Positions 1-64,000 of a DNA stretch of 64,000 nucleotides are shown piece by piece. The position numbers and the translations under genes were made by a program. The notes under the pieces are model-generated. The model had not been told where the DNA came from and ran no database searches. It was given only the letters and a program-made list of their open reading frames with translations. Source of the DNA: Chloroflexota bacterium (lineage in GTDB: Bacteria; Chloroflexota; UBA11872; VXOZ01); assembly GCA_963662335.2 (NCBI GenBank), contig CAXXVD010000005.1:480001-544000 (forward strand), read 5' to 3'. Position 1 is the stretch's first letter. The number at the start of each line of letters is the position of its first letter.

Positions 1-117
1 AATTCACTTGCGATTGTCGATGAGAAAGCCGAATCTCATGGCGTTTCCTGTGCGCGGCGGGGCGTCACTCTCGCGCTCTAGTATACAGAACTGCTTGCAA
101 AGCTACCACAATGCCGC

Positions 118-1149
118 CTACGAAAATGCAGGGGCGTCGAGTTCGTCGCGGGGCGCGCGCTCCAGCAGTTCCGCCGCCGCTTGGGTCACCGTAGTGCCGC
201 TAAAGAGCACGTTGTACAGCAACTCGGTGATCGGCAGTTCCACGTCCAAGCGCCGCGCCAGGCCTACGGCGGCGCGGGTGGTGGGCACGCCCTCGGCCAC
301 GTTGGTCATTGATGACAGAATGTCATCAAGAGGCTTTCCTTGCGCCAGTTGCTCGCCGACGTGCCGGTTGCGGCTCTGCCGGCTGGCGCAGGTTGCCATG
401 AGGTCGCCCAGGCCGGCCAAGCCCGCGAACGTGAGCGGCTGCGCGCCCATGGCCACGCCCAGCCGCGCCATTTCGGCCACGCCGCGGGTCAGCAGCGCCG
501 CCTTGGCGTTGTCGCCCAGACCCAAGCCGTCGCAGATGCCGGCCACGATCGCCATCACGTTCTTCAGCGCCCCGCCCAACTCGACGCCGGCAACGTCGCC
601 GCTGGTGTAGATGCGAAAGCGCGGCAGCATGAGCAGCGCCCGCGCCTGCCGGGTGAGGGCGGCGTCGGTCCCGGCGAGCACCGCGGCCGCGGGGCGGCCC
701 TCGGCAATCTCGCGGGCCAGGTTTGGGCCGGAGAGCGCCAACACCATACCGGGCGGGAGTTCCGTCAGTTCATCCCGTATCAGCGCCGACATGGTCGCGC
801 CGCTCGCGACGTCCAGGCCTTTTGTGGCGGAGACTAGCGCGAAGTCAGCCGAGTTCGCCGCCAGCGCGCGCAACTGCGGCGCAAGCCAGCGGAGATTCCG
901 GCGCATCGCTTCGGAGGGAACCACCAGCAGTACCAAGCTGCAATCCGCCAGCGCCTCCACCGGGTCGCTCATAATCTGCACGGCAGGGGGTATCGGCACG
1001 CCCGGCAAGAAGCGCCTGTTCTCGCCCGCCCGCCGCAATGCCGCTGCCTCGCCGCCGTCGCGGGCAAGCCAGCGGACGGCGCGGCCCGCCTGCGCCAGTT
1101 GCACCGCCAACGTGGTGCCCCACGTGCCTGTGCCGACAATCGTAATCAC
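118..1149 (-). CDS. gpsA: NAD(P)H-dependent glycerol-3-phosphate dehydrogenase
   Basis: GTGTWGT Rossmann motif, SATKG, LSGPNLA, GGALKNVMAI, GLAGLGDL..TC.S..SRN, VAEGV motifs. Confidence 0.95.
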   Translation of the reverse strand: MITIVGTGTWGTTLAVQLAQAGRAVRWLARDGGEAAALRRAGENRRFLPGVPIPPAVQIMSDPVEALADCSLVLLVVPSEAMRRNLRWLAPQLRALAANSADFALVSATKGLDVASGATMSALIRDELTELPPGMVLALSGPNLAREIAEGRPAAAVLAGTDAALTRQARALLMLPRFRIYTSGDVAGVELGGALKNVMAIVAGICDGLGLGDNAKAALLTRGVAEMARLGVAMGAQPLTFAGLAGLGDLMATCASRQSRNRHVGEQLAQGKPLDDILSSMTNVAEGVPTTRAAVGLARRLDVELPITELLYNVLFSGTTVTQAAAELLERAPRDELDAPAFS

Positions 1150-1176
1150 GGCATCTCTTCGCTGTCCGGCTGCCCC

Positions 1177-2133
<957 letters not shown>

Positions 2134-2208
2134 CTATGAATTTGCATCCTATGCTACGCGCGTGCCCGAAAGACGAGAGGAATCCCACCCCATGATAGCA
2201 GAGGCATC

Positions 2209-3243
2209 ATGATCAGGCTTGAAGACCTCGACTACGCGCTGCCGCCGGACTACATTGCGCAACACCCGTGCGAGCCGCGCGACGCGGCGCGCTTGCTGGT
2301 ATACCGGCGGGGCGCCGGTGACATTCAACATAGCCGGGTCGCTAGTCTAAGCGAGTTTCTGCAACCGGGCGACCTGCTGGTGGCCAACGATACCCGCGTG
2401 ATGCCGGCGCGGCTCATTGGCAAACGGGAACTCAGCGGCGGCAAGGTCGAGGCGCTCGTATTGCGTCCACACGAGCACGGCTGGTGGGAGGCCCTTGTCC
2501 GGCCCTCGCAGCGTCTCAAGTCCGGCGTCCGCATCGTGCTGGAGAGCGCGGACGGCAAGAACCGGGACGTCGTCGAGGTTGGCGAGCGGCTGCCCCACGG
2601 CAAGCGGCTCGTGCGCTTTCACGCAGACCCCACCGCCGTCATCGAGCGCCACGGCGCGCTGCCGCTCCCGCCGTACATCCGCGAACCGCTGGCGGACCCG
2701 GACCGCTACCAGACCACCTACGCCCGCGTGCAAGGCTCCGCCGCCGCGCCCACCGCCGGGCTCCACTTCACGCCCCGGCTCATCCAGGAAATCGAGGCAT
2801 ACGGCGCGCGCTTCGCCTTCATCACGCTCCACGTCGGCCTGGACACCTTCCAGCCCATCCGGGAAGCAGACCCGCTCCAACACGCCATTCATCGCGAATA
2901 CGTGGAAGTGCCCTTGGAAACGGCGAGCCTGATTCAAGAGACCAAAGCGCGCGGCAAGAGAGTGATCGCGGTCGGCACAACCAGCGTACGCGCCCTGGAG
3001 AGCGCCGCCGGCGCGCCGGGTTTCGTGCGGCCTTACACCGGCGAGACGAGCCTCTATATCTACCCCGGCTACACGTTCCGCGTCGTGGACGGCATCATGA
3101 CGAACTTCCACCTGCCCCGCTCGACCCTACTGCTGCTCGTGGCGGCGTTTGTCGGCCTGGACGAACTGAAGCGCATCTACCAAACCGCGATTGACGAAAG
3201 ATACCGCTTCTACAGCTTCGGCGACGCCAGCCTGCTGCTCTAA
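2209..3243 (+). CDS. queA: S-adenosylmethionine:tRNA ribosyltransferase-isomerase
   Basis: IAQHP, NDTRVMPARL, PLPPYI, YQTTYA, AAPTAGLHF, VGTTSVRALE, TNFHLPRSTL, YRFYSFGD. Confidence 0.97.
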   Translation: MIRLEDLDYALPPDYIAQHPCEPRDAARLLVYRRGAGDIQHSRVASLSEFLQPGDLLVANDTRVMPARLIGKRELSGGKVEALVLRPHEHGWWEALVRPSQRLKSGVRIVLESADGKNRDVVEVGERLPHGKRLVRFHADPTAVIERHGALPLPPYIREPLADPDRYQTTYARVQGSAAAPTAGLHFTPRLIQEIEAYGARFAFITLHVGLDTFQPIREADPLQHAIHREYVEVPLETASLIQETKARGKRVIAVGTTSVRALESAAGAPGFVRPYTGETSLYIYPGYTFRVVDGIMTNFHLPRSTLLLLVAAFVGLDELKRIYQTAIDERYRFYSFGDASLLL

Positions 3244-3290
3244 GCGCCTGAATGCGATCTCCTCGGAGAGTGCGGACATTCCAGCAGAAG

Positions 3291-3378
3291 CCGTTCGTGC
3301 TGAGCCTGTCGAAGCATGAACTGCTATCCGCCAACGTACGGCGGCAACGCTCACCCTTCGACAGGCTCAGGGCGAACG
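3291..3378. repeat. Family A palindromic repeat pair (CCGTTCGTGCTGAGC..GTCGAAGCATGAAC / inverted arm), REPIN/MITE-like
   Basis: Two inverted ~31-bp arms between convergent queA and pcrA; same arms recur at ~9.9, 11.5, 25.4, 27.1 and 32.0 kb. Confidence 0.8.
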
Positions 3379-3422
3379 TTGCCCGAGCAGACAAGCCAAT
3401 CGTCAACACGCACGTGGGGCGG

Positions 3423-5618
3423 CTACGCCAGCTTCTCCAGCGGGGCGAATGAGGCGGAGAGGCGCTTGATGCCAATATCAGGAAAGACAACGGTCACCTC
3501 TTCATCGAAGTCGGTGATCTTGCCGCTCACCACCGTCCCTTCGCCAAAGGCCGCGTGCCGCACGCGCTCGCCGTCGCGGAACTTTCGTTCGTCCGCGTCA
3601 CGCTTGCGCGGGGGACGGGCTGCGGCTTGCGACCCTTGCCAGGCGGCCTCCACCGGCGGCTGGGCCTGCACAGTCGGCCCGGTCACCAGTTCCGGCGGCA
3701 ATTCGGTGATGAAGCGGGAAGGAATTCGTCCCAGCGATTGGCTGCTGTAGCGGCGCGCCGCGTAGAGCAGGTGAAGCCGCTCCTTGGCGCGGGTGAGGGC
3801 CACGTAGCAGAGCCGCCGCTCTTCCGCCATCTGTTCGGGATCATCGAACGAGCGGATGTGCGGAAAGAGTTCTTCCTCCATGCCCGTCACGAACACCGCC
3901 GGGAACTCCAGCCCCTTGGCGTTGTGCATCGTCATGAGGGTCAGCCCCCCGTCCGCCTCCATGCGGTCCACGTCGGCCACCAGCGTTGCCTCGTGCAGGA
4001 AGTAGCCCACGCCTTCGGGCGGCTCGAGGCTGTCGAAGCGCGCGGCGGCGGCAACCAACTCGTCCAGGTTCTCCTCCCGCTCAATCGCCTCTTCGACATT
4101 CTCGTTCTTGCGGACGTGTTCCAGATAGCCGCTCTCCCGTATCACCACCTTGACAAACGCGCTCAACGTCTGGCGCTCCATCTCCTGGCGCAAGACGCTC
4201 AACAAACGGCCGAGATTCTCCAGGGCGGCCCGCGCCCGGGCCGTCACCGGCAACGGCTCCTCGATCTCGCCCGCCCCCAGGCGCAGCAGCGCCGCGGCCG
4301 GCGGCGCGCCTTGCATCTCCGACCAGAGCATGAGCGCCGCCAGCGTCTTGGCGCCAATGCCGCGCGGCGGCATATTCACGATGCGCCCAAAGCTCACGCT
4401 GTCGTTCAAATTGTAGACCACGCGCAAGTAGGCGAGCGTGTCCTTTACCTCCCGCCGTTGGTAGAAGGCCACGCCGCCCACCAACTGATAGGGAATGCCG
4501 AAGTGCACCAGCGCGTCCTCCAGCGCCCGCGACTGGGCGTTGGTGCGGTACATCACGACGCAGTCGCGCAGGCCCAGGCCCTCGTCTTGCAAGCGGCGCA
4601 CGCCATTGACCACCAGGCGCGCTTCATCCTCTTCGTCCAGCGCCGGCATCACCACCAGCGGCGCGCCCTGCCCCTGGGTCGTCCAGAGCCGCTTTTCGCG
4701 GCGGTGCGGCAGGCGGCTGATAATGCCGTGGGCGGCATCCAGGATGTTCTGGGTGGAACGATAGTTCTGTTCCAGCTTGACGACGGCGGCGTCGGGGTAC
4801 TCGCGCTCGAAATTGAGGATATTGCGCACGTCGGCGCCGCGCCAACTGTAGATGCCCTGGTCGTCGTCGCCCACCACGCAGATGTTGCGGTACTTGGACG
4901 CCAGCAGCCGCACCAACTCATACTGGGCGTGATTCGTGTCCTGGTACTCATCCACCATGATGTAGCGGAAGCGTTCCTGGTAGTGCTCCAGCACGTCGGG
5001 GTGCTCGCGCAGGATGCGCACCGCGAACATGATGAGGTCGTTGAAGTCAAGCGCGTTTGCCTTGCGCAGCGTCTCCTGATAGCGCCGGTACACCCTGGCG
5101 GCGGCCTCCTCGAACGGCCCCTGCGCGTGCTCGGCAAACTGGTGCGCCGTAATGAGTTCGTCCTTGGCGCGGGAGATGGCGTTCAAGACCGCGCGCGGAC
5201 TGAGGCTCTTTTCGCCGATGCCCAGCGACTTGAGCGTCTCTTTCACCACCGCCAACTGGTCGGCGTCGTCGTAGATGGTGAAGCCTTCTTCCCAGCCCAG
5301 CCGCCGCAATTCACGGCGCAACATGCGCGAGCAGAAGGCGTGAAAGGTGCTCACGTGCACGTTTTCGCCAATGGGTCCGACCAGTTCCCGCACCCGCTCC
5401 CGCATCTCCCCGGCGGCCTTGTTCGTGAAGGTGACGCCCAGGATCTGCCACACCGGCACGCGCTCGGCGAGCATGAGGTACGCGATCCGGTGGACGATCA
5501 CGCGCGTCTTGCCGGATCCCGCGCCGGCCAGGATGAGCACCGGCCCGGCCGTGGTCGCGACCGCGCGCTGCTGCGGCTCGTTGAGATTTGCCAACAGAGA
5601 ATCCGGATTGGTGACCAT
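3423..5618 (-). CDS. pcrA: ATP-dependent DNA helicase PcrA/UvrD
   Basis: AGAGSGKT, TFTNKAA, VDEYQDTN, VGDDDQGIYSWRGA, LEQNYRST, YRTNAQSR, TMHNAKGLEF, EERRLCYVALTRA, C-terminal Tudor (VRHAAFGEG); start trimmed to MVTNPD. Confidence 0.95.
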   Translation of the reverse strand: MVTNPDSLLANLNEPQQRAVATTAGPVLILAGAGSGKTRVIVHRIAYLMLAERVPVWQILGVTFTNKAAGEMRERVRELVGPIGENVHVSTFHAFCSRMLRRELRRLGWEEGFTIYDDADQLAVVKETLKSLGIGEKSLSPRAVLNAISRAKDELITAHQFAEHAQGPFEEAAARVYRRYQETLRKANALDFNDLIMFAVRILREHPDVLEHYQERFRYIMVDEYQDTNHAQYELVRLLASKYRNICVVGDDDQGIYSWRGADVRNILNFEREYPDAAVVKLEQNYRSTQNILDAAHGIISRLPHRREKRLWTTQGQGAPLVVMPALDEEDEARLVVNGVRRLQDEGLGLRDCVVMYRTNAQSRALEDALVHFGIPYQLVGGVAFYQRREVKDTLAYLRVVYNLNDSVSFGRIVNMPPRGIGAKTLAALMLWSEMQGAPPAAALLRLGAGEIEEPLPVTARARAALENLGRLLSVLRQEMERQTLSAFVKVVIRESGYLEHVRKNENVEEAIEREENLDELVAAAARFDSLEPPEGVGYFLHEATLVADVDRMEADGGLTLMTMHNAKGLEFPAVFVTGMEEELFPHIRSFDDPEQMAEERRLCYVALTRAKERLHLLYAARRYSSQSLGRIPSRFITELPPELVTGPTVQAQPPVEAAWQGSQAAARPPRKRDADERKFRDGERVRHAAFGEGTVVSGKITDFDEEVTVVFPDIGIKRLSASFAPLEKLA

Positions 5619-5816
5619 AGGGATAATTTCGCGCAACGACAGAGAGGCGCCAGCCAAGAAGAGTGGAAGAAGAGAGGCGCGTCTCACCCGCCTCCCGTAG
5701 GATTGTATCATCGTCTCGGCCGTCGCGCACCTGGCCTCGGTCTCAGTTCGCGGAATCCGGCAGATGCCAGTGTCCCTAATTCCTAGCAACTTTCTAGGAA
5801 ATACAGCCAAATCAGA

Positions 5817-5848
5817 TTGACTCGCCCTCAGAGGTTTAGGTACCTTAA
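5817..5848 (+). promoter_or_regulatory. Putative promoter (TTGACT-N18-TACCTT) with overlapping palindrome TTAGGTACCTTAA upstream of iron ABC operon
   Basis: AT-rich patch in divergent pcrA/iron-transporter intergenic region; palindrome core repeated at 8721-8733. Confidence 0.4.
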
Positions 5849-6040
5849 CTGCGACACAGGCAGTTGAATAAACTTGCAGCGCTATGTGCGCGGAGCGAGA
5901 GGCGTCATCGCCCCCGCGCGTCTGCGGCATTCGCTGAATTGCCTGCTAGCTGACACGTGTGCCCCGAGGCCCCGCCGCGCACGACAGTAGTCAAACAGTA
6001 TGCAGCCTGGCTGCATGGAAAGGAATCATTTGCCGTGCGC

Positions 6041-7084
6041 ATGAATCGTCGTACCCTTCTCAAGTCGTCACTGGCGTTGGCGCCGGTTGCGCTTGGGGCA
6101 GCCTGCGGGAGAGTGTCAGTCACTACCGGCGAGGACGCGGACACGCCCGCGGCCGAGCCGTCCACGCTTACCGTCTATTCCGGTCGCAACGAAAACCTCG
6201 TCGGGCCGCTTCTGGAGCAGTTCGCGCAGGATACCGGCACGGAAATCCAGGTCAAGTACGGCGGCGGCGCCGAAATCGCGGCGACCATCCTGGAGGAAGG
6301 CGACAATAGCCCCGCGGACGTGTTCTACGCCCAGGACGCCGGCGCGTTGGGCGCGCTGCAAGCCGAAAACCGCCTGGCCCCGCTGCCGGACTCAATCCTC
6401 GACGCGGTCGAACCCCGCTTCCGCTCGCCGCAGGGTCTCTGGGTCGGCGCTTCCGGCCGCGCCCGCGTGGTGGTGTACAATACGGAGAGCGTGCAACCGG
6501 CGGACCTGCCGCCTTCGGTGCTGAACTTCGTGGAACCGGCGTGGAAAGGCCGCATCGGCTGGGCGCCGACCAACGGCTCGTTCCAGGCGTTCGTCACCGC
6601 CATGCGCGTGACGCTGGGCGAAGACCGGACCCGCGCCTGGTTGGAAGGCATCAAGGCCAACGAGCCAAAGGTCTATCCCAAGAACACGCCCACGGTGCAG
6701 GCCGCCGTGGACGGAGAAATCCATGCCGGGTTCGTTAACCACTACTACCTCTTCCGCATTCGCGCCGAGCAGGGCGCCGTGCCGGCGGAGAACTACTTCC
6801 CGCCCAACGGGGACCTGGGTTCGCTGGTCAACGTGGCCGGCGCGGGCGTGATTGCGGGCGCGCGAAACGTGGCGGCCGCCGAGGAGTTCGTGGCCTACCT
6901 GCTCTCGCAGCCGGCCCAGGAGTACTTCTCTGAGAGCACCTATGAGTACCCCCTGGCCCATGGCGTGGCCGCCCATCCGGATCTGCCGCCGCTCGCAGCT
7001 ATCGAGACGCCGGACATCGATCTCAGCGACCTGGCCGACTTGCGCGGCACGCTGGAACTCCTGCAAGACGTGGGACTGATCTAG
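6041..7084 (+). CDS. Fe(3+) ABC transporter substrate-binding lipoprotein (FutA/FbpA-like), Tat signal
   Basis: MNRRTLLK twin-arginine signal with AACG lipobox; YSGR, SPADVFYAQDAG, APTNGSFQAF, VNHYY iron-ligand tyrosines, YEYP. Confidence 0.9.
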   Translation: MNRRTLLKSSLALAPVALGAACGRVSVTTGEDADTPAAEPSTLTVYSGRNENLVGPLLEQFAQDTGTEIQVKYGGGAEIAATILEEGDNSPADVFYAQDAGALGALQAENRLAPLPDSILDAVEPRFRSPQGLWVGASGRARVVVYNTESVQPADLPPSVLNFVEPAWKGRIGWAPTNGSFQAFVTAMRVTLGEDRTRAWLEGIKANEPKVYPKNTPTVQAAVDGEIHAGFVNHYYLFRIRAEQGAVPAENYFPPNGDLGSLVNVAGAGVIAGARNVAAAEEFVAYLLSQPAQEYFSESTYEYPLAHGVAAHPDLPPLAAIETPDIDLSDLADLRGTLELLQDVGLI

Positions 7085-7099
7085 CCGCGGAAAGGACAC

Positions 7100-8746
7100 A
7101 TGGCGACTTCGTCGAAGACGGGGCTCCTTGGGGCGCTGAACGAAGCGCTGCAAGGCGGCCGGCGGACTTTGCGGTCTGCCGGCCCGCCGCTGCCTCTCCT
7201 GGCGCTGAGCGGCGTGGTGGCAATTGGCATCATGCTGCCGCTCGCCTACCTGGCGCTGCGGGCGGCCGGCGCCGGCGATGAACTCTGGCGTCTGCTCTTG
7301 CGGCCGCGCACCGCGCTCATTCTCTTCAATAGCGTCGCCCTGGCCGCCGCGGTAACCGCCGGCGCCGTCGCCATCTCCGTGCCGCTGGCCTGGCTGGTGG
7401 CGCGCAGCGACCTGCCCTGGCGGCGCGCCTGGACAGGACTCCTGATCGTCCCCCTGGCCGTGCCCAGCTACGTGGGCGGCTTCGTGCTCATCGGTGCATT
7501 GGGGCCGCGCGGGATGCTGCAACGCCTGCTGGAGCCACTCGGCGTGGAGCGCCTGCCGGAAATCTACGGCTTTGGCGGCGCCTGGCTTTCGCTCACGCTC
7601 TTCACCTATCCCTACGTCTTCCTCGTCGTGCGCGCAGCCCTGCAAGGCATGGATCCCGCCCTGGAGGAGGCCTCGCGCAGCCTGGGACAGAGCGGCTGGA
7701 CCACGTTCCGCCGCATAACCCTGCCCCAACTGCGGCCGGCGATCGCCGCCGGCGGCTTGCTGGTGGCGCTCTACACCCTCAGCGACTTCGGCGCGGTCTC
7801 GCTGCTCCAGTTCGACACGTTTACCCGCGTTATCTATGTGCACTACCAAGGCTCGTTCGACCGGCACCTTGCCGCCGGCCTGGCGCTGGTGCTCGTTGTC
7901 ATCACGTTGCTGGTCCTCACCTTGGAGCAGCGGAGCCGGGGGCGCGCCGACCACTACGGCAGCCCGCGCGGCGGCCGGTCGTCCGCCCAGGGCCGCGTAC
8001 CGCTGGGCAGATGGCGGCTGCCGGCAAGCGTCCTCTGCCTGGGCGTCGTCTTGCTCGCGGTCGTCATGCCCGCGCTCACGGTCGGCTACTGGCTGCTGCG
8101 CAGCGTGGCGCACACGCCGAACTTCAGCGCGCTGCCCGGCCTGGCGTGGAATACGCTGTGGGTCTCCGCCGCGGCGGGATTCTTGGCGGTAGCGCTGGCC
8201 CTGCCGGTGGCGTACCTTACCGCGCGCTACCCCCGCCGCCTCACGCGCCCCTTCGAATACGCCGTCTATCTTGGCTACGGCTTACCCGGCATCGTCATCG
8301 CCCTCTCGCTGGTCTTCTTTGGCGCGAATGTCGCGCCCGGCATCTACCAGACGTTCTACCTGCTGATCGCGGCGTACTTGATCCGCTTCTTGCCGCAAGC
8401 GTACGGCAATCTCCGCGCCTCCATCCTGCAGGTGCACCCGGCGCTGGAGGAAGCCTCCCGCAGCCTGGGCCGCTCCTGGTTCGGCACGCTGCGCGCCGTC
8501 ACGTTGCCGCTGGTGCGCGGCGGCGCCACCGCGGGCGGCATCTTGGTCTTCATCACCACGCTCAAGGAACTTCCCATCACCCTCTTGCTGGGGCCAATCG
8601 GCTTCAAGACGCTGGCCACGGAAGTGTGGTCGCTGACCGCGGAAGGGTTCTTTGCCGCCGCCGCGCCCGTGATTCTCGTGCTGCTGGGCGTTTCCCTCCT
8701 CCCCACCTTGCTTTTGCAGGTAAGGTACCTTAATATAGACGCATGA
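7100..8746 (+). CDS. Fe(3+) ABC transporter permease
   Basis: Two EEASRSLG EAA loops, PLAVPSYV, SDFG, KELP; hydrophobic; operonic with SBP and ATPase. Confidence 0.92.
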   Translation: MATSSKTGLLGALNEALQGGRRTLRSAGPPLPLLALSGVVAIGIMLPLAYLALRAAGAGDELWRLLLRPRTALILFNSVALAAAVTAGAVAISVPLAWLVARSDLPWRRAWTGLLIVPLAVPSYVGGFVLIGALGPRGMLQRLLEPLGVERLPEIYGFGGAWLSLTLFTYPYVFLVVRAALQGMDPALEEASRSLGQSGWTTFRRITLPQLRPAIAAGGLLVALYTLSDFGAVSLLQFDTFTRVIYVHYQGSFDRHLAAGLALVLVVITLLVLTLEQRSRGRADHYGSPRGGRSSAQGRVPLGRWRLPASVLCLGVVLLAVVMPALTVGYWLLRSVAHTPNFSALPGLAWNTLWVSAAAGFLAVALALPVAYLTARYPRRLTRPFEYAVYLGYGLPGIVIALSLVFFGANVAPGIYQTFYLLIAAYLIRFLPQAYGNLRASILQVHPALEEASRSLGRSWFGTLRAVTLPLVRGGATAGGILVFITTLKELPITLLLGPIGFKTLATEVWSLTAEGFFAAAAPVILVLLGVSLLPTLLLQVRYLNIDA

Positions 8747-9792
8747 GCATAAATGAAGTCGCAATCCGCTGCAAGAACATCACGAAGCGTTTCGGTTCGG
8801 TGGTGGCGGTAGACCGGGTTGACCTCACCGTTGCGCCCGGCGAGTTCCTTGGCCTGCTGGGGCCCAGCGGCTGCGGCAAGACGACGTTTCTCCGGCTCCT
8901 TGCCGGATTCGAAGCGCCTGATACCGGCACGATTGAAATCGGCGGCGTGCGCGTTGCCGGCCCCAGGCGCTGGATCCTGCCGGAACGGCGGCGCGTCGGC
9001 ATGGTCTTCCAGGACTACGCGCTCTTTCCCCACATGACGGTGGCCGAAAACGTGGCCTATGGCGTGCGCAAGTGGCCCAATCGGCGCGAGCAGGTCGGCA
9101 ACGTGCTGCGCCTGGTCGGTTTGGAAAACCTCCGCGAGCGGCTGCCGGGCGAACTCTCCGGCGGGCAGCAGCAGCGCGTGGCGCTCGCCCGCGCCCTGGC
9201 CCCGGAACCCGACGTGATCCTGCTGGACGAACCCTTCTCCAACTTGGACGTCGCCTTGCGCGCGCGCATTCGCGCTGAGACGCAGGAGATTCTTGCCCGC
9301 GCCGGCGCCACCGTCATCTTCGTCACCCACGATCAAGAGGAGGCGCTCAGCCTGGCCGACCGGGTGGCCGTCATGTGGGACGGCCGCATCGCCCAGGTGG
9401 GCGCGCCGGCGGAACTCTACCGCAAACCGGCCTGCCGGGAAGTCGCTGAATTCGTGGGCGGCGCAAATTTCCTCTATGCCCGCGCCGCCAACGGCCATGC
9501 GGATTGCGCGCTGGGCCGCTTCTCAACCAACGGCGCCGCGCACAACGGCGAACTCGACCTCATGTTTCGCCCGGAGGACATCGCCCTGAGCGCGGCTCCG
9601 GACGGCGCGTCGCAGGTGGTGGACGCCACGTTCTTCGGCCATGACAGCACCGTGACGATTCGCCTGGAAACCGGCGAACACGTCCAGGCGCGCCTGCTGG
9701 GCGCGCCGCTGGCGCCGGGTACCCGCGTCCACTGCCAGGTGACGGCTGAACCGCGCACCTTCGCGCGTCAACCTCAATCAGCGCCGGCATGA
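8743..9792 (+). CDS. Fe(3+) ABC transporter ATP-binding protein
   Basis: GPSGCGKT, LSGGQQQRVALARA, LLDEPFSNLD, VTHDQEEA, C-terminal TOBE-like region; ATGA overlap with permease. Confidence 0.93.
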   Translation: MSINEVAIRCKNITKRFGSVVAVDRVDLTVAPGEFLGLLGPSGCGKTTFLRLLAGFEAPDTGTIEIGGVRVAGPRRWILPERRRVGMVFQDYALFPHMTVAENVAYGVRKWPNRREQVGNVLRLVGLENLRERLPGELSGGQQQRVALARALAPEPDVILLDEPFSNLDVALRARIRAETQEILARAGATVIFVTHDQEEALSLADRVAVMWDGRIAQVGAPAELYRKPACREVAEFVGGANFLYARAANGHADCALGRFSTNGAAHNGELDLMFRPEDIALSAAPDGASQVVDATFFGHDSTVTIRLETGEHVQARLLGAPLAPGTRVHCQVTAEPRTFARQPQSAPA

Positions 9793-9872
9793 CTAGGCCG
9801 GACGGCGTAAGGAATTGCTCACCACAGCCTTGTCAGGTTACAAATGCGGGAAGAAAGTATACGCCAAGCTCT

Positions 9873-10050
9873 CCGTTCGTGCTGAGCTTGTCGAAGCATG
9901 AGCGGAGAAGAGAGTGGTGAAAGCGTTCCCGTTTCTCCGCCGTTCACCGTTCGTGCTGAGCTTGTCGATGCATGAACGGAGAGAGGCGTGTGGAGAATTT
10001 TGACCCGCTTCCTCCGCCGTTCGCCCTTCGACGCTGCTCAGGGCGCACGG
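9873..10050. repeat. Family A palindromic repeat cluster (three arms)
   Basis: Direct arms at 9873-9905 and 9947-9980, inverted arm at ~10017-10050. Confidence 0.8.
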
Positions 10051-10122
10051 CTTAGTGACGCTGTTCTTCGTTTGGGTGCTCAATTTCACCTTTGCTAAAG
10101 GCGGGAATCCCCTTACCGGCCC

Positions 10123-11280
10123 ATGGCACCGTATGACTGCGCCGCCCTGCGCGAAGCCATTCCAATTCTCCGTGACCGGGTTTATCTCAACACCGGCACG
10201 GAAGGCGTGCTCGCCGAACCGGTGCTCGCGGCGTACCAAGCGGCCATCGCCCGCCAGGAGCGTGAAGGCCACGTAGCGTTGGAGTGGCGCTACGCGGAAC
10301 TGGAATCCGCGCGCGCGGCGGTGGCGCGTTTGCTCAATGCGCACACCGATACGATTGCCTTCACCCGCAACGCCACCGACGGGCACAACCTTGTGCTGGA
10401 GGGCTTTGGCTGGCTGCCGGGGGACGAACTCCTGATCTCAGACCAGGAGCATCCCGCCTTGACCCATCCGGCCGCATATCTCGCGGACCGGAGCGGGCCG
10501 GTGGTGCGCGTCTTTACCGTTGACCCCGACCCGCGCGTCACGCTGCGGAACGTGCGGGAGCGCCTGAGCGCCAGCACGCGCTTCATCGCGTTCAGCCACG
10601 TAAGCTGCGAGAGCGGCATCCGGCTGCCCGCCAAGGAAATCTGCCGCCTGGCCTACGACCTCGGCGCGTGGTCGCTGGTGGACGGCGCGCAGTCCCTGGG
10701 GGCGATTCCCGTAGACGTGGCAGACCTGGGCTGCGACTTCTTCGTCAGCAACGGGCACAAGTGGCTCTGCGGCCCCAAGGAGACCGGCATCTTCTACGTG
10801 CACCCCGACCAGCGCGAAACCCTTGATGTGAGCGCAGTCGGGGCCGGCACGTTCGACCGCTTCACGTGGCGCGGCGAGAAGTTCGACTACGACCTGAAAC
10901 CGTCGGCGCGGCGCTTCGAGTTCGGCACCCGCAACCAAGCCGCGTACACCGGCCTGCGCAGCGCAATCGCCTGGTTGGAAGAACTGGGCATTGAGAATGT
11001 CTACGCGCACGTGCGGGGCCTCGTTCGGCAGGCGCGTGAGATTCTGGAGCAGACACCCGGCGTCACGGTGCTCACGCCGCGAGCCGCCGCGAAATCGGCC
11101 GGGCTCATCACGTTCAACCTGGACGGCCGGGAGCCGGCGGACGTCGCGCGCGCTCTCTGGCGCCAAGGCGTCATCACGCGCCACACCACCACGCCGCCCG
11201 GCATCCGCGCCTCGGCCGCGTACTTCAACACCGCGCGGGACTTCGAGCGGCTGGCGGCGGCGCTGCGCTCGCTCGACTGA
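10123..11280 (+). CDS. Class V PLP-dependent aminotransferase (cysteine desulfurase/selenocysteine lyase-like)
   Basis: YLNTG, FTRNATDG, QEHP, SHV, VDGAQSLG, NGHKWLCGP (PLP lysine), RFEFGT; substrate unknown. Confidence 0.85.
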   Translation: MAPYDCAALREAIPILRDRVYLNTGTEGVLAEPVLAAYQAAIARQEREGHVALEWRYAELESARAAVARLLNAHTDTIAFTRNATDGHNLVLEGFGWLPGDELLISDQEHPALTHPAAYLADRSGPVVRVFTVDPDPRVTLRNVRERLSASTRFIAFSHVSCESGIRLPAKEICRLAYDLGAWSLVDGAQSLGAIPVDVADLGCDFFVSNGHKWLCGPKETGIFYVHPDQRETLDVSAVGAGTFDRFTWRGEKFDYDLKPSARRFEFGTRNQAAYTGLRSAIAWLEELGIENVYAHVRGLVRQAREILEQTPGVTVLTPRAAAKSAGLITFNLDGREPADVARALWRQGVITRHTTTPPGIRASAAYFNTARDFERLAAALRSLD

Positions 11281-11371
11281 AAAGCCTTGCCCCGCGCTGA
11301 ACGCGGCGCGCGCCCTTGAATCCCCGCGCGCTTTCTGACACTGTAAAGCTGCGGGCGCGGACGGCTTCCCA

Positions 11372-11447
11372 TCCGTCATTCCGGCGAAAGCCGGAATCCA
11401 TCTTTACCGCGAGCGCCCTGGATTCCGGCTTTCGCCGGAATGACGGA
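11372..11447. repeat. Family C inverted repeat (TCCGTCATTCCGGCGAAAGCCGGAATCCA), perfect 29-bp arms
   Basis: Arms at 11372-11400 and 11419-11447; single arms at 35891-35917 and 40714-40741. Confidence 0.85.
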
Positions 11448-11510
11448 GGCGGGAATCACCAAGGCTGTCCGCCGGCCACACAAGGGAATCAAGAGTGATT
11501 GAACATCTCT

Positions 11511-11638
11511 CCGTTCGTGCTGAGCTTGTCGAAGCATGAACGGAGAGATGTGTGTGGAGATATTCTACCCGTTTCCTGCGCCGTTCACCCTTCGACGACG
11601 CTCAGAGCTTGCCCCGTACTCGATACGGGGGCGAACGG
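11511..11638. repeat. Family A element with nested CCCCGTACTCGATACGGGG hairpin
   Basis: Arms and spacer homologous to 9947-10050; right arm interrupted by a hairpin at 11612-11630. Confidence 0.8.
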
Positions 11639-11706
11639 TATGCGCGCATATTTACATGGCAATGACGGAGCGGGAAGTGTTGTTTTCATGGTAGCGACGG
11701 CGAGCA

Positions 11707-12900
11707 ATGTCCAATAGCCGGCGCACTGTGCGCATCCTCGTAACCGGCGGCGGTTCCGGCGGCCACGTCACGCCGGCGCTTGCCACCATCGATTCAATCG
11801 CGGCGCTGGCCGACCGCGACGGCGGCTGGCGGCCCGCCTTCCTCTACGTGGGCAGTTACGCGGGCGTAGAACGGCAGATGGCGGAGGCCGCCGGACTACC
11901 CTTCACCGCCATCGCCACCGGCAAATTGCGCCGCTCGCGGCATGTGCTCGGCCACTTCTCCTGGCGCAATCTCCTCGACGCGCTGCGGCTGCCCTGGGGC
12001 GTCCTGCAAGCGCTGTTAACAATCGTGCGCTTTCGACCCCACGTGGTTCTGAGCACCGGCGGTTTCGTCTGTGTGCCGCCGGCGCTTGCCGCCTGGCTGC
12101 TGCGCGTGCCGGTACTCACCCATGAACAGACGGTGCAGATGGGATTGGCGAACCGCATCGCCTCGCGCTTCGCGGCCCGCATTGCCTTGACTTACGAGTC
12201 CGCGCGTGACGAACTGCCGCCGCCCCTGCGCGCCAAGACGCTGCTCACCGGCAACCCGGTGCGCGCGGCAGTGTTCGGCGGCGACCCGGCAACCGCCCGC
12301 GCGCTCAGCGGGTTCACCGACGGCGATGCCCTGCCGACCGTCTACGTCACCGGCGGCGCTCAGGGCGCGCAGCACGTCAACCGGGCCGTGCAGGAGGCGC
12401 TGCCCGACCTCCTTGAAATGTGCCGCATCATTCATCAATGCGGCCGCCAAGCCAGCAGCGGCCTATCCGAGCGCGAACGGCTGGAGCGTGCCCGCGCCGC
12501 GCTGCCGCCGCCTCTGCAACCGCGCTACCACGTCATAGACTTCGTGACGGACGAGATCGGCCACGTCTACGCGCTGGCGGACCTCGTGGTCGGCCGCGCC
12601 GGCGCGGGCACGCTGGCGGAACTCTTCGCGCTGGGCAAACCGTCCCTGCTCATTCCCCTCGTGCCGACCGGCGGCGACGAACAGCGGCGCAACGCCCAGC
12701 ACGCCCAGCACGCCGGCGCGGCAGTCGTCATCGAACAAGATGACTTCAGCGGTGAACGCTTATGTAAAGCCGCGGGCGAACTCCTGGCAGACCCGGCGCA
12801 ACTGCAAACGATGGCGCGCGCCGCGAAAGACCTCGCGCAGCCCGACGCCGCGCAACGCCTGGCGGAAGCCGTGATCGCCTTGGCACATCAGGGCAATTGA
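11707..12900 (+). CDS. murG: Undecaprenyl-PP-MurNAc-pentapeptide N-acetylglucosaminyltransferase
   Basis: TGGGSGGHVTP, TGKLRR, STGGFVCVP, HEQ, GLANR, TGNPVR, TGGAQGA, RAGAGTLAE, EQRRNA. Confidence 0.92.
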   Translation: MSNSRRTVRILVTGGGSGGHVTPALATIDSIAALADRDGGWRPAFLYVGSYAGVERQMAEAAGLPFTAIATGKLRRSRHVLGHFSWRNLLDALRLPWGVLQALLTIVRFRPHVVLSTGGFVCVPPALAAWLLRVPVLTHEQTVQMGLANRIASRFAARIALTYESARDELPPPLRAKTLLTGNPVRAAVFGGDPATARALSGFTDGDALPTVYVTGGAQGAQHVNRAVQEALPDLLEMCRIIHQCGRQASSGLSERERLERARAALPPPLQPRYHVIDFVTDEIGHVYALADLVVGRAGAGTLAELFALGKPSLLIPLVPTGGDEQRRNAQHAQHAGAAVVIEQDDFSGERLCKAAGELLADPAQLQTMARAAKDLAQPDAAQRLAEAVIALAHQGN

Positions 12901-12943
12901 CCGGCAGAGCGACTCCGCAATCCTTGCATGCGCCAGGTAAGCC

Positions 12944-12999
12944 GTTGACGGTTGAGATGGGAAAAGCCCAAGTTGACGGTTGAGATTGGGTAAGCGCAA
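12944..12999. repeat. Two-copy 28-bp tandem repeat (GTTGACGGTTGAGAT core)
   Basis: Copies start at 12944 and 12972; 15-bp identical core. Confidence 0.7.
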
Positions 13000-13031
13000 G
13001 AAGACACAACGCCTCGGCTGGCTCGGGCACA

Positions 13032-13130
13032 TGTCATTCCGAACGGAGCGCAGTGAGGAATCTCGTGCGGTTGTGCCGCGGGATGCATTGCGGCATGGAC
13101 CCTAGATTCCTCGCTGCGCTCGGAATGACA
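13032..13130. repeat. Family B inverted repeat (TGTCATTCCGA..GAGGAATCT / AGATTCCTCGCTGCGCTCGGAATGACA)
   Basis: Right arm identical in four copies across the window. Confidence 0.85.
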
Positions 13131-13212
13131 GCAGTCTTGCGTTTGGAATGACGGGAACAGTCTACATCGCCGCGTGGGAGTGGCGCTCTATCAACGCACT
13201 CCACAAATTGCG

Positions 13213-13761
13213 CTACTCTTCGTTCGCGGCATAGATACTGAACATCGAGTCGCCGTGCTGGCGGGATCGCAGCAGGCGCAGCCGGCCCCACTGCTCGGCG
13301 GGTAGATTCTTCTTCCAGTGTCCCACGACGACTATCGTGTGCTCGTGAATCACATTCGCCGCAGCCAGCGCCGGCAGCCAGTCTTCATGCGCCACCGTGT
13401 GGTAGGGCGGGTCGGCCAGAATGAGGTCGTACGGCTCGCGCAGGCGCGTGAGCGCGCCCGGCACGCGCCCCTGGATCACCCGCGCCCGCTGGTGCAGGGA
13501 CGCCGCGCGCAGGTTTTCGCGGATTGCGCGGCACGCGGCCGGCAGCGCGTCGACGAAATCGCACCACGCCGCGCCCCGGCTCAGGGCCTCGATCCCCAGC
13601 GCGCCCGTGCCCGCAAAGAGTTCCAGCACGCGCCCGCTTTCGCCGCGCTCGCCCAACGAATTGAAGATCGCCTGCTTGACTTTATCGAGCGTTGGCCGCA
13701 CCTGCGCCGTCTTGGGGGCGCGCAAACGCCGCCCGGCGGCCGTTCCACTGATGACGCGCAT
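13213..13761 (-). CDS. rsmD: 16S rRNA (guanine(966)-N2)-methyltransferase
   Basis: MRVISGTAAGRRL, RPT.DKVKQAIFN, LFAGTGALGIEALSRGA, DPPY; start trimmed to MRVISG. Confidence 0.93.
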   Translation of the reverse strand: MRVISGTAAGRRLRAPKTAQVRPTLDKVKQAIFNSLGERGESGRVLELFAGTGALGIEALSRGAAWCDFVDALPAACRAIRENLRAASLHQRARVIQGRVPGALTRLREPYDLILADPPYHTVAHEDWLPALAAANVIHEHTIVVVGHWKKNLPAEQWGRLRLLRSRQHGDSMFSIYAANEE

Positions 13762-13793
13762 GTTCGGCCCCCATCTCCTGAAGCAGCGTCGCC

Positions 13794-14471
13794 CTAAATC
13801 GAGACGTGCGGAAAGTCTCGATAGAGCAATTCGGTCTGCACGCACAACCGGTAGAAGTAGCGGTCGGCCTGGATGACGAAGTCCGCTGCCTGAATACGTT
13901 GTTCGGCGACCCAGGCCTCATTGGGATGGCACCGCTGATTGCAGAGCGCCTTGACCGTAATGTAAGCGCGCTTTCCGGCGAAGAGTTCGAGTGCGCTTGG
14001 AACCGGCAATTCTACCAAGGCAGAAACCTCGGCCGGGTTCGGCGTGAAAGCGGCGAGCGGCAGGTTGGCCCGGTGCAGGAAGACATACTGCACCTCGTAG
14101 TCACGCACGCCCGGCTCCACGTCGCTCGCGGCCTGGCGCACCCCCAGCGGCACGAGTTCGTTCATGGCAAGGGTGAGGCCGATCTCCTCTTGCGACTCGC
14201 GCAGGGCATCTTCCACGGACTCACCCGCCGCCAGGTGTCCGCCGACGGTAGCGTCCAACTTCCCCGGCGACGTATCCTTGTTCTCCGCCCGCCGCTGGAA
14301 GACCACGTACGGCGTGCCGTTAGCATACTGTCCCACCACCCAGCAGTGAATTGCGCGGTGCCAATCGCCGTCCCGGTGCACGTCGGCGCGGCGCTTGCGC
14401 AGTCCCAGCGGACGGCCCAGCGAATCACACACGTCGAAAAGCTCATCCGGATCGGAGTAGGGATTGCTCAC
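13794..14471 (-). CDS. NUDIX hydrolase (IPP-isomerase-like fold)
   Basis: VHRDGDWHRAIHCW, QRR...K...PG, GGHLAAGE......RESQEEIG Nudix box. Confidence 0.85.
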   Translation of the reverse strand: MSNPYSDPDELFDVCDSLGRPLGLRKRRADVHRDGDWHRAIHCWVVGQYANGTPYVVFQRRAENKDTSPGKLDATVGGHLAAGESVEDALRESQEEIGLTLAMNELVPLGVRQAASDVEPGVRDYEVQYVFLHRANLPLAAFTPNPAEVSALVELPVPSALELFAGKRAYITVKALCNQRCHPNEAWVAEQRIQAADFVIQADRYFYRLCVQTELLYRDFPHVSI

Positions 14472-16942
14472 GATAGTTCGCTCTCCACCTGCCAGAAATC
14501 GGCCACGCGCTTGGCAAGCCCCGCGTGCTGCGGCTTGCTCAGCGTAGGGTCTCCCGCGAACAGCCTCTTGGCTTCCCGCCGCGCGAGTTCCAGCGTCGCC
14601 AGATCCGAGAGCTTGGCGACTTTGAGGGCGGGCAGACCGGCCTGGCGCGTGCCAAAGAACTCGCCCGGCCCGCGCAGCATCAGGTCCTGTTCCGCCAGCG
14701 CGAAGCCGTCGCGCTTCTCCTCCAGGATGCGCAGCCGTTCGTTCTCTACCGCATTGGCCGAGTCCGAGAGCAGCAGGCAGTATGACTTATGCTCGCCGCG
14801 TCCCACCCGGCCCCGGAACTGGTGCAGTTGCGCCAGGCCGAACCGCTCGGCGCTCTCGATCATCATCACCGTCGCGTTCGGCACGTCGATGCCGACCTCC
14901 ACCACCGGCGTGCTCACCAGGATGTCGGTTTCGCCGGCCGCGAAGGCGCGCATCACCTTCTCCTTCTGCCGGCTCGTCAACCTCCCGTGGAGCAAGTCAA
15001 CCGTGCACTGGGTGAACACCTCTTTTTGCAAACGCTTGAACTCGCTCTTGGCGGCGCGCACCTGTAGCGTTTCCGAATCTTCGATGAGCGGAAAGATTAT
15101 GAACGCCTGGCGTCCTTGGGCCACCTGCTTGTTGACAAAGCCGTAGACCTCGTTGCGTTTCTCCTGCGGCGCCCAGCGCGTCGCGATCGGCAAGCGGCCG
15201 GCGGGCAACTCGCGTATCGTGGATACGTCCAGGTCGCCGTAGAGCGTGAGCGCCAGCGAGCGCGGGATTGGCGTCGCCGTCATCACCAGCACGTGGGGAT
15301 TGCGCCCCTTGCGCCGCAAGACCGCGCGTTGCCGCACGCCGAACCGGTGCTGCTCGTCCGCGATTGCCAGACCCAGGTTGCCAAACACCACGTCGTCCTG
15401 GATCACGGCGTGGGTGCCTACCAGCAGGTGCAGCGCGCCGGCTTCCAGTTCCGCCAGCATCTCCCGCCGCCGTTTCTTGCGCGTGCTGCCGGTCAGCAGG
15501 GCGCAGCGCACGCCAAACGGCTCCAGGAAACGCCTGAAGGTGACGATGTGCTGCTCCGCCAGCACCTCCGTCGGGGCCATCACGACCGTTTGCAATCCGT
15601 GCTTGGCCATCTGCAGCGCCGCCGCCGCCGCGACCACCGTCTTGCCCGAACCCACGTCGCCCTGCAAGAGGCGGTTCATGGCCGCCGGTTTGCTCACGTC
15701 ATCGAGAATTTCCGTGAGCGCCTCCTGCTGGCCGTCCGTCAGCGCAAAGGGCAGCGACTCGAGGAACGCCTGGGTTAGCTCCGCGTCAACCGCCACCGGC
15801 ACGCCGGGCTGATCGAGTTGCCACTCCCGGCGGCGCAGCAGCGCCCCAAGCTGGATGCAGAAGAACTCGTCGAAGGCCAGCCGCTGCACCGCCCGCTGCC
15901 GCTGCCGCTCGTTAGCCGGAAAGTGCAACTGGCCCAGCGCCTCTTGCGCGCCCATGAGCGAATTGCGCACCAGGACTTCCTCCGGCACCACCTCTTCCAC
16001 CCCGTGCAGCGCCATGTCGAGCGCGGAGCGCACCCAGCGGCGCAGCCACTTGGCCGAGAGATTGGCCGTCAGCGGGTAGACCGGCACCAGGCGGCCCACG
16101 TGCAGCCCCTTCTCCGGGCTTTCGGCAAACTCGTACTCCGGCGAGCGCAATTCCAACCCTGAGCGGCTGATCTCCACCTTGCCCGCCACCGTCACGCGCC
16201 GCTTGTTCGTCAGGCTCTGCTGCAAGTACGGCTGGTTGAACCAGACCGCCCGGATGTAGCCCGTCTTGTCCGCCAGCGCCGCCTCGGTAATCGTCATGCG
16301 GCCCTGGGTAACGCGCCGGTTTTCCACCTGCATGACGTTCGCCACGAAGGTGGCCTCTTCGCCGGGCTTGAGATCGGCAATCGTCTTGATGAGGCTGCGG
16401 TCGATGTGCCGGTGCGGAAAGTGGTGGATGAGGTCGCCCAACGTGGTCAGGCCGAGCTTTTCCAGCCGCTTGGCGTCTTCCGTCTTTAGCATGGGCACAA
16501 CGGTGAGAGAAGAATCGAGAGCGGCGCGGGGCGACTTGGCGCGCGGCTTGCGCGGGCGGGCGGCGCGCTGCGCCGCCTTTTTCTGAGGGGCCGCCGGCGG
16601 CGGCTTGGCCGGGGCGGGCGCGGCAGCCGTACGCGGACCCCGCTCTTGTGGCTCGCCGCGCGGGGCGGCAGATTCCGCGCCGCCACCGAGGATTCGCAGC
16701 ACGTTCTTGACCCGCGCTTCCCGTTCCGCCGGGTCCAGCGCCTGGTAGCCCTCCAGCGCGCGCCCGATCTCGCCGAGGCTCCGGGCCTTCTCCGCGCCGC
16801 CGCGGGCGCTCTCCGCTTCCCAATTGGCGAGAAACCGCTCCAGGCCGCCAATCACCGCGCCGTCGTCATACCCCCGCCGCGCCTCTTGCCGCAGAATGCG
16901 GCGCAAGGTCTCGCTGCGGTCGCGCGGTGCGGAACGGAGCAT
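14468..16942 (-). CDS. recG: ATP-dependent DNA helicase RecG
   Basis: WFNQPY wedge domain, RLLQGDVGSGKT, DEQHRFGVRQR, MTATPIPRSL, EVGIDVPNA, RFGLAQLHQFRGRVGRG, RGPGEFFG. Confidence 0.97.
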   Translation of the reverse strand: MLRSAPRDRSETLRRILRQEARRGYDDGAVIGGLERFLANWEAESARGGAEKARSLGEIGRALEGYQALDPAEREARVKNVLRILGGGAESAAPRGEPQERGPRTAAAPAPAKPPPAAPQKKAAQRAARPRKPRAKSPRAALDSSLTVVPMLKTEDAKRLEKLGLTTLGDLIHHFPHRHIDRSLIKTIADLKPGEEATFVANVMQVENRRVTQGRMTITEAALADKTGYIRAVWFNQPYLQQSLTNKRRVTVAGKVEISRSGLELRSPEYEFAESPEKGLHVGRLVPVYPLTANLSAKWLRRWVRSALDMALHGVEEVVPEEVLVRNSLMGAQEALGQLHFPANERQRQRAVQRLAFDEFFCIQLGALLRRREWQLDQPGVPVAVDAELTQAFLESLPFALTDGQQEALTEILDDVSKPAAMNRLLQGDVGSGKTVVAAAAALQMAKHGLQTVVMAPTEVLAEQHIVTFRRFLEPFGVRCALLTGSTRKKRRREMLAELEAGALHLLVGTHAVIQDDVVFGNLGLAIADEQHRFGVRQRAVLRRKGRNPHVLVMTATPIPRSLALTLYGDLDVSTIRELPAGRLPIATRWAPQEKRNEVYGFVNKQVAQGRQAFIIFPLIEDSETLQVRAAKSEFKRLQKEVFTQCTVDLLHGRLTSRQKEKVMRAFAAGETDILVSTPVVEVGIDVPNATVMMIESAERFGLAQLHQFRGRVGRGEHKSYCLLLSDSANAVENERLRILEEKRDGFALAEQDLMLRGPGEFFGTRQAGLPALKVAKLSDLATLELARREAKRLFAGDPTLSKPQHAGLAKRVADFWQVESELS

Positions 16943-16948
16943 AGCGCC

Positions 16949-18586
16949 TCATTCAAGGGTCAGCAGGTAGGGGTAGTGCGGCTGGCCGCCAAAGACGACC
17001 TCGATCTCAAGCGCCGGGAATTTGACGCCGAGCCGCTCGCTGAGCGCCTGCGCCTCATCTTCCGCTACGCCGGCGCCGTGGTAGCATGTGAGCAGTTCGG
17101 CGGTCTCCGGCCCCATGCGCGCGATCGCCGCCGCCAACGCGGCGTCGAGATCATCGTTCGCGGCGCACACCCGGTTGTTTGCCAGCGCCAGCCACTGGCC
17201 TTGCGCCACGGCCACGCCGTCCACGGTGGCGTCGCGGGTGGCCAGGGTCACCGCGCCGTACGGCGTGCCGGCGGCCGCCTCTTGCATCGCCGCTGCATTT
17301 TCTTCCGGCTCTTGGCCTTCCTGATACGCCATGAGCGCCGCGATGCCCTGCGCCATCGAAAACGTCGGCAGCACGTGCACGACGGTTTCCGTTAAGTCGC
17401 GCGTTTGCTCCGCTGAGAGAATGACGTTCTTGTCGTTGGGCAGGATGAGCACGTGGCGCGCATTGGCGGCCTCGATCGCGCGGTGGATATCCTGGGTGCT
17501 GGGGTTCATGGTGGGACCGCCGCTCACCACGGCCGCGCCCATCTCCTCGTAGATCTCCCGCAGTCCCGCGCCGTCCGCCACGGCCACCACGCACTGCGCC
17601 CGCGTTTCAGCCGGCGCCGCCGGCGGCGCCTCGATGCCGGGCAGGTCCCCGTCGGCCAGCGCCGATTGCAGCCGTTCGTACTGGTCGTCCATGTTGAAGA
17701 TTTCGATGCGGTGGAGGTGGCCCGCGCCGCGCGCCAGCGCGAGCACATCGCCGGGGTTCTCCGTGTGCACGTGCACCCGCACCAGGTCCTCATCACCCAC
17801 CACGACCACCGAATCGCCCCGTTCCGCCACCGCCTGGCGCATCTCCATCACGTCCAACGCCGCGCCGCTCACCAGGAAGCCCGTGCAGTAGCCGTAGAGG
17901 GTCTCCGTAACCGCGGCGATCTCCGGCAGCAAGGCGCGCTCGCCGGTGGGCAGGGCCACTGCCTCGACCGGTTCGCCGGTGGCGTAGCGCCGCGCCCCTT
18001 CCAGCAGAAGCCAGAGCCCCTGCCCGCCGGCGTCCACCACGCCGGCGTCTCGCAGCACGTCCAGCAACTGGGGCGTACGCGCCACGGAGCGTTCCGCCGC
18101 GGCAACCGCCGTTGCCAGCATCTCGCGTATCTCGGTACCCGGGCCGAGCGCCGCGCACGCTTCCGCCGTATCGCGCGCCACCGTGAGCATCGTGCCTTCC
18201 TGCGGCTCCTGCAGGGCCGCATAAGACGAGTCCGCCGCGGCGCGCAGCGCCCGCGCCAGCCCGCCGACCGAAATCTCGGCAGAATCCGCCAGCGCGTCCG
18301 CCACCCCGCGCAGGCACTGGGAAAAGATGACGCCGGAATTGCCCCGCGCGCCCATCAACGCGCCGCGATAGACCGCTTGCGCCACCTCACCGGCGTGGCC
18401 GCTATCCGCCGCCTTGCCGGCTTGCAAGGCGGCTTCCAACGTGAGGAGCATGTTCGTGCCGGTATCGCCGTCGGGCACGGGAAAGACGTTCAGCCGGTTG
18501 ATTTCCTCTTTATTGGCCGCCAGCAGATGGTAGCCGTACTCCAAGGCCCCAATCAGGCTGGCGCCGTCGCAGCGCGCTGCTGCCAT
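16949..18586 (-). CDS. DAK2 domain protein / fatty acid kinase catalytic subunit (FakA/YloV-like)
   Basis: LNVFPVPDGDTGTNM, GARGNSGVI, EGTMLTV, VVDAGG, YGYCT, VHVHT, TMNPST, LPNDKN, GGQPHY; start uncertain (18586 or 18619). Confidence 0.92.
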   Translation of the reverse strand: MAAARCDGASLIGALEYGYHLLAANKEEINRLNVFPVPDGDTGTNMLLTLEAALQAGKAADSGHAGEVAQAVYRGALMGARGNSGVIFSQCLRGVADALADSAEISVGGLARALRAAADSSYAALQEPQEGTMLTVARDTAEACAALGPGTEIREMLATAVAAAERSVARTPQLLDVLRDAGVVDAGGQGLWLLLEGARRYATGEPVEAVALPTGERALLPEIAAVTETLYGYCTGFLVSGAALDVMEMRQAVAERGDSVVVVGDEDLVRVHVHTENPGDVLALARGAGHLHRIEIFNMDDQYERLQSALADGDLPGIEAPPAAPAETRAQCVVAVADGAGLREIYEEMGAAVVSGGPTMNPSTQDIHRAIEAANARHVLILPNDKNVILSAEQTRDLTETVVHVLPTFSMAQGIAALMAYQEGQEPEENAAAMQEAAAGTPYGAVTLATRDATVDGVAVAQGQWLALANNRVCAANDDLDAALAAAIARMGPETAELLTCYHGAGVAEDEAQALSERLGVKFPALEIEVVFGGQPHYPYLLTLE

Positions 18587-18689
18587 CTGCGCCTCTTGTG
18601 TGGTTGTAGAATCAGACACGGCTTTCGCTTTCAATACTGCGACTAGCGAACTGCCCAGCTTTCGGGGGCAGGCGCCCAATCTCTCCGCC

Positions 18690-18767
18690 TGTCATTCTGA
18701 GGAGCGCAGCGACGAAGAATCTACTGCGCGCGCATCCCATAGATTCCTCGCTGCGCTCGGAATGACA
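18690..18767. repeat. Family B inverted repeat
   Basis: TGTCATTCTGAGGAGCGCAGCGACGAAGAATCT ... AGATTCCTCGCTGCGCTCGGAATGACA. Confidence 0.85.
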
Positions 18768-18826
18768 ATAGTCACGGCCCGCCGCAACAGCTCAGAATCC
18801 TTCAGCAATTCCAACGGCGCACGCCA

Positions 18827-18856
18827 TTGAGCACGCGGACAATTCTATGCTACTAT
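18827..18856 (+). promoter_or_regulatory. Putative sigma-70/A promoter of rpmB (TTGAGC-N18-TACTAT, extended -10 TG)
   Basis: Consensus-like hexamers upstream of a ribosomal protein gene. Confidence 0.45.
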
Positions 18857-18943
18857 TGGACACGTGGTACGCTCATCATAGCGACAGAATGAACGCGCGG
18901 TCAACACAGGAACCGACGACCAACCGAACTGAGGAAATCGCTC

Positions 18944-19156
18944 ATGGCAGTTTGTGAGATGTGCGGCAAGGGCGCGCAGGTAGGCCACAACATCCAGCAC
19001 CAGGCCTCCGGCCAGTGGCGCTACCGGGCCCCCAAGACCCGCCGCGTATGGAAAGCCAACGTCCAGAAAGTGCGCCTGCTCGTGGACGGGCAACTCAAGA
19101 AGGTCAGCATCTGCACCCGCTGCCTCCGCACCCAGGCCAAAGCCCCGGCGGTCTAG
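18944..19156 (+). CDS. rpmB: 50S ribosomal protein L28
   Basis: CEMCGK..QVGHN, KTRRVWKANVQKV, ICTRCLR; GAGG RBS; divergent from the DAK2 gene as in many Terrabacteria. Confidence 0.95.
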   Translation: MAVCEMCGKGAQVGHNIQHQASGQWRYRAPKTRRVWKANVQKVRLLVDGQLKKVSICTRCLRTQAKAPAV

Positions 19157-19297
19157 CCGCCCCCGCGCGCCATTCTTTACGGCGAAGACTCTCGCCTAAC
19201 GCGGTTCGACAAACGCAGAAATTGCCTCATCCTGGGGAGAGGGTAAGAGCGCCGCCGCCAGGCATTCTCTTGGCCGGCCCACGGCGATTGGCCTACC

Positions 19298-20011
19298 TTA
19301 CCGCAAAGTCACCAGCACTTCGTTCCGCCGGAACCACGGAATCGTAAACGGCGGATCATACGTTGCGATCTTCCAATCACCCAGGTGTTCCAGGCCGCGC
19401 GCGTCCAGCCAGGCGGCCAGTCTTGCTCTGTGGCGCTCGGCGCTTTCGTTGCCGAGCCTGCCGCTGAAGCGGATGCTGGCGACTCTGCGCTCTGCCACCG
19501 CGCGAATCGTCACGCGCTTGTCGGTTGGCAGCGGGGCGGTGTCCGGCGTATAGCCTTCCGGCAGGATGAAGGCCATCGTCCAGGTGTCGATCTCTGCTCC
19601 GGCCAGCCTCTCGGCATTCGACCGCCCGCCGGACGGGCGCGGTTCCACCAGCACCGGCACCGTCATCGCCATCTCTTGCGACTTGGACGCGCCCGCGGGT
19701 TCGACCAGCACGGGCGTGGTCATATCCATGCTCTGCCGGCGGCGATTGGCGCCGGTAATGTAGCCGTAGAGCGGCGCAAACGAGCCATTCGTCGCCCGGT
19801 CGAAGGAGCCGGTCAGCGTCACTTCCGCCAGCACGTAGCCCGCGTAGTCGCGAATCTCGATGTTGCCGTCCTTCACGGCAACGTCGTATGCCGGCTGGCC
19901 GTATTCGCTGCCGAACAACGAACCAAACAGTATCGACCTGAAGAGAAACGCTCCGGATCCCAGTAAGACCAGCACAACCAGTGCCATCGCCGCGCTCCGT
20001 TTCCTGCCCAT
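19298..20011 (-). CDS. SOUL heme-binding family protein
   Basis: QPAYDV, IEIRDY, LYGYITGAN, MTTPV/MTVPV, MAFILP, RFSG, YDPPFTIPWFRRNEV; N-terminal hydrophobic anchor. Confidence 0.88.
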   Translation of the reverse strand: MGRKRSAAMALVVLVLLGSGAFLFRSILFGSLFGSEYGQPAYDVAVKDGNIEIRDYAGYVLAEVTLTGSFDRATNGSFAPLYGYITGANRRRQSMDMTTPVLVEPAGASKSQEMAMTVPVLVEPRPSGGRSNAERLAGAEIDTWTMAFILPEGYTPDTAPLPTDKRVTIRAVAERRVASIRFSGRLGNESAERHRARLAAWLDARGLEHLGDWKIATYDPPFTIPWFRRNEVLVTLR

Positions 20012-20245
20012 TCGCGTCTTCCTTTTTGTTCAAGCCTTTATTTTCATTATTCCATAGAATCTAAGCTGATGCGCAGGCCGTTGGAGGGATAGCAAGGCTC
20101 GTTGGCGCAGGCCCTCTTCTTCCAGTGGAATCCTTTGGGTAGCTCTGCCAAACAGTTTCATTGGCGCGGGGCAAGCGCCGGTTCGCCCTTTACCTCAGCC
20201 CTCTCCTCGGCTGGCAGGGGCTGGTAGTCTATGATCGAATTTACG

Positions 20246-20328
20246 TGTCATTCCGAGCGCAGCGAGGAATCTATAGCGCATCCCTGCAAAACTAGCACCA
20301 TAGATTCCTCGCTGCGCTCGGAATGACA
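20246..20328. repeat. Family B inverted repeat (perfect 28-bp arms)
   Basis: TGTCATTCCGAGCGCAGCGAGGAATCTA ... TAGATTCCTCGCTGCGCTCGGAATGACA. Confidence 0.88.
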
Positions 20329-20425
20329 TGTGAATACTGCTGTCAGCCGTCCCGTCAGCGAATGGGAGCGCCTACCTTGCCGGCCGCGGCAGCGCCGCCA
20401 AAGCAGGAGGATCCACTCAAGCGCC

Positions 20426-21196
20426 ATGCCAGATTCGCCACAAAGCGCGCGTCCCGCCGTGCGGCTTGACCGTTTGCTGGTAGAACGGCGGTATTTTCCC
20501 AGCCGCGAGAAAGCCGCCTTCAGCATTCGCGCGGGCGGCGTGCAGGTGGATGGGCGCGTGCTCACCAAGCCGGCGGCGCCGGTGAATCCCGATGCCCGCA
20601 TCGAGGTTGACGCGGGGAGCGCGCTCCGCGTCGGGCGCGGTGAGCGCAAGTTGGCCGGCGTGCTGGAGCGCTTTGGCATCGATTGCGCCGGCAAGATCGC
20701 GCTGGACGTGGGCAGCGGGGCCGGCGGCTTCACGTGGCGGCTCCTAGAACAGGGCGCGGCGCGGGTCTACGCCGTGGACGTGGGCCGCAATCAACTTGAC
20801 CCGGCTCTGCGCGCCGACCGCCGGGTCACCGTCTACGAGCAGACCGACGTGCGCAGTCTCACGGCGCTGCCGGAAGCGCCCCACTTAGCCGTAATCGACG
20901 TCTCGTTCATCTCATTGTGGGCCGTGCTGCCGCCGGTAAGCGCCCTGGTCCGCCCCAACGCGGGCATCGTGGCCTTGCTCAAGCCGCAGTTTGAAATTGC
21001 CACCATTACACTGGGCAGAGGCGACTCGCCCCGAAACCGCCAGACGCGGCGGCGCATCCGGGACGCTTTCATAGACTGGTGCGCGCAAGCGGGATTTGCC
21101 GTGCGGGGCGAGGTGGAAAGTCCGCTGCCCGGCAAGCACGGCGCCCGTGAGACCTTCTTCCATCTCACGTCCACAGCGCGCGCCAGCCGGCCGTAG
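20426..21196 (+). CDS. tlyA: TlyA family rRNA (cytidine-2'-O)-methyltransferase
   Basis: S4 domain RLDRLLVER..FPSREKA, LDVGSGAGGFT, AVDVG..QL, DVSFISL, LKPQFE. Confidence 0.9.
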   Translation: MPDSPQSARPAVRLDRLLVERRYFPSREKAAFSIRAGGVQVDGRVLTKPAAPVNPDARIEVDAGSALRVGRGERKLAGVLERFGIDCAGKIALDVGSGAGGFTWRLLEQGAARVYAVDVGRNQLDPALRADRRVTVYEQTDVRSLTALPEAPHLAVIDVSFISLWAVLPPVSALVRPNAGIVALLKPQFEIATITLGRGDSPRNRQTRRRIRDAFIDWCAQAGFAVRGEVESPLPGKHGARETFFHLTSTARASRP

Positions 21197-21224
21197 CGCG
21201 GGGGCTTGTCCCCCGCCTCTTGGC
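21192..21224 (+). repeat. Family D GTAG-type REP (GTAGCGCGGGGGCTTGTCCCCCGC)
   Basis: GTAG followed by GCGGGGG/CCCCCGC stem; identical inverted copy at 56644-56676; supplies the tlyA stop codon. Confidence 0.8.
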
Positions 21225-21299
21225 GTGATACGCGATCCCTGTCCCCGCCAACGCGCGTACAGAGCCGGCACGGTATCCGGGCGGAACTAACGGAATCGC

Positions 21300-22913
21300 C
21301 TAACTCGCCGCGTCGCCGGCGGCGGGTTCAGCCTGCGGCGCATCGGGCGCATCGGTCTCCGCCATGCCGCTCTCCTGCATCAAGGCGCTGAACGGATGGA
21401 GTTTGTGCAGGCAGTTGTTGCCGGTATCCGCCACGTACACGTGGTCCCGCTCGTCTACCGCAAGCCCGCAGGGATCCTCGAACTGTGCCCGCTGGCCCGC
21501 AACCAGCGTGCCCCATTGGAAGAGCGGTGCACCGGCGGCGGACAACTCCTGAATGCGGTTGTTCCACGTATCCGCCACGTAGATCCGGCCGCGCCGGTCG
21601 AGCGCAATGCCGTTGGGATTGCGGAACTGCCCCGGTTCAGTCCCCTCTTTGCCCCACTGCCGCGCCGGCGCGCCGGCAGCGGAGAGCTTCTGGATGCGGT
21701 GGTTGCCCGAATCGGTCACATAGAGCCAACCTTCGTGGTCCACGGCGATTCCCACCGGCGCGCGGAACTCGCCCGGTCCGTCGCCGTGCGCGCCCCACAC
21801 CGCCAGCAGTTCGCCGTCCTGCGAAAACTTCTGCACGCGGTGATTGCCGGTATCAGCCACGTAGACGTCGCCGTTGGCGTCAACCGTGATCCCGCTGGGC
21901 GTCCGAAACTGCCCAGGCTTGGCCCCCTGTTCGCCCCACTGCGCCAGCGGCTCACCCGTGGCGGAGAGCTTTTGGATGCGGTGATTCAGCGTGTCGGACA
22001 GGTACACGTGGCCATCGGCGTCAACCGTCAGGCCGCGCGGGGAGCGGAACTCGCCGGCCTTCTGCCCCGTCGTCCCCCACTGCGCCAGCGGTTCACCGGC
22101 GGGAGAAAGTTGCTGCACACGGTTGTTGAGCGTATCGACGACGAAAATGCTGCCCTGCGGGTCCAGCGCCAAATCGTGCGGAGAACTGAACTGGCCGGGC
22201 CGCGAGCCGCCCTCGCCCCAAATCGCGATGCTGCGGCGGCGTTGGCCGGACTGGACCCGGCGGTAGAGCCGCGCGGCCCACACCAGCGCTACAGCCAGCG
22301 CCACGAGGGCAACCGGCCACAGCCACAACACGCCCAGCAACAAGGGAAAGTCGTAGAGGGCGTGCAACACCACCGGCGCGAGCCACGCGATGAGCAGCGC
22401 TTTTCTCCGCCGCTCGGCGTTGAACACCGCCTGGGCAATGTAGTAGCCCATGATCGCGCCGATTGCGGCGTGGGCGGGCACCGAGCTAAGCGCGCGCAGC
22501 AACGCCCCCAGCGCGTCGCCTTCCAAAACGTAGGCGATATTTTCCAAGGCGGCAAAGCTCAGCGAAGCCACCACACCGTACACCACACCGTCGAACGGCT
22601 CCGCCAGCCGCTCCCGCCGGCAGGAGTAGTTGGAAAGCACAATGAACTTGAACGACTCCTGGAGGATTGCCGCGCCCAGAAACGCCTGGATCAGCGTAAC
22701 CAGAATGCGGTTGCCAGTGGCGTTGTAAACCAGAGTAAAGATTATCGAAATGGGAAAGGTCAAGATGATGACCGGCAGAATGGCAAGAATGCCGTAGCCA
22801 AAGGTGGCCCAGAGAATCGCGCGCGGCTGGGGAAACCGAGGGTGCGTGTGCAGCAGCCACATGATAGCGAGACCCGGCGCTGCCGCGGCGGTGAACATCA
22901 ATAGTGGTTGCAA
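21300..22913 (-). CDS. PrsW-family intramembrane protease domain fused to six NHL repeats
   Basis: N-half: QESFK, EPFDGVVYG, FAALEN, VPAHA, LHALYD; C-half: six P.G...D..G..YV.DT.N.RIQK repeats. Confidence 0.85.
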   Translation of the reverse strand: MQPLLMFTAAAAPGLAIMWLLHTHPRFPQPRAILWATFGYGILAILPVIILTFPISIIFTLVYNATGNRILVTLIQAFLGAAILQESFKFIVLSNYSCRRERLAEPFDGVVYGVVASLSFAALENIAYVLEGDALGALLRALSSVPAHAAIGAIMGYYIAQAVFNAERRRKALLIAWLAPVVLHALYDFPLLLGVLWLWPVALVALAVALVWAARLYRRVQSGQRRRSIAIWGEGGSRPGQFSSPHDLALDPQGSIFVVDTLNNRVQQLSPAGEPLAQWGTTGQKAGEFRSPRGLTVDADGHVYLSDTLNHRIQKLSATGEPLAQWGEQGAKPGQFRTPSGITVDANGDVYVADTGNHRVQKFSQDGELLAVWGAHGDGPGEFRAPVGIAVDHEGWLYVTDSGNHRIQKLSAAGAPARQWGKEGTEPGQFRNPNGIALDRRGRIYVADTWNNRIQELSAAGAPLFQWGTLVAGQRAQFEDPCGLAVDERDHVYVADTGNNCLHKLHPFSALMQESGMAETDAPDAPQAEPAAGDAAS

Positions 22914-22953
22914 TACGGCCTCCCGAAATCTTGCCGCCGCAATACGCGAATCA

Positions 22954-25314
22954 TCAGGCTTGCACTTCTATCCAGACGGGACTCGACCACGCCCGCGGGC
23001 CCCAGGCGGGCGCGACGTTCGATAGATGATTGCGCCAAGCCATGGATTGCTCCACCCACAGGTAGTAGAAATGCGGCCCAGGCGCGGCGTCTTCGTCCGT
23101 ATATCCGCCGGCAGCCTGCGCCTCATCCGCCTGCCAGGTTTTGATCGCTTTGCCGTCCCGCAGGAGAACCACCGTTGCCGGCGCGTCCGTAAGCTGCGCC
23201 TGCCAGCGGACATCCGGCGCGGATTCGGTCCTGCCCGCGCCGCCCATGAAGACGTCAGACACCCACAGTTGCAAGGCGATGCGAGAGCCGTCAGTGGCAA
23301 AGCAGCGGTGTTGGCGCAGGGCATCCAGAATGGCGGGGCGCGTCAACTCCTCCGCGTAGATACCGGTCAGCCCGCCGCCGGTTCCCGCCGTGCGCCGGTG
23401 GCCGTCGCTGCAGCCGATGAAGCCGAGCCTGCGCCCGCTCAGCAGCGTCTGGTGAATCTTCTCCCGGTACGCCGGATCTAGCATGTGCACCCGCCAGCCG
23501 GAGCAGACCTCCATGTTCGTTTCGGTCCACGAGTCCGACAGGAACTCCCAGTGTTCGTGGTGGGGGTGCAGGATCGCGCCGTGCTCTTCCGCATGAGCCG
23601 CCAGCGCCGCCAGCGGTTCCCCTTCCACCTCGGTATAGCGCAGGAGCGGCAGGTCTTCTTCGCCCGCAATCACCGTGCGGTGGTTGGAGGTTCGTCTGCC
23701 CGTAGCGCGGCTCATCTGCGACCACTCGAACGCCGGCAGCAGCACCAGGTCGTCCAGGTGGCCGAAGTGGCGGGCAAAATGGTAGTCCAGGTCGTATTCC
23801 GATGACGTGAGGCTAAGCAGGTGCTTGTCATTGTCGGAGATCGCCATGCAGTCCAGATGCGCCAGGTCGCGGGCGTAGGCGATAAGCTCGTCCACGTAGC
23901 CTTCCGCGTCGGCGGAATGGGTTGAGTGCACGTGCAGGTCGGCCCAGTAGAGGGAAAGTTCCGTTTCCCGTGCTTCCTCCGCTGCCGCATCATCCTCGCT
24001 ATCGAGGATGCGCGCGCTTGGCCTGGGCTCGAGTTGCGGCTCATCCACCGTCACCGGCCGCCAGCCGTACCACGCGCCTTCATCATGAAAGACCGGCGCT
24101 TCAGCCGGGTCATAGACGGCCAGGCACACGTCTTCCACCGAGACCTCCGGCGCCACCCGCGCCGTCAGCCACAGGTCTGCGCGCCCGCCGGCCTCAGCAA
24201 CCGGCGTGTAGTAGCGCGGGCCGCTCGCGATGGCGCGAATTTCGCGCGCCACCGGCGCTGGCTGGGCCGCCGAGCATTCAATGTGGCGCCCGCAGAGCAC
24301 GCCGCCGGTTGTGGTGGTGCTGCCGTTCGGCAGTTGCTTCCGTTCCCAGAGCAGGCGGACGCCGCCGTCCGGGTGCGCGACGAGCAGCGGTTTGCGCCGC
24401 CGGCCGAGATACCCCCACACGCCGAGACCCTGCCACTCCAACATGCCCCAGGCCAGCACGCCGAGGTCCGGCGAGCCGCCGGTATCATGCACCGGTTCCC
24501 AGCGCCCGCGCGCGCGCCGCGCCACCCGGGCCACGGGCCATTGGTCGAGCACGTTGGCGTCGCTGACCACCTCTTGCCGGCAGAGCCACGCAAGCCAGGG
24601 CTCGCCGTTGGCATCGAGGGTGAGCGAGGGCGCGAGTTGCCAGGCATCCGCCGTCACCATGGGCGTGGCCGCGGCGCGCTCGCTGACGACCTCGCGCATA
24701 GTCACCGCACCGTCATGCGCCACGAAGGCCGCGTGGATCGCGAACGTCCTGCCGTCATATGCGTCCCAGACTACCCAGCAGCCGTCCGCCGCCACCGCCA
24801 CTTCCGGCCGCTGCACCCAGCCGGGCGCGGCGGTCACGTCCACCGGCGCCGACCAGCCCGCGCCGCCGTTCACGGCAAGCCGGATGACGTACGCGCCCGG
24901 TGAAGCCGCCTCACACCAGACCGCCGCCATGCGTCCATCAGCAGAATCGGCGTGCAGGGAGACCACGAAACCCGCGCTCCCCAGCGGCTGCGGCGGCTCC
25001 CAGCCGGATTCAGAACGCGCGGAACCAACAACGGCATACGATTGGTCGGCGTCCCGGCTGATCCACACGCACTGCGGCGCGTCTTGCACCACGCCGACGT
25101 GCGGCGAGTGGTTTCTGCCGCCCGCAGGCGTGAGCGTCTCTATTGGCGTCAGCGCGTCGCCGTGCAGCGCCCGGGCATAGATCCGTTCTTCATCCTGCCG
25201 GTATCCCTGCCAGACGGCCCAGGTCGTTTCGCCGCTCTGCACCGCATGAGGCGTATGGCACTCGATGCTATCCAACTCGGCCGATAGCACCGCGTGTTGC
25301 GTAGGCTTCGTCAT
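22954..25314 (-). CDS. PHP-like metallohydrolase (DUF3604/CehA-McbA-like) with N-terminal beta-rich region
   Basis: LYWADLHVHSTHSADA, ISDND, FEWS, NHR, HPHH, LGFIGCSDGH, GGLTG, AWSSPVW. Confidence 0.7.
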   Translation of the reverse strand: MTKPTQHAVLSAELDSIECHTPHAVQSGETTWAVWQGYRQDEERIYARALHGDALTPIETLTPAGGRNHSPHVGVVQDAPQCVWISRDADQSYAVVGSARSESGWEPPQPLGSAGFVVSLHADSADGRMAAVWCEAASPGAYVIRLAVNGGAGWSAPVDVTAAPGWVQRPEVAVAADGCWVVWDAYDGRTFAIHAAFVAHDGAVTMREVVSERAAATPMVTADAWQLAPSLTLDANGEPWLAWLCRQEVVSDANVLDQWPVARVARRARGRWEPVHDTGGSPDLGVLAWGMLEWQGLGVWGYLGRRRKPLLVAHPDGGVRLLWERKQLPNGSTTTTGGVLCGRHIECSAAQPAPVAREIRAIASGPRYYTPVAEAGGRADLWLTARVAPEVSVEDVCLAVYDPAEAPVFHDEGAWYGWRPVTVDEPQLEPRPSARILDSEDDAAAEEARETELSLYWADLHVHSTHSADAEGYVDELIAYARDLAHLDCMAISDNDKHLLSLTSSEYDLDYHFARHFGHLDDLVLLPAFEWSQMSRATGRRTSNHRTVIAGEEDLPLLRYTEVEGEPLAALAAHAEEHGAILHPHHEHWEFLSDSWTETNMEVCSGWRVHMLDPAYREKIHQTLLSGRRLGFIGCSDGHRRTAGTGGGLTGIYAEELTRPAILDALRQHRCFATDGSRIALQLWVSDVFMGGAGRTESAPDVRWQAQLTDAPATVVLLRDGKAIKTWQADEAQAAGGYTDEDAAPGPHFYYLWVEQSMAWRNHLSNVAPAWGPRAWSSPVWIEVQA

Positions 25315-25429
25315 GCTCTCATCCTATCCACGGCCTTCACTTCAGGTAGGCGCTTGACATGAACCGTCACTCTCGTTGCGTATGACTCTGGAAACCGAAC
25401 CAATACGCTCCGTTTGCTTCATCGCTCCG

Positions 25430-25456
25430 CGCTTCGACAGGCTCAGCGCGAACGGA
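25430..25456. repeat. Family A single arm
   Basis: GCTTCGACAGGCTCAGCGCGAACGG. Confidence 0.7.
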
Positions 25457-25516
25457 GTGTGTTGGCGCTCGTCATTGAGGCGCTTTCGGTTAGTAGGCTT
25501 GCAGCCGCGACCGCCG

Positions 25517-27103
25517 TTACGCCTGGCCAAGGTCCTTGAGGATTTCGTGCGCCGCGTTGTGCCCCGGCACGCCGCTAATCTCGCCGCCCGGATGCTGGCC
25601 CGCGCCGCAGAGGTAGAGGCCGGGCAGCGGCGCCCGGTAGTGGGAAATCTCAGGCAGCGGCCGGTTCCACACCAGATGCTCGCCGGTATGCTGGACGTGC
25701 CAAATGCAACCGTCGGTCAAGCCGTTCTCGCGTTCCAGGTCGAGCGGCGTGCGCAGCTTGTAGTCACGGAGCGACCGCCGGAAGTTCGGCGCATATTCCG
25801 TGATCTGGTCGATGAGTCCTTCCGCCACCTGCTCGCGCGCTTCATCCCACGTTGTGCCCTGCAGTTTCGCCGGAGCCGGATAGATCCAAATCGACGCCGT
25901 GTGGTATCCCGGTTGGGTCAGGCTCTCGTCGACCGCCGATGGAATCGAGTAGCTGATCAATGGCCGCCGCGGCGGGCGTCCGGCCTCCAGGTCATCGTAA
26001 TTGGCGCACATCTTGGCGCGATCGAGACTTATCACCACGGCCCCCTTGCTAGGCAATTCAGGATCGCCGTCCCAGGCGGTCCATTGCGGCAACTCGGAAA
26101 TCACCGCAAGGAACTTGTAGCAACTGACGTGGGTGATCATGCCCTGGATGCGCTTGCGAAAGCCGCTATCCAGGTGCGCCGCGGACATGAGACGCAAGAA
26201 CGTCCCCTTGGGGTCAAGGTTAGAGGCCACCACCCGGCTACGCACTTCTTCACCACCGTTCAGCCGAATACCGACGACCTCTCCACCTTCCACCAAGAAC
26301 TCCTCGACCTCGTGGTCGGTGTGGACTGTCACCCCCGCCTCTTCGGCGGACTCTCGAAACAGGCGGCTGATCACACCAACTCCACCGCGCACGTAGCCGT
26401 TCGGCGGCTTGATGCCCGTCTCCTCGTCAACCGCGTTCAAGGAAGCGTAAGCGAACTGAAAAGCAAATGGATTTCTGCCGATAGCGCCCGCCTCGTAGGC
26501 CAAGCGGTCCTTGAGTTTCCCATCCGGCAGCAATTCGTCCTGGAGAGCGTATATTCGGGTCGTCAATGCTTTTTCAAGCACGTCGGCCGCGGGAGTGCCG
26601 GCAATTGTAGCGCGCACTTCATCGAGTGAGGGCGGCGGCTGCAACCGATAGGGCGAAATAGCGCGGTGCAAAGTGTTCTTGAAATCCCCGTAGCGGCGTT
26701 GTCCTTCTTGCTCTTCCCGCGTCAGGTGAAGGGCGCAATTGCGGGGTGAATCATGCGTCTTCGGCCCAAAATACGTCCCGTCGGGCATTAGCTGGATACC
26801 CTGGCGCGGGATGACCTCCATGCCGCGTTCGAGCAGTTGAAAGTCGCGGTAGATCTTGGGCTGGATGCCGTGCACCATGTGGGCGCAGGTGGAAAACTTG
26901 AAGCCCGGCCACAGTTCTTCGGTAATCGCCGCGCCGCCGGTGAACGAACGCCGCTCGAACACGTGCACGCTGAGACCCGCGCGCGCCAGGTACGTCGCGG
27001 CCACCAGGCCGTTGTGCCCGCCGCCGACTACGGCTACGTCAATGTCACCTGCCACGGATTGCTCCTCTATCTCTCGGCGCACGTTCAAACGAGTGCGCTT
27101 CAT
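25517..27103 (-). CDS. FAD-dependent oxidoreductase, phytoene dehydrogenase-like
   Basis: VVGGGHNGLVAATYLARAG, GGAAITEE..PGF, TPLDLER, YRAPLPGLYLCGAGQHPGG. Confidence 0.88.
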   Translation of the reverse strand: MKRTRLNVRREIEEQSVAGDIDVAVVGGGHNGLVAATYLARAGLSVHVFERRSFTGGAAITEELWPGFKFSTCAHMVHGIQPKIYRDFQLLERGMEVIPRQGIQLMPDGTYFGPKTHDSPRNCALHLTREEQEGQRRYGDFKNTLHRAISPYRLQPPPSLDEVRATIAGTPAADVLEKALTTRIYALQDELLPDGKLKDRLAYEAGAIGRNPFAFQFAYASLNAVDEETGIKPPNGYVRGGVGVISRLFRESAEEAGVTVHTDHEVEEFLVEGGEVVGIRLNGGEEVRSRVVASNLDPKGTFLRLMSAAHLDSGFRKRIQGMITHVSCYKFLAVISELPQWTAWDGDPELPSKGAVVISLDRAKMCANYDDLEAGRPPRRPLISYSIPSAVDESLTQPGYHTASIWIYPAPAKLQGTTWDEAREQVAEGLIDQITEYAPNFRRSLRDYKLRTPLDLERENGLTDGCIWHVQHTGEHLVWNRPLPEISHYRAPLPGLYLCGAGQHPGGEISGVPGHNAAHEILKDLGQA

Positions 27104-27137
27104 ACACCGTCATTGCTTTGAAAATGGCGAAACCGAG

Positions 27138-27240
27138 CCATTCGCCCTGAGCATCGTCGAAGGGTGAACGACGTGTCACGTGAACAACCGCTCCCAACTC
27201 TCTCCCCTCCGTTCATGCTTCGACGCGCTCAGCACGAACG
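27138..27240. repeat. Family A element (two inverted arms)
   Basis: CCATTCGCCCTGAGCATCGTCGAAGGGTGAACG ... CCGTTCATGCTTCGACGCGCTCAGCACGAACG. Confidence 0.8.
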
Positions 27241-27312
27241 AAGAGGGAGAATCGCATTCATTCCCTTGCGCGGCCTGCAGACGGTCATGACGATTGCCGT
27301 GATCCCGGCAAT

Positions 27313-27369
27313 GTCAACTCCGTCCTCCCCGGTCAACTCCGTCCTCCCCGGTCAACTCCGTCCTTCCCG
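27313..27369. repeat. Three-copy 19-bp tandem repeat (GTCAACTCCGTCCTCCCCG)
   Basis: Copies at 27313, 27332 and 27351; one mismatch in the third. Confidence 0.9.
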
Positions 27370-27434
27370 ATTTCGCGGGAAGAACAGTCAGAGAACTATC
27401 TCTCATTCCGAACGGACAGCAGCGCCTAGCCCGC

Positions 27435-27537
27435 TGTCATTCCGAACGGAGCGCAGCGCAGTGAGGAATCTCGTGTGCCACGCACACCAATCTCGCGCGG
27501 CGCCGGCCCTAGATTCCTCGCTGCGCTCGGAATGACA
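27435..27537. repeat. Family B inverted repeat
   Basis: Same arms as 13032-13130. Confidence 0.85.
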
Positions 27538-27619
27538 CTCACCGTCCCGCCTAAGCCAACAGGCGGTGTCCACGCTGCCTGCCGCGCGAAACGGCCCGGC
27601 GCATGAGCGGTTCGAGAGC

Positions 27620-29041
27620 CTAGATGCCAAGCTCCTTACGCCAGTCCTCGGCGATTATGTTCATTTGCTCTTCAGCCGTGGCCAGCGCTTCCTGAATGCC
27701 CACCTCGCCGTTCCAGATCGAGCCGACCCAGCCGCCCGTCAGCACTTGCTGACGCATTTGGTCGGAACCGGGCACGCCAAAGCCCAGAGTCGAGGTGCGG
27801 TACTGCATGTTCTCGGACATGTGGAGCACGAACGGGTCGTTCTCGTGGAACTCCTCGGAGAGCGTCGCCGACTTGCGCACCGGCACCCGGTCGAAGGTTT
27901 TGGTGAACGCCAGCGTGTTCTCCGGCCGCGCCAGATACTCCAGCCACGCGAACGACTCTTCCGCCGCTTCCGTCCAGCCGGAGACCATGTGGATCCACGA
28001 GCCGCCCAGGCTCACCTGGCGGACGGCATTGGCCGGCAGCGGGAAGCCCGTGTAGCCAAATTCGTAATCCGGGTCGATCGGGCGTATCTGCTGCTTGCGC
28101 TCGGCGTACGTCATGTAGATGCTGGCGCACTTGGCGTTGATGAGCGCCGCGCCCCGGTCTCTGCCGGAAGGCCGCGCTGATTCCTGGAACTCCTTGATGG
28201 CGGCAAAGCCGTCCTGCAGGTCCCACAGCCGCTTGACGAACGTAAAGGCCTCGATGCCCTCAGGCGTATTGAAGGTCATCTTGGTGCGGTCTTCGTTGGT
28301 GCGGCTGCCGCCAAGCTGCAGCAGGGGCAGCATGAAGAGCCACGTGCCGTTGGAGCCCCAGTCCGGCGGAAAGCCCGCGACCGTCAGTTTGCCCGCGGCG
28401 TCCTTCTGCGTGGTCTTCTGGATGGCCTCCTCGAAATCGTCCCACGTCTGCGGCCCCACCGCCGGGTCCAGGCCGCCCTTGATGTAGAGATCGATGTTCA
28501 TGTAGAGCACGCGCATGTCGGGGCCGTAGGGCATGCCGAACACGCGGCCGTCGCGCCACACCACCGGCTCCATCAGGCCTTCCCAGACGTCGTTCATGTC
28601 GAGGCCCGTGAGTTTGATGTAGTCGTTCAGGGCGAGAATCGTGCCCTGCAAGCCCCGGTCGACGGGCGTGCCCTCGCCGCCGGTCACCACGTCGTACGGG
28701 ATGTTGCCGGCGGCCGCGGCCGCGAAGGCCTCGTTGCGGTTGCCCGTGTACGGCTCTACCAACAGGTTGATGTTGGGGAACTCCTCGCCAAAGGCCATGA
28801 CGAGGCCGTTCGACACGTGCCCTTCCTCATGGAACTTGAACGCGGGATTGGGCACGAAGACGACGTCCACCGGTTCCGCCGGCGCCGGCGCGGCTTCAGC
28901 CTTCTGCTCCGCGGGTTTCTCGGCCTCCATCTCCGGCTGAGCCGGCGCTACACCGCACGCGGCCAGAGCGGCCACCATCGGCACGCTGCTCGCGCCAATG
29001 AGCATCTTCCGCCGGGTAAGCGTTGCTACTTGCTTGGACAT
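27620..29041 (-). CDS. Orphan carbohydrate-type ABC extracellular solute-binding lipoprotein (Tat)
   Basis: TRRKMLIG twin-arginine signal, LAACG lipobox, Glu/Ala/Pro linker, GRVFGMP...D...LYMN, PQTWDD, LGGSW. Confidence 0.85.
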   Translation of the reverse strand: MSKQVATLTRRKMLIGASSVPMVAALAACGVAPAQPEMEAEKPAEQKAEAAPAPAEPVDVVFVPNPAFKFHEEGHVSNGLVMAFGEEFPNINLLVEPYTGNRNEAFAAAAAGNIPYDVVTGGEGTPVDRGLQGTILALNDYIKLTGLDMNDVWEGLMEPVVWRDGRVFGMPYGPDMRVLYMNIDLYIKGGLDPAVGPQTWDDFEEAIQKTTQKDAAGKLTVAGFPPDWGSNGTWLFMLPLLQLGGSRTNEDRTKMTFNTPEGIEAFTFVKRLWDLQDGFAAIKEFQESARPSGRDRGAALINAKCASIYMTYAERKQQIRPIDPDYEFGYTGFPLPANAVRQVSLGGSWIHMVSGWTEAAEESFAWLEYLARPENTLAFTKTFDRVPVRKSATLSEEFHENDPFVLHMSENMQYRTSTLGFGVPGSDQMRQQVLTGGWVGSIWNGEVGIQEALATAEEQMNIIAEDWRKELGI

Positions 29042-29228
29042 GGTTCGTCTCCTCCCACTTCTTGCGCTCTTGCTACATCACACACGGTCCTCGACGCGCG
29101 CGCCTCCTTTCGTACGGACTGTCAACCGCGAGACACCGACGCGGCAGATTCCGCTTGCCTGAGAGTATACCACGCTCCGCGTCTTGCAAATCAGGCAGCC
29201 CCCAATGGGTCCGAAACTCACACCAAGC

Positions 29229-30077
29229 CTATTCCTTGCGCCCCGCGCCGATCACCGCCGCCATTGGCAGGCGAATGCGGCCGGCTTTGGCAAAAGCCGT
29301 CACGCCGCTTAGCACCGCTTCACGTATCGCGGCCTGCGCCGCCGGCGTTTGGGCCTGCAAGAGCGCGCCGGTGCGCACCGCGCCGTGGTAGAACGTCTCG
29401 TAAAGGGTATCCGCCTGCGGCAACTCCCACGCGACCCGCGCTTGCTCCACCGTTGGGGCGCTGAAACCCGCCCCGGCGAGGGCGCGCTCGCACTCAGCCG
29501 GCTCGCTGAAGCGGAAGAAAGGCGGGCCGTCCGGCAGCGCCACGTCCATGACGCCGTGCTCCGCGATGGCGTCGAGCATGAGCTTGAAGCCCAGGCACGA
29601 ATCCGGGGCCGCCCACACGCTAAAGGCAACCCGGCCGCCCGGCCGCAGCACCCGGTATGCCTCCGCCAGCGCCTGCTCCGGCCGCGCCAGGTGCAGCAAG
29701 CCAAAATTCATGACCACCGCGTCGAAGTCGGCATTGGGAAACGGCAATTCCTCGGCGCTGCCGACGTGGAACGCAAGCGCGGGATACCGCCGCCGCGCCA
29801 CCGCTACCGCCGCCTCCGCAAAGTCAACGCCCACGGCGGTGGCGCCTCGTTCCGCCGCGGCCGCCGCCGCATAGCCGGGCCCGCTCGCCACGTCCAGCAC
29901 GCGCGACCCCGCCGCCGCACCGGCGGCGTCAAGCAAAGGCGGAATGAAGCGCGTGGTCAGCGCCGCGAAATAGCGGTCATAGTCGTCTGCCACGCGCTCC
30001 CATCCCGCTCTCTCGAATTCATGGAACGCCTGCGCGTCAACACGCGCGCTCGGTTCTGCTTGGCCAGGCCCTGACAT
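29229..30077 (-). CDS. Class I SAM-dependent methyltransferase (UbiE-like)
   Basis: VLDVASGPG, GVDF, AEELPF, FDAV, RVLRPGGR; GAAGGAG RBS upstream of MSGPG. Confidence 0.85.
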   Translation of the reverse strand: MSGPGQAEPSARVDAQAFHEFERAGWERVADDYDRYFAALTTRFIPPLLDAAGAAAGSRVLDVASGPGYAAAAAAERGATAVGVDFAEAAVAVARRRYPALAFHVGSAEELPFPNADFDAVVMNFGLLHLARPEQALAEAYRVLRPGGRVAFSVWAAPDSCLGFKLMLDAIAEHGVMDVALPDGPPFFRFSEPAECERALAGAGFSAPTVEQARVAWELPQADTLYETFYHGAVRTGALLQAQTPAAQAAIREAVLSGVTAFAKAGRIRLPMAAVIGAGRKE

Positions 30078-30341
30078 GCCCATCTCCTTCCGCAGGCTGC
30101 AAATTCCCACACCATTGTAATGCGGCAACCGGCAAAATACCCGTCTGGCGTCCAGGGGCCGCCGCAGCCTGCAAACGCGCTCCGGCGCGGCGTGTACGCC
30201 CCGTGCCAAAGGATGCTATAGTATGGAATGAACCTACGCGCAGAGTGTGCGGGTTGGCGCGCCCCGCCCCTTACGCGAGCGGGACTTGCCCCCGTGTCGG
30301 CGCGCGTGAAATTCAACCGGCAAAGGGATAGGCGACTGCGC

Positions 30342-31253
30342 ATGTGCGGCATAATTGGCTTTCTCGACAAGAAGAGCAACGGCGCGACGCCGGTTGGCGC
30401 TACCGTGCTTACGATGCTCGACGCCTTGGCCTGCCGCGGGCCGGATTCAGCCGGCGTGGCGCTCTACACCGGCACGGGCAACGGGCACACCGTCCTGCGC
30501 GTCAAGCTGGGCGAAAACGGCGACTTCGGCGGACGGCGCGAGAACATCACGGAACGAGTCCAGGCCCTTGGCGAGATCCTGGAATCATCGACCAACGAGG
30601 AGTACCTGCGGCTCGCACTCGACTTTAAAGGCGATCCGCGCGAGCTCAGCGCCCTGATCGAGGCGGAAGCCGACAACGTGGAAGTCGTGAGCATGGGCGA
30701 CGCGTTGGAAATCGTGAAGCAGGTAGGCTCTCCGGAGAATCTCGAGGAGACGCACGCCGTTTCCCGCATCACCGGCACCCACGGCATCGGGCACACGCGC
30801 CTTTCCACCGAATCGCGGGTGGACCTGAGCCACTCGCAGCCCTTCTGGGCACACGGTACGCCGGATCTCGCGGTGGTGCACAACGGCCACATCACGAACT
30901 ACCACAATTTGCGCCGCCGCTACGAGCAGCACGGCGTGCGCTTCTACACCGACAACGACTCTGAGATTATCGGCGTCTATCTGGCCGACCGGCTCTCGCA
31001 GGGCATGTCGCTGCGCGAGGCGCTAACGGCTTCCCTCTACGACCTGGACGGCTCCTTTAGCTACCTGGCCGCCACCAAGGACGAATTGGGCTTTGCCAAA
31101 GACCGCTTTGCCCTCAAGCCGCTGCTCTTTACCGAGACCGACGAGGCCGTGGTGGTCGCCACCGAGGAGATTGCCATCGAGAACGCCTTTCCCGGCATCG
31201 GCGGCGTGCGCGAAGCGCAAGCGAAGGAAGTGCGGGTATGGCAGTTGAACTAG
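30342..31253 (+). CDS. glxB: Class II glutamine amidotransferase, N-methylglutamate synthase subunit A (GlxB/MgsA)
   Basis: N-terminal MCGIIG (Ntn Cys), RGPDSAG, GHTRLSTES, VHNG, NDSE; first gene of the glxBCD-like trio. Confidence 0.8.
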   Translation: MCGIIGFLDKKSNGATPVGATVLTMLDALACRGPDSAGVALYTGTGNGHTVLRVKLGENGDFGGRRENITERVQALGEILESSTNEEYLRLALDFKGDPRELSALIEAEADNVEVVSMGDALEIVKQVGSPENLEETHAVSRITGTHGIGHTRLSTESRVDLSHSQPFWAHGTPDLAVVHNGHITNYHNLRRRYEQHGVRFYTDNDSEIIGVYLADRLSQGMSLREALTASLYDLDGSFSYLAATKDELGFAKDRFALKPLLFTETDEAVVVATEEIAIENAFPGIGGVREAQAKEVRVWQLN

Positions 31254-31951
31254 ATTGCGCCGGCAAGTCCATTCGCGAAATCAATACGGCAATCAAGGAG
31301 CACATCGCAAACGGAGAATCAGAGGTGCTGGTGCGCAATCCCGGCGCGCGGCACAATCTCGGCGTGGCCTTGCTCCAACCCGCCACCGTGACCTTCGACG
31401 GCAGCGTGGGCTACTTCTGCGGCGGCCTGATGGACGGCGCCACGGTGGAGATAAACGGCAGCACCGGCTGGGGACTGGCGGAATCGATGCTCTCCGGTAC
31501 CGTCATCGTCCGCGGCAGCGCCGGCAACGGGGCCGCGGCCACCATTCGCGGCGGCACCGTGGTCATCCACAAGCACGCGGCCGCCCGCGCCGGCGTGGCG
31601 ATGAAAGGCGGCCTGCTGCTCATCGGCGGCAACTGCGGCTACATGGCCGGCTTCATGGGCCAGCGCGGCACGATCGTCGTCTGCGGCGACGTGGGCGAGG
31701 CGTTCGCCGACTCTATGTACGAGACCGTCTGCTACGTGGGCGGCAAGATCGCCGACCTGGGCAATGACACGGTCGTTGAGGCTCCCGCCGCTGAGGACCT
31801 GGTGTATCTGGAAGCCACGTTCGCCGAGCACTTGCCGGAACGGCAGGCAGAACTGATGGCGCGCCTTTCCGGCTTCAAGAAGATCGTCTCCGGGCGGCGG
31901 TTGTGGAATTTCGATAAGGCCGATTGGGAAGCCTGGCAGCAAGTCGTGTAG
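31238..31951 (+). CDS. glxC: GXGXG-domain protein, N-methylglutamate synthase subunit B (GlxC/MgsB)
   Basis: NPGARHNLGV, GSVGYFCGG, repeated Gly beta-helix motifs, GEAFADSMYE, FKKIVSGRRLWNF. Confidence 0.82.
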   Translation: MAVELDCAGKSIREINTAIKEHIANGESEVLVRNPGARHNLGVALLQPATVTFDGSVGYFCGGLMDGATVEINGSTGWGLAESMLSGTVIVRGSAGNGAAATIRGGTVVIHKHAAARAGVAMKGGLLLIGGNCGYMAGFMGQRGTIVVCGDVGEAFADSMYETVCYVGGKIADLGNDTVVEAPAAEDLVYLEATFAEHLPERQAELMARLSGFKKIVSGRRLWNFDKADWEAWQQVV

Positions 31952-32001
31952 GCATGGAGAGCGGATTTCTTCGTCAATACATTGAAGAGGATACAACCAA
32001 G

Positions 32002-32135
32002 CCGTTCGCCCTGAGCAGCGTCGAAGGGTGAACGGCGGCGGAAGCGGGTAGCTACTCCGCACACACATCTCTCCGTTCATGCTTCGACAAGGGCTTTGTG
32101 AAGCCCAGGCTTCACGCAGCCCTCAGCACGAACGG
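32002..32135. repeat. Family A element with nested hairpin, inside glxC-glxD intergenic region
   Basis: Reverse-orientation homolog of 9947-10050; arm interrupted by GGGCTTTGTGAAGCCCAGGCTTCACGCAGCCC at 32091-32122. Confidence 0.8.
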
Positions 32136-32312
32136 AGAAAGCAGGGCTCATTCTCATCGCCCTGTGTGGCCGGCGGACAGTCACGGTGGTTTCCGCGAAA
32201 GCACGACGCTATCTATCCCGCGAAAGCGGGAACCCATCCTCACAAGCATGGACGCCGCCAGAGGCCAAGAACTAGCTGCAAACAACTCAGCCCACCAGAG
32301 GAGCGCGGGAAG

Positions 32313-33662
32313 ATGACAGACGGCGAAAACGGCCGCCTGCGACCGAGTGGAACGTACACCCCCGAGGTGATTGCCGAGATTCAAGAAAAAGCGCAACTGG
32401 GGCGCTACCTCATGCGCGGTTTCGGCACCCTGCGCGAGCGCAATTGGGCGACGTTCGACGACCTGACGTTTCTCCCGTGCACCCTGACCCGCATCCCGCT
32501 GGAAGGCTACCGCGAACACTGCTCGACCAAGACCGTGATCGGCAGGCGCTACGCGGAGCAACCCATCGAACTCGACCTTCCCATTATGATTACGGGCATG
32601 AGTTGGGGCGCGCTCTCGTACAACGCCAAAGTGGCCCTGGCCCAGGGCGCGGCCGCGGTCGGCTCCTCGAACACCACCGGCGACGGCGGCATGTTGGAAG
32701 CCGAACGCGAACACAGCAAGACCCTGGTGTATGAGGTCTTGCCCTCGCGCTACGGTGTCAGCATCCACCACGCCCGCGCCGCCGACGCCATCGAACTGAC
32801 CATCGGCCAGGGAGCAAAACCGGGCACCGGCGGCCTGCTGCTCGGCTCCAAGGTCTCGGACGTGATTGCCGAGCAGCGCGACCTGCCGGTCGGCGTTGAC
32901 CAACGCAGCCCGGCGCGCCACCCGGACTTCCTGGGCCCCGACGACATGATCATCAAGGTGGAGGAACTCCGCGAGGCCACCGACTGGCGCGTGCCGATCT
33001 TCATCAAGATGGGCGCGACCCGCGTCTTCGACGACGTGCGGCTGGCCGCCAAAGCCGGCGCGGACGCGGTGGTGGTGGACGGCATGGAAGGCGGCACCGG
33101 CGCGTCACCGGAGATGCTCCAGGAGCACACGGGCATTCCCACCCTGGCCGCGGTCTGCGAGGCGCGCGCGGCCCTGGAAGACCTGGGGCTCTACGGCGAA
33201 GTGCAACTCATCATCGCCGGCGGCATCCGCCACGGCGTGGACGCCGCCAAAGCGCTGGCGCTCGGCGCGGACGCGGTCTACATCGGCACCTCCGCCCTGA
33301 TCGCCCTCAACTGCAACCGTCCGCTCTACGTGGAAGACTACGAGAAACTCGGTACCAAGCCCGGCTTCTGCCACCACTGCCACACCGGACGCTGCCCGGT
33401 GGGCATCACCACCCAAGACCCGGAACTCATGAAGCGCCTGCCGATCGACGAGGCCGCCGAACGGGTCTCCAGCTACCTGCGCGCGATGGTCTCGGAGATG
33501 CAGATGCTGGCCCGCGCCTGCGGCAAGGCCGACGTGCACGACCTGGACCCGGACGACCTGCGCGCCCTCTCCGCCGAAGCCTCGATGATCTGCGGCATCC
33601 CCCTGGTCGGCACCAACCGCATCGTCGGCGGCGGCCCGGGCTGGGAAGAGCGCGGGCACTAG
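32313..33662 (+). CDS. glxD: FMN-binding glutamate synthase-like protein, N-methylglutamate synthase subunit C (GlxD/MgsC)
   Basis: RIPLEGYRE, GMSWGALS, TTGDGGM, GQGAKPG, VDQRSPARHPD, DGMEGGTGA, CHHCHTGRCPVGITTQ; start trimmed to MTDGEN. Confidence 0.88.
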   Translation: MTDGENGRLRPSGTYTPEVIAEIQEKAQLGRYLMRGFGTLRERNWATFDDLTFLPCTLTRIPLEGYREHCSTKTVIGRRYAEQPIELDLPIMITGMSWGALSYNAKVALAQGAAAVGSSNTTGDGGMLEAEREHSKTLVYEVLPSRYGVSIHHARAADAIELTIGQGAKPGTGGLLLGSKVSDVIAEQRDLPVGVDQRSPARHPDFLGPDDMIIKVEELREATDWRVPIFIKMGATRVFDDVRLAAKAGADAVVVDGMEGGTGASPEMLQEHTGIPTLAAVCEARAALEDLGLYGEVQLIIAGGIRHGVDAAKALALGADAVYIGTSALIALNCNRPLYVEDYEKLGTKPGFCHHCHTGRCPVGITTQDPELMKRLPIDEAAERVSSYLRAMVSEMQMLARACGKADVHDLDPDDLRALSAEASMICGIPLVGTNRIVGGGPGWEERGH

Positions 33663-33680
33663 GCAAGAAAGCCTGCACCA

Positions 33681-34985
33681 ATGGCAATCCGCCGCCTCAA
33701 AGTCTCCAACTTCCGCAGTTTCAACGAGCTAGACGTCGAACTCGGTGACTTCAACGTGCTCATCGGCGCGAACGCGTCCGGGAAGTCGAACTTCGTAGCG
33801 ATCTTTCGCTTTCTGCGAGACATTGCCACGTCTGGTCTTGACGACGCAATCTCCTTACAGGGCGGAGCGGAGTACTTGCTCAACGCTCAAAGTGAGGAGC
33901 GTATCCCTCTTGCCGTTTCGATTTCTGCAGACGCTACCGGCGACTACGTCTTTGCTGGTCTGAATGGTGAAGAAGCCCAAGATGATTGCCGCTATTACGT
34001 GGCGGTGCGCAAGGTAGACTACAGCTTTGCTCTAGACTTTAGTGGCGCTGGCCAACCTGAGATACGCGAAGACAAGCTTGACCTCACGTGCGAATTCACG
34101 CGGGAACCAAAGGAAAGCGCCGAGGAACCTGGGACTGCAAACAGTCGATATAGTGGAGTCATTAGTCTAACAGCCAAGGACGGGCTGCCTGTATTCACGA
34201 CGAGCATTCCACTCATCACTCTCTTCGATGGATTCAAAGAGATTTCGCAGAGCGTCTTTACTGCCTTACGCAAGCATAGTGTGAGTGAGACTGCACCTTC
34301 AGCACTCTTGCTTGAGAAAGCCTTCTTCTACATTCCCATATTTGCAGACGCTTCACGAGCGTTCACCGGCAGCAACATTGCCTTCCATACCTTCAATTCG
34401 CAACTGGCAAGAAAGCCATCGGAAGTCGGAGCTAAGGCTGGGCTAGCGGAGGATGGCAGCAACCTCGCTCTGGTACTGCGGAAGATCTTCGCGGATAGCG
34501 AAGAAAAGCGGCGCTTCCTGCTTCACTACCGTGATATTCTGCCGTTCGTGGCAGATGTGGATGTGGAGACGCTCGACCGTTCCCTTCTCATCATGTTCAG
34601 AGAAACCTACACGCCCGACCGCATGTTCCCTTCAACTTTCGCAGCAGATGGAACGATGGATGCAGCCGCTCTCGTGGCGGCCCTCTACTTCCAGGAGCGC
34701 GCGGTTGTCATCATCGAGGAACCGGAAAGACACTTGCACCCGAATCTTATTGCAAAGCTAGTTGCAATGTTGGAAGACGTTTTAGAACATAAGCAAATCA
34801 TCGTCACCACGCACAACCCTGAACTAGTCAAGCATTCCAGACGTGAGGACATTCTGCTTGTGTCGCGGGATACCGACGGACACTCCAAGATATCCAGACC
34901 TGCCGAAAGGGAGCACGTGCAAGTGTTTCTCGAAAACGACCTAGGCATTGAGGATCTCTACGTCGACAACCTACTGGAAGGTTGA
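33681..34985 (+). CDS. ABC-type AAA ATPase (AAA_21/AAA_15-like)
   Basis: NFRSF, GANASGKSN Walker A, ADGT signature, IIEEPERHLHP Walker B, TTHN; lower GC than flanks. Confidence 0.85.
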   Translation: MAIRRLKVSNFRSFNELDVELGDFNVLIGANASGKSNFVAIFRFLRDIATSGLDDAISLQGGAEYLLNAQSEERIPLAVSISADATGDYVFAGLNGEEAQDDCRYYVAVRKVDYSFALDFSGAGQPEIREDKLDLTCEFTREPKESAEEPGTANSRYSGVISLTAKDGLPVFTTSIPLITLFDGFKEISQSVFTALRKHSVSETAPSALLLEKAFFYIPIFADASRAFTGSNIAFHTFNSQLARKPSEVGAKAGLAEDGSNLALVLRKIFADSEEKRRFLLHYRDILPFVADVDVETLDRSLLIMFRETYTPDRMFPSTFAADGTMDAAALVAALYFQERAVVIIEEPERHLHPNLIAKLVAMLEDVLEHKQIIVTTHNPELVKHSRREDILLVSRDTDGHSKISRPAEREHVQVFLENDLGIEDLYVDNLLEG

Positions 34986-35518
34986 GTGTGCCATACCGGC
35001 GGCTGTACATTTGTGTGGAGGGCCCTGACGACGAGTTGTTCTTCGATAGAGTAGTGAAGCCCCAACTGGAGGGCGTGTATGATGACATTAGCTTCTTTAG
35101 GCATGCTGAGAAGTCCACCAAGAAATGCAGGAGTTTTCTCAATAGCGTTAGGAAGACCGTCGGAGCGGATGTCATTTGGGTTTGCGATAATGACAGAGTG
35201 CCGTGCGTGACAGTTAGGAAAGAGAAAGTTAAGGAGCGGCTGCAAGTCAAATTCGACCTTAGCATCTTGGTGGTCGTCACTGAAATTGAAAGTTGGTTTC
35301 TTGCTGGCATCGGTGAACAGAGTAGCCGAGACTTGCGTACCGACGAATTGCCCAATACAGATAGAGTCACCAAGGATGCATTCCTTGACATGCGACCGCC
35401 AAGAATAAAAACCAACCGGGAATTCATGCTGGCAATTCTCGATCACTTTTCAGTCGAGACAGCGAAAGTCAAGAATCGTTCATTTCGCTATTTATGCCAG
35501 AACTACCTTTGCAATTAG
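34982..35518 (+). CDS. TOPRIM-like ATPase partner (DUF4276/DUF4435/RloB-like)
   Basis: ICVEGPDD, CDND, EIESWFLAG motifs; overlaps the ATPase stop; low GC. Confidence 0.65.
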   Translation: MSVPYRRLYICVEGPDDELFFDRVVKPQLEGVYDDISFFRHAEKSTKKCRSFLNSVRKTVGADVIWVCDNDRVPCVTVRKEKVKERLQVKFDLSILVVVTEIESWFLAGIGEQSSRDLRTDELPNTDRVTKDAFLDMRPPRIKTNREFMLAILDHFSVETAKVKNRSFRYLCQNYLCN

Positions 35519-35612
35519 CATCCAGGAGTCCTAATTCAACTGGCGCATGCTGGCTAGGGGCCACTATCCATGACACCCACCTCAATCCAGGCTATCTCGG
35601 AGTAACACTCTC

Positions 35613-35873
35613 GTGTCATTCCTAATACCCTGTCCCAACTGCGGCCAGCGCAGCGTTTATGAGTTTCGCTTTGGCGGTGAGGTGAAGACGCGGCCGGCGG
35701 CGGGTTCCAGCGATGAGGCGTGGTTGGGATACAGCTATGCCGCGGCGAACAACGCGCGCTCGCAGAAGGAGTGGTGGTTCCACACGTACGGCTGCCGCCA
35801 GTGGTTGTTTGCCGTGCGGGATACGGTGACGAATGAGGTCAGTGAAACCAGCCTGCCCGAGGAGACGCCGTGA
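35613..35873 (+). CDS. soxD: Sarcosine oxidase delta-like subunit (N-methylglutamate dehydrogenase)
   Basis: IPCPNCGQR..EF, EWWFHTYGCRQW, RDTVTNE zinc-binding motif. Confidence 0.88.
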   Translation: MSFLIPCPNCGQRSVYEFRFGGEVKTRPAAGSSDEAWLGYSYAAANNARSQKEWWFHTYGCRQWLFAVRDTVTNEVSETSLPEETP

Positions 35874-38644
35874 GTCGCGCTTCAGATTCCCGTCATTCCC
35901 GCAAAAGCGGGAATCCATCTTCTGCCGCGTCGGAGAGTAACGCGCAGTCCGCGGTCACCATTCATTTCAACGGCAAGCCGATCGCGGCGCAGCCGGACGA
36001 CACGGTGGCCTCCGCGCTTTATCGCTCCGGCCGGCGCATCTTCAGCCGCAGTTTCAAGTATCATCGTCCGCGCGGTTTGCTCTGCGTGGCGGGCCGGTGT
36101 CCCAACTGCCTGATGAACGTGGACGGCGCGCCCAACGTGCGCGCTTGCGCGCAGCCGGTGCGCGACGGCATGACGGTCACGCACCAGAACGCCAATCCTT
36201 CCTTGGAGACCGACTTTCTGGCGGTGGCCGAACGCTTTGCCTGGGCCATGCCGGTGGGGTTCTATTACAAGACCTTCACCCATCCCTGGATGTGGCGCCT
36301 TGCCGAGCCGCTCATTCGCCGCGCCGCCGGCCTGGGCAAGGTGGACCAAGAGCCAAGTCCGGATGCGGAACACGCCTACGAGCACGTCTTCCTGCACACG
36401 ACTACGACCGTAGTCGGCGGCGGGCCGTACGGCATGCAAGCCGCCCTGGAAGCGGCAGCGCAGGGCGAAGACGTTGTTCTCATCGACGACCAACCAATTT
36501 TGGGCGGACACCTGCGCTATGCAGGCTCCGGCGGCAACGGTTCAGGCGCAACGCCGGCGTCCATGTCACAATCCACCGAAGAATCGCAACCCGACCGCGA
36601 GAGCCTTGCGCGGCGCGTTCATGAAAACCCGCGCATCACCGCCTTCACCAATGCCACCTGCTTCGGTCTCTACGAGGGCAATCTGCTGGCGTTTGCGCAC
36701 CGGCAGCCGGAATCCCCCGTCGCGCAATGCCTTACGCAACTGCGCACCAACCGCATCGTCATCGCCACCGGCGCTCACGAGATCCCGCTGCTCTTCGAAA
36801 ACAACGATCTTCCCGGCGTTATGTTGAGCAGCGGCGTCCTGCGTCTCATCGGCCTGCACGGGGTCAAACCTGGCGAACGCGCCGTTATCGTGGGCAATGA
36901 AGCAGCGGCGGAACCGCTCAAAGAGGCGTTGGAAGCTGCCAACATCACGCTGGCCGGCGTCGTGCCGCCCGCGCAGGTCGTCAAAGCCACCGGCCGCAAG
37001 CGCGTAACCGGACTCAAGACCACCGAGCGCGATTTCCCCTGCGATCTAGTCGTCGTTTGCGGCGACTGGGCGCCGGACGCGGGGCTCGTCGCGCAAGCGG
37101 GCGGCCACGTCGCATGGGACGAGGAGCGCGGCGTGTTCGCCACCGGCGCACTGCCGGACGGCGTATCCGCCGTGGGCGCAGTCACCGGCGAGTCACTGCC
37201 GCCCGCCGCCGGCCTCTCATTCCACGCCGACTCTAATCCCAAGAAAGTCTTCGTTTGTCCCTGCGAGGACGTTTCGCTCCACGACCTGGAAACCGCCATC
37301 GATGAAGGTTTCGACCACATCGAGACCCTCAAGCGCTATACCACCACCACCATGGGCCCCTGCCAGGGCAAGATGTGCCACCAGGCGGCCATCAGCGTCT
37401 GCGCACAGCATACCGGGCGCACAATTCAAGAAACCGGCAGGACCACCTCCCGTCCGCCCACCTCGCCCGTGCCGCTGGGCGCGCTGGCCGGGCCGCACCA
37501 GCATCCGGTCAAGCGCACGCCCATGCACGCCAAGCACGACGAAATCGGCTGCGTCTGGATGGACATGGGCGAGTGGAAGCGGCCGCTCTACTACGGCGCG
37601 CCGGACACCAAGCAAGAGTCGGTTGAGCAAGAGTACTGGGCGGTGCGCAAGCATGTAGGCCTCATCGACCTGAGCACACTCGGCAAGCTGGACGTCGTCG
37701 GCAAGGACGCCGGCAAACTCCTGGACAAGGTCTACACCAATCGCTTCTCCGATTTGCGCGTGGGCCGCGCGCGCTACGGCGTGATTTGCGACGAGGCCGG
37801 CATCATCCTGGACGACGGCACGGTCTCCCGCGTCGCCGACGATCGCTACTTCATTACCACCACCACCGGCAACATCGAGTTCGTGCAGGAGTGGCTGGAA
37901 TGGTGGCTGGCCGGCAGCGGCATGTGCGTCCACGTCACCAACGTCACCGGCGGCCTGGCGGCCGTGAACGTGGCCGGGCCCAAGGCCCGCGAGACGCTGG
38001 CCAAGCTCACCGAACGCGACCTGAGCAACAAGCGTTTCGGCTACATGCGCTGCCGCCGGGCGGAGGTGGCAGGCGTGCCCAGCCTCATGCTGCGCATCGG
38101 CTTCGTGGGCGAGACCGGCTGGGAGATTCACTATCCGGCGGAATACGGCGAGCACGTCTGGGACGCCATCCTGGAAGCGGGCAAAGAGTTCGACATCCGG
38201 CCCTTTGGCGTCGAGACCCAGCGCGTGCTCCGCCTGGAGAAGAAGCACGTGATCGTCAGCGTGGATACCGACGCCACCAGCAACCCCATCGAAGCCGACC
38301 TGGCGTGGGTCGCGAAACTCGACAAGCCCGACTTCATCGGCAAGGCCGCCATCAGCCGCGCCAAGGACCGCCCACCCCGCGAAAAGCTGGTGGGATTCGT
38401 CATGGATGACGACGTGCTGCCGCCGGACGGCTGCGTGATCATCGCCGGCGGCCAACCGGCGGGACGCATCACCAGCGTGCGCCGTTCGCCGGTAAACGAG
38501 AAAGTCATCGGCCTGGCCTGGGTTGCCGCAGACCTTGCGACGGCGGGCCAAACCATCACCATGCGCGTGGACGGCCGGCCCGCCACCGCGCGCATCAAAG
38601 ACGAGCCCTTCTACGATCCCGCGCAGAAACGGCTGCGCCAGTGA
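35870..38644 (+). CDS. soxA: Sarcosine oxidase alpha-like subunit (N-methylglutamate dehydrogenase)
   Basis: RSFKYHRPRG, CPNC, GFYYKTF, NDLPGVM, CPCEDV, LKRYTTTTMGPCQGK, C-terminal GcvT domain (RIGFVGETGWEI, LRLEK, FIGK). Confidence 0.9.
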   Translation: MSRASDSRHSRKSGNPSSAASESNAQSAVTIHFNGKPIAAQPDDTVASALYRSGRRIFSRSFKYHRPRGLLCVAGRCPNCLMNVDGAPNVRACAQPVRDGMTVTHQNANPSLETDFLAVAERFAWAMPVGFYYKTFTHPWMWRLAEPLIRRAAGLGKVDQEPSPDAEHAYEHVFLHTTTTVVGGGPYGMQAALEAAAQGEDVVLIDDQPILGGHLRYAGSGGNGSGATPASMSQSTEESQPDRESLARRVHENPRITAFTNATCFGLYEGNLLAFAHRQPESPVAQCLTQLRTNRIVIATGAHEIPLLFENNDLPGVMLSSGVLRLIGLHGVKPGERAVIVGNEAAAEPLKEALEAANITLAGVVPPAQVVKATGRKRVTGLKTTERDFPCDLVVVCGDWAPDAGLVAQAGGHVAWDEERGVFATGALPDGVSAVGAVTGESLPPAAGLSFHADSNPKKVFVCPCEDVSLHDLETAIDEGFDHIETLKRYTTTTMGPCQGKMCHQAAISVCAQHTGRTIQETGRTTSRPPTSPVPLGALAGPHQHPVKRTPMHAKHDEIGCVWMDMGEWKRPLYYGAPDTKQESVEQEYWAVRKHVGLIDLSTLGKLDVVGKDAGKLLDKVYTNRFSDLRVGRARYGVICDEAGIILDDGTVSRVADDRYFITTTTGNIEFVQEWLEWWLAGSGMCVHVTNVTGGLAAVNVAGPKARETLAKLTERDLSNKRFGYMRCRRAEVAGVPSLMLRIGFVGETGWEIHYPAEYGEHVWDAILEAGKEFDIRPFGVETQRVLRLEKKHVIVSVDTDATSNPIEADLAWVAKLDKPDFIGKAAISRAKDRPPREKLVGFVMDDDVLPPDGCVIIAGGQPAGRITSVRRSPVNEKVIGLAWVAADLATAGQTITMRVDGRPATARIKDEPFYDPAQKRLRQ

Positions 38645-39327
38645 GACCAGTGATGCAAGCGCCTCTCAAACAGTCCCCTCTCTATCACGTTCTTAATGGC
38701 GTAGGCGCCACAATTGGCCCCCACCATGGCTGGAATACCGCATTGTCAATCGCTGCCCCGGACGCGGAGGCGGCGGCAATTGCAGATGGCGTGTGCATCG
38801 CGGACGCAAGTTGGCTGGGAAAGTTGGAACTCAAAGGCCGCCACGAAGATTTGGCGTCACTCACCATAGACGGTGGCAAAGCCTGGAAACTAGCGCACGG
38901 GCACTATTTCATAGCGTGTGAGCCGGAGCAAACAGGCTCAATTGCCCAATCGCTAGCGGGGCAAGCGGAAGCACAGGAATCCGAGAGTGCGGGGAACGCA
39001 CGCTGCACTCACGTCATTGACGTGACCTCCGCTTACGCGGGGATCGTCGTCGCCGGCCCCAGCAGCCGCGACGTGCTCCAGCGGCTGACGGCGCCCGACG
39101 TTTCCCATGCTGCGCTGGCGGATGGGTCTTGCCTGAGCGCCAAGGTTGCCGGAATTCATGCGCGGGTAATCAGGGACGACCTTGGCGACGCGCTTGCCTA
39201 TTGGCTGTTCGTTGGCGCTGAGTACGCGGCATATGCCTGGGAAGCAATCATCCACGCCGGGCGGCCGTTCGGCATTGCGCCGGTAGGGTGTGAAGCCCTG
39301 ATGCAGGCGCGCAAAGGCGGCACATGA
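38641..39327 (+). CDS. soxG: Sarcosine oxidase gamma-like / GcvT-like subunit
   Basis: IDVTSAYAGIVVAGPSSRDVLQRL, YAAYAWEAI; GTGA overlap with soxA. Confidence 0.72.
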   Translation: MRPVMQAPLKQSPLYHVLNGVGATIGPHHGWNTALSIAAPDAEAAAIADGVCIADASWLGKLELKGRHEDLASLTIDGGKAWKLAHGHYFIACEPEQTGSIAQSLAGQAEAQESESAGNARCTHVIDVTSAYAGIVVAGPSSRDVLQRLTAPDVSHAALADGSCLSAKVAGIHARVIRDDLGDALAYWLFVGAEYAAYAWEAIIHAGRPFGIAPVGCEALMQARKGGT

Positions 39328-40589
39328 TCCAGTTGTTTCGCAAAGAGCGCATGTGGCGCGCGCAAGAACTCAAGCGCAGCTACGACGTCGTCATCATCGG
39401 CGCGGGCGTGCACGGTCTCGCCACGGCCTACTACCTGGGCAAGGACCACGGCATCACCAACGTTGCGGTGTTGGAGAAGAACTACCTGGGCGCCGGCAAC
39501 TCGGGCCGCAACACCGCCATCATCCGCGCCAACTACCGCACGCCGGAGGGCGTGCCCTTCTTCGCCCGCTCGCTGGCGCTCTACGAAGACCTCTCGCGGG
39601 AACTTGAGTGGAACCTGCTCTTCAACCAGTGCGGCCACCTGACCCTGGCCCACACCGACTCTTCGGTTGACGGCTTGCGCGTGCGGGCCGAGACCAACCA
39701 GATCATGGGCGTGGACAGCCGCGTCATCTATCCCGACGAAATCAAGAAACTCGTGCCCGCCCTGGACGTAAGCGACCGTCCGCGCCTGCCGGTGATGGCC
39801 GCCCTCTACCATCCGCCCGGCGGCATCATCCGCCACGACGCCGTAGTCTGGGGCTACGCCCGCGCTTGCGACCGCATGGGCATCGAGATCCATCCGTATA
39901 CGGAAGCGACGGGCATTGAGATCAACGGCTCGCTTGCGAACGACAACAGTGCTGCCCCAAGGGGCCTCAACACGCCGGACGGCAAGATCACCGGCGTTGA
40001 AACCACCGAGGGCGGCATCGCCACCAATACCGTCGTGAACTGCGCCGCCGGTTGGGCAACCACAGTCTCGCGCATGGTCGGCGTGGCCCTGCCAATTGTA
40101 ACCCAGCCACTGCAAGCCTGCGTCACCGAACCGCTCAAGCCGTTTCTCGACAAAGTCATCGTATCGGCAAACCTGCACGTCTACATCAGCCAATCGGACC
40201 GGGGCGATTGCGTCATGGGCGCGGAGGTTGACCCGTTTCAGTCCTACAGCATGTTGGGCACGCTGCCCACGCTGGAGCAGATGGCCACCTACACGCTGGA
40301 ACTCTTCCCCCAGTTGCACAACGTCAACGTCCTGCGCCAGTGGGCGGGCATCTGCGACATGACCCCCGACTTCTCGCCCATCATCGGCGCGGTAGACGGC
40401 TTGGCAGGCTACCACTTGGACGTCGGCTGGGGCACGTACGGCTTCAAGGCCGGCCCGGCGGCCGGCAAGTACCTGGCGGAACGTATCGCCACCGGCGAGA
40501 CGCCAAAGCTCATCGAGCCGTTTCGGCTGTCGCGCTTCCGCGAAGAGCACCTGGTAGGCGAGAAAGCCGCGGCGGCGGTGTCGCACTAG
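39324..40589 (+). CDS. soxB: Sarcosine oxidase beta-like subunit (FAD oxidoreductase)
   Basis: IIGAGVHGLATAYYL, GNSGRNTAIIRANY, RHDAVVWGYA, LQACVTEPLKP, YISQSDRG, RQWAGICDMTPD, GWGTYGFKA. Confidence 0.92.
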   Translation: MIQLFRKERMWRAQELKRSYDVVIIGAGVHGLATAYYLGKDHGITNVAVLEKNYLGAGNSGRNTAIIRANYRTPEGVPFFARSLALYEDLSRELEWNLLFNQCGHLTLAHTDSSVDGLRVRAETNQIMGVDSRVIYPDEIKKLVPALDVSDRPRLPVMAALYHPPGGIIRHDAVVWGYARACDRMGIEIHPYTEATGIEINGSLANDNSAAPRGLNTPDGKITGVETTEGGIATNTVVNCAAGWATTVSRMVGVALPIVTQPLQACVTEPLKPFLDKVIVSANLHVYISQSDRGDCVMGAEVDPFQSYSMLGTLPTLEQMATYTLELFPQLHNVNVLRQWAGICDMTPDFSPIIGAVDGLAGYHLDVGWGTYGFKAGPAAGKYLAERIATGETPKLIEPFRLSRFREEHLVGEKAAAAVSH

Positions 40590-40713
40590 CCCCCGCGCCA
40601 CTTGTGTATGATGTATACGGTCGGCGGCAACCCCGGCCCGACATGCCGGAACAGGCCTGTCGTTTTGAAACAGATCCGTGTTTCCGGCGCAGGCCCGTCA
40701 CAACCGAAAAGGC

Positions 40714-40741
40714 CCGTCATTCCGGCGAAAGCCGGAATCCA
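40714..40741. repeat. Family C single arm
   Basis: CCGTCATTCCGGCGAAAGCCGGAATCCA. Confidence 0.8.
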
Positions 40742-40816
40742 GCGGGGAGCGGGGATTGTCGTGCCGCGTCAACAGCGCCGGAAACCAATAAGCAGCACTT
40801 TAGAGGAGGAAATCCC

Positions 40817-42151
40817 ATGACACTCGACCAGGTAAAGACACTGGTAGCCGAGCGCGGCATCAAGTTCTTTCTCTGCTCCTACGTGGAGATGAGCGGCGCG
40901 CCCAAGGCCAAACTCATTCCCGCCACCCACGTGGAGGACATGGCGGCGGGCAGCGCCGGGTTCGCCGGCTTTGCCGCCGGCGAGATGGGCCAAAGCCCCC
41001 ATGACCCGGACATGCTCTGCCATCCCGATTTCAATTCGCTCCTCATCCTGCCCTGGCGGCCGGACATTGCCTGGATTTCCGGCAACATCCACGTGAACGA
41101 CGCGCCCTGGCACTACGGCCCGCGCACCATCTTGCAGCGGCAGTTGGATAAGGCTGCGCAAGCGGGCTATCTCATGAACGTGGGCACGGAAGCCGAATTC
41201 ATGCTGCTCAAGCAAGACGAGCACGGCGGTTACGCCCCCTGGGACGCGCTGGACACCCTGGACAAGCCCTGCTACGACGTGCGCGCCCTCTACCGCAATC
41301 TCGACGTCATCACCACCCTGGTCGGCCACATGCAGGAACTCGGCTGGGAACCGTACGCCTCCGACCACGAGGACGCCACCTGCCAGTTCGAACTCAACTG
41401 GCTCTACGCAGACGGCCTCACCACCGCCGACCGCCACACGTTCTTCCGCTGGATGGTCAAGACGGTGGCCGAGGAACACGGCCTCACCGCCACGTTCATG
41501 CCCAAGCCGATCCAAAACCTGACCGGCAACGGCGCCCACTGCCACGTGAGCCTCTGGGACACGGCGAACACCACCAACCTCTTCCTCGATGAGGACGACG
41601 AGAACGGTCTCTCCCAGCTAGCCTACTGGTTTACCGGCGGCGTGCTGCACCACGCGCGCGCGCTGACGGCGGTGACCTGTCCCATCGTGAACAGCTACAA
41701 GCGCCTGATTCGCGGCCAGCCGCGCTCCGGCGCGACCTGGGCGCCCGTATATGGTACGTATGGCGGCTCCAACCGCACCCAGATGATCCGCATCCCTGAC
41801 CCCGGACGCATCGAAAACCGCATCGTGGACGGCGCCACGAATCCCTATCTCGCCTACACCGTGCTGCTGGCCGCCGGCCTGGACGGCATCGCCAACCAGA
41901 TGGATCCCGGCCCACGCAACGACGACAACCTCTACGAACTCTCCGAAGCGGAACTCCACCGCCGCGGCATCACGTTCCTGCCCACCAGCCTGCCCGAGGC
42001 GCTGGACGAACTTGACAAGGACGACGTCCTCAAAGAAGCCCTGGGCCGCGAATACGCCGACTACTTCATCGCCGTCAAACGCGAGGAGTGGAACCGCTAC
42101 CACCTGAGCGTGAGCCAGTGGGAGCTGGATAACTATATCGGCGTGTTCTAA
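40817..42151 (+). CDS. glnT: Type III glutamate--ammonia ligase / gamma-glutamylmethylamide synthetase (GlnT/GmaS)
   Basis: KAKLIPA, GFAGFAAG, KPCYD, DHEDATCQFE, TFMPKP, TGNGAHCH, SGATWAP, NRTQMIR; GAGGAGG RBS before MTLDQ. Confidence 0.88.
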   Translation: MTLDQVKTLVAERGIKFFLCSYVEMSGAPKAKLIPATHVEDMAAGSAGFAGFAAGEMGQSPHDPDMLCHPDFNSLLILPWRPDIAWISGNIHVNDAPWHYGPRTILQRQLDKAAQAGYLMNVGTEAEFMLLKQDEHGGYAPWDALDTLDKPCYDVRALYRNLDVITTLVGHMQELGWEPYASDHEDATCQFELNWLYADGLTTADRHTFFRWMVKTVAEEHGLTATFMPKPIQNLTGNGAHCHVSLWDTANTTNLFLDEDDENGLSQLAYWFTGGVLHHARALTAVTCPIVNSYKRLIRGQPRSGATWAPVYGTYGGSNRTQMIRIPDPGRIENRIVDGATNPYLAYTVLLAAGLDGIANQMDPGPRNDDNLYELSEAELHRRGITFLPTSLPEALDELDKDDVLKEALGREYADYFIAVKREEWNRYHLSVSQWELDNYIGVF

Positions 42152-42166
42152 TCTCTGAACTCCTGT

Positions 42167-42189
42167 GTAGCGCGGGGGCTTGTCCCCCG
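42167..42189 (+). repeat. Family D GTAG-type REP
   Basis: GTAGCGCGGGGGCTTGTCCCCCG just after the glnT stop, at the boundary of a low-GC segment. Confidence 0.78.
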
Positions 42190-42315
42190 TGTTGGCGGAT
42201 CCCTATCCGTCGTGGAGAAGACTGATCGCGCCCCGTAACGAGTACGGAGCAGGTTTTGCACGAGAATGTGGGGGCATAGTATGCCCTGTGCGAGGCATTA
42301 CTTTCGAGACATGAG

Positions 42316-43050
42316 TTGATGCGCAGTTTCAGAAAGACTCTTGAAGTGCGTGAGCGCGATCTACTGCGTTTCTACAAGATTCTTGCCGCCTTAGAACGCA
42401 AGGTCGGTGGCACGCGCAAACTTGCCGACTGCACTGGGCGCGGTAATTGGCCTAGGCGGGGTGTTTACTTCTTTCAGGAACCCGGTGAATTTCGCCCTGA
42501 TACCGGGGATAGCTTGCGGATCGTCCGCGTTGGAGTTGGGCCTGATGGAGTTCGTTCCAGTTCGCGTACTCTCTGGGACCGCTTGCATGATCACAAAGGG
42601 TTTAGCACTTCTTCCGGTGGCAATCATCGAGGCTCGATATTCCGGCGTCTCGTAGGTGAATCACTAATGAATCGTGACGACGTGTTCTGTCCGTCGTGGA
42701 AGAGAGGAATACCCAAACCGCGATCAGGCACAAAACGAGAAATCGAGGAAGCCTTGGAGCGAAAGGTCAGGGCTGAAATCGGGGCGATGCCCTTTCTGTG
42801 GATTGCAGTTGAGGATGAAGCAGGTCCCGAAAGCATGAGATCTTGTATTGAGCGCAACACCATCGCGCTCCTAAGCAACTATCAAAGACCGCCGTTAGAC
42901 TCGCCTTCCGACGACTGGCTGGGAAGTTGGTGCAGCCGAACAAAAGTGAAGGAGTCCGGCCTGTGGAACAATCGCCACGTCGATGAGCGCTACCAGCCAC
43001 AGTTCCTGGATACTCTCGAAGCTGTCGTGGGAACAATGCGAGAAAGTTAA
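42316..43050 (+). CDS. GIY-YIG-like nuclease
   Basis: RGVYFF...IVRVG hairpin, TLWDRLHDH helix, GNHRGSIFR, IERNTIALL; low GC. Confidence 0.6.
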   Translation: MMRSFRKTLEVRERDLLRFYKILAALERKVGGTRKLADCTGRGNWPRRGVYFFQEPGEFRPDTGDSLRIVRVGVGPDGVRSSSRTLWDRLHDHKGFSTSSGGNHRGSIFRRLVGESLMNRDDVFCPSWKRGIPKPRSGTKREIEEALERKVRAEIGAMPFLWIAVEDEAGPESMRSCIERNTIALLSNYQRPPLDSPSDDWLGSWCSRTKVKESGLWNNRHVDERYQPQFLDTLEAVVGTMRES

Positions 43051-43092
43051 TGACTGTCTAGCTAGAGCCAGATCATTAGAGATGAGGTTTTC

Positions 43093-43809
43093 ATGGTCAT
43101 TGTCATGCCATGCGCAGGTGACAAGTGCAAGAGTGCGGGCAGAATGAAGCAGGCCGATGGTAAGCTAGTAGAGTTCGTTGCTCACCCAAAGAAAGTACCA
43201 CCAAACAAGAAGAGCCCCACGAATGCATTTGCTCATCCTGATTGCTTGATATCTTCATCTTCCGATAAGTCTTGGAGAGATGAGCTAAAACGCTACAATG
43301 TAGAATACAGGAGATCAGGGTCCAACCCCTTGAAGCTGCTGCCTGCAAAGGACTTGTATCGTCCTCGTGCTCATTCAGGCATTTATCAGGATTTGGTGGC
43401 GAAATTCTCTTTAGAAAGTGTGTTCATCCTGTCCGCCGGATGGGGATTGATTGGTTCAGGATTTCTAACGCCTTACTACGACGTAACATTTAACAGTGGA
43501 GCTAGAGAGTGGAAGAAGCGAAAGACAAGAGATGACTTTGATGACCTGTGCCACCTAAAGCATGGCATGACAGGCCCTCTAGTGTTCTTGGGTGGCAATG
43601 ATTATTTGAAGCATTTCGCTAGACTGACTCAGGGTATTGAGTGTCAGAAGGTGGTTTTCTTCTACAACGACACTAATCTGAGTGCCAAGAAGACTCATCC
43701 TAGTTTGCCCAACACCGAATTTCGACCATTCGATACCACGGAGTGTTTCAAGAGGATCTGGCATTACCTGTGCGCTCAAGCTCTGATTGACGGCAGAGTT
43801 ACAATTTAA
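43093..43809 (+). CDS. YaaA/DUF6884-like hypothetical protein
   Basis: IVMPCAGDK, LPAKDLY, FILSAGWGLI, PYYDVTF, FLGG.DY pattern; low GC. Confidence 0.55.
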   Translation: MVIVMPCAGDKCKSAGRMKQADGKLVEFVAHPKKVPPNKKSPTNAFAHPDCLISSSSDKSWRDELKRYNVEYRRSGSNPLKLLPAKDLYRPRAHSGIYQDLVAKFSLESVFILSAGWGLIGSGFLTPYYDVTFNSGAREWKKRKTRDDFDDLCHLKHGMTGPLVFLGGNDYLKHFARLTQGIECQKVVFFYNDTNLSAKKTHPSLPNTEFRPFDTTECFKRIWHYLCAQALIDGRVTI

Positions 43810-43922
43810 GTCAGTCGCACAGTTTTAAAACCTCCGCAATTCGGCGTAAACCTAGGGGAGTGCCTCCAAGCACTGGGTTATATTGAGGTATCTGAAAACG
43901 GGAGTCACTAAGACCGGAGGAC

Positions 43923-45086
43923 ATGATGGCCAAATACCATGACCCAGACTCAGGCATCTCCCTGGACAACGAATTCGAGTGCGCCAGCGCGCGGGCGTTT
44001 AGCAAGCTCGGCCCCGGGCGCTACCAGGTCGAGTTGCTCATCGAGAACTACAACCCGGCGTACCCGGTGGTGTGGGAGTACATGTTCTGCTTCCGGGTGC
44101 GGTCGCAGTCAGATCAAGCGCAAACGGTCACGTTTCGCGTCATGAAGGGGCGCGGCGGCATAAGCTATCTCGATGGGCCGCACTTTGCAAAGCGCAACGG
44201 CAAATGGGAACTCGTGCCCCGTTCCCAGACGCACATGAGCAATGACTACGTCGAAGTCACGCTTGAGGTTGGGCCGAACGACGAATTCTGGCTGGGCAAT
44301 CATCCCTTCCCCACTTCTGCAGAAGTGGAATCCGCCATGCACGCCACCGCCGCCGCCCTGGACGACTTTTCCGTGCGCGAATACGGACGCACGCCGGAAG
44401 GCCGTCCCCTGCTGGCGCTGGAATCCGAACCCCGCGACAAGACCGTCATCGTCTTCGATACGATGCAGCCGGCCGAGCCGGGTGACGTGCCGATTCTCTT
44501 TCTGGCACACTGGCTCAGCAGCCGTTCCGCCGAGACCGAGAGGCTGCTGCGGGAATACCAGTTTTGCCTGCTGCCGCTCACAAACCCCGATGGAACCGCC
44601 CACGGCCACTCGGTGACCAATGCCGCCGGCGAGGTGCCGCGCTGCCACTTCGAGGACGCGAAGCTAGGCAAGCCCGTGCCCGCCGAAGCCGGCGTCATTT
44701 GGCAGTATGTCGCCGGCAAGCAACCCACCATGTTCATCGAATTTCACATTCACTACCTGGTGCACGCCGCGCATAAGCTGGTGGGCATTGCCGTCAACGA
44801 GCCTTCGGACGAACGGGGCGTGGTCGCCCTGCCCGCGGCCACCGTGCTCTGGGGAGAACTGCTCAAGCTCAACAGCCAGTGGCGGGCGCGCCTGATCGAG
44901 GCCGAAAGCGAGACCTTCCGCAATAGCCTCGACTCTACGTTGGCGCGGGACTTTGGCACGCTCGGCTACGTCTACCAGATCTACGCCCCCACGGTGGAAG
45001 CCGCCTGCGCCCATGCCGTGGACGTGGTGCGCGCCACGGTGAAGGGAGCGCAAGAAGCGGCTGCCCTCACGCTGCGCAACGCCTGA
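43923..45086 (+). CDS. M14 zinc carboxypeptidase-like protein
   Basis: DNEFEC N-domain, YGRTPEGRPL, LLPLTNPDG, IEFH; the HxxE motif reads QPAE; GGAGG RBS. Confidence 0.65.
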   Translation: MMAKYHDPDSGISLDNEFECASARAFSKLGPGRYQVELLIENYNPAYPVVWEYMFCFRVRSQSDQAQTVTFRVMKGRGGISYLDGPHFAKRNGKWELVPRSQTHMSNDYVEVTLEVGPNDEFWLGNHPFPTSAEVESAMHATAAALDDFSVREYGRTPEGRPLLALESEPRDKTVIVFDTMQPAEPGDVPILFLAHWLSSRSAETERLLREYQFCLLPLTNPDGTAHGHSVTNAAGEVPRCHFEDAKLGKPVPAEAGVIWQYVAGKQPTMFIEFHIHYLVHAAHKLVGIAVNEPSDERGVVALPAATVLWGELLKLNSQWRARLIEAESETFRNSLDSTLARDFGTLGYVYQIYAPTVEAACAHAVDVVRATVKGAQEAAALTLRNA

Positions 45087-45137
45087 TCCCGCATCCTTGA
45101 TTTTCTGGCGCAGACCGGCATTCACGGCCTACGCACA

Positions 45138-45166
45138 TAGACAAACGCACTGAACTATTGTAGCCT
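45138..45166 (+). promoter_or_regulatory. Putative promoter TAGACA-N17-TAGCCT for solute-binding protein gene
   Basis: 17-bp spacing; followed immediately by the CAGGCAAGCGG motif shared with the 29.15 kb leader. Confidence 0.45.
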
Positions 45167-45336
45167 ACAGGCAAGCGGTATTCGGTATACGTGAGAGTGC
45201 GGGAGGCGGAAGAAAAACGCGCCTTGTGAGCGCAAGAGGCGAGAATCCAGTAGAAGGAGGTGTAGAGAACAGCAACAGCGCGCCGTCATCCCCACGCGGA
45301 GTAGCAAGAGTGGTACGACGGAGGAAGGACGAAACA

Positions 45337-46785
45337 ATGGCAACTCATGATCGTCAACTCACGCGCAGGAGCGTCCTCGGCGGCATCGCCGGCACACTTG
45401 GCATCGCGGCGGCAGCCGCCTGCGGACAGGTAGCCGCGCCGCAGGCTGAGGAAGAAGCGCCCAAGGCCGAGGCCGAGGAGCCCAAGCAGGCCGAAAAGGC
45501 CCCGGCAATGGAAATGGTGACCGTGCGCGCCGGGTGGATCTCCAATGACGCCGCGGTAATCGAGCCGTACTACGGCGACTTGCTCGTCGCCAGCTTCGAA
45601 GAGGCGCATCCCAACATCGAGGTGGCATGGGAAGGCGCGCCCGCTAGGGAGCACCACGCCAAGCTCGCCACCCAGTTGGCGGCAAACGAAGCGCCCGACG
45701 TCTTTCACAGCGACGGCGTCCGCTACGCGCTCTTCCGGGACTCCGGCTATATCAACGACCTCGCGCCTTTCTTGCAGCGCGACGCCGGGGCGCTGCAGGG
45801 CGTGATCGGCCCGGAATTCTTCCGCGATCCCGACGGCAGCACGTGGGGTATCTCCAGCAGCATCGGCGGCGTCGCCACGGCCTACAACACCGCTCACTTC
45901 GACAAGTTCGGCGTGAACCGGCTGCCTGAAGGCGGCCTGAACTGGAACCCCAGCGACGGCGGTGAATTCCTGGAAGTGGCGCAGGAGCTTACGCAACGCG
46001 GCAGCACTGAGGCCGACCCGGTCTGGGGCTTCTTCAACAACAAGCAGATCACCGGCGACGTGCTGAGCCTGCTCGTGCAGAACGGCACCAACTTCCTCAG
46101 CGACGACTACCGCCGCTCGCGCATCCACGAGCCGGAGTTCATGGAAGTGGTGGAATTCCTGCACAACCTGGAATTCAAATGGCAAGTGTCGCCGAACCCC
46201 GAGCACGTCGCATTGCTGTTAGAGGCCATACCCGAAGGCCAGACCTATCACGCGCCGTTCGCCTTCCAGCGCACCGCCATGATGAACCTGCTCATGGGTC
46301 AGTCCGGCCGCTGGGGCGGCCCCGATCCGGAGAGCCTGCCGGTGGTGGCCGTCAAGTTCCTGAACGGCCCGCAGAACGATAAGGTGCCCAGCGGCGGCCG
46401 CGTCATGGAGCACTGGGGCAGCACGAAAGTCCCCGACGAGGCGTGGGACCTCATGCGCTTCTTCCTGACCGACCACGAGGTCAATATCGCCACGTTCACA
46501 ATCCTCAAGTCCGGCTTGCCGCCCAACACGACCTTCTGGGACGACGAGCGCCTCTACGTCAAGTCAGGCCGCCCGCCGCGCGAAATCGAGGCCTACATGG
46601 CCACGCTGCGTGAGGGCAAAGGCTACTACTGGCAGGTGAACGGCGTCTGGAGCGCTTGGATTGGCGCGTACCGCACCGGCCAACGCGCAATCTGGGCCGG
46701 CGAGGCCACGGTAGAGGAAGCCATGCAGCAAGCCAGCAAGGAAGCCCAAGCGGCGCTGGACGAATACTACAGCGACAAGGAGTAA
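45337..46785 (+). CDS. Orphan ABC extracellular solute-binding lipoprotein (Tat)
   Basis: TRRSVLGG signal, AAACG lipobox, Glu/Ala/Pro linker, FEEAHPNIEV, APDVF, AYN...FDKFG, DEAWDLMRF. Confidence 0.85.
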   Translation: MATHDRQLTRRSVLGGIAGTLGIAAAAACGQVAAPQAEEEAPKAEAEEPKQAEKAPAMEMVTVRAGWISNDAAVIEPYYGDLLVASFEEAHPNIEVAWEGAPAREHHAKLATQLAANEAPDVFHSDGVRYALFRDSGYINDLAPFLQRDAGALQGVIGPEFFRDPDGSTWGISSSIGGVATAYNTAHFDKFGVNRLPEGGLNWNPSDGGEFLEVAQELTQRGSTEADPVWGFFNNKQITGDVLSLLVQNGTNFLSDDYRRSRIHEPEFMEVVEFLHNLEFKWQVSPNPEHVALLLEAIPEGQTYHAPFAFQRTAMMNLLMGQSGRWGGPDPESLPVVAVKFLNGPQNDKVPSGGRVMEHWGSTKVPDEAWDLMRFFLTDHEVNIATFTILKSGLPPNTTFWDDERLYVKSGRPPREIEAYMATLREGKGYYWQVNGVWSAWIGAYRTGQRAIWAGEATVEEAMQQASKEAQAALDEYYSDKE

Positions 46786-46929
46786 CACCTTTCACCGCGC
46801 CCACAAGGCTCACGCGCTGCCCCGCGCTCTCAACAGCCAATCGTGCGCGGGGCAGCCCGCCGCGCTGTGCTAGAATGGCGTTGTGCCGACTATTCACCGG
46901 CCGCCCTGTGGCAAAAGGAACATTGCGCC

Positions 46930-47544
46930 ATGAAAGCCTATCGCATTGACGTATTTCGGCGCCGCCGCTTGGCGCGGGCCGGCGTTGCCGCCCTCGTGCT
47001 CTGCCTTGCGTGGGCGCTGTTCAGCGGCTGCGCGGAAGGCGCCGCCTCCTCAGCGTATTCGTCGGCGGCCAGTTCCGATGACGCCGACGCCGTCGTTTCC
47101 AACGAAAACCGTATCTCCGAAGAACGCGCACACGACGATGCCCAGAACGTTGCGCTCAAGGATGCGGAGCCCCTGGGCGTCGTCACCTGGACCGAAGAGC
47201 CTGCCATCGGCGGCGGCGAACTGAAAGCCGCCGGTGAACTGCAGGACGGCGCCGCGCTCTTCATGCCCCAGGACGGCGACGGCTATGCCTTTTCCGTGCG
47301 CTACAAGACCCACGAGGATCCGATGGTCATCCTGCTGCCGGACCTTGGCCCCACCGCGATTTGGCAGAGTTTCCACACCATCGCGGACATGGAGATTGAG
47401 GTGGCCGGCGCCGCGTTCAGCTTCCGCGCCTATTCGCCCCTCTTCATGGACGTTGGCGGCGGCGATCTGGAACTCCGCGTCTACGGCTACGACAAAGACG
47501 GCAACCCGGCCCTGCTCGCCGTCCAACCCCTGGGCGGTGAATAA
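46930..47544 (+). CDS. Hypothetical lipoprotein
   Basis: Basic N-terminus, hydrophobic stretch, FSGC lipobox; host-like codon usage; AAGGA RBS. Confidence 0.65.
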   Translation: MKAYRIDVFRRRRLARAGVAALVLCLAWALFSGCAEGAASSAYSSAASSDDADAVVSNENRISEERAHDDAQNVALKDAEPLGVVTWTEEPAIGGGELKAAGELQDGAALFMPQDGDGYAFSVRYKTHEDPMVILLPDLGPTAIWQSFHTIADMEIEVAGAAFSFRAYSPLFMDVGGGDLELRVYGYDKDGNPALLAVQPLGGE

Positions 47545-47562
47545 GCCCGCGCCGCCATCTTA

Positions 47563-47644
47563 TCCCCTCTCCCGTGTGAGAGGACTATGGTGAGGGAGCG
47601 CGCTCTTGTCCCCTCTCCCGCCGGGAGAGGCTTAGGGTGAGGGG
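47563..47644. repeat. Family E repeat (CCCTCTCCC...GGGAGAGG..GGTGAGGG), two copies
   Basis: Copies at 47563-47596 and 47609-47644 between convergent genes. Confidence 0.7.
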
Positions 47645-47652
47645 AACGGGTC

Positions 47653-48051
47653 TCACTCCGTCGCGCGCAGGCGTTCCACGTTGCCCGGCCAGGCCAGGAT
47701 GCGCTCATCGGCGGTCACCAAGCGGTGGCCTTCCAGTGCCGTAGCCACGATCAAGCGGTCGGCCGGGTCGGCGTGCAAGTCCGACAGCAGCGTGGCGCGG
47801 ATGCCGATGGCGCCGCTCACCGGGATTTCCACCATTCCCTGCGCCAACTGCTCATCGCGCCAACGGCCCACGTCTTCCGGAAACGTGATACGCCCCTTCG
47901 CTCGCAGCATCGCAACTTCCCAGAACGAGATCGCGGAAACACACACCCCGTCGGACCGCCATGCCGCGCCGATCGCGTCACGCGCGCTCGCGCCCAGGCG
48001 GTCGTTGTCCAACCTGAGCCACAGCAGCACGTGCGTATCCAGGATTATCAC
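47653..48051 (-). CDS. vapC: Type II TA toxin, VapC/PIN domain
   Basis: IILDTHVLLW, VSAISFWEV, HADPADRLIVATA, LVTADE; GTGA overlap with antitoxin. Confidence 0.92.
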   Translation of the reverse strand: MIILDTHVLLWLRLDNDRLGASARDAIGAAWRSDGVCVSAISFWEVAMLRAKGRITFPEDVGRWRDEQLAQGMVEIPVSGAIGIRATLLSDLHADPADRLIVATALEGHRLVTADERILAWPGNVERLRATE

Positions 48052-48332
48052 GGTTCCAGCACCCGGTCCGGGTCGCTCTCGGCCTCCCACTCCTCATCCA
48101 GTGGCGCGACGATGTCTCCCACAATCTCGATCCGCCCTTTGTCTATGCCAAACAGGCTCTCCGGCCGCTCCCGGTACGGCGTCAGCCGCGACACCGGCCG
48201 CCCTCGCTTGGTGATCACGATCTCCTTGCCGCTGGCCGCCACCTCGTCCATCAGTTTCAGGCACTTCGCCTTGAACTCCGACGCCTTCATCACCCGCGCG
48301 CCGGACTTGGCCGGGTCGTCCACCGCATCCAT
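48048..48332 (-). CDS. Type II TA antitoxin, Phd/YefM family
   Basis: KASEFKAKCLKLMDEV, IVITKRGRPVSRL, GDIVAP. Confidence 0.92.
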   Translation of the reverse strand: MDAVDDPAKSGARVMKASEFKAKCLKLMDEVAASGKEIVITKRGRPVSRLTPYRERPESLFGIDKGRIEIVGDIVAPLDEEWEAESDPDRVLEP

Positions 48333-48368
48333 GCCGCATCGTCCTCTATTGATAGGTATTTCCCCTTG

Positions 48369-48396
48369 ATTGTAGCATGGTCATGACTATGGTCAC
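48369..48396 (-). promoter_or_regulatory. TA promoter (extended -10 TGCTACAAT) with TGACCAT repeat/palindrome operator
   Basis: Minus strand reads GTGACCATAGTCATGACCATGCTACAAT directly upstream of the antitoxin; type II TA operons autoregulate via such operators. Confidence 0.6.
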
Positions 48397-48444
48397 GTCC
48401 AGAACGACACCGCCGCACGCCGCGCCGGTGGGTCGCGCCATGCC

Positions 48445-49548
48445 CTATCGCACCTCGATGCCCTGCTCCGCCGCGACGCGGAGTTGGCGCTCTGAGTATT
48501 CCACCGCGCGGGTGTGTTCGCCGTCGCGTTCCAGCCGCACCAGCGCGCCGGAGACGTTTTCGGTTGCCACCGCCGCCTGGGCGAAGCCCGCCACGCAGTC
48601 CCAGCTATGGGTGGTGGCAAACACCTGCACGTTGTTCGCCTGCGCCGTCAGCAGCACCATGCGCCAGAAATCGCGCTGCAGCGTGTGGTGAATGCCGTTC
48701 TCCGCCTCGTCGATCAGCAGGAACCCGTCCTTGCTGTTCGCCAGCGCCAACGCCACCCCAAACAACCGCACCGCCCCATCCCCCAAACTCCGCAACGGCA
48801 CCGGCAGCTCCTGCCCAGAGATTCTGACCTTTGCGCGCCTTCCATAGCGCGTAGCCACTTCTTCGCCGACAACTGCGACACGCTCTACCTTGTCACGAAA
48901 GACCAGCCCCAGGGACTCTACAACGTGCTCCTCGTAGTCCGTCAGCGCAACCCTGTCCCATAGCCGTGCAATGTCGTGGTTGCCCAGAACGCTTGGCCCA
49001 AGGAACTCGCATCGGATGCCAGCGCCTAGTCCCACGTCACTTAGAACTGGCCTACTAATCAACCGAGTCTGCAGATAGCTGACTGGCACGGTGTTTTCGT
49101 CTCTATCGAACTCTAGCGTCAGAGTCCGGTTGTCCTCGTCCGACATGCTATGTGGTGATCTTCCCGACCAACCCTCAGACTTCTCTCCGTCGCGCATTCC
49201 AGCCTCAATACTAAGGACCTGGCGGCGCCCTGTGGGACCAATGGTTATGGGGCTGCGCGGCAAGGCCCGCCGCCCGTAGAATAGTGATTCCCAGTCAGGC
49301 AGCAATCTGTCTTTTTCATCGTATTCGAAGTCTCTGGCAATCTCCTCGTGTTGCGCCAAAATGCTCTCTAACACTGTCAGCAGGCCGCGCGCGGCATAAG
49401 TGCGCACCGCATCAAGCACAGTCGTCTTGCCGGCGCCGTTCTTGCCAGCGATGAGAGTCACGCGACCCAAGCACTCAATCGAGAGGTCTTGGATACCGCG
49501 AAACCTTCTGATGGTCAGATTGGGGAGATGCAGGTCATTTGCAGACAC
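48445..49548 (-). CDS. ABC-type AAA ATPase (AAA_15/AAA_21-like)
   Basis: RFRGI, GKNGAGKTT, SLGDG signature, LLIDEAENGIHH, TTHS, C-terminal IEVR. Confidence 0.85.
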   Translation of the reverse strand: MSANDLHLPNLTIRRFRGIQDLSIECLGRVTLIAGKNGAGKTTVLDAVRTYAARGLLTVLESILAQHEEIARDFEYDEKDRLLPDWESLFYGRRALPRSPITIGPTGRRQVLSIEAGMRDGEKSEGWSGRSPHSMSDEDNRTLTLEFDRDENTVPVSYLQTRLISRPVLSDVGLGAGIRCEFLGPSVLGNHDIARLWDRVALTDYEEHVVESLGLVFRDKVERVAVVGEEVATRYGRRAKVRISGQELPVPLRSLGDGAVRLFGVALALANSKDGFLLIDEAENGIHHTLQRDFWRMVLLTAQANNVQVFATTHSWDCVAGFAQAAVATENVSGALVRLERDGEHTRAVEYSERQLRVAAEQGIEVR

Positions 49549-49758
49549 GGCTGTAATTTTCTCGCTGTATGTTTCCGCAATACTTGAAGCCTGATAGGAG
49601 GGCGAGTCCGTAGCAATGCAGTGTGCCCAATAAACGTTGACTGCAATGTCTCACTTGCCTTGTCCAGTATACAAGAACCCACCATATGGCAGGCAGACTG
49701 GCAGGCCAACTCTACCTCGTCTTTGGACAAACTCATTTACTAGCGCCTCGCTGGTACA

Positions 49759-52700
49759 ATGGCATTAATGAATACCATCGATGCATCTGACATTGCCGAA
49801 TGGGCACGCAGCCGCGAAGCTCAGCACCAGTTGCCATGCCTGATCAGGCGCTTGGTCATGGAAACTTGCCCTGAAGTCAGCTTCATTGATATGCCGAGTG
49901 GTAGCTCAGTCGTGTTGCCTGGTTGGGATGGCCTGGTCACGGTCCAATCTGGAAACGCGTGGATCCCTCGCGGTCACTTGGCAATTGAAATGAGTTGTGG
50001 CCAGAATCCCGGCCGTATGGCAACGGAAAACTATGAGAAGCGCACAAATGACCCGCTAGGTATTGATGTTGCCAATACCACATTCATTTTCATCACTCCC
50101 CGGAAATGGCCAGGAAAGCGTCAATGGGTGTGCGAACGAAAGGAGGAAGGGAATTGGGCGGATGTTAGAGTTATCGATGCTGACGACTTGGTTGCGTGGA
50201 TCGAACAGGCCCCATCTGAAAGGGAGTGGTTTGCTGGCTTGATTGGCAAGGGTCTCATGGGGTTGGGCAGAAGCATCGTAGAAGATGTCAATCAGCACTC
50301 GAACAACCTCCAAAGCGAAGTCATGGCGGAAATTCGAGATTTCCGCGCCAGTGTGTTGGCCACAGCGGACTCCGAAGGTACGCAGACCGCTCTCGATCCT
50401 GCGCATGTGAAGTTGGAGGCCAAAATAGACTCGGCTCGAGACAGCATTAGGCGAGGGTACGTAAGTGCCGCCAAGAGCCAACTTCAGGAGCTTAGAAATA
50501 AGCATGGAACACTCCCGCCAGAACTCGACTTTCGCATTGTTGCCAATCTCGGTATCTGCGCGCTTGCAGTTGACGAAATTAACGGCGCGTGCACACTGTT
50601 CGAGGAAGCGCATAGTCTCCAGCCAGAAAACCCGAGAGCTATAGCCTATGCCGCCTTGGCTGCCCATCTCAAGGAAGACCGGAAGAAAGCGGTTAGATTG
50701 GCAATCAAGGCGCGAGAGTTAGACCCACAGAGTTCGCAAGCGACTGCAATTCTACTCTTGAAGTACTGGGAAACAGGGCGAGTCGAGGAGCTTGATGAAC
50801 TCATCGCTACTGAAGCGTGGCTAGCCAAAGATCCGCACTGCGGTGCGATTGTGGCAAGCATCCGAGCTGATCAGATGCGCTTCAATGAAGCAGCAACGAT
50901 ATGCCGTTCACTTACAAAAGCCAATCCAGATGACTTTGAATTGCAGTTGGCCTTGGCCGCTTGTCTGCTTAGTTGGGCCCAAGCAGACCGGCGTGCTTTC
51001 CAATACACACTTGACTCTGAATCAATCCTCAATGAGGCGAAGGCAGCAGCTACCCATGCCATCGAACAACTGCAGGAAACGGACTTGAAAGGGAAATTTC
51101 ACAACGCTCTTGCTATCCGCGCAGACGCCAAATCGCTACTTGGGGAATGGGCAGAGGCGATTCATGACTTTGACAGGGTACTCGCCGAAGACTCTAGACA
51201 CAATGAGGCAGCATTCAACAAGGGCCTGCTGCTTGCGCGAATGGGGAGAATGAAGGAAGCACTACCCTTGTTTGAGACAGTCTGGAATTCTGGTGAAATC
51301 CCACACGTGGACTTGCCGCTTGCAGATGCCTATCTTGCTTCCGGCGACCCGTCAGAGGCGGTCAAGCTCTTGAATGGAACCGTCACACTCAAGCGCCTCG
51401 AATGGATCGACATTCAGAGGGCAGAAATCCTGTCTCAGGCAGAGAAAGAAGCCGGGGTTAGAGACTCGGTAGAGGAAATCCTCAATGCGGCTCTACAGAG
51501 GTTTCCCAGCAATCCGAGGCTCCTCACGCTTGAGTCTACGCTCTGCGAAATCCATGGAGACGCCGAGGGTGCCGAGCAGTCACTTCTCAAGGCACTCAAA
51601 CACTCTGACGGTTCTGACCATAGGCAGATAGAGTTGCGATTAGCTAATCTCCACTATAGTCACCACCGTTTCGCAAGAGCTGCCAAGCTATTCGAAGGGA
51701 TCGTTAACGGCGTTGCCTCCCACCCGCTTGCAAGTACGCTTTTGCGTTGCCTGATAATTTCGAAGCAACTTCGCGAAGCACTCGATTGGGCGAGAGAAAT
51801 CAAGGATGAGTCAAGCGGGGTGTCAAAGTTGGCGTTAGCAGTCGAGGTTGAGGTTCTTCAAATTGCTGGAGACGTTCCCGCTGCCGTTTCGTGTTTACTG
51901 GAAATCTGCAAATTCGAGGACGCAACAGCGGAAGATCGGCTTCGACTTGCCGAGGCCCAATATCGATGCGGTGAGCGCGGTTCGGCTCATGAGACTGTGC
52001 ATGGCATCACTTCACTGGAACTCATCAACGACCCACAACTGCTCATGAAGTTGGCGCAACTGAAGTTCCTACTAGGTTCGACAGACTTTCTCAATGATGC
52101 CTACATGGCGCTTCGCCACGGGAGAGATGATCCTGCCGTTCACAAAGGATACGGTGGCCTGTTCACTGCCTGTGAAAGGAGTTGGACCGAACCGGAAGAA
52201 ATCGGACCCGGCTGTGCTGTTCTGCTGCGAAATGAGTCTGGTCAGCAATGGTGGAACATACTTGAAGAAGGGGAAGAACCTCACGGCCCGCATGACATAT
52301 CTTCAACTAGTAGGCTTGGCGCCATCCTTAGTGGTCAACGTGAAGGCAAGACTATTGTTCTGCGGCAAGACCTAGAGGAGTTGTCTTATAGAGTAGAAGA
52401 GGTACAAAGCAAGTTTGTCCGCGCATTTCAAGAGACATTCGAAGAGTTCTCGACCCGTTTTCCAGGTGACATGAGCCTTTCCCGCATTGAGATTAAGGAT
52501 GATGACTTTACGAAGTTTTACCAAATCGTAGAACATGCCGACCAGTCCGAGCGCAATGCACTTCGCGTTTACCAAGAAGGGAAGGTGCCATTTGTCACTT
52601 TCTTTCCCCTGCTTCGCAAACCGTTTCTTGATGTATGGGTTCGGCTTACTTATGAAGATTCTGGCTTGATTGCGGGAGACGGCACAAATGAAGAAGCAGA

Positions 52701-53646
52701 AAGAGCCGAGTCCTTAATGCGCGGAGCCCAAGACGTAGTCTTGGGTCTTGTCGCGCTGCTAACTGTACGAGCGCTGAGTATTTCCGAACATCTGCGAGAC
52801 CGTTTCTCGCGCATCTTTGTGCCCCAGTACGTACTCGATGCGATCTACGATGCTGTTTCTGAAGCTGAGTTTACAGGTCAGCCTGCCGGCTTTCTTGGGA
52901 AGAGTACAGAAGGCTACTATACATTTAATGAAGCCACTGAGAACTCTTGGAGTAAGCGGCAAGAATTCTTGATGTCACTCAGGGATCTTGCCGAGTCCTT
53001 TGAGCGAATCCCGTCCTATCGGGTACTTGAGATCAATGACCTTGACGAGATGAGGAGTGCCCTAACCCCAGTAGGCGTCGGTGCCGTGTTTGCTGGCTAC
53101 GAAGGCATGGAGAATGGCCCAGTTCTCATTTCTGATGACCTAGCACTATCGAAGGTCGCCCAATCCAGGAGTATCAGTGTCGTCAACTCGGAGGCCGTCT
53201 TGCGTGAATTGCATCGTACGGACGTGATCTCCGAGGAAGCCTATTCTTCGTATATTGAACAGCTAGTATTGATGAACTATAGGTTTGTTCGCGTCGGCCC
53301 TGGAGATATTCTCCGACGCCTTGAAGCCGGAGATTACCTGACAACGCCAGGAATTCGCAAGATGATTAGCACTCTAGACGGACCCGACTGTTCCTTAGAA
53401 TCCGCTGTTTCTGTTGCAACTACGGTAGTTTCCAAGCTCACCGGTAAGACCCACCCAAGCCAAGTCGGGTTGATTGTCATGGCATTTCTTGAAAGTCTAC
53501 AAAAGGGAAGAAATCCAGCCGTCGCTTTGTTGAAATTTAGGCATGAACTCGAATCCATGCTAGACCCGCGTTCCCCCAGGAGGCACGATGTCCTTGACAT
53601 TGTGGACATGCATATAGAGCTTCTTGATCAGCCGCCCTATAGCTGA
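49759..53646 (+). CDS. Large conflict protein: REase-like N-domain + TPR repeats + GreA/GreB-C-like domain + PIN-like domain
   Basis: N-term PGWDG..IEMS..YEKRT..FITPRKW..DADDLVAW; TPR-like helices; IGPGCAVLL..ISSTSRLGAILSGQREG..YRVEEV; C-term IFVP..VLISDDLAL; low GC; real start may be 49768. Confidence 0.7.
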   Translation: MALMNTIDASDIAEWARSREAQHQLPCLIRRLVMETCPEVSFIDMPSGSSVVLPGWDGLVTVQSGNAWIPRGHLAIEMSCGQNPGRMATENYEKRTNDPLGIDVANTTFIFITPRKWPGKRQWVCERKEEGNWADVRVIDADDLVAWIEQAPSEREWFAGLIGKGLMGLGRSIVEDVNQHSNNLQSEVMAEIRDFRASVLATADSEGTQTALDPAHVKLEAKIDSARDSIRRGYVSAAKSQLQELRNKHGTLPPELDFRIVANLGICALAVDEINGACTLFEEAHSLQPENPRAIAYAALAAHLKEDRKKAVRLAIKARELDPQSSQATAILLLKYWETGRVEELDELIATEAWLAKDPHCGAIVASIRADQMRFNEAATICRSLTKANPDDFELQLALAACLLSWAQADRRAFQYTLDSESILNEAKAAATHAIEQLQETDLKGKFHNALAIRADAKSLLGEWAEAIHDFDRVLAEDSRHNEAAFNKGLLLARMGRMKEALPLFETVWNSGEIPHVDLPLADAYLASGDPSEAVKLLNGTVTLKRLEWIDIQRAEILSQAEKEAGVRDSVEEILNAALQRFPSNPRLLTLESTLCEIHGDAEGAEQSLLKALKHSDGSDHRQIELRLANLHYSHHRFARAAKLFEGIVNGVASHPLASTLLRCLIISKQLREALDWAREIKDESSGVSKLALAVEVEVLQIAGDVPAAVSCLLEICKFEDATAEDRLRLAEAQYRCGERGSAHETVHGITSLELINDPQLLMKLAQLKFLLGSTDFLNDAYMALRHGRDDPAVHKGYGGLFTACERSWTEPEEIGPGCAVLLRNESGQQWWNILEEGEEPHGPHDISSTSRLGAILSGQREGKTIVLRQDLEELSYRVEEVQSKFVRAFQETFEEFSTRFPGDMSLSRIEIKDDDFTKFYQIVEHADQSERNALRVYQEGKVPFVTFFPLLRKPFLDVWVRLTYEDSGLIAGDGTNEEAERAESLMRGAQDVVLGLVALLTVRALSISEHLRDRFSRIFVPQYVLDAIYDAVSEAEFTGQPAGFLGKSTEGYYTFNEATENSWSKRQEFLMSLRDLAESFERIPSYRVLEINDLDEMRSALTPVGVGAVFAGYEGMENGPVLISDDLALSKVAQSRSISVVNSEAVLRELHRTDVISEEAYSSYIEQLVLMNYRFVRVGPGDILRRLEAGDYLTTPGIRKMISTLDGPDCSLESAVSVATTVVSKLTGKTHPSQVGLIVMAFLESLQKGRNPAVALLKFRHELESMLDPRSPRRHDVLDIVDMHIELLDQPPYS

Positions 53647-53704
53647 TGGGCCAAAGCTGCGTGAACATGAAATAGGTGACAAGCTAGGCACAATTGCAGC
53701 GAGT

Positions 53705-56605
53705 CTACACCACAAACTTCGCGCCTTTGGGTCTTGGTTTGGCGCCGTGGACGGACGGTTCGGCGCACCATTTGGCTGCAAGGCGGCGGACGGCTGCGTA
53801 GGTTTGTTCGTCGAATCCCAAGAGGTCGCAAGTGACGCGGCGGTCGAGGAGGGCGCGGTTCGGGTCGGCATCGGCAAGGTAGGCCGGCTTTAGTTCTCTA
53901 TCGCGGAATTCATCGAAGATTAGCTCAGCCATGATAAGTTGATCGTCGCTGAGAGCGCGGAAATCGAGCATAGGGAGGGAGTCAATCGCGCGAACTGTCG
54001 TCCGCCCGCGACCGCTCTGTTGACGATTGGCATGCCACCAGTGCGCGAGCAAACCGAGTGTAGAGTTGCCCCACACAGCCAGTCCGTAATCGAAGCGGGG
54101 ATCTGAGAAGAGTACGTTAGGCCACGCCGTGCCGCCTATGCTCTTTTCATCAGTAAACGCTACCCCTAATGGTTGCGAATTATAGCGAAAGTCAAGGTTT
54201 AAGTGAGCACGACTGGCAGTTGACCATGCGGATGCGGCTCTCTCTTCCATTCCTTGTCGCACAAGCAATTGCAAGTCCGGCAAGCAGGTAATGCGAGTCT
54301 CATTCTTTGCATTATGACTCCAAATTGAAGGATAGGTGGCGGTTGGGCTGGGCGGCCCTTTCGTAAACGGCCCTGATGAGCCAGCGATGTTAATGTGATG
54401 CCACCCACGCCTCCCTACATCACTGAGGGCCGCAATCTTCAACTCTGCCGAATCGACTTGCCCTGGCAACCATAGCCTACACTGTGACAGAGCGTAGGCA
54501 GTTTGTGCCACGGAGCAATCCAATAAGCGAACCGCGCCCCAATTGTAATCACTGCAAGGCGCCGACATAGATTCTCCGATTAGCTCCTCTCCAACCGTCA
54601 GAGGCGCACCGCCATACGGCCCGTCTTCAATGCGTCTCACCTGCTTGGTGGAGATCGTCTCCCTTGCAACCGAGTTTGCATTAGCAAACCCCTGAGGCCT
54701 GCGCCTCAGCGACGAAAAGAGTGCACGGTCATTAGGTGATTCATCCGGCCTATTCCTGCGGGCAATTACCAGACACTCTGCCATTCCCGTGTCCGCTGAA
54801 AAGGAGAGACTGTCGTTGTCCGCAGCGGTTATGGTGAGTACACTTAACTCTGCATAGTTGCCAGCGATCAACTCCCGAAAGTCCTGCCAGGACTGCCCGG
54901 ATGCAGCTGTCAAGGGAAGCACCAAGGCCAAGACGCCGCCCGGCTTAATCTTCCTGTGGGCCAGTGCCGCAAATGCGGAAGCGATGCCAGCGTAGCCGTG
55001 GTAGCAGGTGCCCTTCGTAGACTTCTTCAGGCTCGCCGCCATTTCCTTTTGGGTTACCAGTTCCGTGCTCAGCCCCCTGAACTGCTTCACATAGTCCTCG
55101 GCCCTCTCACTGCCTTCCCAATCCGAGCCGGGCCGCGTAAACGGCGGGTTCATTATCACCACGTCAAAGCTCTCATCGGGCATATCCACCGTTACTTGCG
55201 CGGCGGTTTCCTCGCCCACGCTGCCGGTGCGCAGGGCCGGGTCGCTGGTATTGAAGAGGGTTTGCACGTCCGAGCGTTGCAGGAGTTCCAGCGAGCCGAT
55301 TTTCACCGTGCCGTCGGGTTGGCGGCCGTAGGGCATGGTATAGAGGCGCGAATTGCCGAAGCGCGCCGCGGGTTCCACGCCGGATAACGTAGAACCGGTG
55401 ATGTGGATGGCCGAGGGCATCACGTCGCAGCCGTAGAGGACGTCCTCCATCATGGCCTGGTGCAGGGCGGCCGGATCGCCGCCGCTGCGTTCGTGGCGGG
55501 CGGCAATCTGCTCGTAGACCGCCGAGAGCAGCGCGCCGGTGCCGCAGGCAAAGTCGGCCACCCGCAGCCTGCCAATGGCGTCCGCATCCGCCCAATCCAC
55601 GCCCGCCAGCTTGGCCACCGCCAACCGCGCCAGCAGCGCCGCAGACGCCGGCAGCGTGTAGAACGTGGCCAGATACTTGCGGTCGGCTATCAGGCGCTGG
55701 AAGATGCGGCCGGTGAGGTCGTGCGAATTGGCCACGCCCATGGCGCTGATGGATTGCGCCGTGCCCCGCAAGCGCCGCAGGATCTGGGCCGCCTCCGCCG
55801 CGGGCAGTTGCTCCAGGATGTCTTTCGCCACCCCGAAGATGGCCCAGTAGTTTATCTCCAAAATCTCCTGCCAGGCGGTGAGCACCTGGGCCTGGGGATT
55901 GGCAACGGTGTCGCCGCAGACGACGTTGAGCGACTTGACGCCGGTGTGCATGCCGTAGATGCGCTCGTGGAAGACCAGGGCGTTGGCAATAATGGCGCAG
56001 GCCATGCGGCGGGTCTGGGGCACGTTGCTCATGCCGAGCAAACGGGCGATCGTCATGGTGACGGCCTGGCGGTTGGTGTCCATCTCGTTCAAGATTTCGG
56101 CGGCGTTGTCAATGCCATCCTGCAAGATGTCGGTGGCGTCATCCACGGCCCGCTGCGGCACGGATACCAACCGCGCGAGGTCGGCCAGGTCCGCGGGCGC
56201 GCCCTCCAACCACCCGGCTTCGGGAAAGCGCTTGACACCCTTCTTTTCCTCCGTGAACACACAATAGGAAAGACGGGCGTCCGCGAGCGCGCCGGCAAGG
56301 TCGGCGGCGTCGCCTATCTCGTGCGGATAGCGCAGGGCGATGGCGGCCTCGATGCGGCGCCCGCTGGCGGCAACCTCCAACCCCAACCGCGCTTTGGCTT
56401 CGGCCTCCACACTTACGGCCGGCAAATACTCGGCCTCGATCACCACCGGCGCGCGCCCGGCCGCGGTGATGAGTATGTCCGGCCGCAACCCCGGCTGCCC
56501 GGCAATGGCACGGGTGTTCTCGGACCGCACGTCAGTCCGCGCCATCATGCCCGTGAGCACGGTTCCTAAGGCGTTGTTGACACTGGGTTCGGTCTGGCGA
56601 GGCAT
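53705..56605 (-). CDS. Type IIG-like fused restriction-modification enzyme (N6-adenine MTase)
   Basis: N-term RPDIL..VVIEAE nuclease-like motif, ATFYT, DFACGTG motif I, MNPPF motif IV, lower-GC TRD-like C-region; start trimmed to MPRQTEP. Confidence 0.8.
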   Translation of the reverse strand: MPRQTEPSVNNALGTVLTGMMARTDVRSENTRAIAGQPGLRPDILITAAGRAPVVIEAEYLPAVSVEAEAKARLGLEVAASGRRIEAAIALRYPHEIGDAADLAGALADARLSYCVFTEEKKGVKRFPEAGWLEGAPADLADLARLVSVPQRAVDDATDILQDGIDNAAEILNEMDTNRQAVTMTIARLLGMSNVPQTRRMACAIIANALVFHERIYGMHTGVKSLNVVCGDTVANPQAQVLTAWQEILEINYWAIFGVAKDILEQLPAAEAAQILRRLRGTAQSISAMGVANSHDLTGRIFQRLIADRKYLATFYTLPASAALLARLAVAKLAGVDWADADAIGRLRVADFACGTGALLSAVYEQIAARHERSGGDPAALHQAMMEDVLYGCDVMPSAIHITGSTLSGVEPAARFGNSRLYTMPYGRQPDGTVKIGSLELLQRSDVQTLFNTSDPALRTGSVGEETAAQVTVDMPDESFDVVIMNPPFTRPGSDWEGSERAEDYVKQFRGLSTELVTQKEMAASLKKSTKGTCYHGYAGIASAFAALAHRKIKPGGVLALVLPLTAASGQSWQDFRELIAGNYAELSVLTITAADNDSLSFSADTGMAECLVIARRNRPDESPNDRALFSSLRRRPQGFANANSVARETISTKQVRRIEDGPYGGAPLTVGEELIGESMSAPCSDYNWGAVRLLDCSVAQTAYALSQCRLWLPGQVDSAELKIAALSDVGRRGWHHINIAGSSGPFTKGPPSPTATYPSIWSHNAKNETRITCLPDLQLLVRQGMEERAASAWSTASRAHLNLDFRYNSQPLGVAFTDEKSIGGTAWPNVLFSDPRFDYGLAVWGNSTLGLLAHWWHANRQQSGRGRTTVRAIDSLPMLDFRALSDDQLIMAELIFDEFRDRELKPAYLADADPNRALLDRRVTCDLLGFDEQTYAAVRRLAAKWCAEPSVHGAKPRPKGAKFVV

Positions 56606-56643
56606 GTGCGAGCCTTTCGTGCACCGGCGTGCGCGCTGCCGCG

Positions 56644-56676
56644 GCCAAGAGGCGGGGGACAAGCCCCCGCGCTACG
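56644..56676 (-). repeat. Family D GTAG-type REP
   Basis: Exact reverse complement of 21192-21224. Confidence 0.82.
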
Positions 56677-56895
56677 ACTATTGCATTTCCGTGTCAAAGC
56701 GGCGCGGGATATGCGCCAGCGCTACGTCTATTGTAAAGGGAAACGGCATTGCGCAGCGCGTCAGGACGCCCAAGTTGCCAATGGCGGAACTATCGCCTAG
56801 TCTACATCTCGACGGGCACGGCGGCGCGCGTGCAAGAGCCGGGCCTGGCATGGGGCCGGATGGCCGGTTCAGCCAAATCCCATACGCAACAATCG

Positions 56896-59430
56896 ATGAA
56901 TGAAGCTACAGCGCGGCTCAAGATCAACAAGCTGCTGGAGCAGGCGGGATGGCGCTTCTTCCCGCAAGAGGATAGGCCGGCGAACGTCCGGCTGGAGCCT
57001 CACGTGGCGCTCGCGCAGAACGACCTTGATTCTCTTGGCGATGACTTCGAGCAGACGGCCAAGGGATTCGTGGACTTTCTCTTGCTGGATGCCAAGGGGC
57101 GCCCGCTAGTTGTGCTGGAGGCCAAGTCCGAAGAGAAAGAGCCGCTATCGGCAAAGGAGCAGGCGCGCCGGTACGCCCGTTCCCTGGATTGCCGGTTTGT
57201 CATCCTCTCCAACGGCAACCTGCACTACCTCTGGGACCTGGAGCGGGGCAATCCGCACGTCATCACCACTTTTCCCACGCCGGACTCGGTCGCGCGCTAC
57301 ACCAGGCTTACACCAAATCCGCAGCGCCTCAGCGACGAACGTGTCCACGTCGATTACATCGTCCTCAGCCAGCGGCCGAATTACGCATCCGAAGCGGCGT
57401 GGTTGAATTCGGCGGAACGGCCCGGCTTCATCAAGGCGCACAACCTGCGCTTTCTGCGGTCGTACCAGCTTAGTGCCATTCACGCCTTGCAGCGCTCCGT
57501 GAGGGATGGCAACGACCGCTTCTTGTTCGAGATGGCCACCGGCACCGGCAAGACCCTCACCGCCGCGGCCGTCATCAAGCTCTTCCTGCGCTCCGGCAAC
57601 GCCTCGCGCGTGTTGTTTCTCGTAGACCGCCTGGAACTGGAGGAGCAAGCCAGGAAGGTCTTCACCGGCCTCCTCTCGGCAGACTACACGACCGTCGTCT
57701 ACAAAGAGCGGCGCGACGATTGGCGCGCGGCGGAAATCGTCGTCACCACCGTGCAGTCGCTCTTGTTCAACAGCAAGTACCAGACGCTCTTCTCGCCAAC
57801 CGACTTCGACCTGGTCATCTCCGACGAGGCGCACCGTTCCATCAGCGGCAATGCCCGCGCCGTTTTCGACTACTTCGTCGGCTACAAGCTCGGCCTGACC
57901 GCCACGCCGCGCGACTACCTGAAAGGAGTCACGAGCAAAGGCCCGATCGTCCACGACCCGCGCGAGGTGGAACGCCGCCTGCTGGAGGACACCTACCGCA
58001 CGTTCGGCTGCGCGAGCGGCCAGCCCACGTTCCGCTACTCGCTGCTGGACGGCGTGCGCGGCGGCTATCTTATCAACCCCACCGTGGTGGACGCGCGCAC
58101 CGACGTGACGACTCAGTTGCTGGCGGAGCAAGGCCTCATCGTTTCCGTCACCGACGACACCGGGGAAGAGCGCGAGGAATCCTACAAGCAGCGGGAGTTT
58201 GAAAAGCGCTTCTTTTCCGAAGCCACGAACCAGGTTTTTTGTAAGACCTTTCTGGATAATGCGCTGCGGGATCCGGTGAGCGGTGAGATTGGCAAGTCAA
58301 TCGTCTTCGCCGTCAGCCAGAGTCACGCCGCGCGCCTGACCCAGACCCTCAACGAGATGGCGGACCGCATGTTCCCGGGCCGGTATCAGTCCGACTTTGC
58401 CGTGCAAGTTACGTCGCACGTGGCGGACGCCCAGCGATTCGCCGTCAATTTTGCCAACAATAACCTGATGGGCACGAGCGCCATCCTGCCCGGCTATCGC
58501 ACCAGCAAGGCGCGGGTGTGCGTTACCGTCGGCATGATGACCACCGGCTACGACTGCACCGACATCCTCAACCTCGGCCTCTTCCGGCCCATCTTCTCGC
58601 CCACCGACTTCGTGCAGATCAAGGGCCGCGGCACGCGCCGGCATGACTTCCGTGAGGAACTGCACGACCCGAGCATGGCGGAGCGCGTGGCCGAAGCGGA
58701 AAAGACCACGTTCAAGCTCTTCGACTTCTTTGGCAACTGCGAGTACTTCGAGACTGAATTCAACTATGACGAAGTCCTGACGCTGCCCAGGCCGCAGCCC
58801 ACACCAAGCGAATCAGCCGGCGGAGCGGGTCAGCCGGCGCAATTCGAAGGCGCGTATCAGCACCTCGGCACGGACATCATTGCTTCCATAAGGGAAGAGC
58901 CGATCGGCGCGGAAGGCATGAAGATCGACCGCATGCTATTCGATCGCTTTGCCGACACCGTGCGTGAGGATGAAACCGTCAAAGATGCGGTCGAGGCCGA
59001 CCAGTGGGACCGCGCCTTCGACCACGTGCATCGCGAAATCTTCGATAAGCCGGAGGACTTCTATAACCTGGAAAAGCTGCGGCGCGCCCTGGATGTGGAC
59101 CGGCGCGTGACCCTCCGCGAAATGCTGGAATTGATCTTCGATCTCATCCCGCGCCTCAAGTCAAAGGACGAATTGCTGGAAGAGGAGTTCGCCAAGTTCG
59201 TCGCTGACCGCGAACCGGCGGCCCGCTCGCTGCCGGCAGTCAAAGCGTTCTTCAAGGCGTACGTCACCAGCGATTTCACGCGCCTTGTAGTCGATGCCGG
59301 CGAATTCACCAAGTTGGCTACCAATCCCGCCTTCTCCATGCAGGACTACCGTTCGGTGCCGCCGCGGTACCGCGCGCTCGTTCCCGAATACGTCAAAGAC
59401 TATGTCTCGCTAAACCGCTTTGCTACGTAG
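56896..59430 (+). CDS. hsdR: Type I restriction enzyme R subunit (EcoAI/EcoEI-like)
   Basis: VDFLL..VLEAK nuclease motif, MATGTGKT, FLVDR, DEAHRS, LTATP, MMTTGYD, QIKGRGTR; start trimmed to MNEATAR. Confidence 0.9.
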   Translation: MNEATARLKINKLLEQAGWRFFPQEDRPANVRLEPHVALAQNDLDSLGDDFEQTAKGFVDFLLLDAKGRPLVVLEAKSEEKEPLSAKEQARRYARSLDCRFVILSNGNLHYLWDLERGNPHVITTFPTPDSVARYTRLTPNPQRLSDERVHVDYIVLSQRPNYASEAAWLNSAERPGFIKAHNLRFLRSYQLSAIHALQRSVRDGNDRFLFEMATGTGKTLTAAAVIKLFLRSGNASRVLFLVDRLELEEQARKVFTGLLSADYTTVVYKERRDDWRAAEIVVTTVQSLLFNSKYQTLFSPTDFDLVISDEAHRSISGNARAVFDYFVGYKLGLTATPRDYLKGVTSKGPIVHDPREVERRLLEDTYRTFGCASGQPTFRYSLLDGVRGGYLINPTVVDARTDVTTQLLAEQGLIVSVTDDTGEEREESYKQREFEKRFFSEATNQVFCKTFLDNALRDPVSGEIGKSIVFAVSQSHAARLTQTLNEMADRMFPGRYQSDFAVQVTSHVADAQRFAVNFANNNLMGTSAILPGYRTSKARVCVTVGMMTTGYDCTDILNLGLFRPIFSPTDFVQIKGRGTRRHDFREELHDPSMAERVAEAEKTTFKLFDFFGNCEYFETEFNYDEVLTLPRPQPTPSESAGGAGQPAQFEGAYQHLGTDIIASIREEPIGAEGMKIDRMLFDRFADTVREDETVKDAVEADQWDRAFDHVHREIFDKPEDFYNLEKLRRALDVDRRVTLREMLELIFDLIPRLKSKDELLEEEFAKFVADREPAARSLPAVKAFFKAYVTSDFTRLVVDAGEFTKLATNPAFSMQDYRSVPPRYRALVPEYVKDYVSLNRFAT

Positions 59431-59435
59431 ATCAA

Positions 59436-60060
59436 TTGAACATGGATGCGCAGGATGGGCAGGATGTAAGATGTTGTATGAAGCCGATCCCGGCAAACTT
59501 CAGATTGCTCCATCAATCCAGTATGTCCGGTGCGCCCTATGAAGAACCCATCATGAACGCAAATCTCCTGCACGCGGAACTGACTCACGCCGTGATTGGC
59601 TGCGCCTTTGCCGTGATCAATGAACTTGGCAGTGGTTTTCTGGAATCGGTCTATGAAAAGTCGATGCTGATCGCGCTTGCCGACGCCGGCATCGGCGCTG
59701 CCGCCCAGCAGCCGATTGTCGTGAACTTTCGGGGCAAACCCGTGGGAACCTTCTACGCCGACCTCCTCGTGGAAGGAAAGGTACTCGTCGAACTCAAGGC
59801 GGTGAAGGCCCTCGCTCCCGAACACCAAGCCCAGGTCATCAACTACCTCAAAGCAACCGGCATCGAAGTAGGGCTCCTCATCAACTTCGGCAATCCCAAA
59901 CTCGAATTCAAACGCCTCACCCGCAGCCCGGACAAGCGAGAAAAATAGACCCGCCAACCACCAACCGGCCAGTCATGCTAGACAGGAATAGTGGCAAAGA
60001 GTATGACCCAAGTCACCCACACTCTTCACCATCCTATCCATCCTGCCAATCCATGTTGAA
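59436..60060. mobile_element. Putative mobile cassette: GxxExxY gene bounded by 30-bp imperfect inverted repeats
   Basis: 59436-59465 TTGAACATGGATGCGCAGGATGGGCAGGAT vs reverse complement of 60031-60060 TTCAACATGGATTGGCAGGATGGATAGGAT (25/30 identical). Confidence 0.55.
59553..59948 (+). CDS. GxxExxY protein (PD-(D/E)xK nuclease family)
   Basis: LGSGFLESVYE, YADLLVEGKVLVELKA, AQVINYLKATG..VGLLINFG. Confidence 0.92.
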   Translation: MNANLLHAELTHAVIGCAFAVINELGSGFLESVYEKSMLIALADAGIGAAAQQPIVVNFRGKPVGTFYADLLVEGKVLVELKAVKALAPEHQAQVINYLKATGIEVGLLINFGNPKLEFKRLTRSPDKREK

Positions 60061-60074
60061 TCAAGGACTTCGCC

Positions 60075-62618
60075 ATGCTAGACGCCGACACCAAACGCCG
60101 CATCGATACCGCCCGCGACATCCTGGTGGGCAAGGTGCCCGACCCCAAGAGCCAGGTGGAGCAGATCACCATCGCCCTCATCTACAAGTTCATGGACGAC
60201 ATCGACGCCGAGAGCGAGGAACTGGGCGGCCGGCGTAGCTTCTTTGCCGGTGACTTTGCCCGTTTCGGTTGGGCCAAGCTCATGCGCGCCGGCCTGGGCG
60301 GGCACGAGACGCTCAATCTCTACGCCGAGGCCATCACCCGCATGGCGGAGAACCCCGGCATCCCGCGCCTCTTCCGCGACATCTTCAACAACGCCTACCT
60401 GCCCTACCGCGACCCGGAGACCCTGCGCGCCTTCCTCAAGGTCATTGACGAGTTCGTCTACGACCATTCCGAGCGGCTGGGCGACGCATTCGAGTATCTG
60501 CTCTCGGTGCTCGGCGCGCAGGGCGACGCCGGCCAGTTCCGCACGCCGCGCCACATCATCGACTTCATTGTGGCCGTGGTCGATCCCAAGAAGGACGAGA
60601 CCGTGCTGGACCCGGCCTGCGGCACGGCCGGCTTCCTCATCTCGTCATACAAGCACGTGCTAGCAGCCAACACCGGCGCGGACGGCGCCAGCGCCCTTAC
60701 GCCCGACGAGCGCGAGCGCCTGGCGGCGAACTTCACGGGCTACGACATCTCGCCGGACATGGTGCGCCTCTCGCTGGTCAACATGTACCTGCACCAGTTC
60801 GCCAATCCAAGAATCTTCGAGTACGACACCCTGACCAGCGAGGAGCGGTGGCACGAGTACGCCGACGTGATCCTGGCCAATCCGCCGTTCATGTCGCCCA
60901 AAGGCGGCATCCGGCCCCACAACCGCTTCTCGGTGCAGTCCAAACGCAGCGAGGTGCTGTTCGTGGACTACATGGCCGAGCACCTGACCCCCACCGGCCG
61001 CGCCGGCTTCATCGTGCCCGAGGGCATCATCTTCCAGAGCCAAAACGCCCACAAGCAACTGCGCAAACTGCTGGTGGAGGAATACCTGGTGGCCGTGGTC
61101 TCCCTGCCGGCCGGGGTCTTCAACCCCTATTCGGGCGTGAAGACCTCGATCCTGTTCCTGGATAGGGCGCTTGCCAAGAAGAGCGACCGTATTGCGTTCT
61201 TCAAGGTGGAGAACGATGGGTTTGACCTGGGAGCACAACGGCGGCCTATTGAGAAGAATGACCTGCCGCAGGTCCAGGTTGAGTTATCCGAATATCTGCA
61301 CGGCCTGAGGGCAGGTGAGCCGAGCGTGGATAACCAGTTCAATTCGGGCGTTATCGTGGAAAAGGAAAGGGTCGCTGCTACTGATGAATACAATCTCAGC
61401 AGCGAGAGGTACAGAACTCCCATTTCCGGCAGTACAGCCTACCCATTCGTACCTTTAGGAGATGTGGCAGAACTCATCAGAGGGATGACATTCCGCAAGT
61501 CCGATCAACTCGAACAAGCTACCGAGGATTCATTGCCTGTAGCAACAACAAAGGCTGCGCAAGAGTCAGGGATTGTCGAAAACGCGCTCTACCACGTTCC
61601 CCGCTCGCTTCTTAGAGATGATCGAAAGTTGCTAAGTCCCGGCGACATTCTGATTTCTACTGCGAATAGCCTTCGACTGCTCGGAAGAACGACGCACGTA
61701 CGAGATGTCAGTCGTCCCACCTCATTCGGCGCTTTCATGTCTGTAATTCGACCGAATTCAAGCGTCTTGGACACCTATCTGATTCGCTGCCTTCGAACCA
61801 AGTTCGCATACGACTTCTTCATGAGAAACGCAAATACCACGACCAACATCTCAAACCTCAACCTAAGTACACTTGCAGACTTCCAAATCCCCCTCCCGCC
61901 ACTGGAGGTACAGCAAGAGATCGTCGCCGAAATCGAGGGCTACCAGAAAGTCATAGACGGCGCCCGCGCCGTCATCGACAACTACCGCCCCCACATCCCC
62001 ATCAACCCTGACTGGCCGATGGTAGAACTGGGCGATCCTGACGTATTCCGTGTAGAGAGTGGTGGCACTCCCAAGTCGGACTCCAAGGAATACTGGGATG
62101 GCGGCGTCCCCTGGATTACGCTTGTCGACCTGCCGCCGGACCGCTTCATCACAGAAATCACCACCACAGCGAGGACGATAAGCGAAGACGGTCTACGAAA
62201 CTCATCGGCCAAGCTGCTTCCAGCAAACTCCGTTGTCGTTTCATCAAGGGCGACCATCGGCCGAATCGGCATAAATCGAATACCGCTCGCCACCAATCAA
62301 GGATTTAAGAACGTAGTCATCGAGGACACGACCCGAGCGATCCCCGAATACGTCGCTCTAGCGATGACGAAGTTGGTACCAACCATGCAAGCCCAAGCCA
62401 GCGGTGCAACTTACAAGGAAATAGTCAAGTCAAGGTTCAGCAGACTCCAAATCCCTCTCCCATCGCGCGAAATCCAAGAGGGCATCGTAGCCGGGATTCA
62501 AGCTGAGCAGAATCTAGTCAACGCTAACTGCGAGCTAATCGAACGCTTCGAGCGGAAGATTCAGGATGCCGTAGCACGGGTCTGGGGCGAGGGCGCAACT
62601 GCCCGGAACGACTCTTGA
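60075..62618 (+). CDS. hsdM: Type I RM methyltransferase fused to specificity subunit (HsdM-HsdS)
   Basis: LGDAFEYLL, GQFRTPRHI, DPACGTAGFL, ANPPF; then two TRDs each ending in QIPLP..E.Q..IV conserved repeats. Confidence 0.9.
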   Translation: MLDADTKRRIDTARDILVGKVPDPKSQVEQITIALIYKFMDDIDAESEELGGRRSFFAGDFARFGWAKLMRAGLGGHETLNLYAEAITRMAENPGIPRLFRDIFNNAYLPYRDPETLRAFLKVIDEFVYDHSERLGDAFEYLLSVLGAQGDAGQFRTPRHIIDFIVAVVDPKKDETVLDPACGTAGFLISSYKHVLAANTGADGASALTPDERERLAANFTGYDISPDMVRLSLVNMYLHQFANPRIFEYDTLTSEERWHEYADVILANPPFMSPKGGIRPHNRFSVQSKRSEVLFVDYMAEHLTPTGRAGFIVPEGIIFQSQNAHKQLRKLLVEEYLVAVVSLPAGVFNPYSGVKTSILFLDRALAKKSDRIAFFKVENDGFDLGAQRRPIEKNDLPQVQVELSEYLHGLRAGEPSVDNQFNSGVIVEKERVAATDEYNLSSERYRTPISGSTAYPFVPLGDVAELIRGMTFRKSDQLEQATEDSLPVATTKAAQESGIVENALYHVPRSLLRDDRKLLSPGDILISTANSLRLLGRTTHVRDVSRPTSFGAFMSVIRPNSSVLDTYLIRCLRTKFAYDFFMRNANTTTNISNLNLSTLADFQIPLPPLEVQQEIVAEIEGYQKVIDGARAVIDNYRPHIPINPDWPMVELGDPDVFRVESGGTPKSDSKEYWDGGVPWITLVDLPPDRFITEITTTARTISEDGLRNSSAKLLPANSVVVSSRATIGRIGINRIPLATNQGFKNVVIEDTTRAIPEYVALAMTKLVPTMQAQASGATYKEIVKSRFSRLQIPLPSREIQEGIVAGIQAEQNLVNANCELIERFERKIQDAVARVWGEGATARNDS

Positions 62619-62773
62619 TAGGCAACTGAAGTTTCTCCCGTTTCATTCCATTTGCCCTCGCAGAATACAGCACATCTGGCACAATCCTAAAGAATCCATT
62701 ACGATACATAGCATGAAGTTGTCCATGTGTAAGTCGCCCAAGCCCCATTGAACTGCACATATTTTGCTGTACC

Positions 62774-64000
62774 ATGGCGCGCAACAGTAACATCGAGTGG
62801 ACCGAAGGCACGTGGAATCCGGTAACCGGATGTACCAAGGTTAGCGCCGGCTGTGATCACTGCTATGCCGAGCGCTTTGCTGAGCGCTTTCGCGGTGTCG
62901 TCGGCCATCCCTATGAGACGGGGTTTGACCTCACCCTCCGGCCCGAGCGCCTCGAGCAACCGAAGCGCTGGCGGCGACCGCAGCTTATCTTCGTCAACTC
63001 GATGAGCGATCTGTTTCACAAGGACATCTCAACCGACTACATCCACCGCATATTCGACACCATGGAGAGCGCTGACTGGCACGTCTATCAGGTGCTCACG
63101 AAGCGAAGTTCGCTCATGCGCAACTTCGTCAAGCAGCGCTACCCGCGTCAACCGGCGCCATCGCATATCTGGCTGGGAGTTTCTATCGAAAACGCCTCGA
63201 CACTGGGGCGCCTCCGGCATCTGAAGCAGACGAATGCCTCCGTGCGCTTCATTTCGTTCGAGCCGCTGCTTGGCCCGCTAGGCGAACTCGACCTTAACGG
63301 CATCCATTGGGCAATAGCGGGTGGTGAGAGCGGGCCGGGCGCGCGCCCGGTTCAACGGGAGTGGCTTCGCGAAATACGAGACCAGTGTCAGGCGCAGCGT
63401 GTTGCTTTCTTCTTCAAGCAATGGGGTGGGCTCACGCCCAAGACTGGCGGCAATACTCTCGATGGACAGCAGTGGCTGGAATATCCAGATGTCAAACACG
63501 AATGGGCACTTAGCCCGCCGTTGCGCGCGGCTGGCGCGCCAACAGATGACTCAAGCGAGTTGATGGATGTCGGCCCGTGGGCGCGCGAGAAGCTCGAATG
63601 TCTCAGCAAGTATCTGAACGCCTATACCACTATTCTCAGCAAGTGGAGCTTCAAGGGTTACTTCTATATCGACGCTTTCGCAGGCCCAGGAACACTCAAG
63701 GTCCGCCAGCAACAAACGAGCGATCCGGCTCAGCAAACGCTTCTGGATCTATCCGCGAACGTCACGAGCGATGCCGGAGAAGCGGCATATATAAACGGAT
63801 CGCCCCGTGTTGCGCTTGATATCGAACACCCCTTTACGGACTACATATTCATCGAGGTGGACGAACTGCGGGTCAGACAACTCAAGGCGCTAAAGACTCA
63901 GTTCGAGACCCCGAAGCGCCGAATCTATGTCCGCGAGCAAGACTGCAACGACTATCTGCGCAGTCTGCTAAAGCGCAATCGGGGGCAGTGGAACCGATGG
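62774..64000 (+). CDS. DUF5131 (phage Gp37/Gp68) three-Cys protein fused in frame to TcmP-like partner; 3'-partial
   Basis: Manual translation: MARNSNIEWTEGTWNPVTGCTKVSAGCDHCYAE..FVNSMSDLFH..LTKR..SFEPLLG..GGESG..FFFKQWGG, continuing with no stop into VGPWAREKLECLSKYL..YIDAFAGPG..GSP..FIE; absent from the ORF track because it has no stop in the window. Confidence 0.88.
   Translation, partial: MARNSNIEWTEGTWNPVTGCTKVSAGCDHCYAERFAERFRGVVGHPYETGFDLTLRPERLEQPKRWRRPQLIFVNSMSDLFHKDISTDYIHRIFDTMESADWHVYQVLTKRSSLMRNFVKQRYPRQPAPSHIWLGVSIENASTLGRLRHLKQTNASVRFISFEPLLGPLGELDLNGIHWAIAGGESGPGARPVQREWLREIRDQCQAQRVAFFFKQWGGLTPKTGGNTLDGQQWLEYPDVKHEWALSPPLRAAGAPTDDSSELMDVGPWAREKLECLSKYLNAYTTILSKWSFKGYFYIDAFAGPGTLKVRQQQTSDPAQQTLLDLSANVTSDAGEAAYINGSPRVALDIEHPFTDYIFIEVDELRVRQLKALKTQFETPKRRIYVREQDCNDYLRSLLKRNRGQWNRW

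Follow-up and report, generated by a model that had tools for sequence, protein, structure and literature searches.

The TPR-GreA/B-C-PIN (TGP) conflict class was defined by Kaur, Iyer, Burroughs & Aravind in 2021 (PMC8195603). In the accessible portion of that paper, TGP proteins carry a variable N-terminal effector, of which 13 types including REase are distinguished, on a constant core, and most are encoded by standalone genes. Agp of the Bab/Agp system from E. coli ECOR25 is a TGP member for which protection of E. coli against phage T5 has been reported (bioRxiv 10.1101/2024.11.07.622273). According to the part of that preprint available to us, T5 protection was lost in the GreA/B-C mutants S628L and L634P, and the D762N change in the PIN made the protein less stable, which leaves the need for PIN catalysis in any TGP protein unsettled. 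Agp comprises 1094 aa, and its N-terminal amyloid motif templates a separate Bell-domain executioner, Bab. TGP proteins are among the few proposed immune sensors of the state of RNA polymerase (RNAP) itself, and Agp, with its amyloid output, is the only tested member in the accessible text of these sources. Our literature search for a tested REase-type TGP turned up only Kaur et al. 2021 and the Bab/Agp preprint, and the available part of the DefensePredictor paper (PMC13092281) does not treat the TGP class.

Here, we examined a stretch of 64,000 nucleotides from a Chloroflexota bacterium (the window), which encodes a protein with the core order of the published class as far as the accessible text describes it, i.e., TPR, GreA/B-C and a special PIN, together with a variable N-terminus and a standalone gene (Table 1). 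Specifically, a REase-fold N-terminal domain (N-domain) is followed by a TPR solenoid, a GreA/B-C fold, a PF20698-type PIN and a helical tail. A sequence-only reading of this DNA had proposed a low-GC REase-like/TPR/GreAB-C/PIN protein and had likened it to a computationally predicted class with variable N-terminal effectors. Both proposals held up, since the class is indeed published (PMC8195603) and the gene is an ORF of 1295 aa with a GC content of 0.517 from which all three folds were recovered; the motifs named (GWDG, ExS, KRT, FITPRKW, VVLG and ISDD) are all present, and the segments had been placed correctly to within a few codons. In contrast to TGP proteins at large, the window clade consists almost wholly of Chloroflexota MAGs, and the window copy lacks two PIN acidic residues, a difference that bears on activity, namely the transcript cleavage proposed for the class, rather than on homology. 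The 'REase' effector of the published class and the window N-domain correspond by type name. Compared with Bab/Agp, as described in the available part of the preprint, the putative Ser and Leu counterparts of S628 and L634 are kept (Ser851 and Leu857), whereas a REase-like domain that folds confidently (pLDDT ~90) forms the N-terminus where Agp has an amyloid (BASS11) motif, and the neighbouring genes encode an ATPase and a methyltransferase, with no small Bell-domain gene.

Table 1 Features of the TGP gene, its product and its two adjacent genes in the window.
Feature	Position	Strand	Basis
AbiLi / PDC-M38A-like ABC-type ATPase, divergent upstream neighbour	48445..49548	-	family match
TGP gene, 1295 aa	49759..53646	+	only long frame at locus (ORF list)
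N-terminal REase-fold domain, aa 1-165	49759..50253	+	predicted structure, structural search, family alignment
Helical linker, poorly conserved, aa 166-250	50254..50508	+	predicted structure, conservation
TPR / helical-repeat region, aa ~251-790	50509..52128	+	Pfam TPR families
GreA/B C-terminal-like domain, aa 808-887	52180..52419	+	fold matches; weak sequence match
PIN domain, PF20698 type, aa 989-1145	52723..53193	+	Pfam, fold matches, alignment
C-terminal helical domain, conserved, aa 1166-1295	53254..53643	+	unspecific helical-repeat fold matches only
Eco57I-like methyltransferase, 985 aa, convergent downstream neighbour	53705..56662	-	family match

We consider it probable (roughly 60%) that the gene encodes a single-protein anti-phage conflict system of the TGP class, in which a sensor is combined with a PIN that is dead and with a DNase-type effector at the N-terminus whose residual activity is uncertain. 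The novelty is small, as the class is already described, and what is new here is the occurrence of D996G, E1028A and K87M in one copy.

The GC content of the gene is well below that of the window (0.628) and of its bases 1-40000 (0.651). Translation could start at M1 (49759) or M4 (49768), and the public gene call begins at M34, so that conserved residues are lost from it. Across contigs of four public runs dated 2023-2025, which represent at most three samples of one study and possibly include the source sample, the 3888 nt of the gene show 0 differences; the sequence is real. No RNA run carrying the gene was listed in a search of public sequencing runs, and a promoter and terminator scan gave site numbers not above those in shuffles. 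The predicted structures used below cover aa 1-200 (pLDDT 89.8) and aa 790-1295 (pLDDT 83.9).

In its predicted structure, the N-domain belongs to the PD-(D/E)xK restriction endonuclease-like fold. The best match in a structural search was AF1548 (Z 9.9, rmsd 2.3 over 106 aa), further fold matches being MspJI (Z 8.8), FokI (8.5), LlaBIII (8.3) and Avs4 (6.8), and restriction-fold nucleases or proteins made up almost all of the best 32 matches in the wide structural search. FokI and MspJI were also the top Foldseek matches, albeit weak ones (E 2.5e-3 to 4e-2). No Pfam, NCBIfam or PADLOC model matches the N-domain, PADLOC likewise has none for the whole protein, and the nearest named Atlas cluster, Mrr_cat (score 0.89), serves as a lead only. 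The motifs seen are G55-W-D57-G58, E77-M-S79, K94-R-T96 and F111-I-T-P-R-K-W117, with the Asp lying ahead of strand 2 and the Glu within strand 3. D57 (49927-49929) and E77 (49987-49989) do not vary across 30 sequences of several architectures. The fold and the Asp/Glu placement are thus common to this domain and to the PD-(D/E)xK domains of the Mrr/FokI/MspJI type, which Avs4 and type ISP enzymes also employ as effectors at the N-terminus, whereas the motif is D..ExS here and D..ExK in theirs. S79 occupies the position of the ExK Lys, where the family has S, G or T and never the canonical Lys. A near-invariant Lys at position 87, on the helix after the E77 strand, may be a relocated catalytic Lys, as judged from the alignment. 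In the window copy it is replaced by M87 (ATG, 50017-50019), with K found in 29 of the 31 other sequences and Met in none of them.

The N-domain also stands at the head of giant proteins outside the TGP class, including HTH-fused ones and one with a PtuA-like ATPase, and its family is found on proteobacterial plasmids as well. A search of a phage collection gave a single short match. Given that the domain is recurrent on giant proteins and plasmids and lacks models, naming it would improve defence-island annotation.

Pfam TPR families match the central region (TPR_19, E 2.3e-15, TPR_16, E 1e-12, and others within aa 256-711). A profile of the whole family searched against PDB sequences was swamped by TPR matches and uninformative. 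Downstream of the repeats, aa 808-887 adopt the GreA/B-C fold in the predicted structure, with sequence evidence that is weak by itself: PF01272 (GreA_GreB C-term) matches aa 813-883 at E 0.054 and 13.9 bits, below the 26.9 cut-off, and the family profile matches GreA at E 0.017. The fold matches are Gfh1 (Z 10.8), GreA (10.0) and GreB (9.2), with rmsd 2.2-3.1 over 72-78 aa, and Foldseek returned a probability of 1.00 and an rmsd of ~2 Å over 75-80 columns. The Ser and Leu in 'NSPIARGL' of E. coli GreA are matched by S851 and L857, a correspondence that we infer because the alignment reaches only E 0.017. In comparison with GreA, GreB and Gfh1, the window protein keeps the C-terminal fold and these two residues at a sequence similarity under the Pfam cut-off, but it lacks the N-terminal finger, a coiled coil extending to the RNAP active site. 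A complex prediction of the GreA/B-C domain with the beta' rim-helix segment of its own genome (P0058 aa 440-620) scored 0.00 in both runs, which were made without controls, and provides no evidence either way.

At the C-terminal side, PF20698 (PIN-TPR-GreABC) scores 34.4 bits at aa 995-1135, above its cut-off of 27.8, and spans profile positions 2-137 of 138. The PIN fold was recovered as the sequence-only reading expected, through matches to AF0591 (Z 7.2 over 102 aa, 24% identity) and to the PIN domains of SMG6 and Nmd4 (Z 6.7), a Z of ~7 being in the middling range for the search tool used. The fold is common to the window protein and VapC/SMG6-type PIN RNases (Z 6.7-7.2), whereas the catalytic positions differ. 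The Gly of 'VVLG', G996 (GGT, 52744-52746), takes the place of the first PIN Asp (D996G). No other of the 27 PIN regions has it (25 with D, one with E), nor does any other sequence of the full-length set (D in 30 of 32, E in one). This Gly had been noticed from the sequence, and the PIN alignment adds that A1028 (GCG, 52840-52842) sits at the canonical Glu (E1028A), making the domain more degenerate than claimed. At position 1028, 27 of 32 sequences have E, and only the window copy and P0006 have Ala; we equate this position with the canonical Glu from its place in the secondary structure and from a very weak alignment with the PIN protein TTHA0540. The latter was the best PIN match of the PIN-region profile in the PDB (E 0.77, a hint for residue mapping only), and its 'TND' aligns with the conserved 'SDD'. 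Both Asp of 'ISDD', ending at D1126-D1127 (53134-53139), are kept, as is N1143, the Asn found family-wide at the fourth position and a further difference from VapC/SMG6-type enzymes. An hhalign comparison of the PIN alignment with the VapC encoded in the window found no relation (probability 0.4%). With two canonical acidic residues lost, the PIN of the window copy is most likely catalytically dead and not a working RNase.

The same substitutions could mark a decaying or disarmed allele, i.e., an intact ORF with both nuclease sites knocked out (K87M, D996G, E1028A), for instance where an active copy is costly, that no longer defends and is heading to a pseudogene. We regard this as possible but unlikely. 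M87 and G996 occur in this copy alone among 32 sequences, A1028 is common only to P0006, and each is one base away from the majority codon family; nevertheless, the frame is open across 3.9 kb, and the 12 deviations of the window copy at conserved columns fall inside the family range of 1-30. Two of these 12, among 198 conserved columns, hit catalytic-like columns, which is not significantly above chance (hypergeometric P = 0.06). Decay does happen in the family, as the TGP gene is broken into 2-3 ORFs in four of 27 loci (L009, L015, L025 and L026), and an AbiLi-like ATPase without the DUF3226 partner that it has in L001, a locus of the same genus, suggests an eroding island. On the other hand, the identity of the window PIN to outgroups is just slightly below that of its four closest relatives (0.43 vs 0.46-0.51), the domain is 73% identical to that of P0003, and the identical sequence recurs in the runs dated 2023-2025. 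Relatives stand at 63-69% protein identity, at which synonymous sites would be saturated for dN/dS.

If the PIN is dead, only the N-terminal REase-like domain would be left to supply any killing or restriction activity. The earlier proposal that this domain may be the active effector is favoured by PIN degeneracy and made less secure by its own active site, with S79 in place of the ExK Lys family-wide and K87M in the window copy alone. The N-domain may therefore be inactive too, which would leave the protein without a working effector. Under our preferred reading, a single-protein TGP system, the family model and Bab/Agp suggest that GreA/B-C would dock at the RNAP secondary channel, on the beta' rim helices, that the TPR part would sense or transmit a phage-induced change, and that the effector would then fire. 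A more specific version, which we hold to be doubtful, is that the PIN-dead protein still defends: GreA/B-C would bring a D..ExS..K REase-fold DNase to transcribing RNAP with the PIN as scaffold or latch, and phage or host DNA, not the transcript, would be cut at hijacked transcription. Were this the case, PIN catalysis would be dispensable in the TGP class, and the N-domain would represent a new RNAP-guided DNase effector family, also used by the HTH-fused and PtuA-fused giant proteins. A natural allele without PIN acidic residues, beside relatives that retain them (P0003 and P0004), offers a comparison of PIN catalysis with the N-terminal effector.

We recovered 56 homologs, ~38 of them full length at 39-68% identity, and 27 core loci, all titled as Chloroflexota-type MAGs. 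A variable N-terminal domain sits on a constant TGP core: 14 of the 27 core loci align only from aa ~98-218 onward, leaving all or most of the N-domain unmatched, and SIR2_2 forms the N-terminus in two of these, L013 and L014, with no Pfam family above cut-off in the other nine N-termini tested. In 12 of 13 loci, the TGP gene has a lower GC content than either of its flanks. These observations bear on whether the protein could be a housekeeping or regulatory transcription factor, namely a Gre-like secondary-channel factor on a TPR scaffold with no conflict role. The GreA/B-C fold is the top-scoring structural match; however, any TGP match is limited to three of 16 same-genus genomes (not found in 13), the gene has low GC and lies in a defence island, effector-type N-termini are swapped among relatives, and the Gre N-terminal coiled coil is missing, making such a role very improbable.

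The sequence-only reading made enrichment of homologs in defence islands a test of its proposal, and the window gene itself lies in such an island. The window island contains PDC-M57, VapC, the AbiLi-like ATPase, methyltransferases, an HsdR-like helicase and PDC-M41, and a tRNA scan of 38-64 kb found none. Among the two nearest ORFs per side, defence-type Pfam families occur at 13 of 27 loci, mobile-element families at 10 and either at 20, counts that have no control set and depend on our own classing of which families are defence-type. The largest neighbour family reaches seven of 28 loci, and there is hence no conserved partner gene. With its low GC, patchy presence in congeners, defence-island location and lack of a conserved partner, the TGP gene is accessory.

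A multi-gene system, in which the TGP protein would act with one or both of its neighbours, the divergent AbiLi-like ATPase and the convergent Eco57I-like methyltransferase, is improbable. The block VapC-ATPase-TGP-methyltransferase (window 47652-56605) is common to L001 at 73-81% nucleotide identity, with flanks that do not align; yet these two neighbours are absent in the other 25 core loci, both match families of systems known alone, and TGP genes are mostly standalone in the accessible text of PMC8195603. The ATPase adjoins the TGP gene only in the window and L001, which makes it a probable system of its own. The methyltransferase, 74% identical to its L001 counterpart, is probably a separate system as well.

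The gene at 49759..53646 (+) is as good as certain to encode a member of the TPR-GreA/B-C-PIN (TGP) class of candidate anti-phage proteins. It is by far the longest frame of its region, its translation is stop-free over 1295 aa, and the low GC remarked on in the sequence-only reading was borne out (0.517; whole window 0.628, first 40 kb 0.651). That reading had also described four parts, an N-terminal domain, TPR-like repeats, a GreA/B-C-like segment and a PIN-like C-terminus, and Pfam and predicted-structure searches showed the description to be correct. TPR families gave strong Pfam matches (E down to 2.3e-15), and PF20698, "PIN domain associated with the TPR-GreAB-C-PIN system", matched aa 995-1135 at 34.4 bits, above its curated 27.8; PF01272 (GreA_GreB C-term) at aa 813-883 fell under its cut-off (E 0.054). 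PADLOC returned no match to the protein, and NCBIfam returned generic TPR families alone.

We predicted two structures from family alignments, covering aa 1-200 (mean pLDDT 89.8, pTM 0.81) and aa 790-1295 (mean pLDDT 83.9), and the structural searches recovered the REase, GreA/B-C and PIN folds (Table). For the N-terminal model, searched against 48,161 PDB representatives, nearly all of the first 32 matches, those inspected, were restriction-fold proteins, and Foldseek agreed weakly (FokI, E 2.5e-3). With the C-terminal model, GreA/GreB/Gfh1/Rnk-type chains made up 13 of the first 16 Foldseek matches at probability 1.00. The Z values for PIN lie in the middling range of the search tool, yet they agree with the PF20698 match.

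Table. Domains of the TGP protein (residue numbers) and neighbouring island features (window positions)
Feature	Position	Evidence or remark
N-terminal REase-fold domain	aa 1-165	AF1548 (Z 9.9, rmsd 2.3, 106 aa); BspD6I small subunit (Z 8.9); MspJI (Z 8.8); FokI (Z 8.5); LlaBIII (Z 8.3); Can2/Card1 (Z 7.6-7.7); Avs4 (Z 6.8)
GreA/B-C fold	aa 808-887 (model residues 19-98)	Gfh1 (Z 10.8); GreA (Z 10.0); GreB (Z 9.2)
PIN fold	aa 988-1152 (model residues 199-363)	AF0591 (Z 7.2 over 102 aa, 24% identity); SMG6 and Nmd4 PIN domains (Z 6.7)
Conserved helical tail	aa 1166-1295	generic fold matches only
PDC-M57B-like ORF, then DUF6884/PDC-M57A-like ORF	42316-43809	E 4.3e-74 (PDC-M57B-like); second low-GC patch, GC 0.48-0.55
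VapC-type PIN toxin gene	47653-48090 (-)	Pfam PIN, E 6.6e-13; counterpart in L001 at 4472-4909
AbiLi/PDC-M38A-like ATPase	48445-49548 (-)	E 3.7e-79
Eco57I-like methyltransferase	within window, beyond TGP gene	island member
HsdR-like ResIII helicase, PDDEXK_3 protein and fused type I methyltransferase-specificity (M+S) protein (847 aa)	56749-64000	
DUF5131/PDC-M41-like ORF	within 56749-64000	runs off window

The sequence-only reading stated that such architectures with variable N-terminal effectors had been predicted earlier; the class is indeed defined by Kaur et al. 2021 (PMC8195603), which describes mostly standalone genes whose constant, fast-evolving core joins TPRs to a GreA/B-C domain and a formerly undetected PIN version, and names effectors that include PNPase, TIR, SIR2 and peptidase domains. 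In the model proposed there, GreA/B-C would bind a hijacked RNA polymerase at its secondary channel, on the beta' coiled coil, PIN would cut the extruded transcript, and the N-terminal effector would fire if transcript cutting fails. According to a preprint ("Amyloid signaling in antiphage defense", 10.1101/2024.11.07.622273), the E. coli TGP protein Agp and its Bell-domain partner Bab protect against T5; protection was abolished by the GreA/B-C mutants S628L and L634P and by the PIN mutant D762N, but the last also reduced protein level. A defence role of the window gene is thus likely, judging from its context and this single tested relative, and the fold together with the Agp mutants suggests that its product docks on RNA polymerase. 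The best PDB sequence match of the family Gre-region profile was E. coli GreA (E 0.017), and because this weak alignment places GreA "NSPIARGLIG" opposite "TSRLGAILSG" of the window protein, Ser851 and Leu857 may correspond to the Ser/Leu pair, at a spacing of six residues, targeted by mutation in the Agp study.

The catalytic residues set the window copy apart. The sequence-only reading had pointed to the PIN motifs "VVLG" and "ISDD" (the latter ending at D1126-D1127) and to Gly in place of the first acidic residue, and alignment upheld this: G996 (GGT, 52744-52746) stands at the end of strand 1, where 25 of 27 PIN sequences have Asp and one has Glu, and it is also unique in the 32-sequence full-length alignment. 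Position 1028 opens the helix that follows strand 2 (motif "VPQxVxDELQ") and probably corresponds to the canonical PIN Glu, as judged from PIN topology and from a very weak match with "VPHFVLKELQ" in the PIN protein TTHA0540; it is Glu in 27/32 sequences, Asp in P0003, Tyr in one, and Ala in the window protein and P0006. D1126, D1127, N1143 and Q1023 are invariant and present. The PIN of the window copy is therefore probably not a working nuclease. In the N-terminal domain, every motif reported from the sequence was found, namely GWDG (D57), E77-M-S79, K94-R-T96 and FITPRKW (111-117). Thirty sequences of several architectures all keep D57, which precedes strand 2, and E77 of strand 3. S79 (Ser, Gly or Thr in the family) occupies the ExK lysine position, and position 87, where the next helix begins, is Lys in 29/32 and Met only here. 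The suggestion that this domain is the active effector is reasonable given the likely dead PIN, although K87M weakens it.

G996, A1028 and M87 each lie one base from the majority residue. They are not errors of a single assembly: in contigs from four public runs, which span the gene in full or as two halves, 0 differences were seen. The runs come from at most three samples of one study, perhaps with the source sample among them, and rare variants can stay hidden in contigs. A serious alternative is that the window holds a disarmed TGP allele, as would fit the broken TGP genes at 4/27 related loci and the lost component of a neighbouring system. The gene is not degraded overall. It deviates at 12 of 198 strongly conserved columns (family range 1-30), two deviations on seven catalytic-like columns are no more than chance (P = 0.06), and its PIN shares 73% identity with the P0003 PIN and lies only a little further from outgroups than the PINs of the four nearest relatives do (identity 0.43 vs 0.46-0.51).

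Homologs start at the equivalent of M4 (M1 in one) and keep W15 and L28, which places the true start at 49759 or 49768. With its beginning at M34, the public call (P0002, 1262 aa) is too short and misses a conserved N-terminal helix of the REase-like domain (W15, L28; window 49759-49860).

A large protein search gave 56 matches: ~38 full-length relatives (identity 39-68%), 16 proteins (P0040-P0055, 902-1751 aa) sharing the first ~165 residues alone, and two distant TGP proteins. The genome-collection scan found 44 loci, 33 titled as Chloroflexota-type MAGs, including all 27 with the core of TPR, GreA/B-C and PIN. The match begins only at aa 98-218 in 14 of these 27, so the N-terminus differs there: Pfam found SIR2_2 at L013 and L014 and no family above cut-off at nine other loci. 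At L004 a MarR-type wHTH lies ahead of the REase-like domain. Conversely, the window's N-terminal domain also heads HTH_XRE-fused proteins of ~1350 aa, many on proteobacterial plasmids (H3-H12), and one protein ending in a PtuA-like ATPase; Pfam found no family in the bodies of the 902-1751 aa non-TGP proteins, which appear to form an uncharacterised family.

The source genome has one copy. Three of 16 same-genus genomes had any match (one full length at 63%, one full length at 39%, one N-terminal domain only), and among 60 relatives six had a core match and five an N-terminal match only; GC was below both flanks in 12/13 homolog loci examined. Single copy, patchy presence and low GC fit an accessory gene. 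At L009, L015, L025 and L026 the gene is broken into two or three ORFs; L009 has additional DNA within the match and transposase and integrase genes close by.

The class, REase-bearing variants and the proposed mechanism are already in print, with one member tested; our literature search on the class returned Kaur 2021 and the Bab/Agp preprint alone, and no test of a REase-type member was found. New here are a clade in Chloroflexota whose N-termini are often swapped, a REase-fold module (D..ExS..K) that lacks annotation and is also carried by other giant proteins, a natural allele in which two acidic residues of PIN are missing, and fold-level confirmation of the domains. The window protein offers a useful natural comparison and would not surprise a specialist.

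The window is a defence island, extending to the window end. Across homolog loci, all-against-all clustering of flanking ORFs gave no conserved partner gene (largest neighbour family in at most 7/28 loci). We considered, for 27 loci, the two ORFs closest to the gene on either side (108 ORFs; a Pfam match at E <= 1e-6 in 45). By our own class assignment, 13/27 loci have defence-type neighbours (RM methyltransferases, GmrSD, TIR, KAP NTPase, AbiEii-like ATPase with DUF3226, Pycsar-type TIR, type ISP, PBECR2); transposase, integrase or recombinase neighbours occur in 10/27, and either kind in 20/27, counts that, lacking a control set, show consistency rather than enrichment.

A ~9 kb block of VapC-like ORF, ATPase, TGP and methyltransferase is common to the window (47652-56605) and L001 (4471-14895), a locus in the same-genus genome G003, with 73-81% nucleotide identity and unaligned flanks. 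L001 carries a DUF3226 gene (E 7.5e-50; L001:6044-6676) between ATPase and VapC-like ORF, and the corresponding window gap of ~140 bp (48297-48435) is without it. The window's AbiLi/PDC-M38A-like system thus looks incomplete, its DUF3226 partner absent, and the whole block resembles an island that was inherited, kept or moved as a unit, with one gene lost in the window. Because this arrangement is repeated at no other locus, we treated the ATPase, methyltransferase and VapC around the TGP gene as separate systems. Small ORFs at 48048-48339 (-), directly upstream of VapC on the same strand, could encode an antitoxin.

In runs X1, X2 and X4, more deeply covered contigs (4.7-4.9 kb) have only two short stretches in common with the gene (51208-51228 and 52440-52463) and probably derive from a TGP relative in a different organism of those samples. 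At L030:11500-12441 a DUF3037 protein adjoins the TGP gene; DUF3037 is one of the domains that the DefensePredictor paper newly links to defence.
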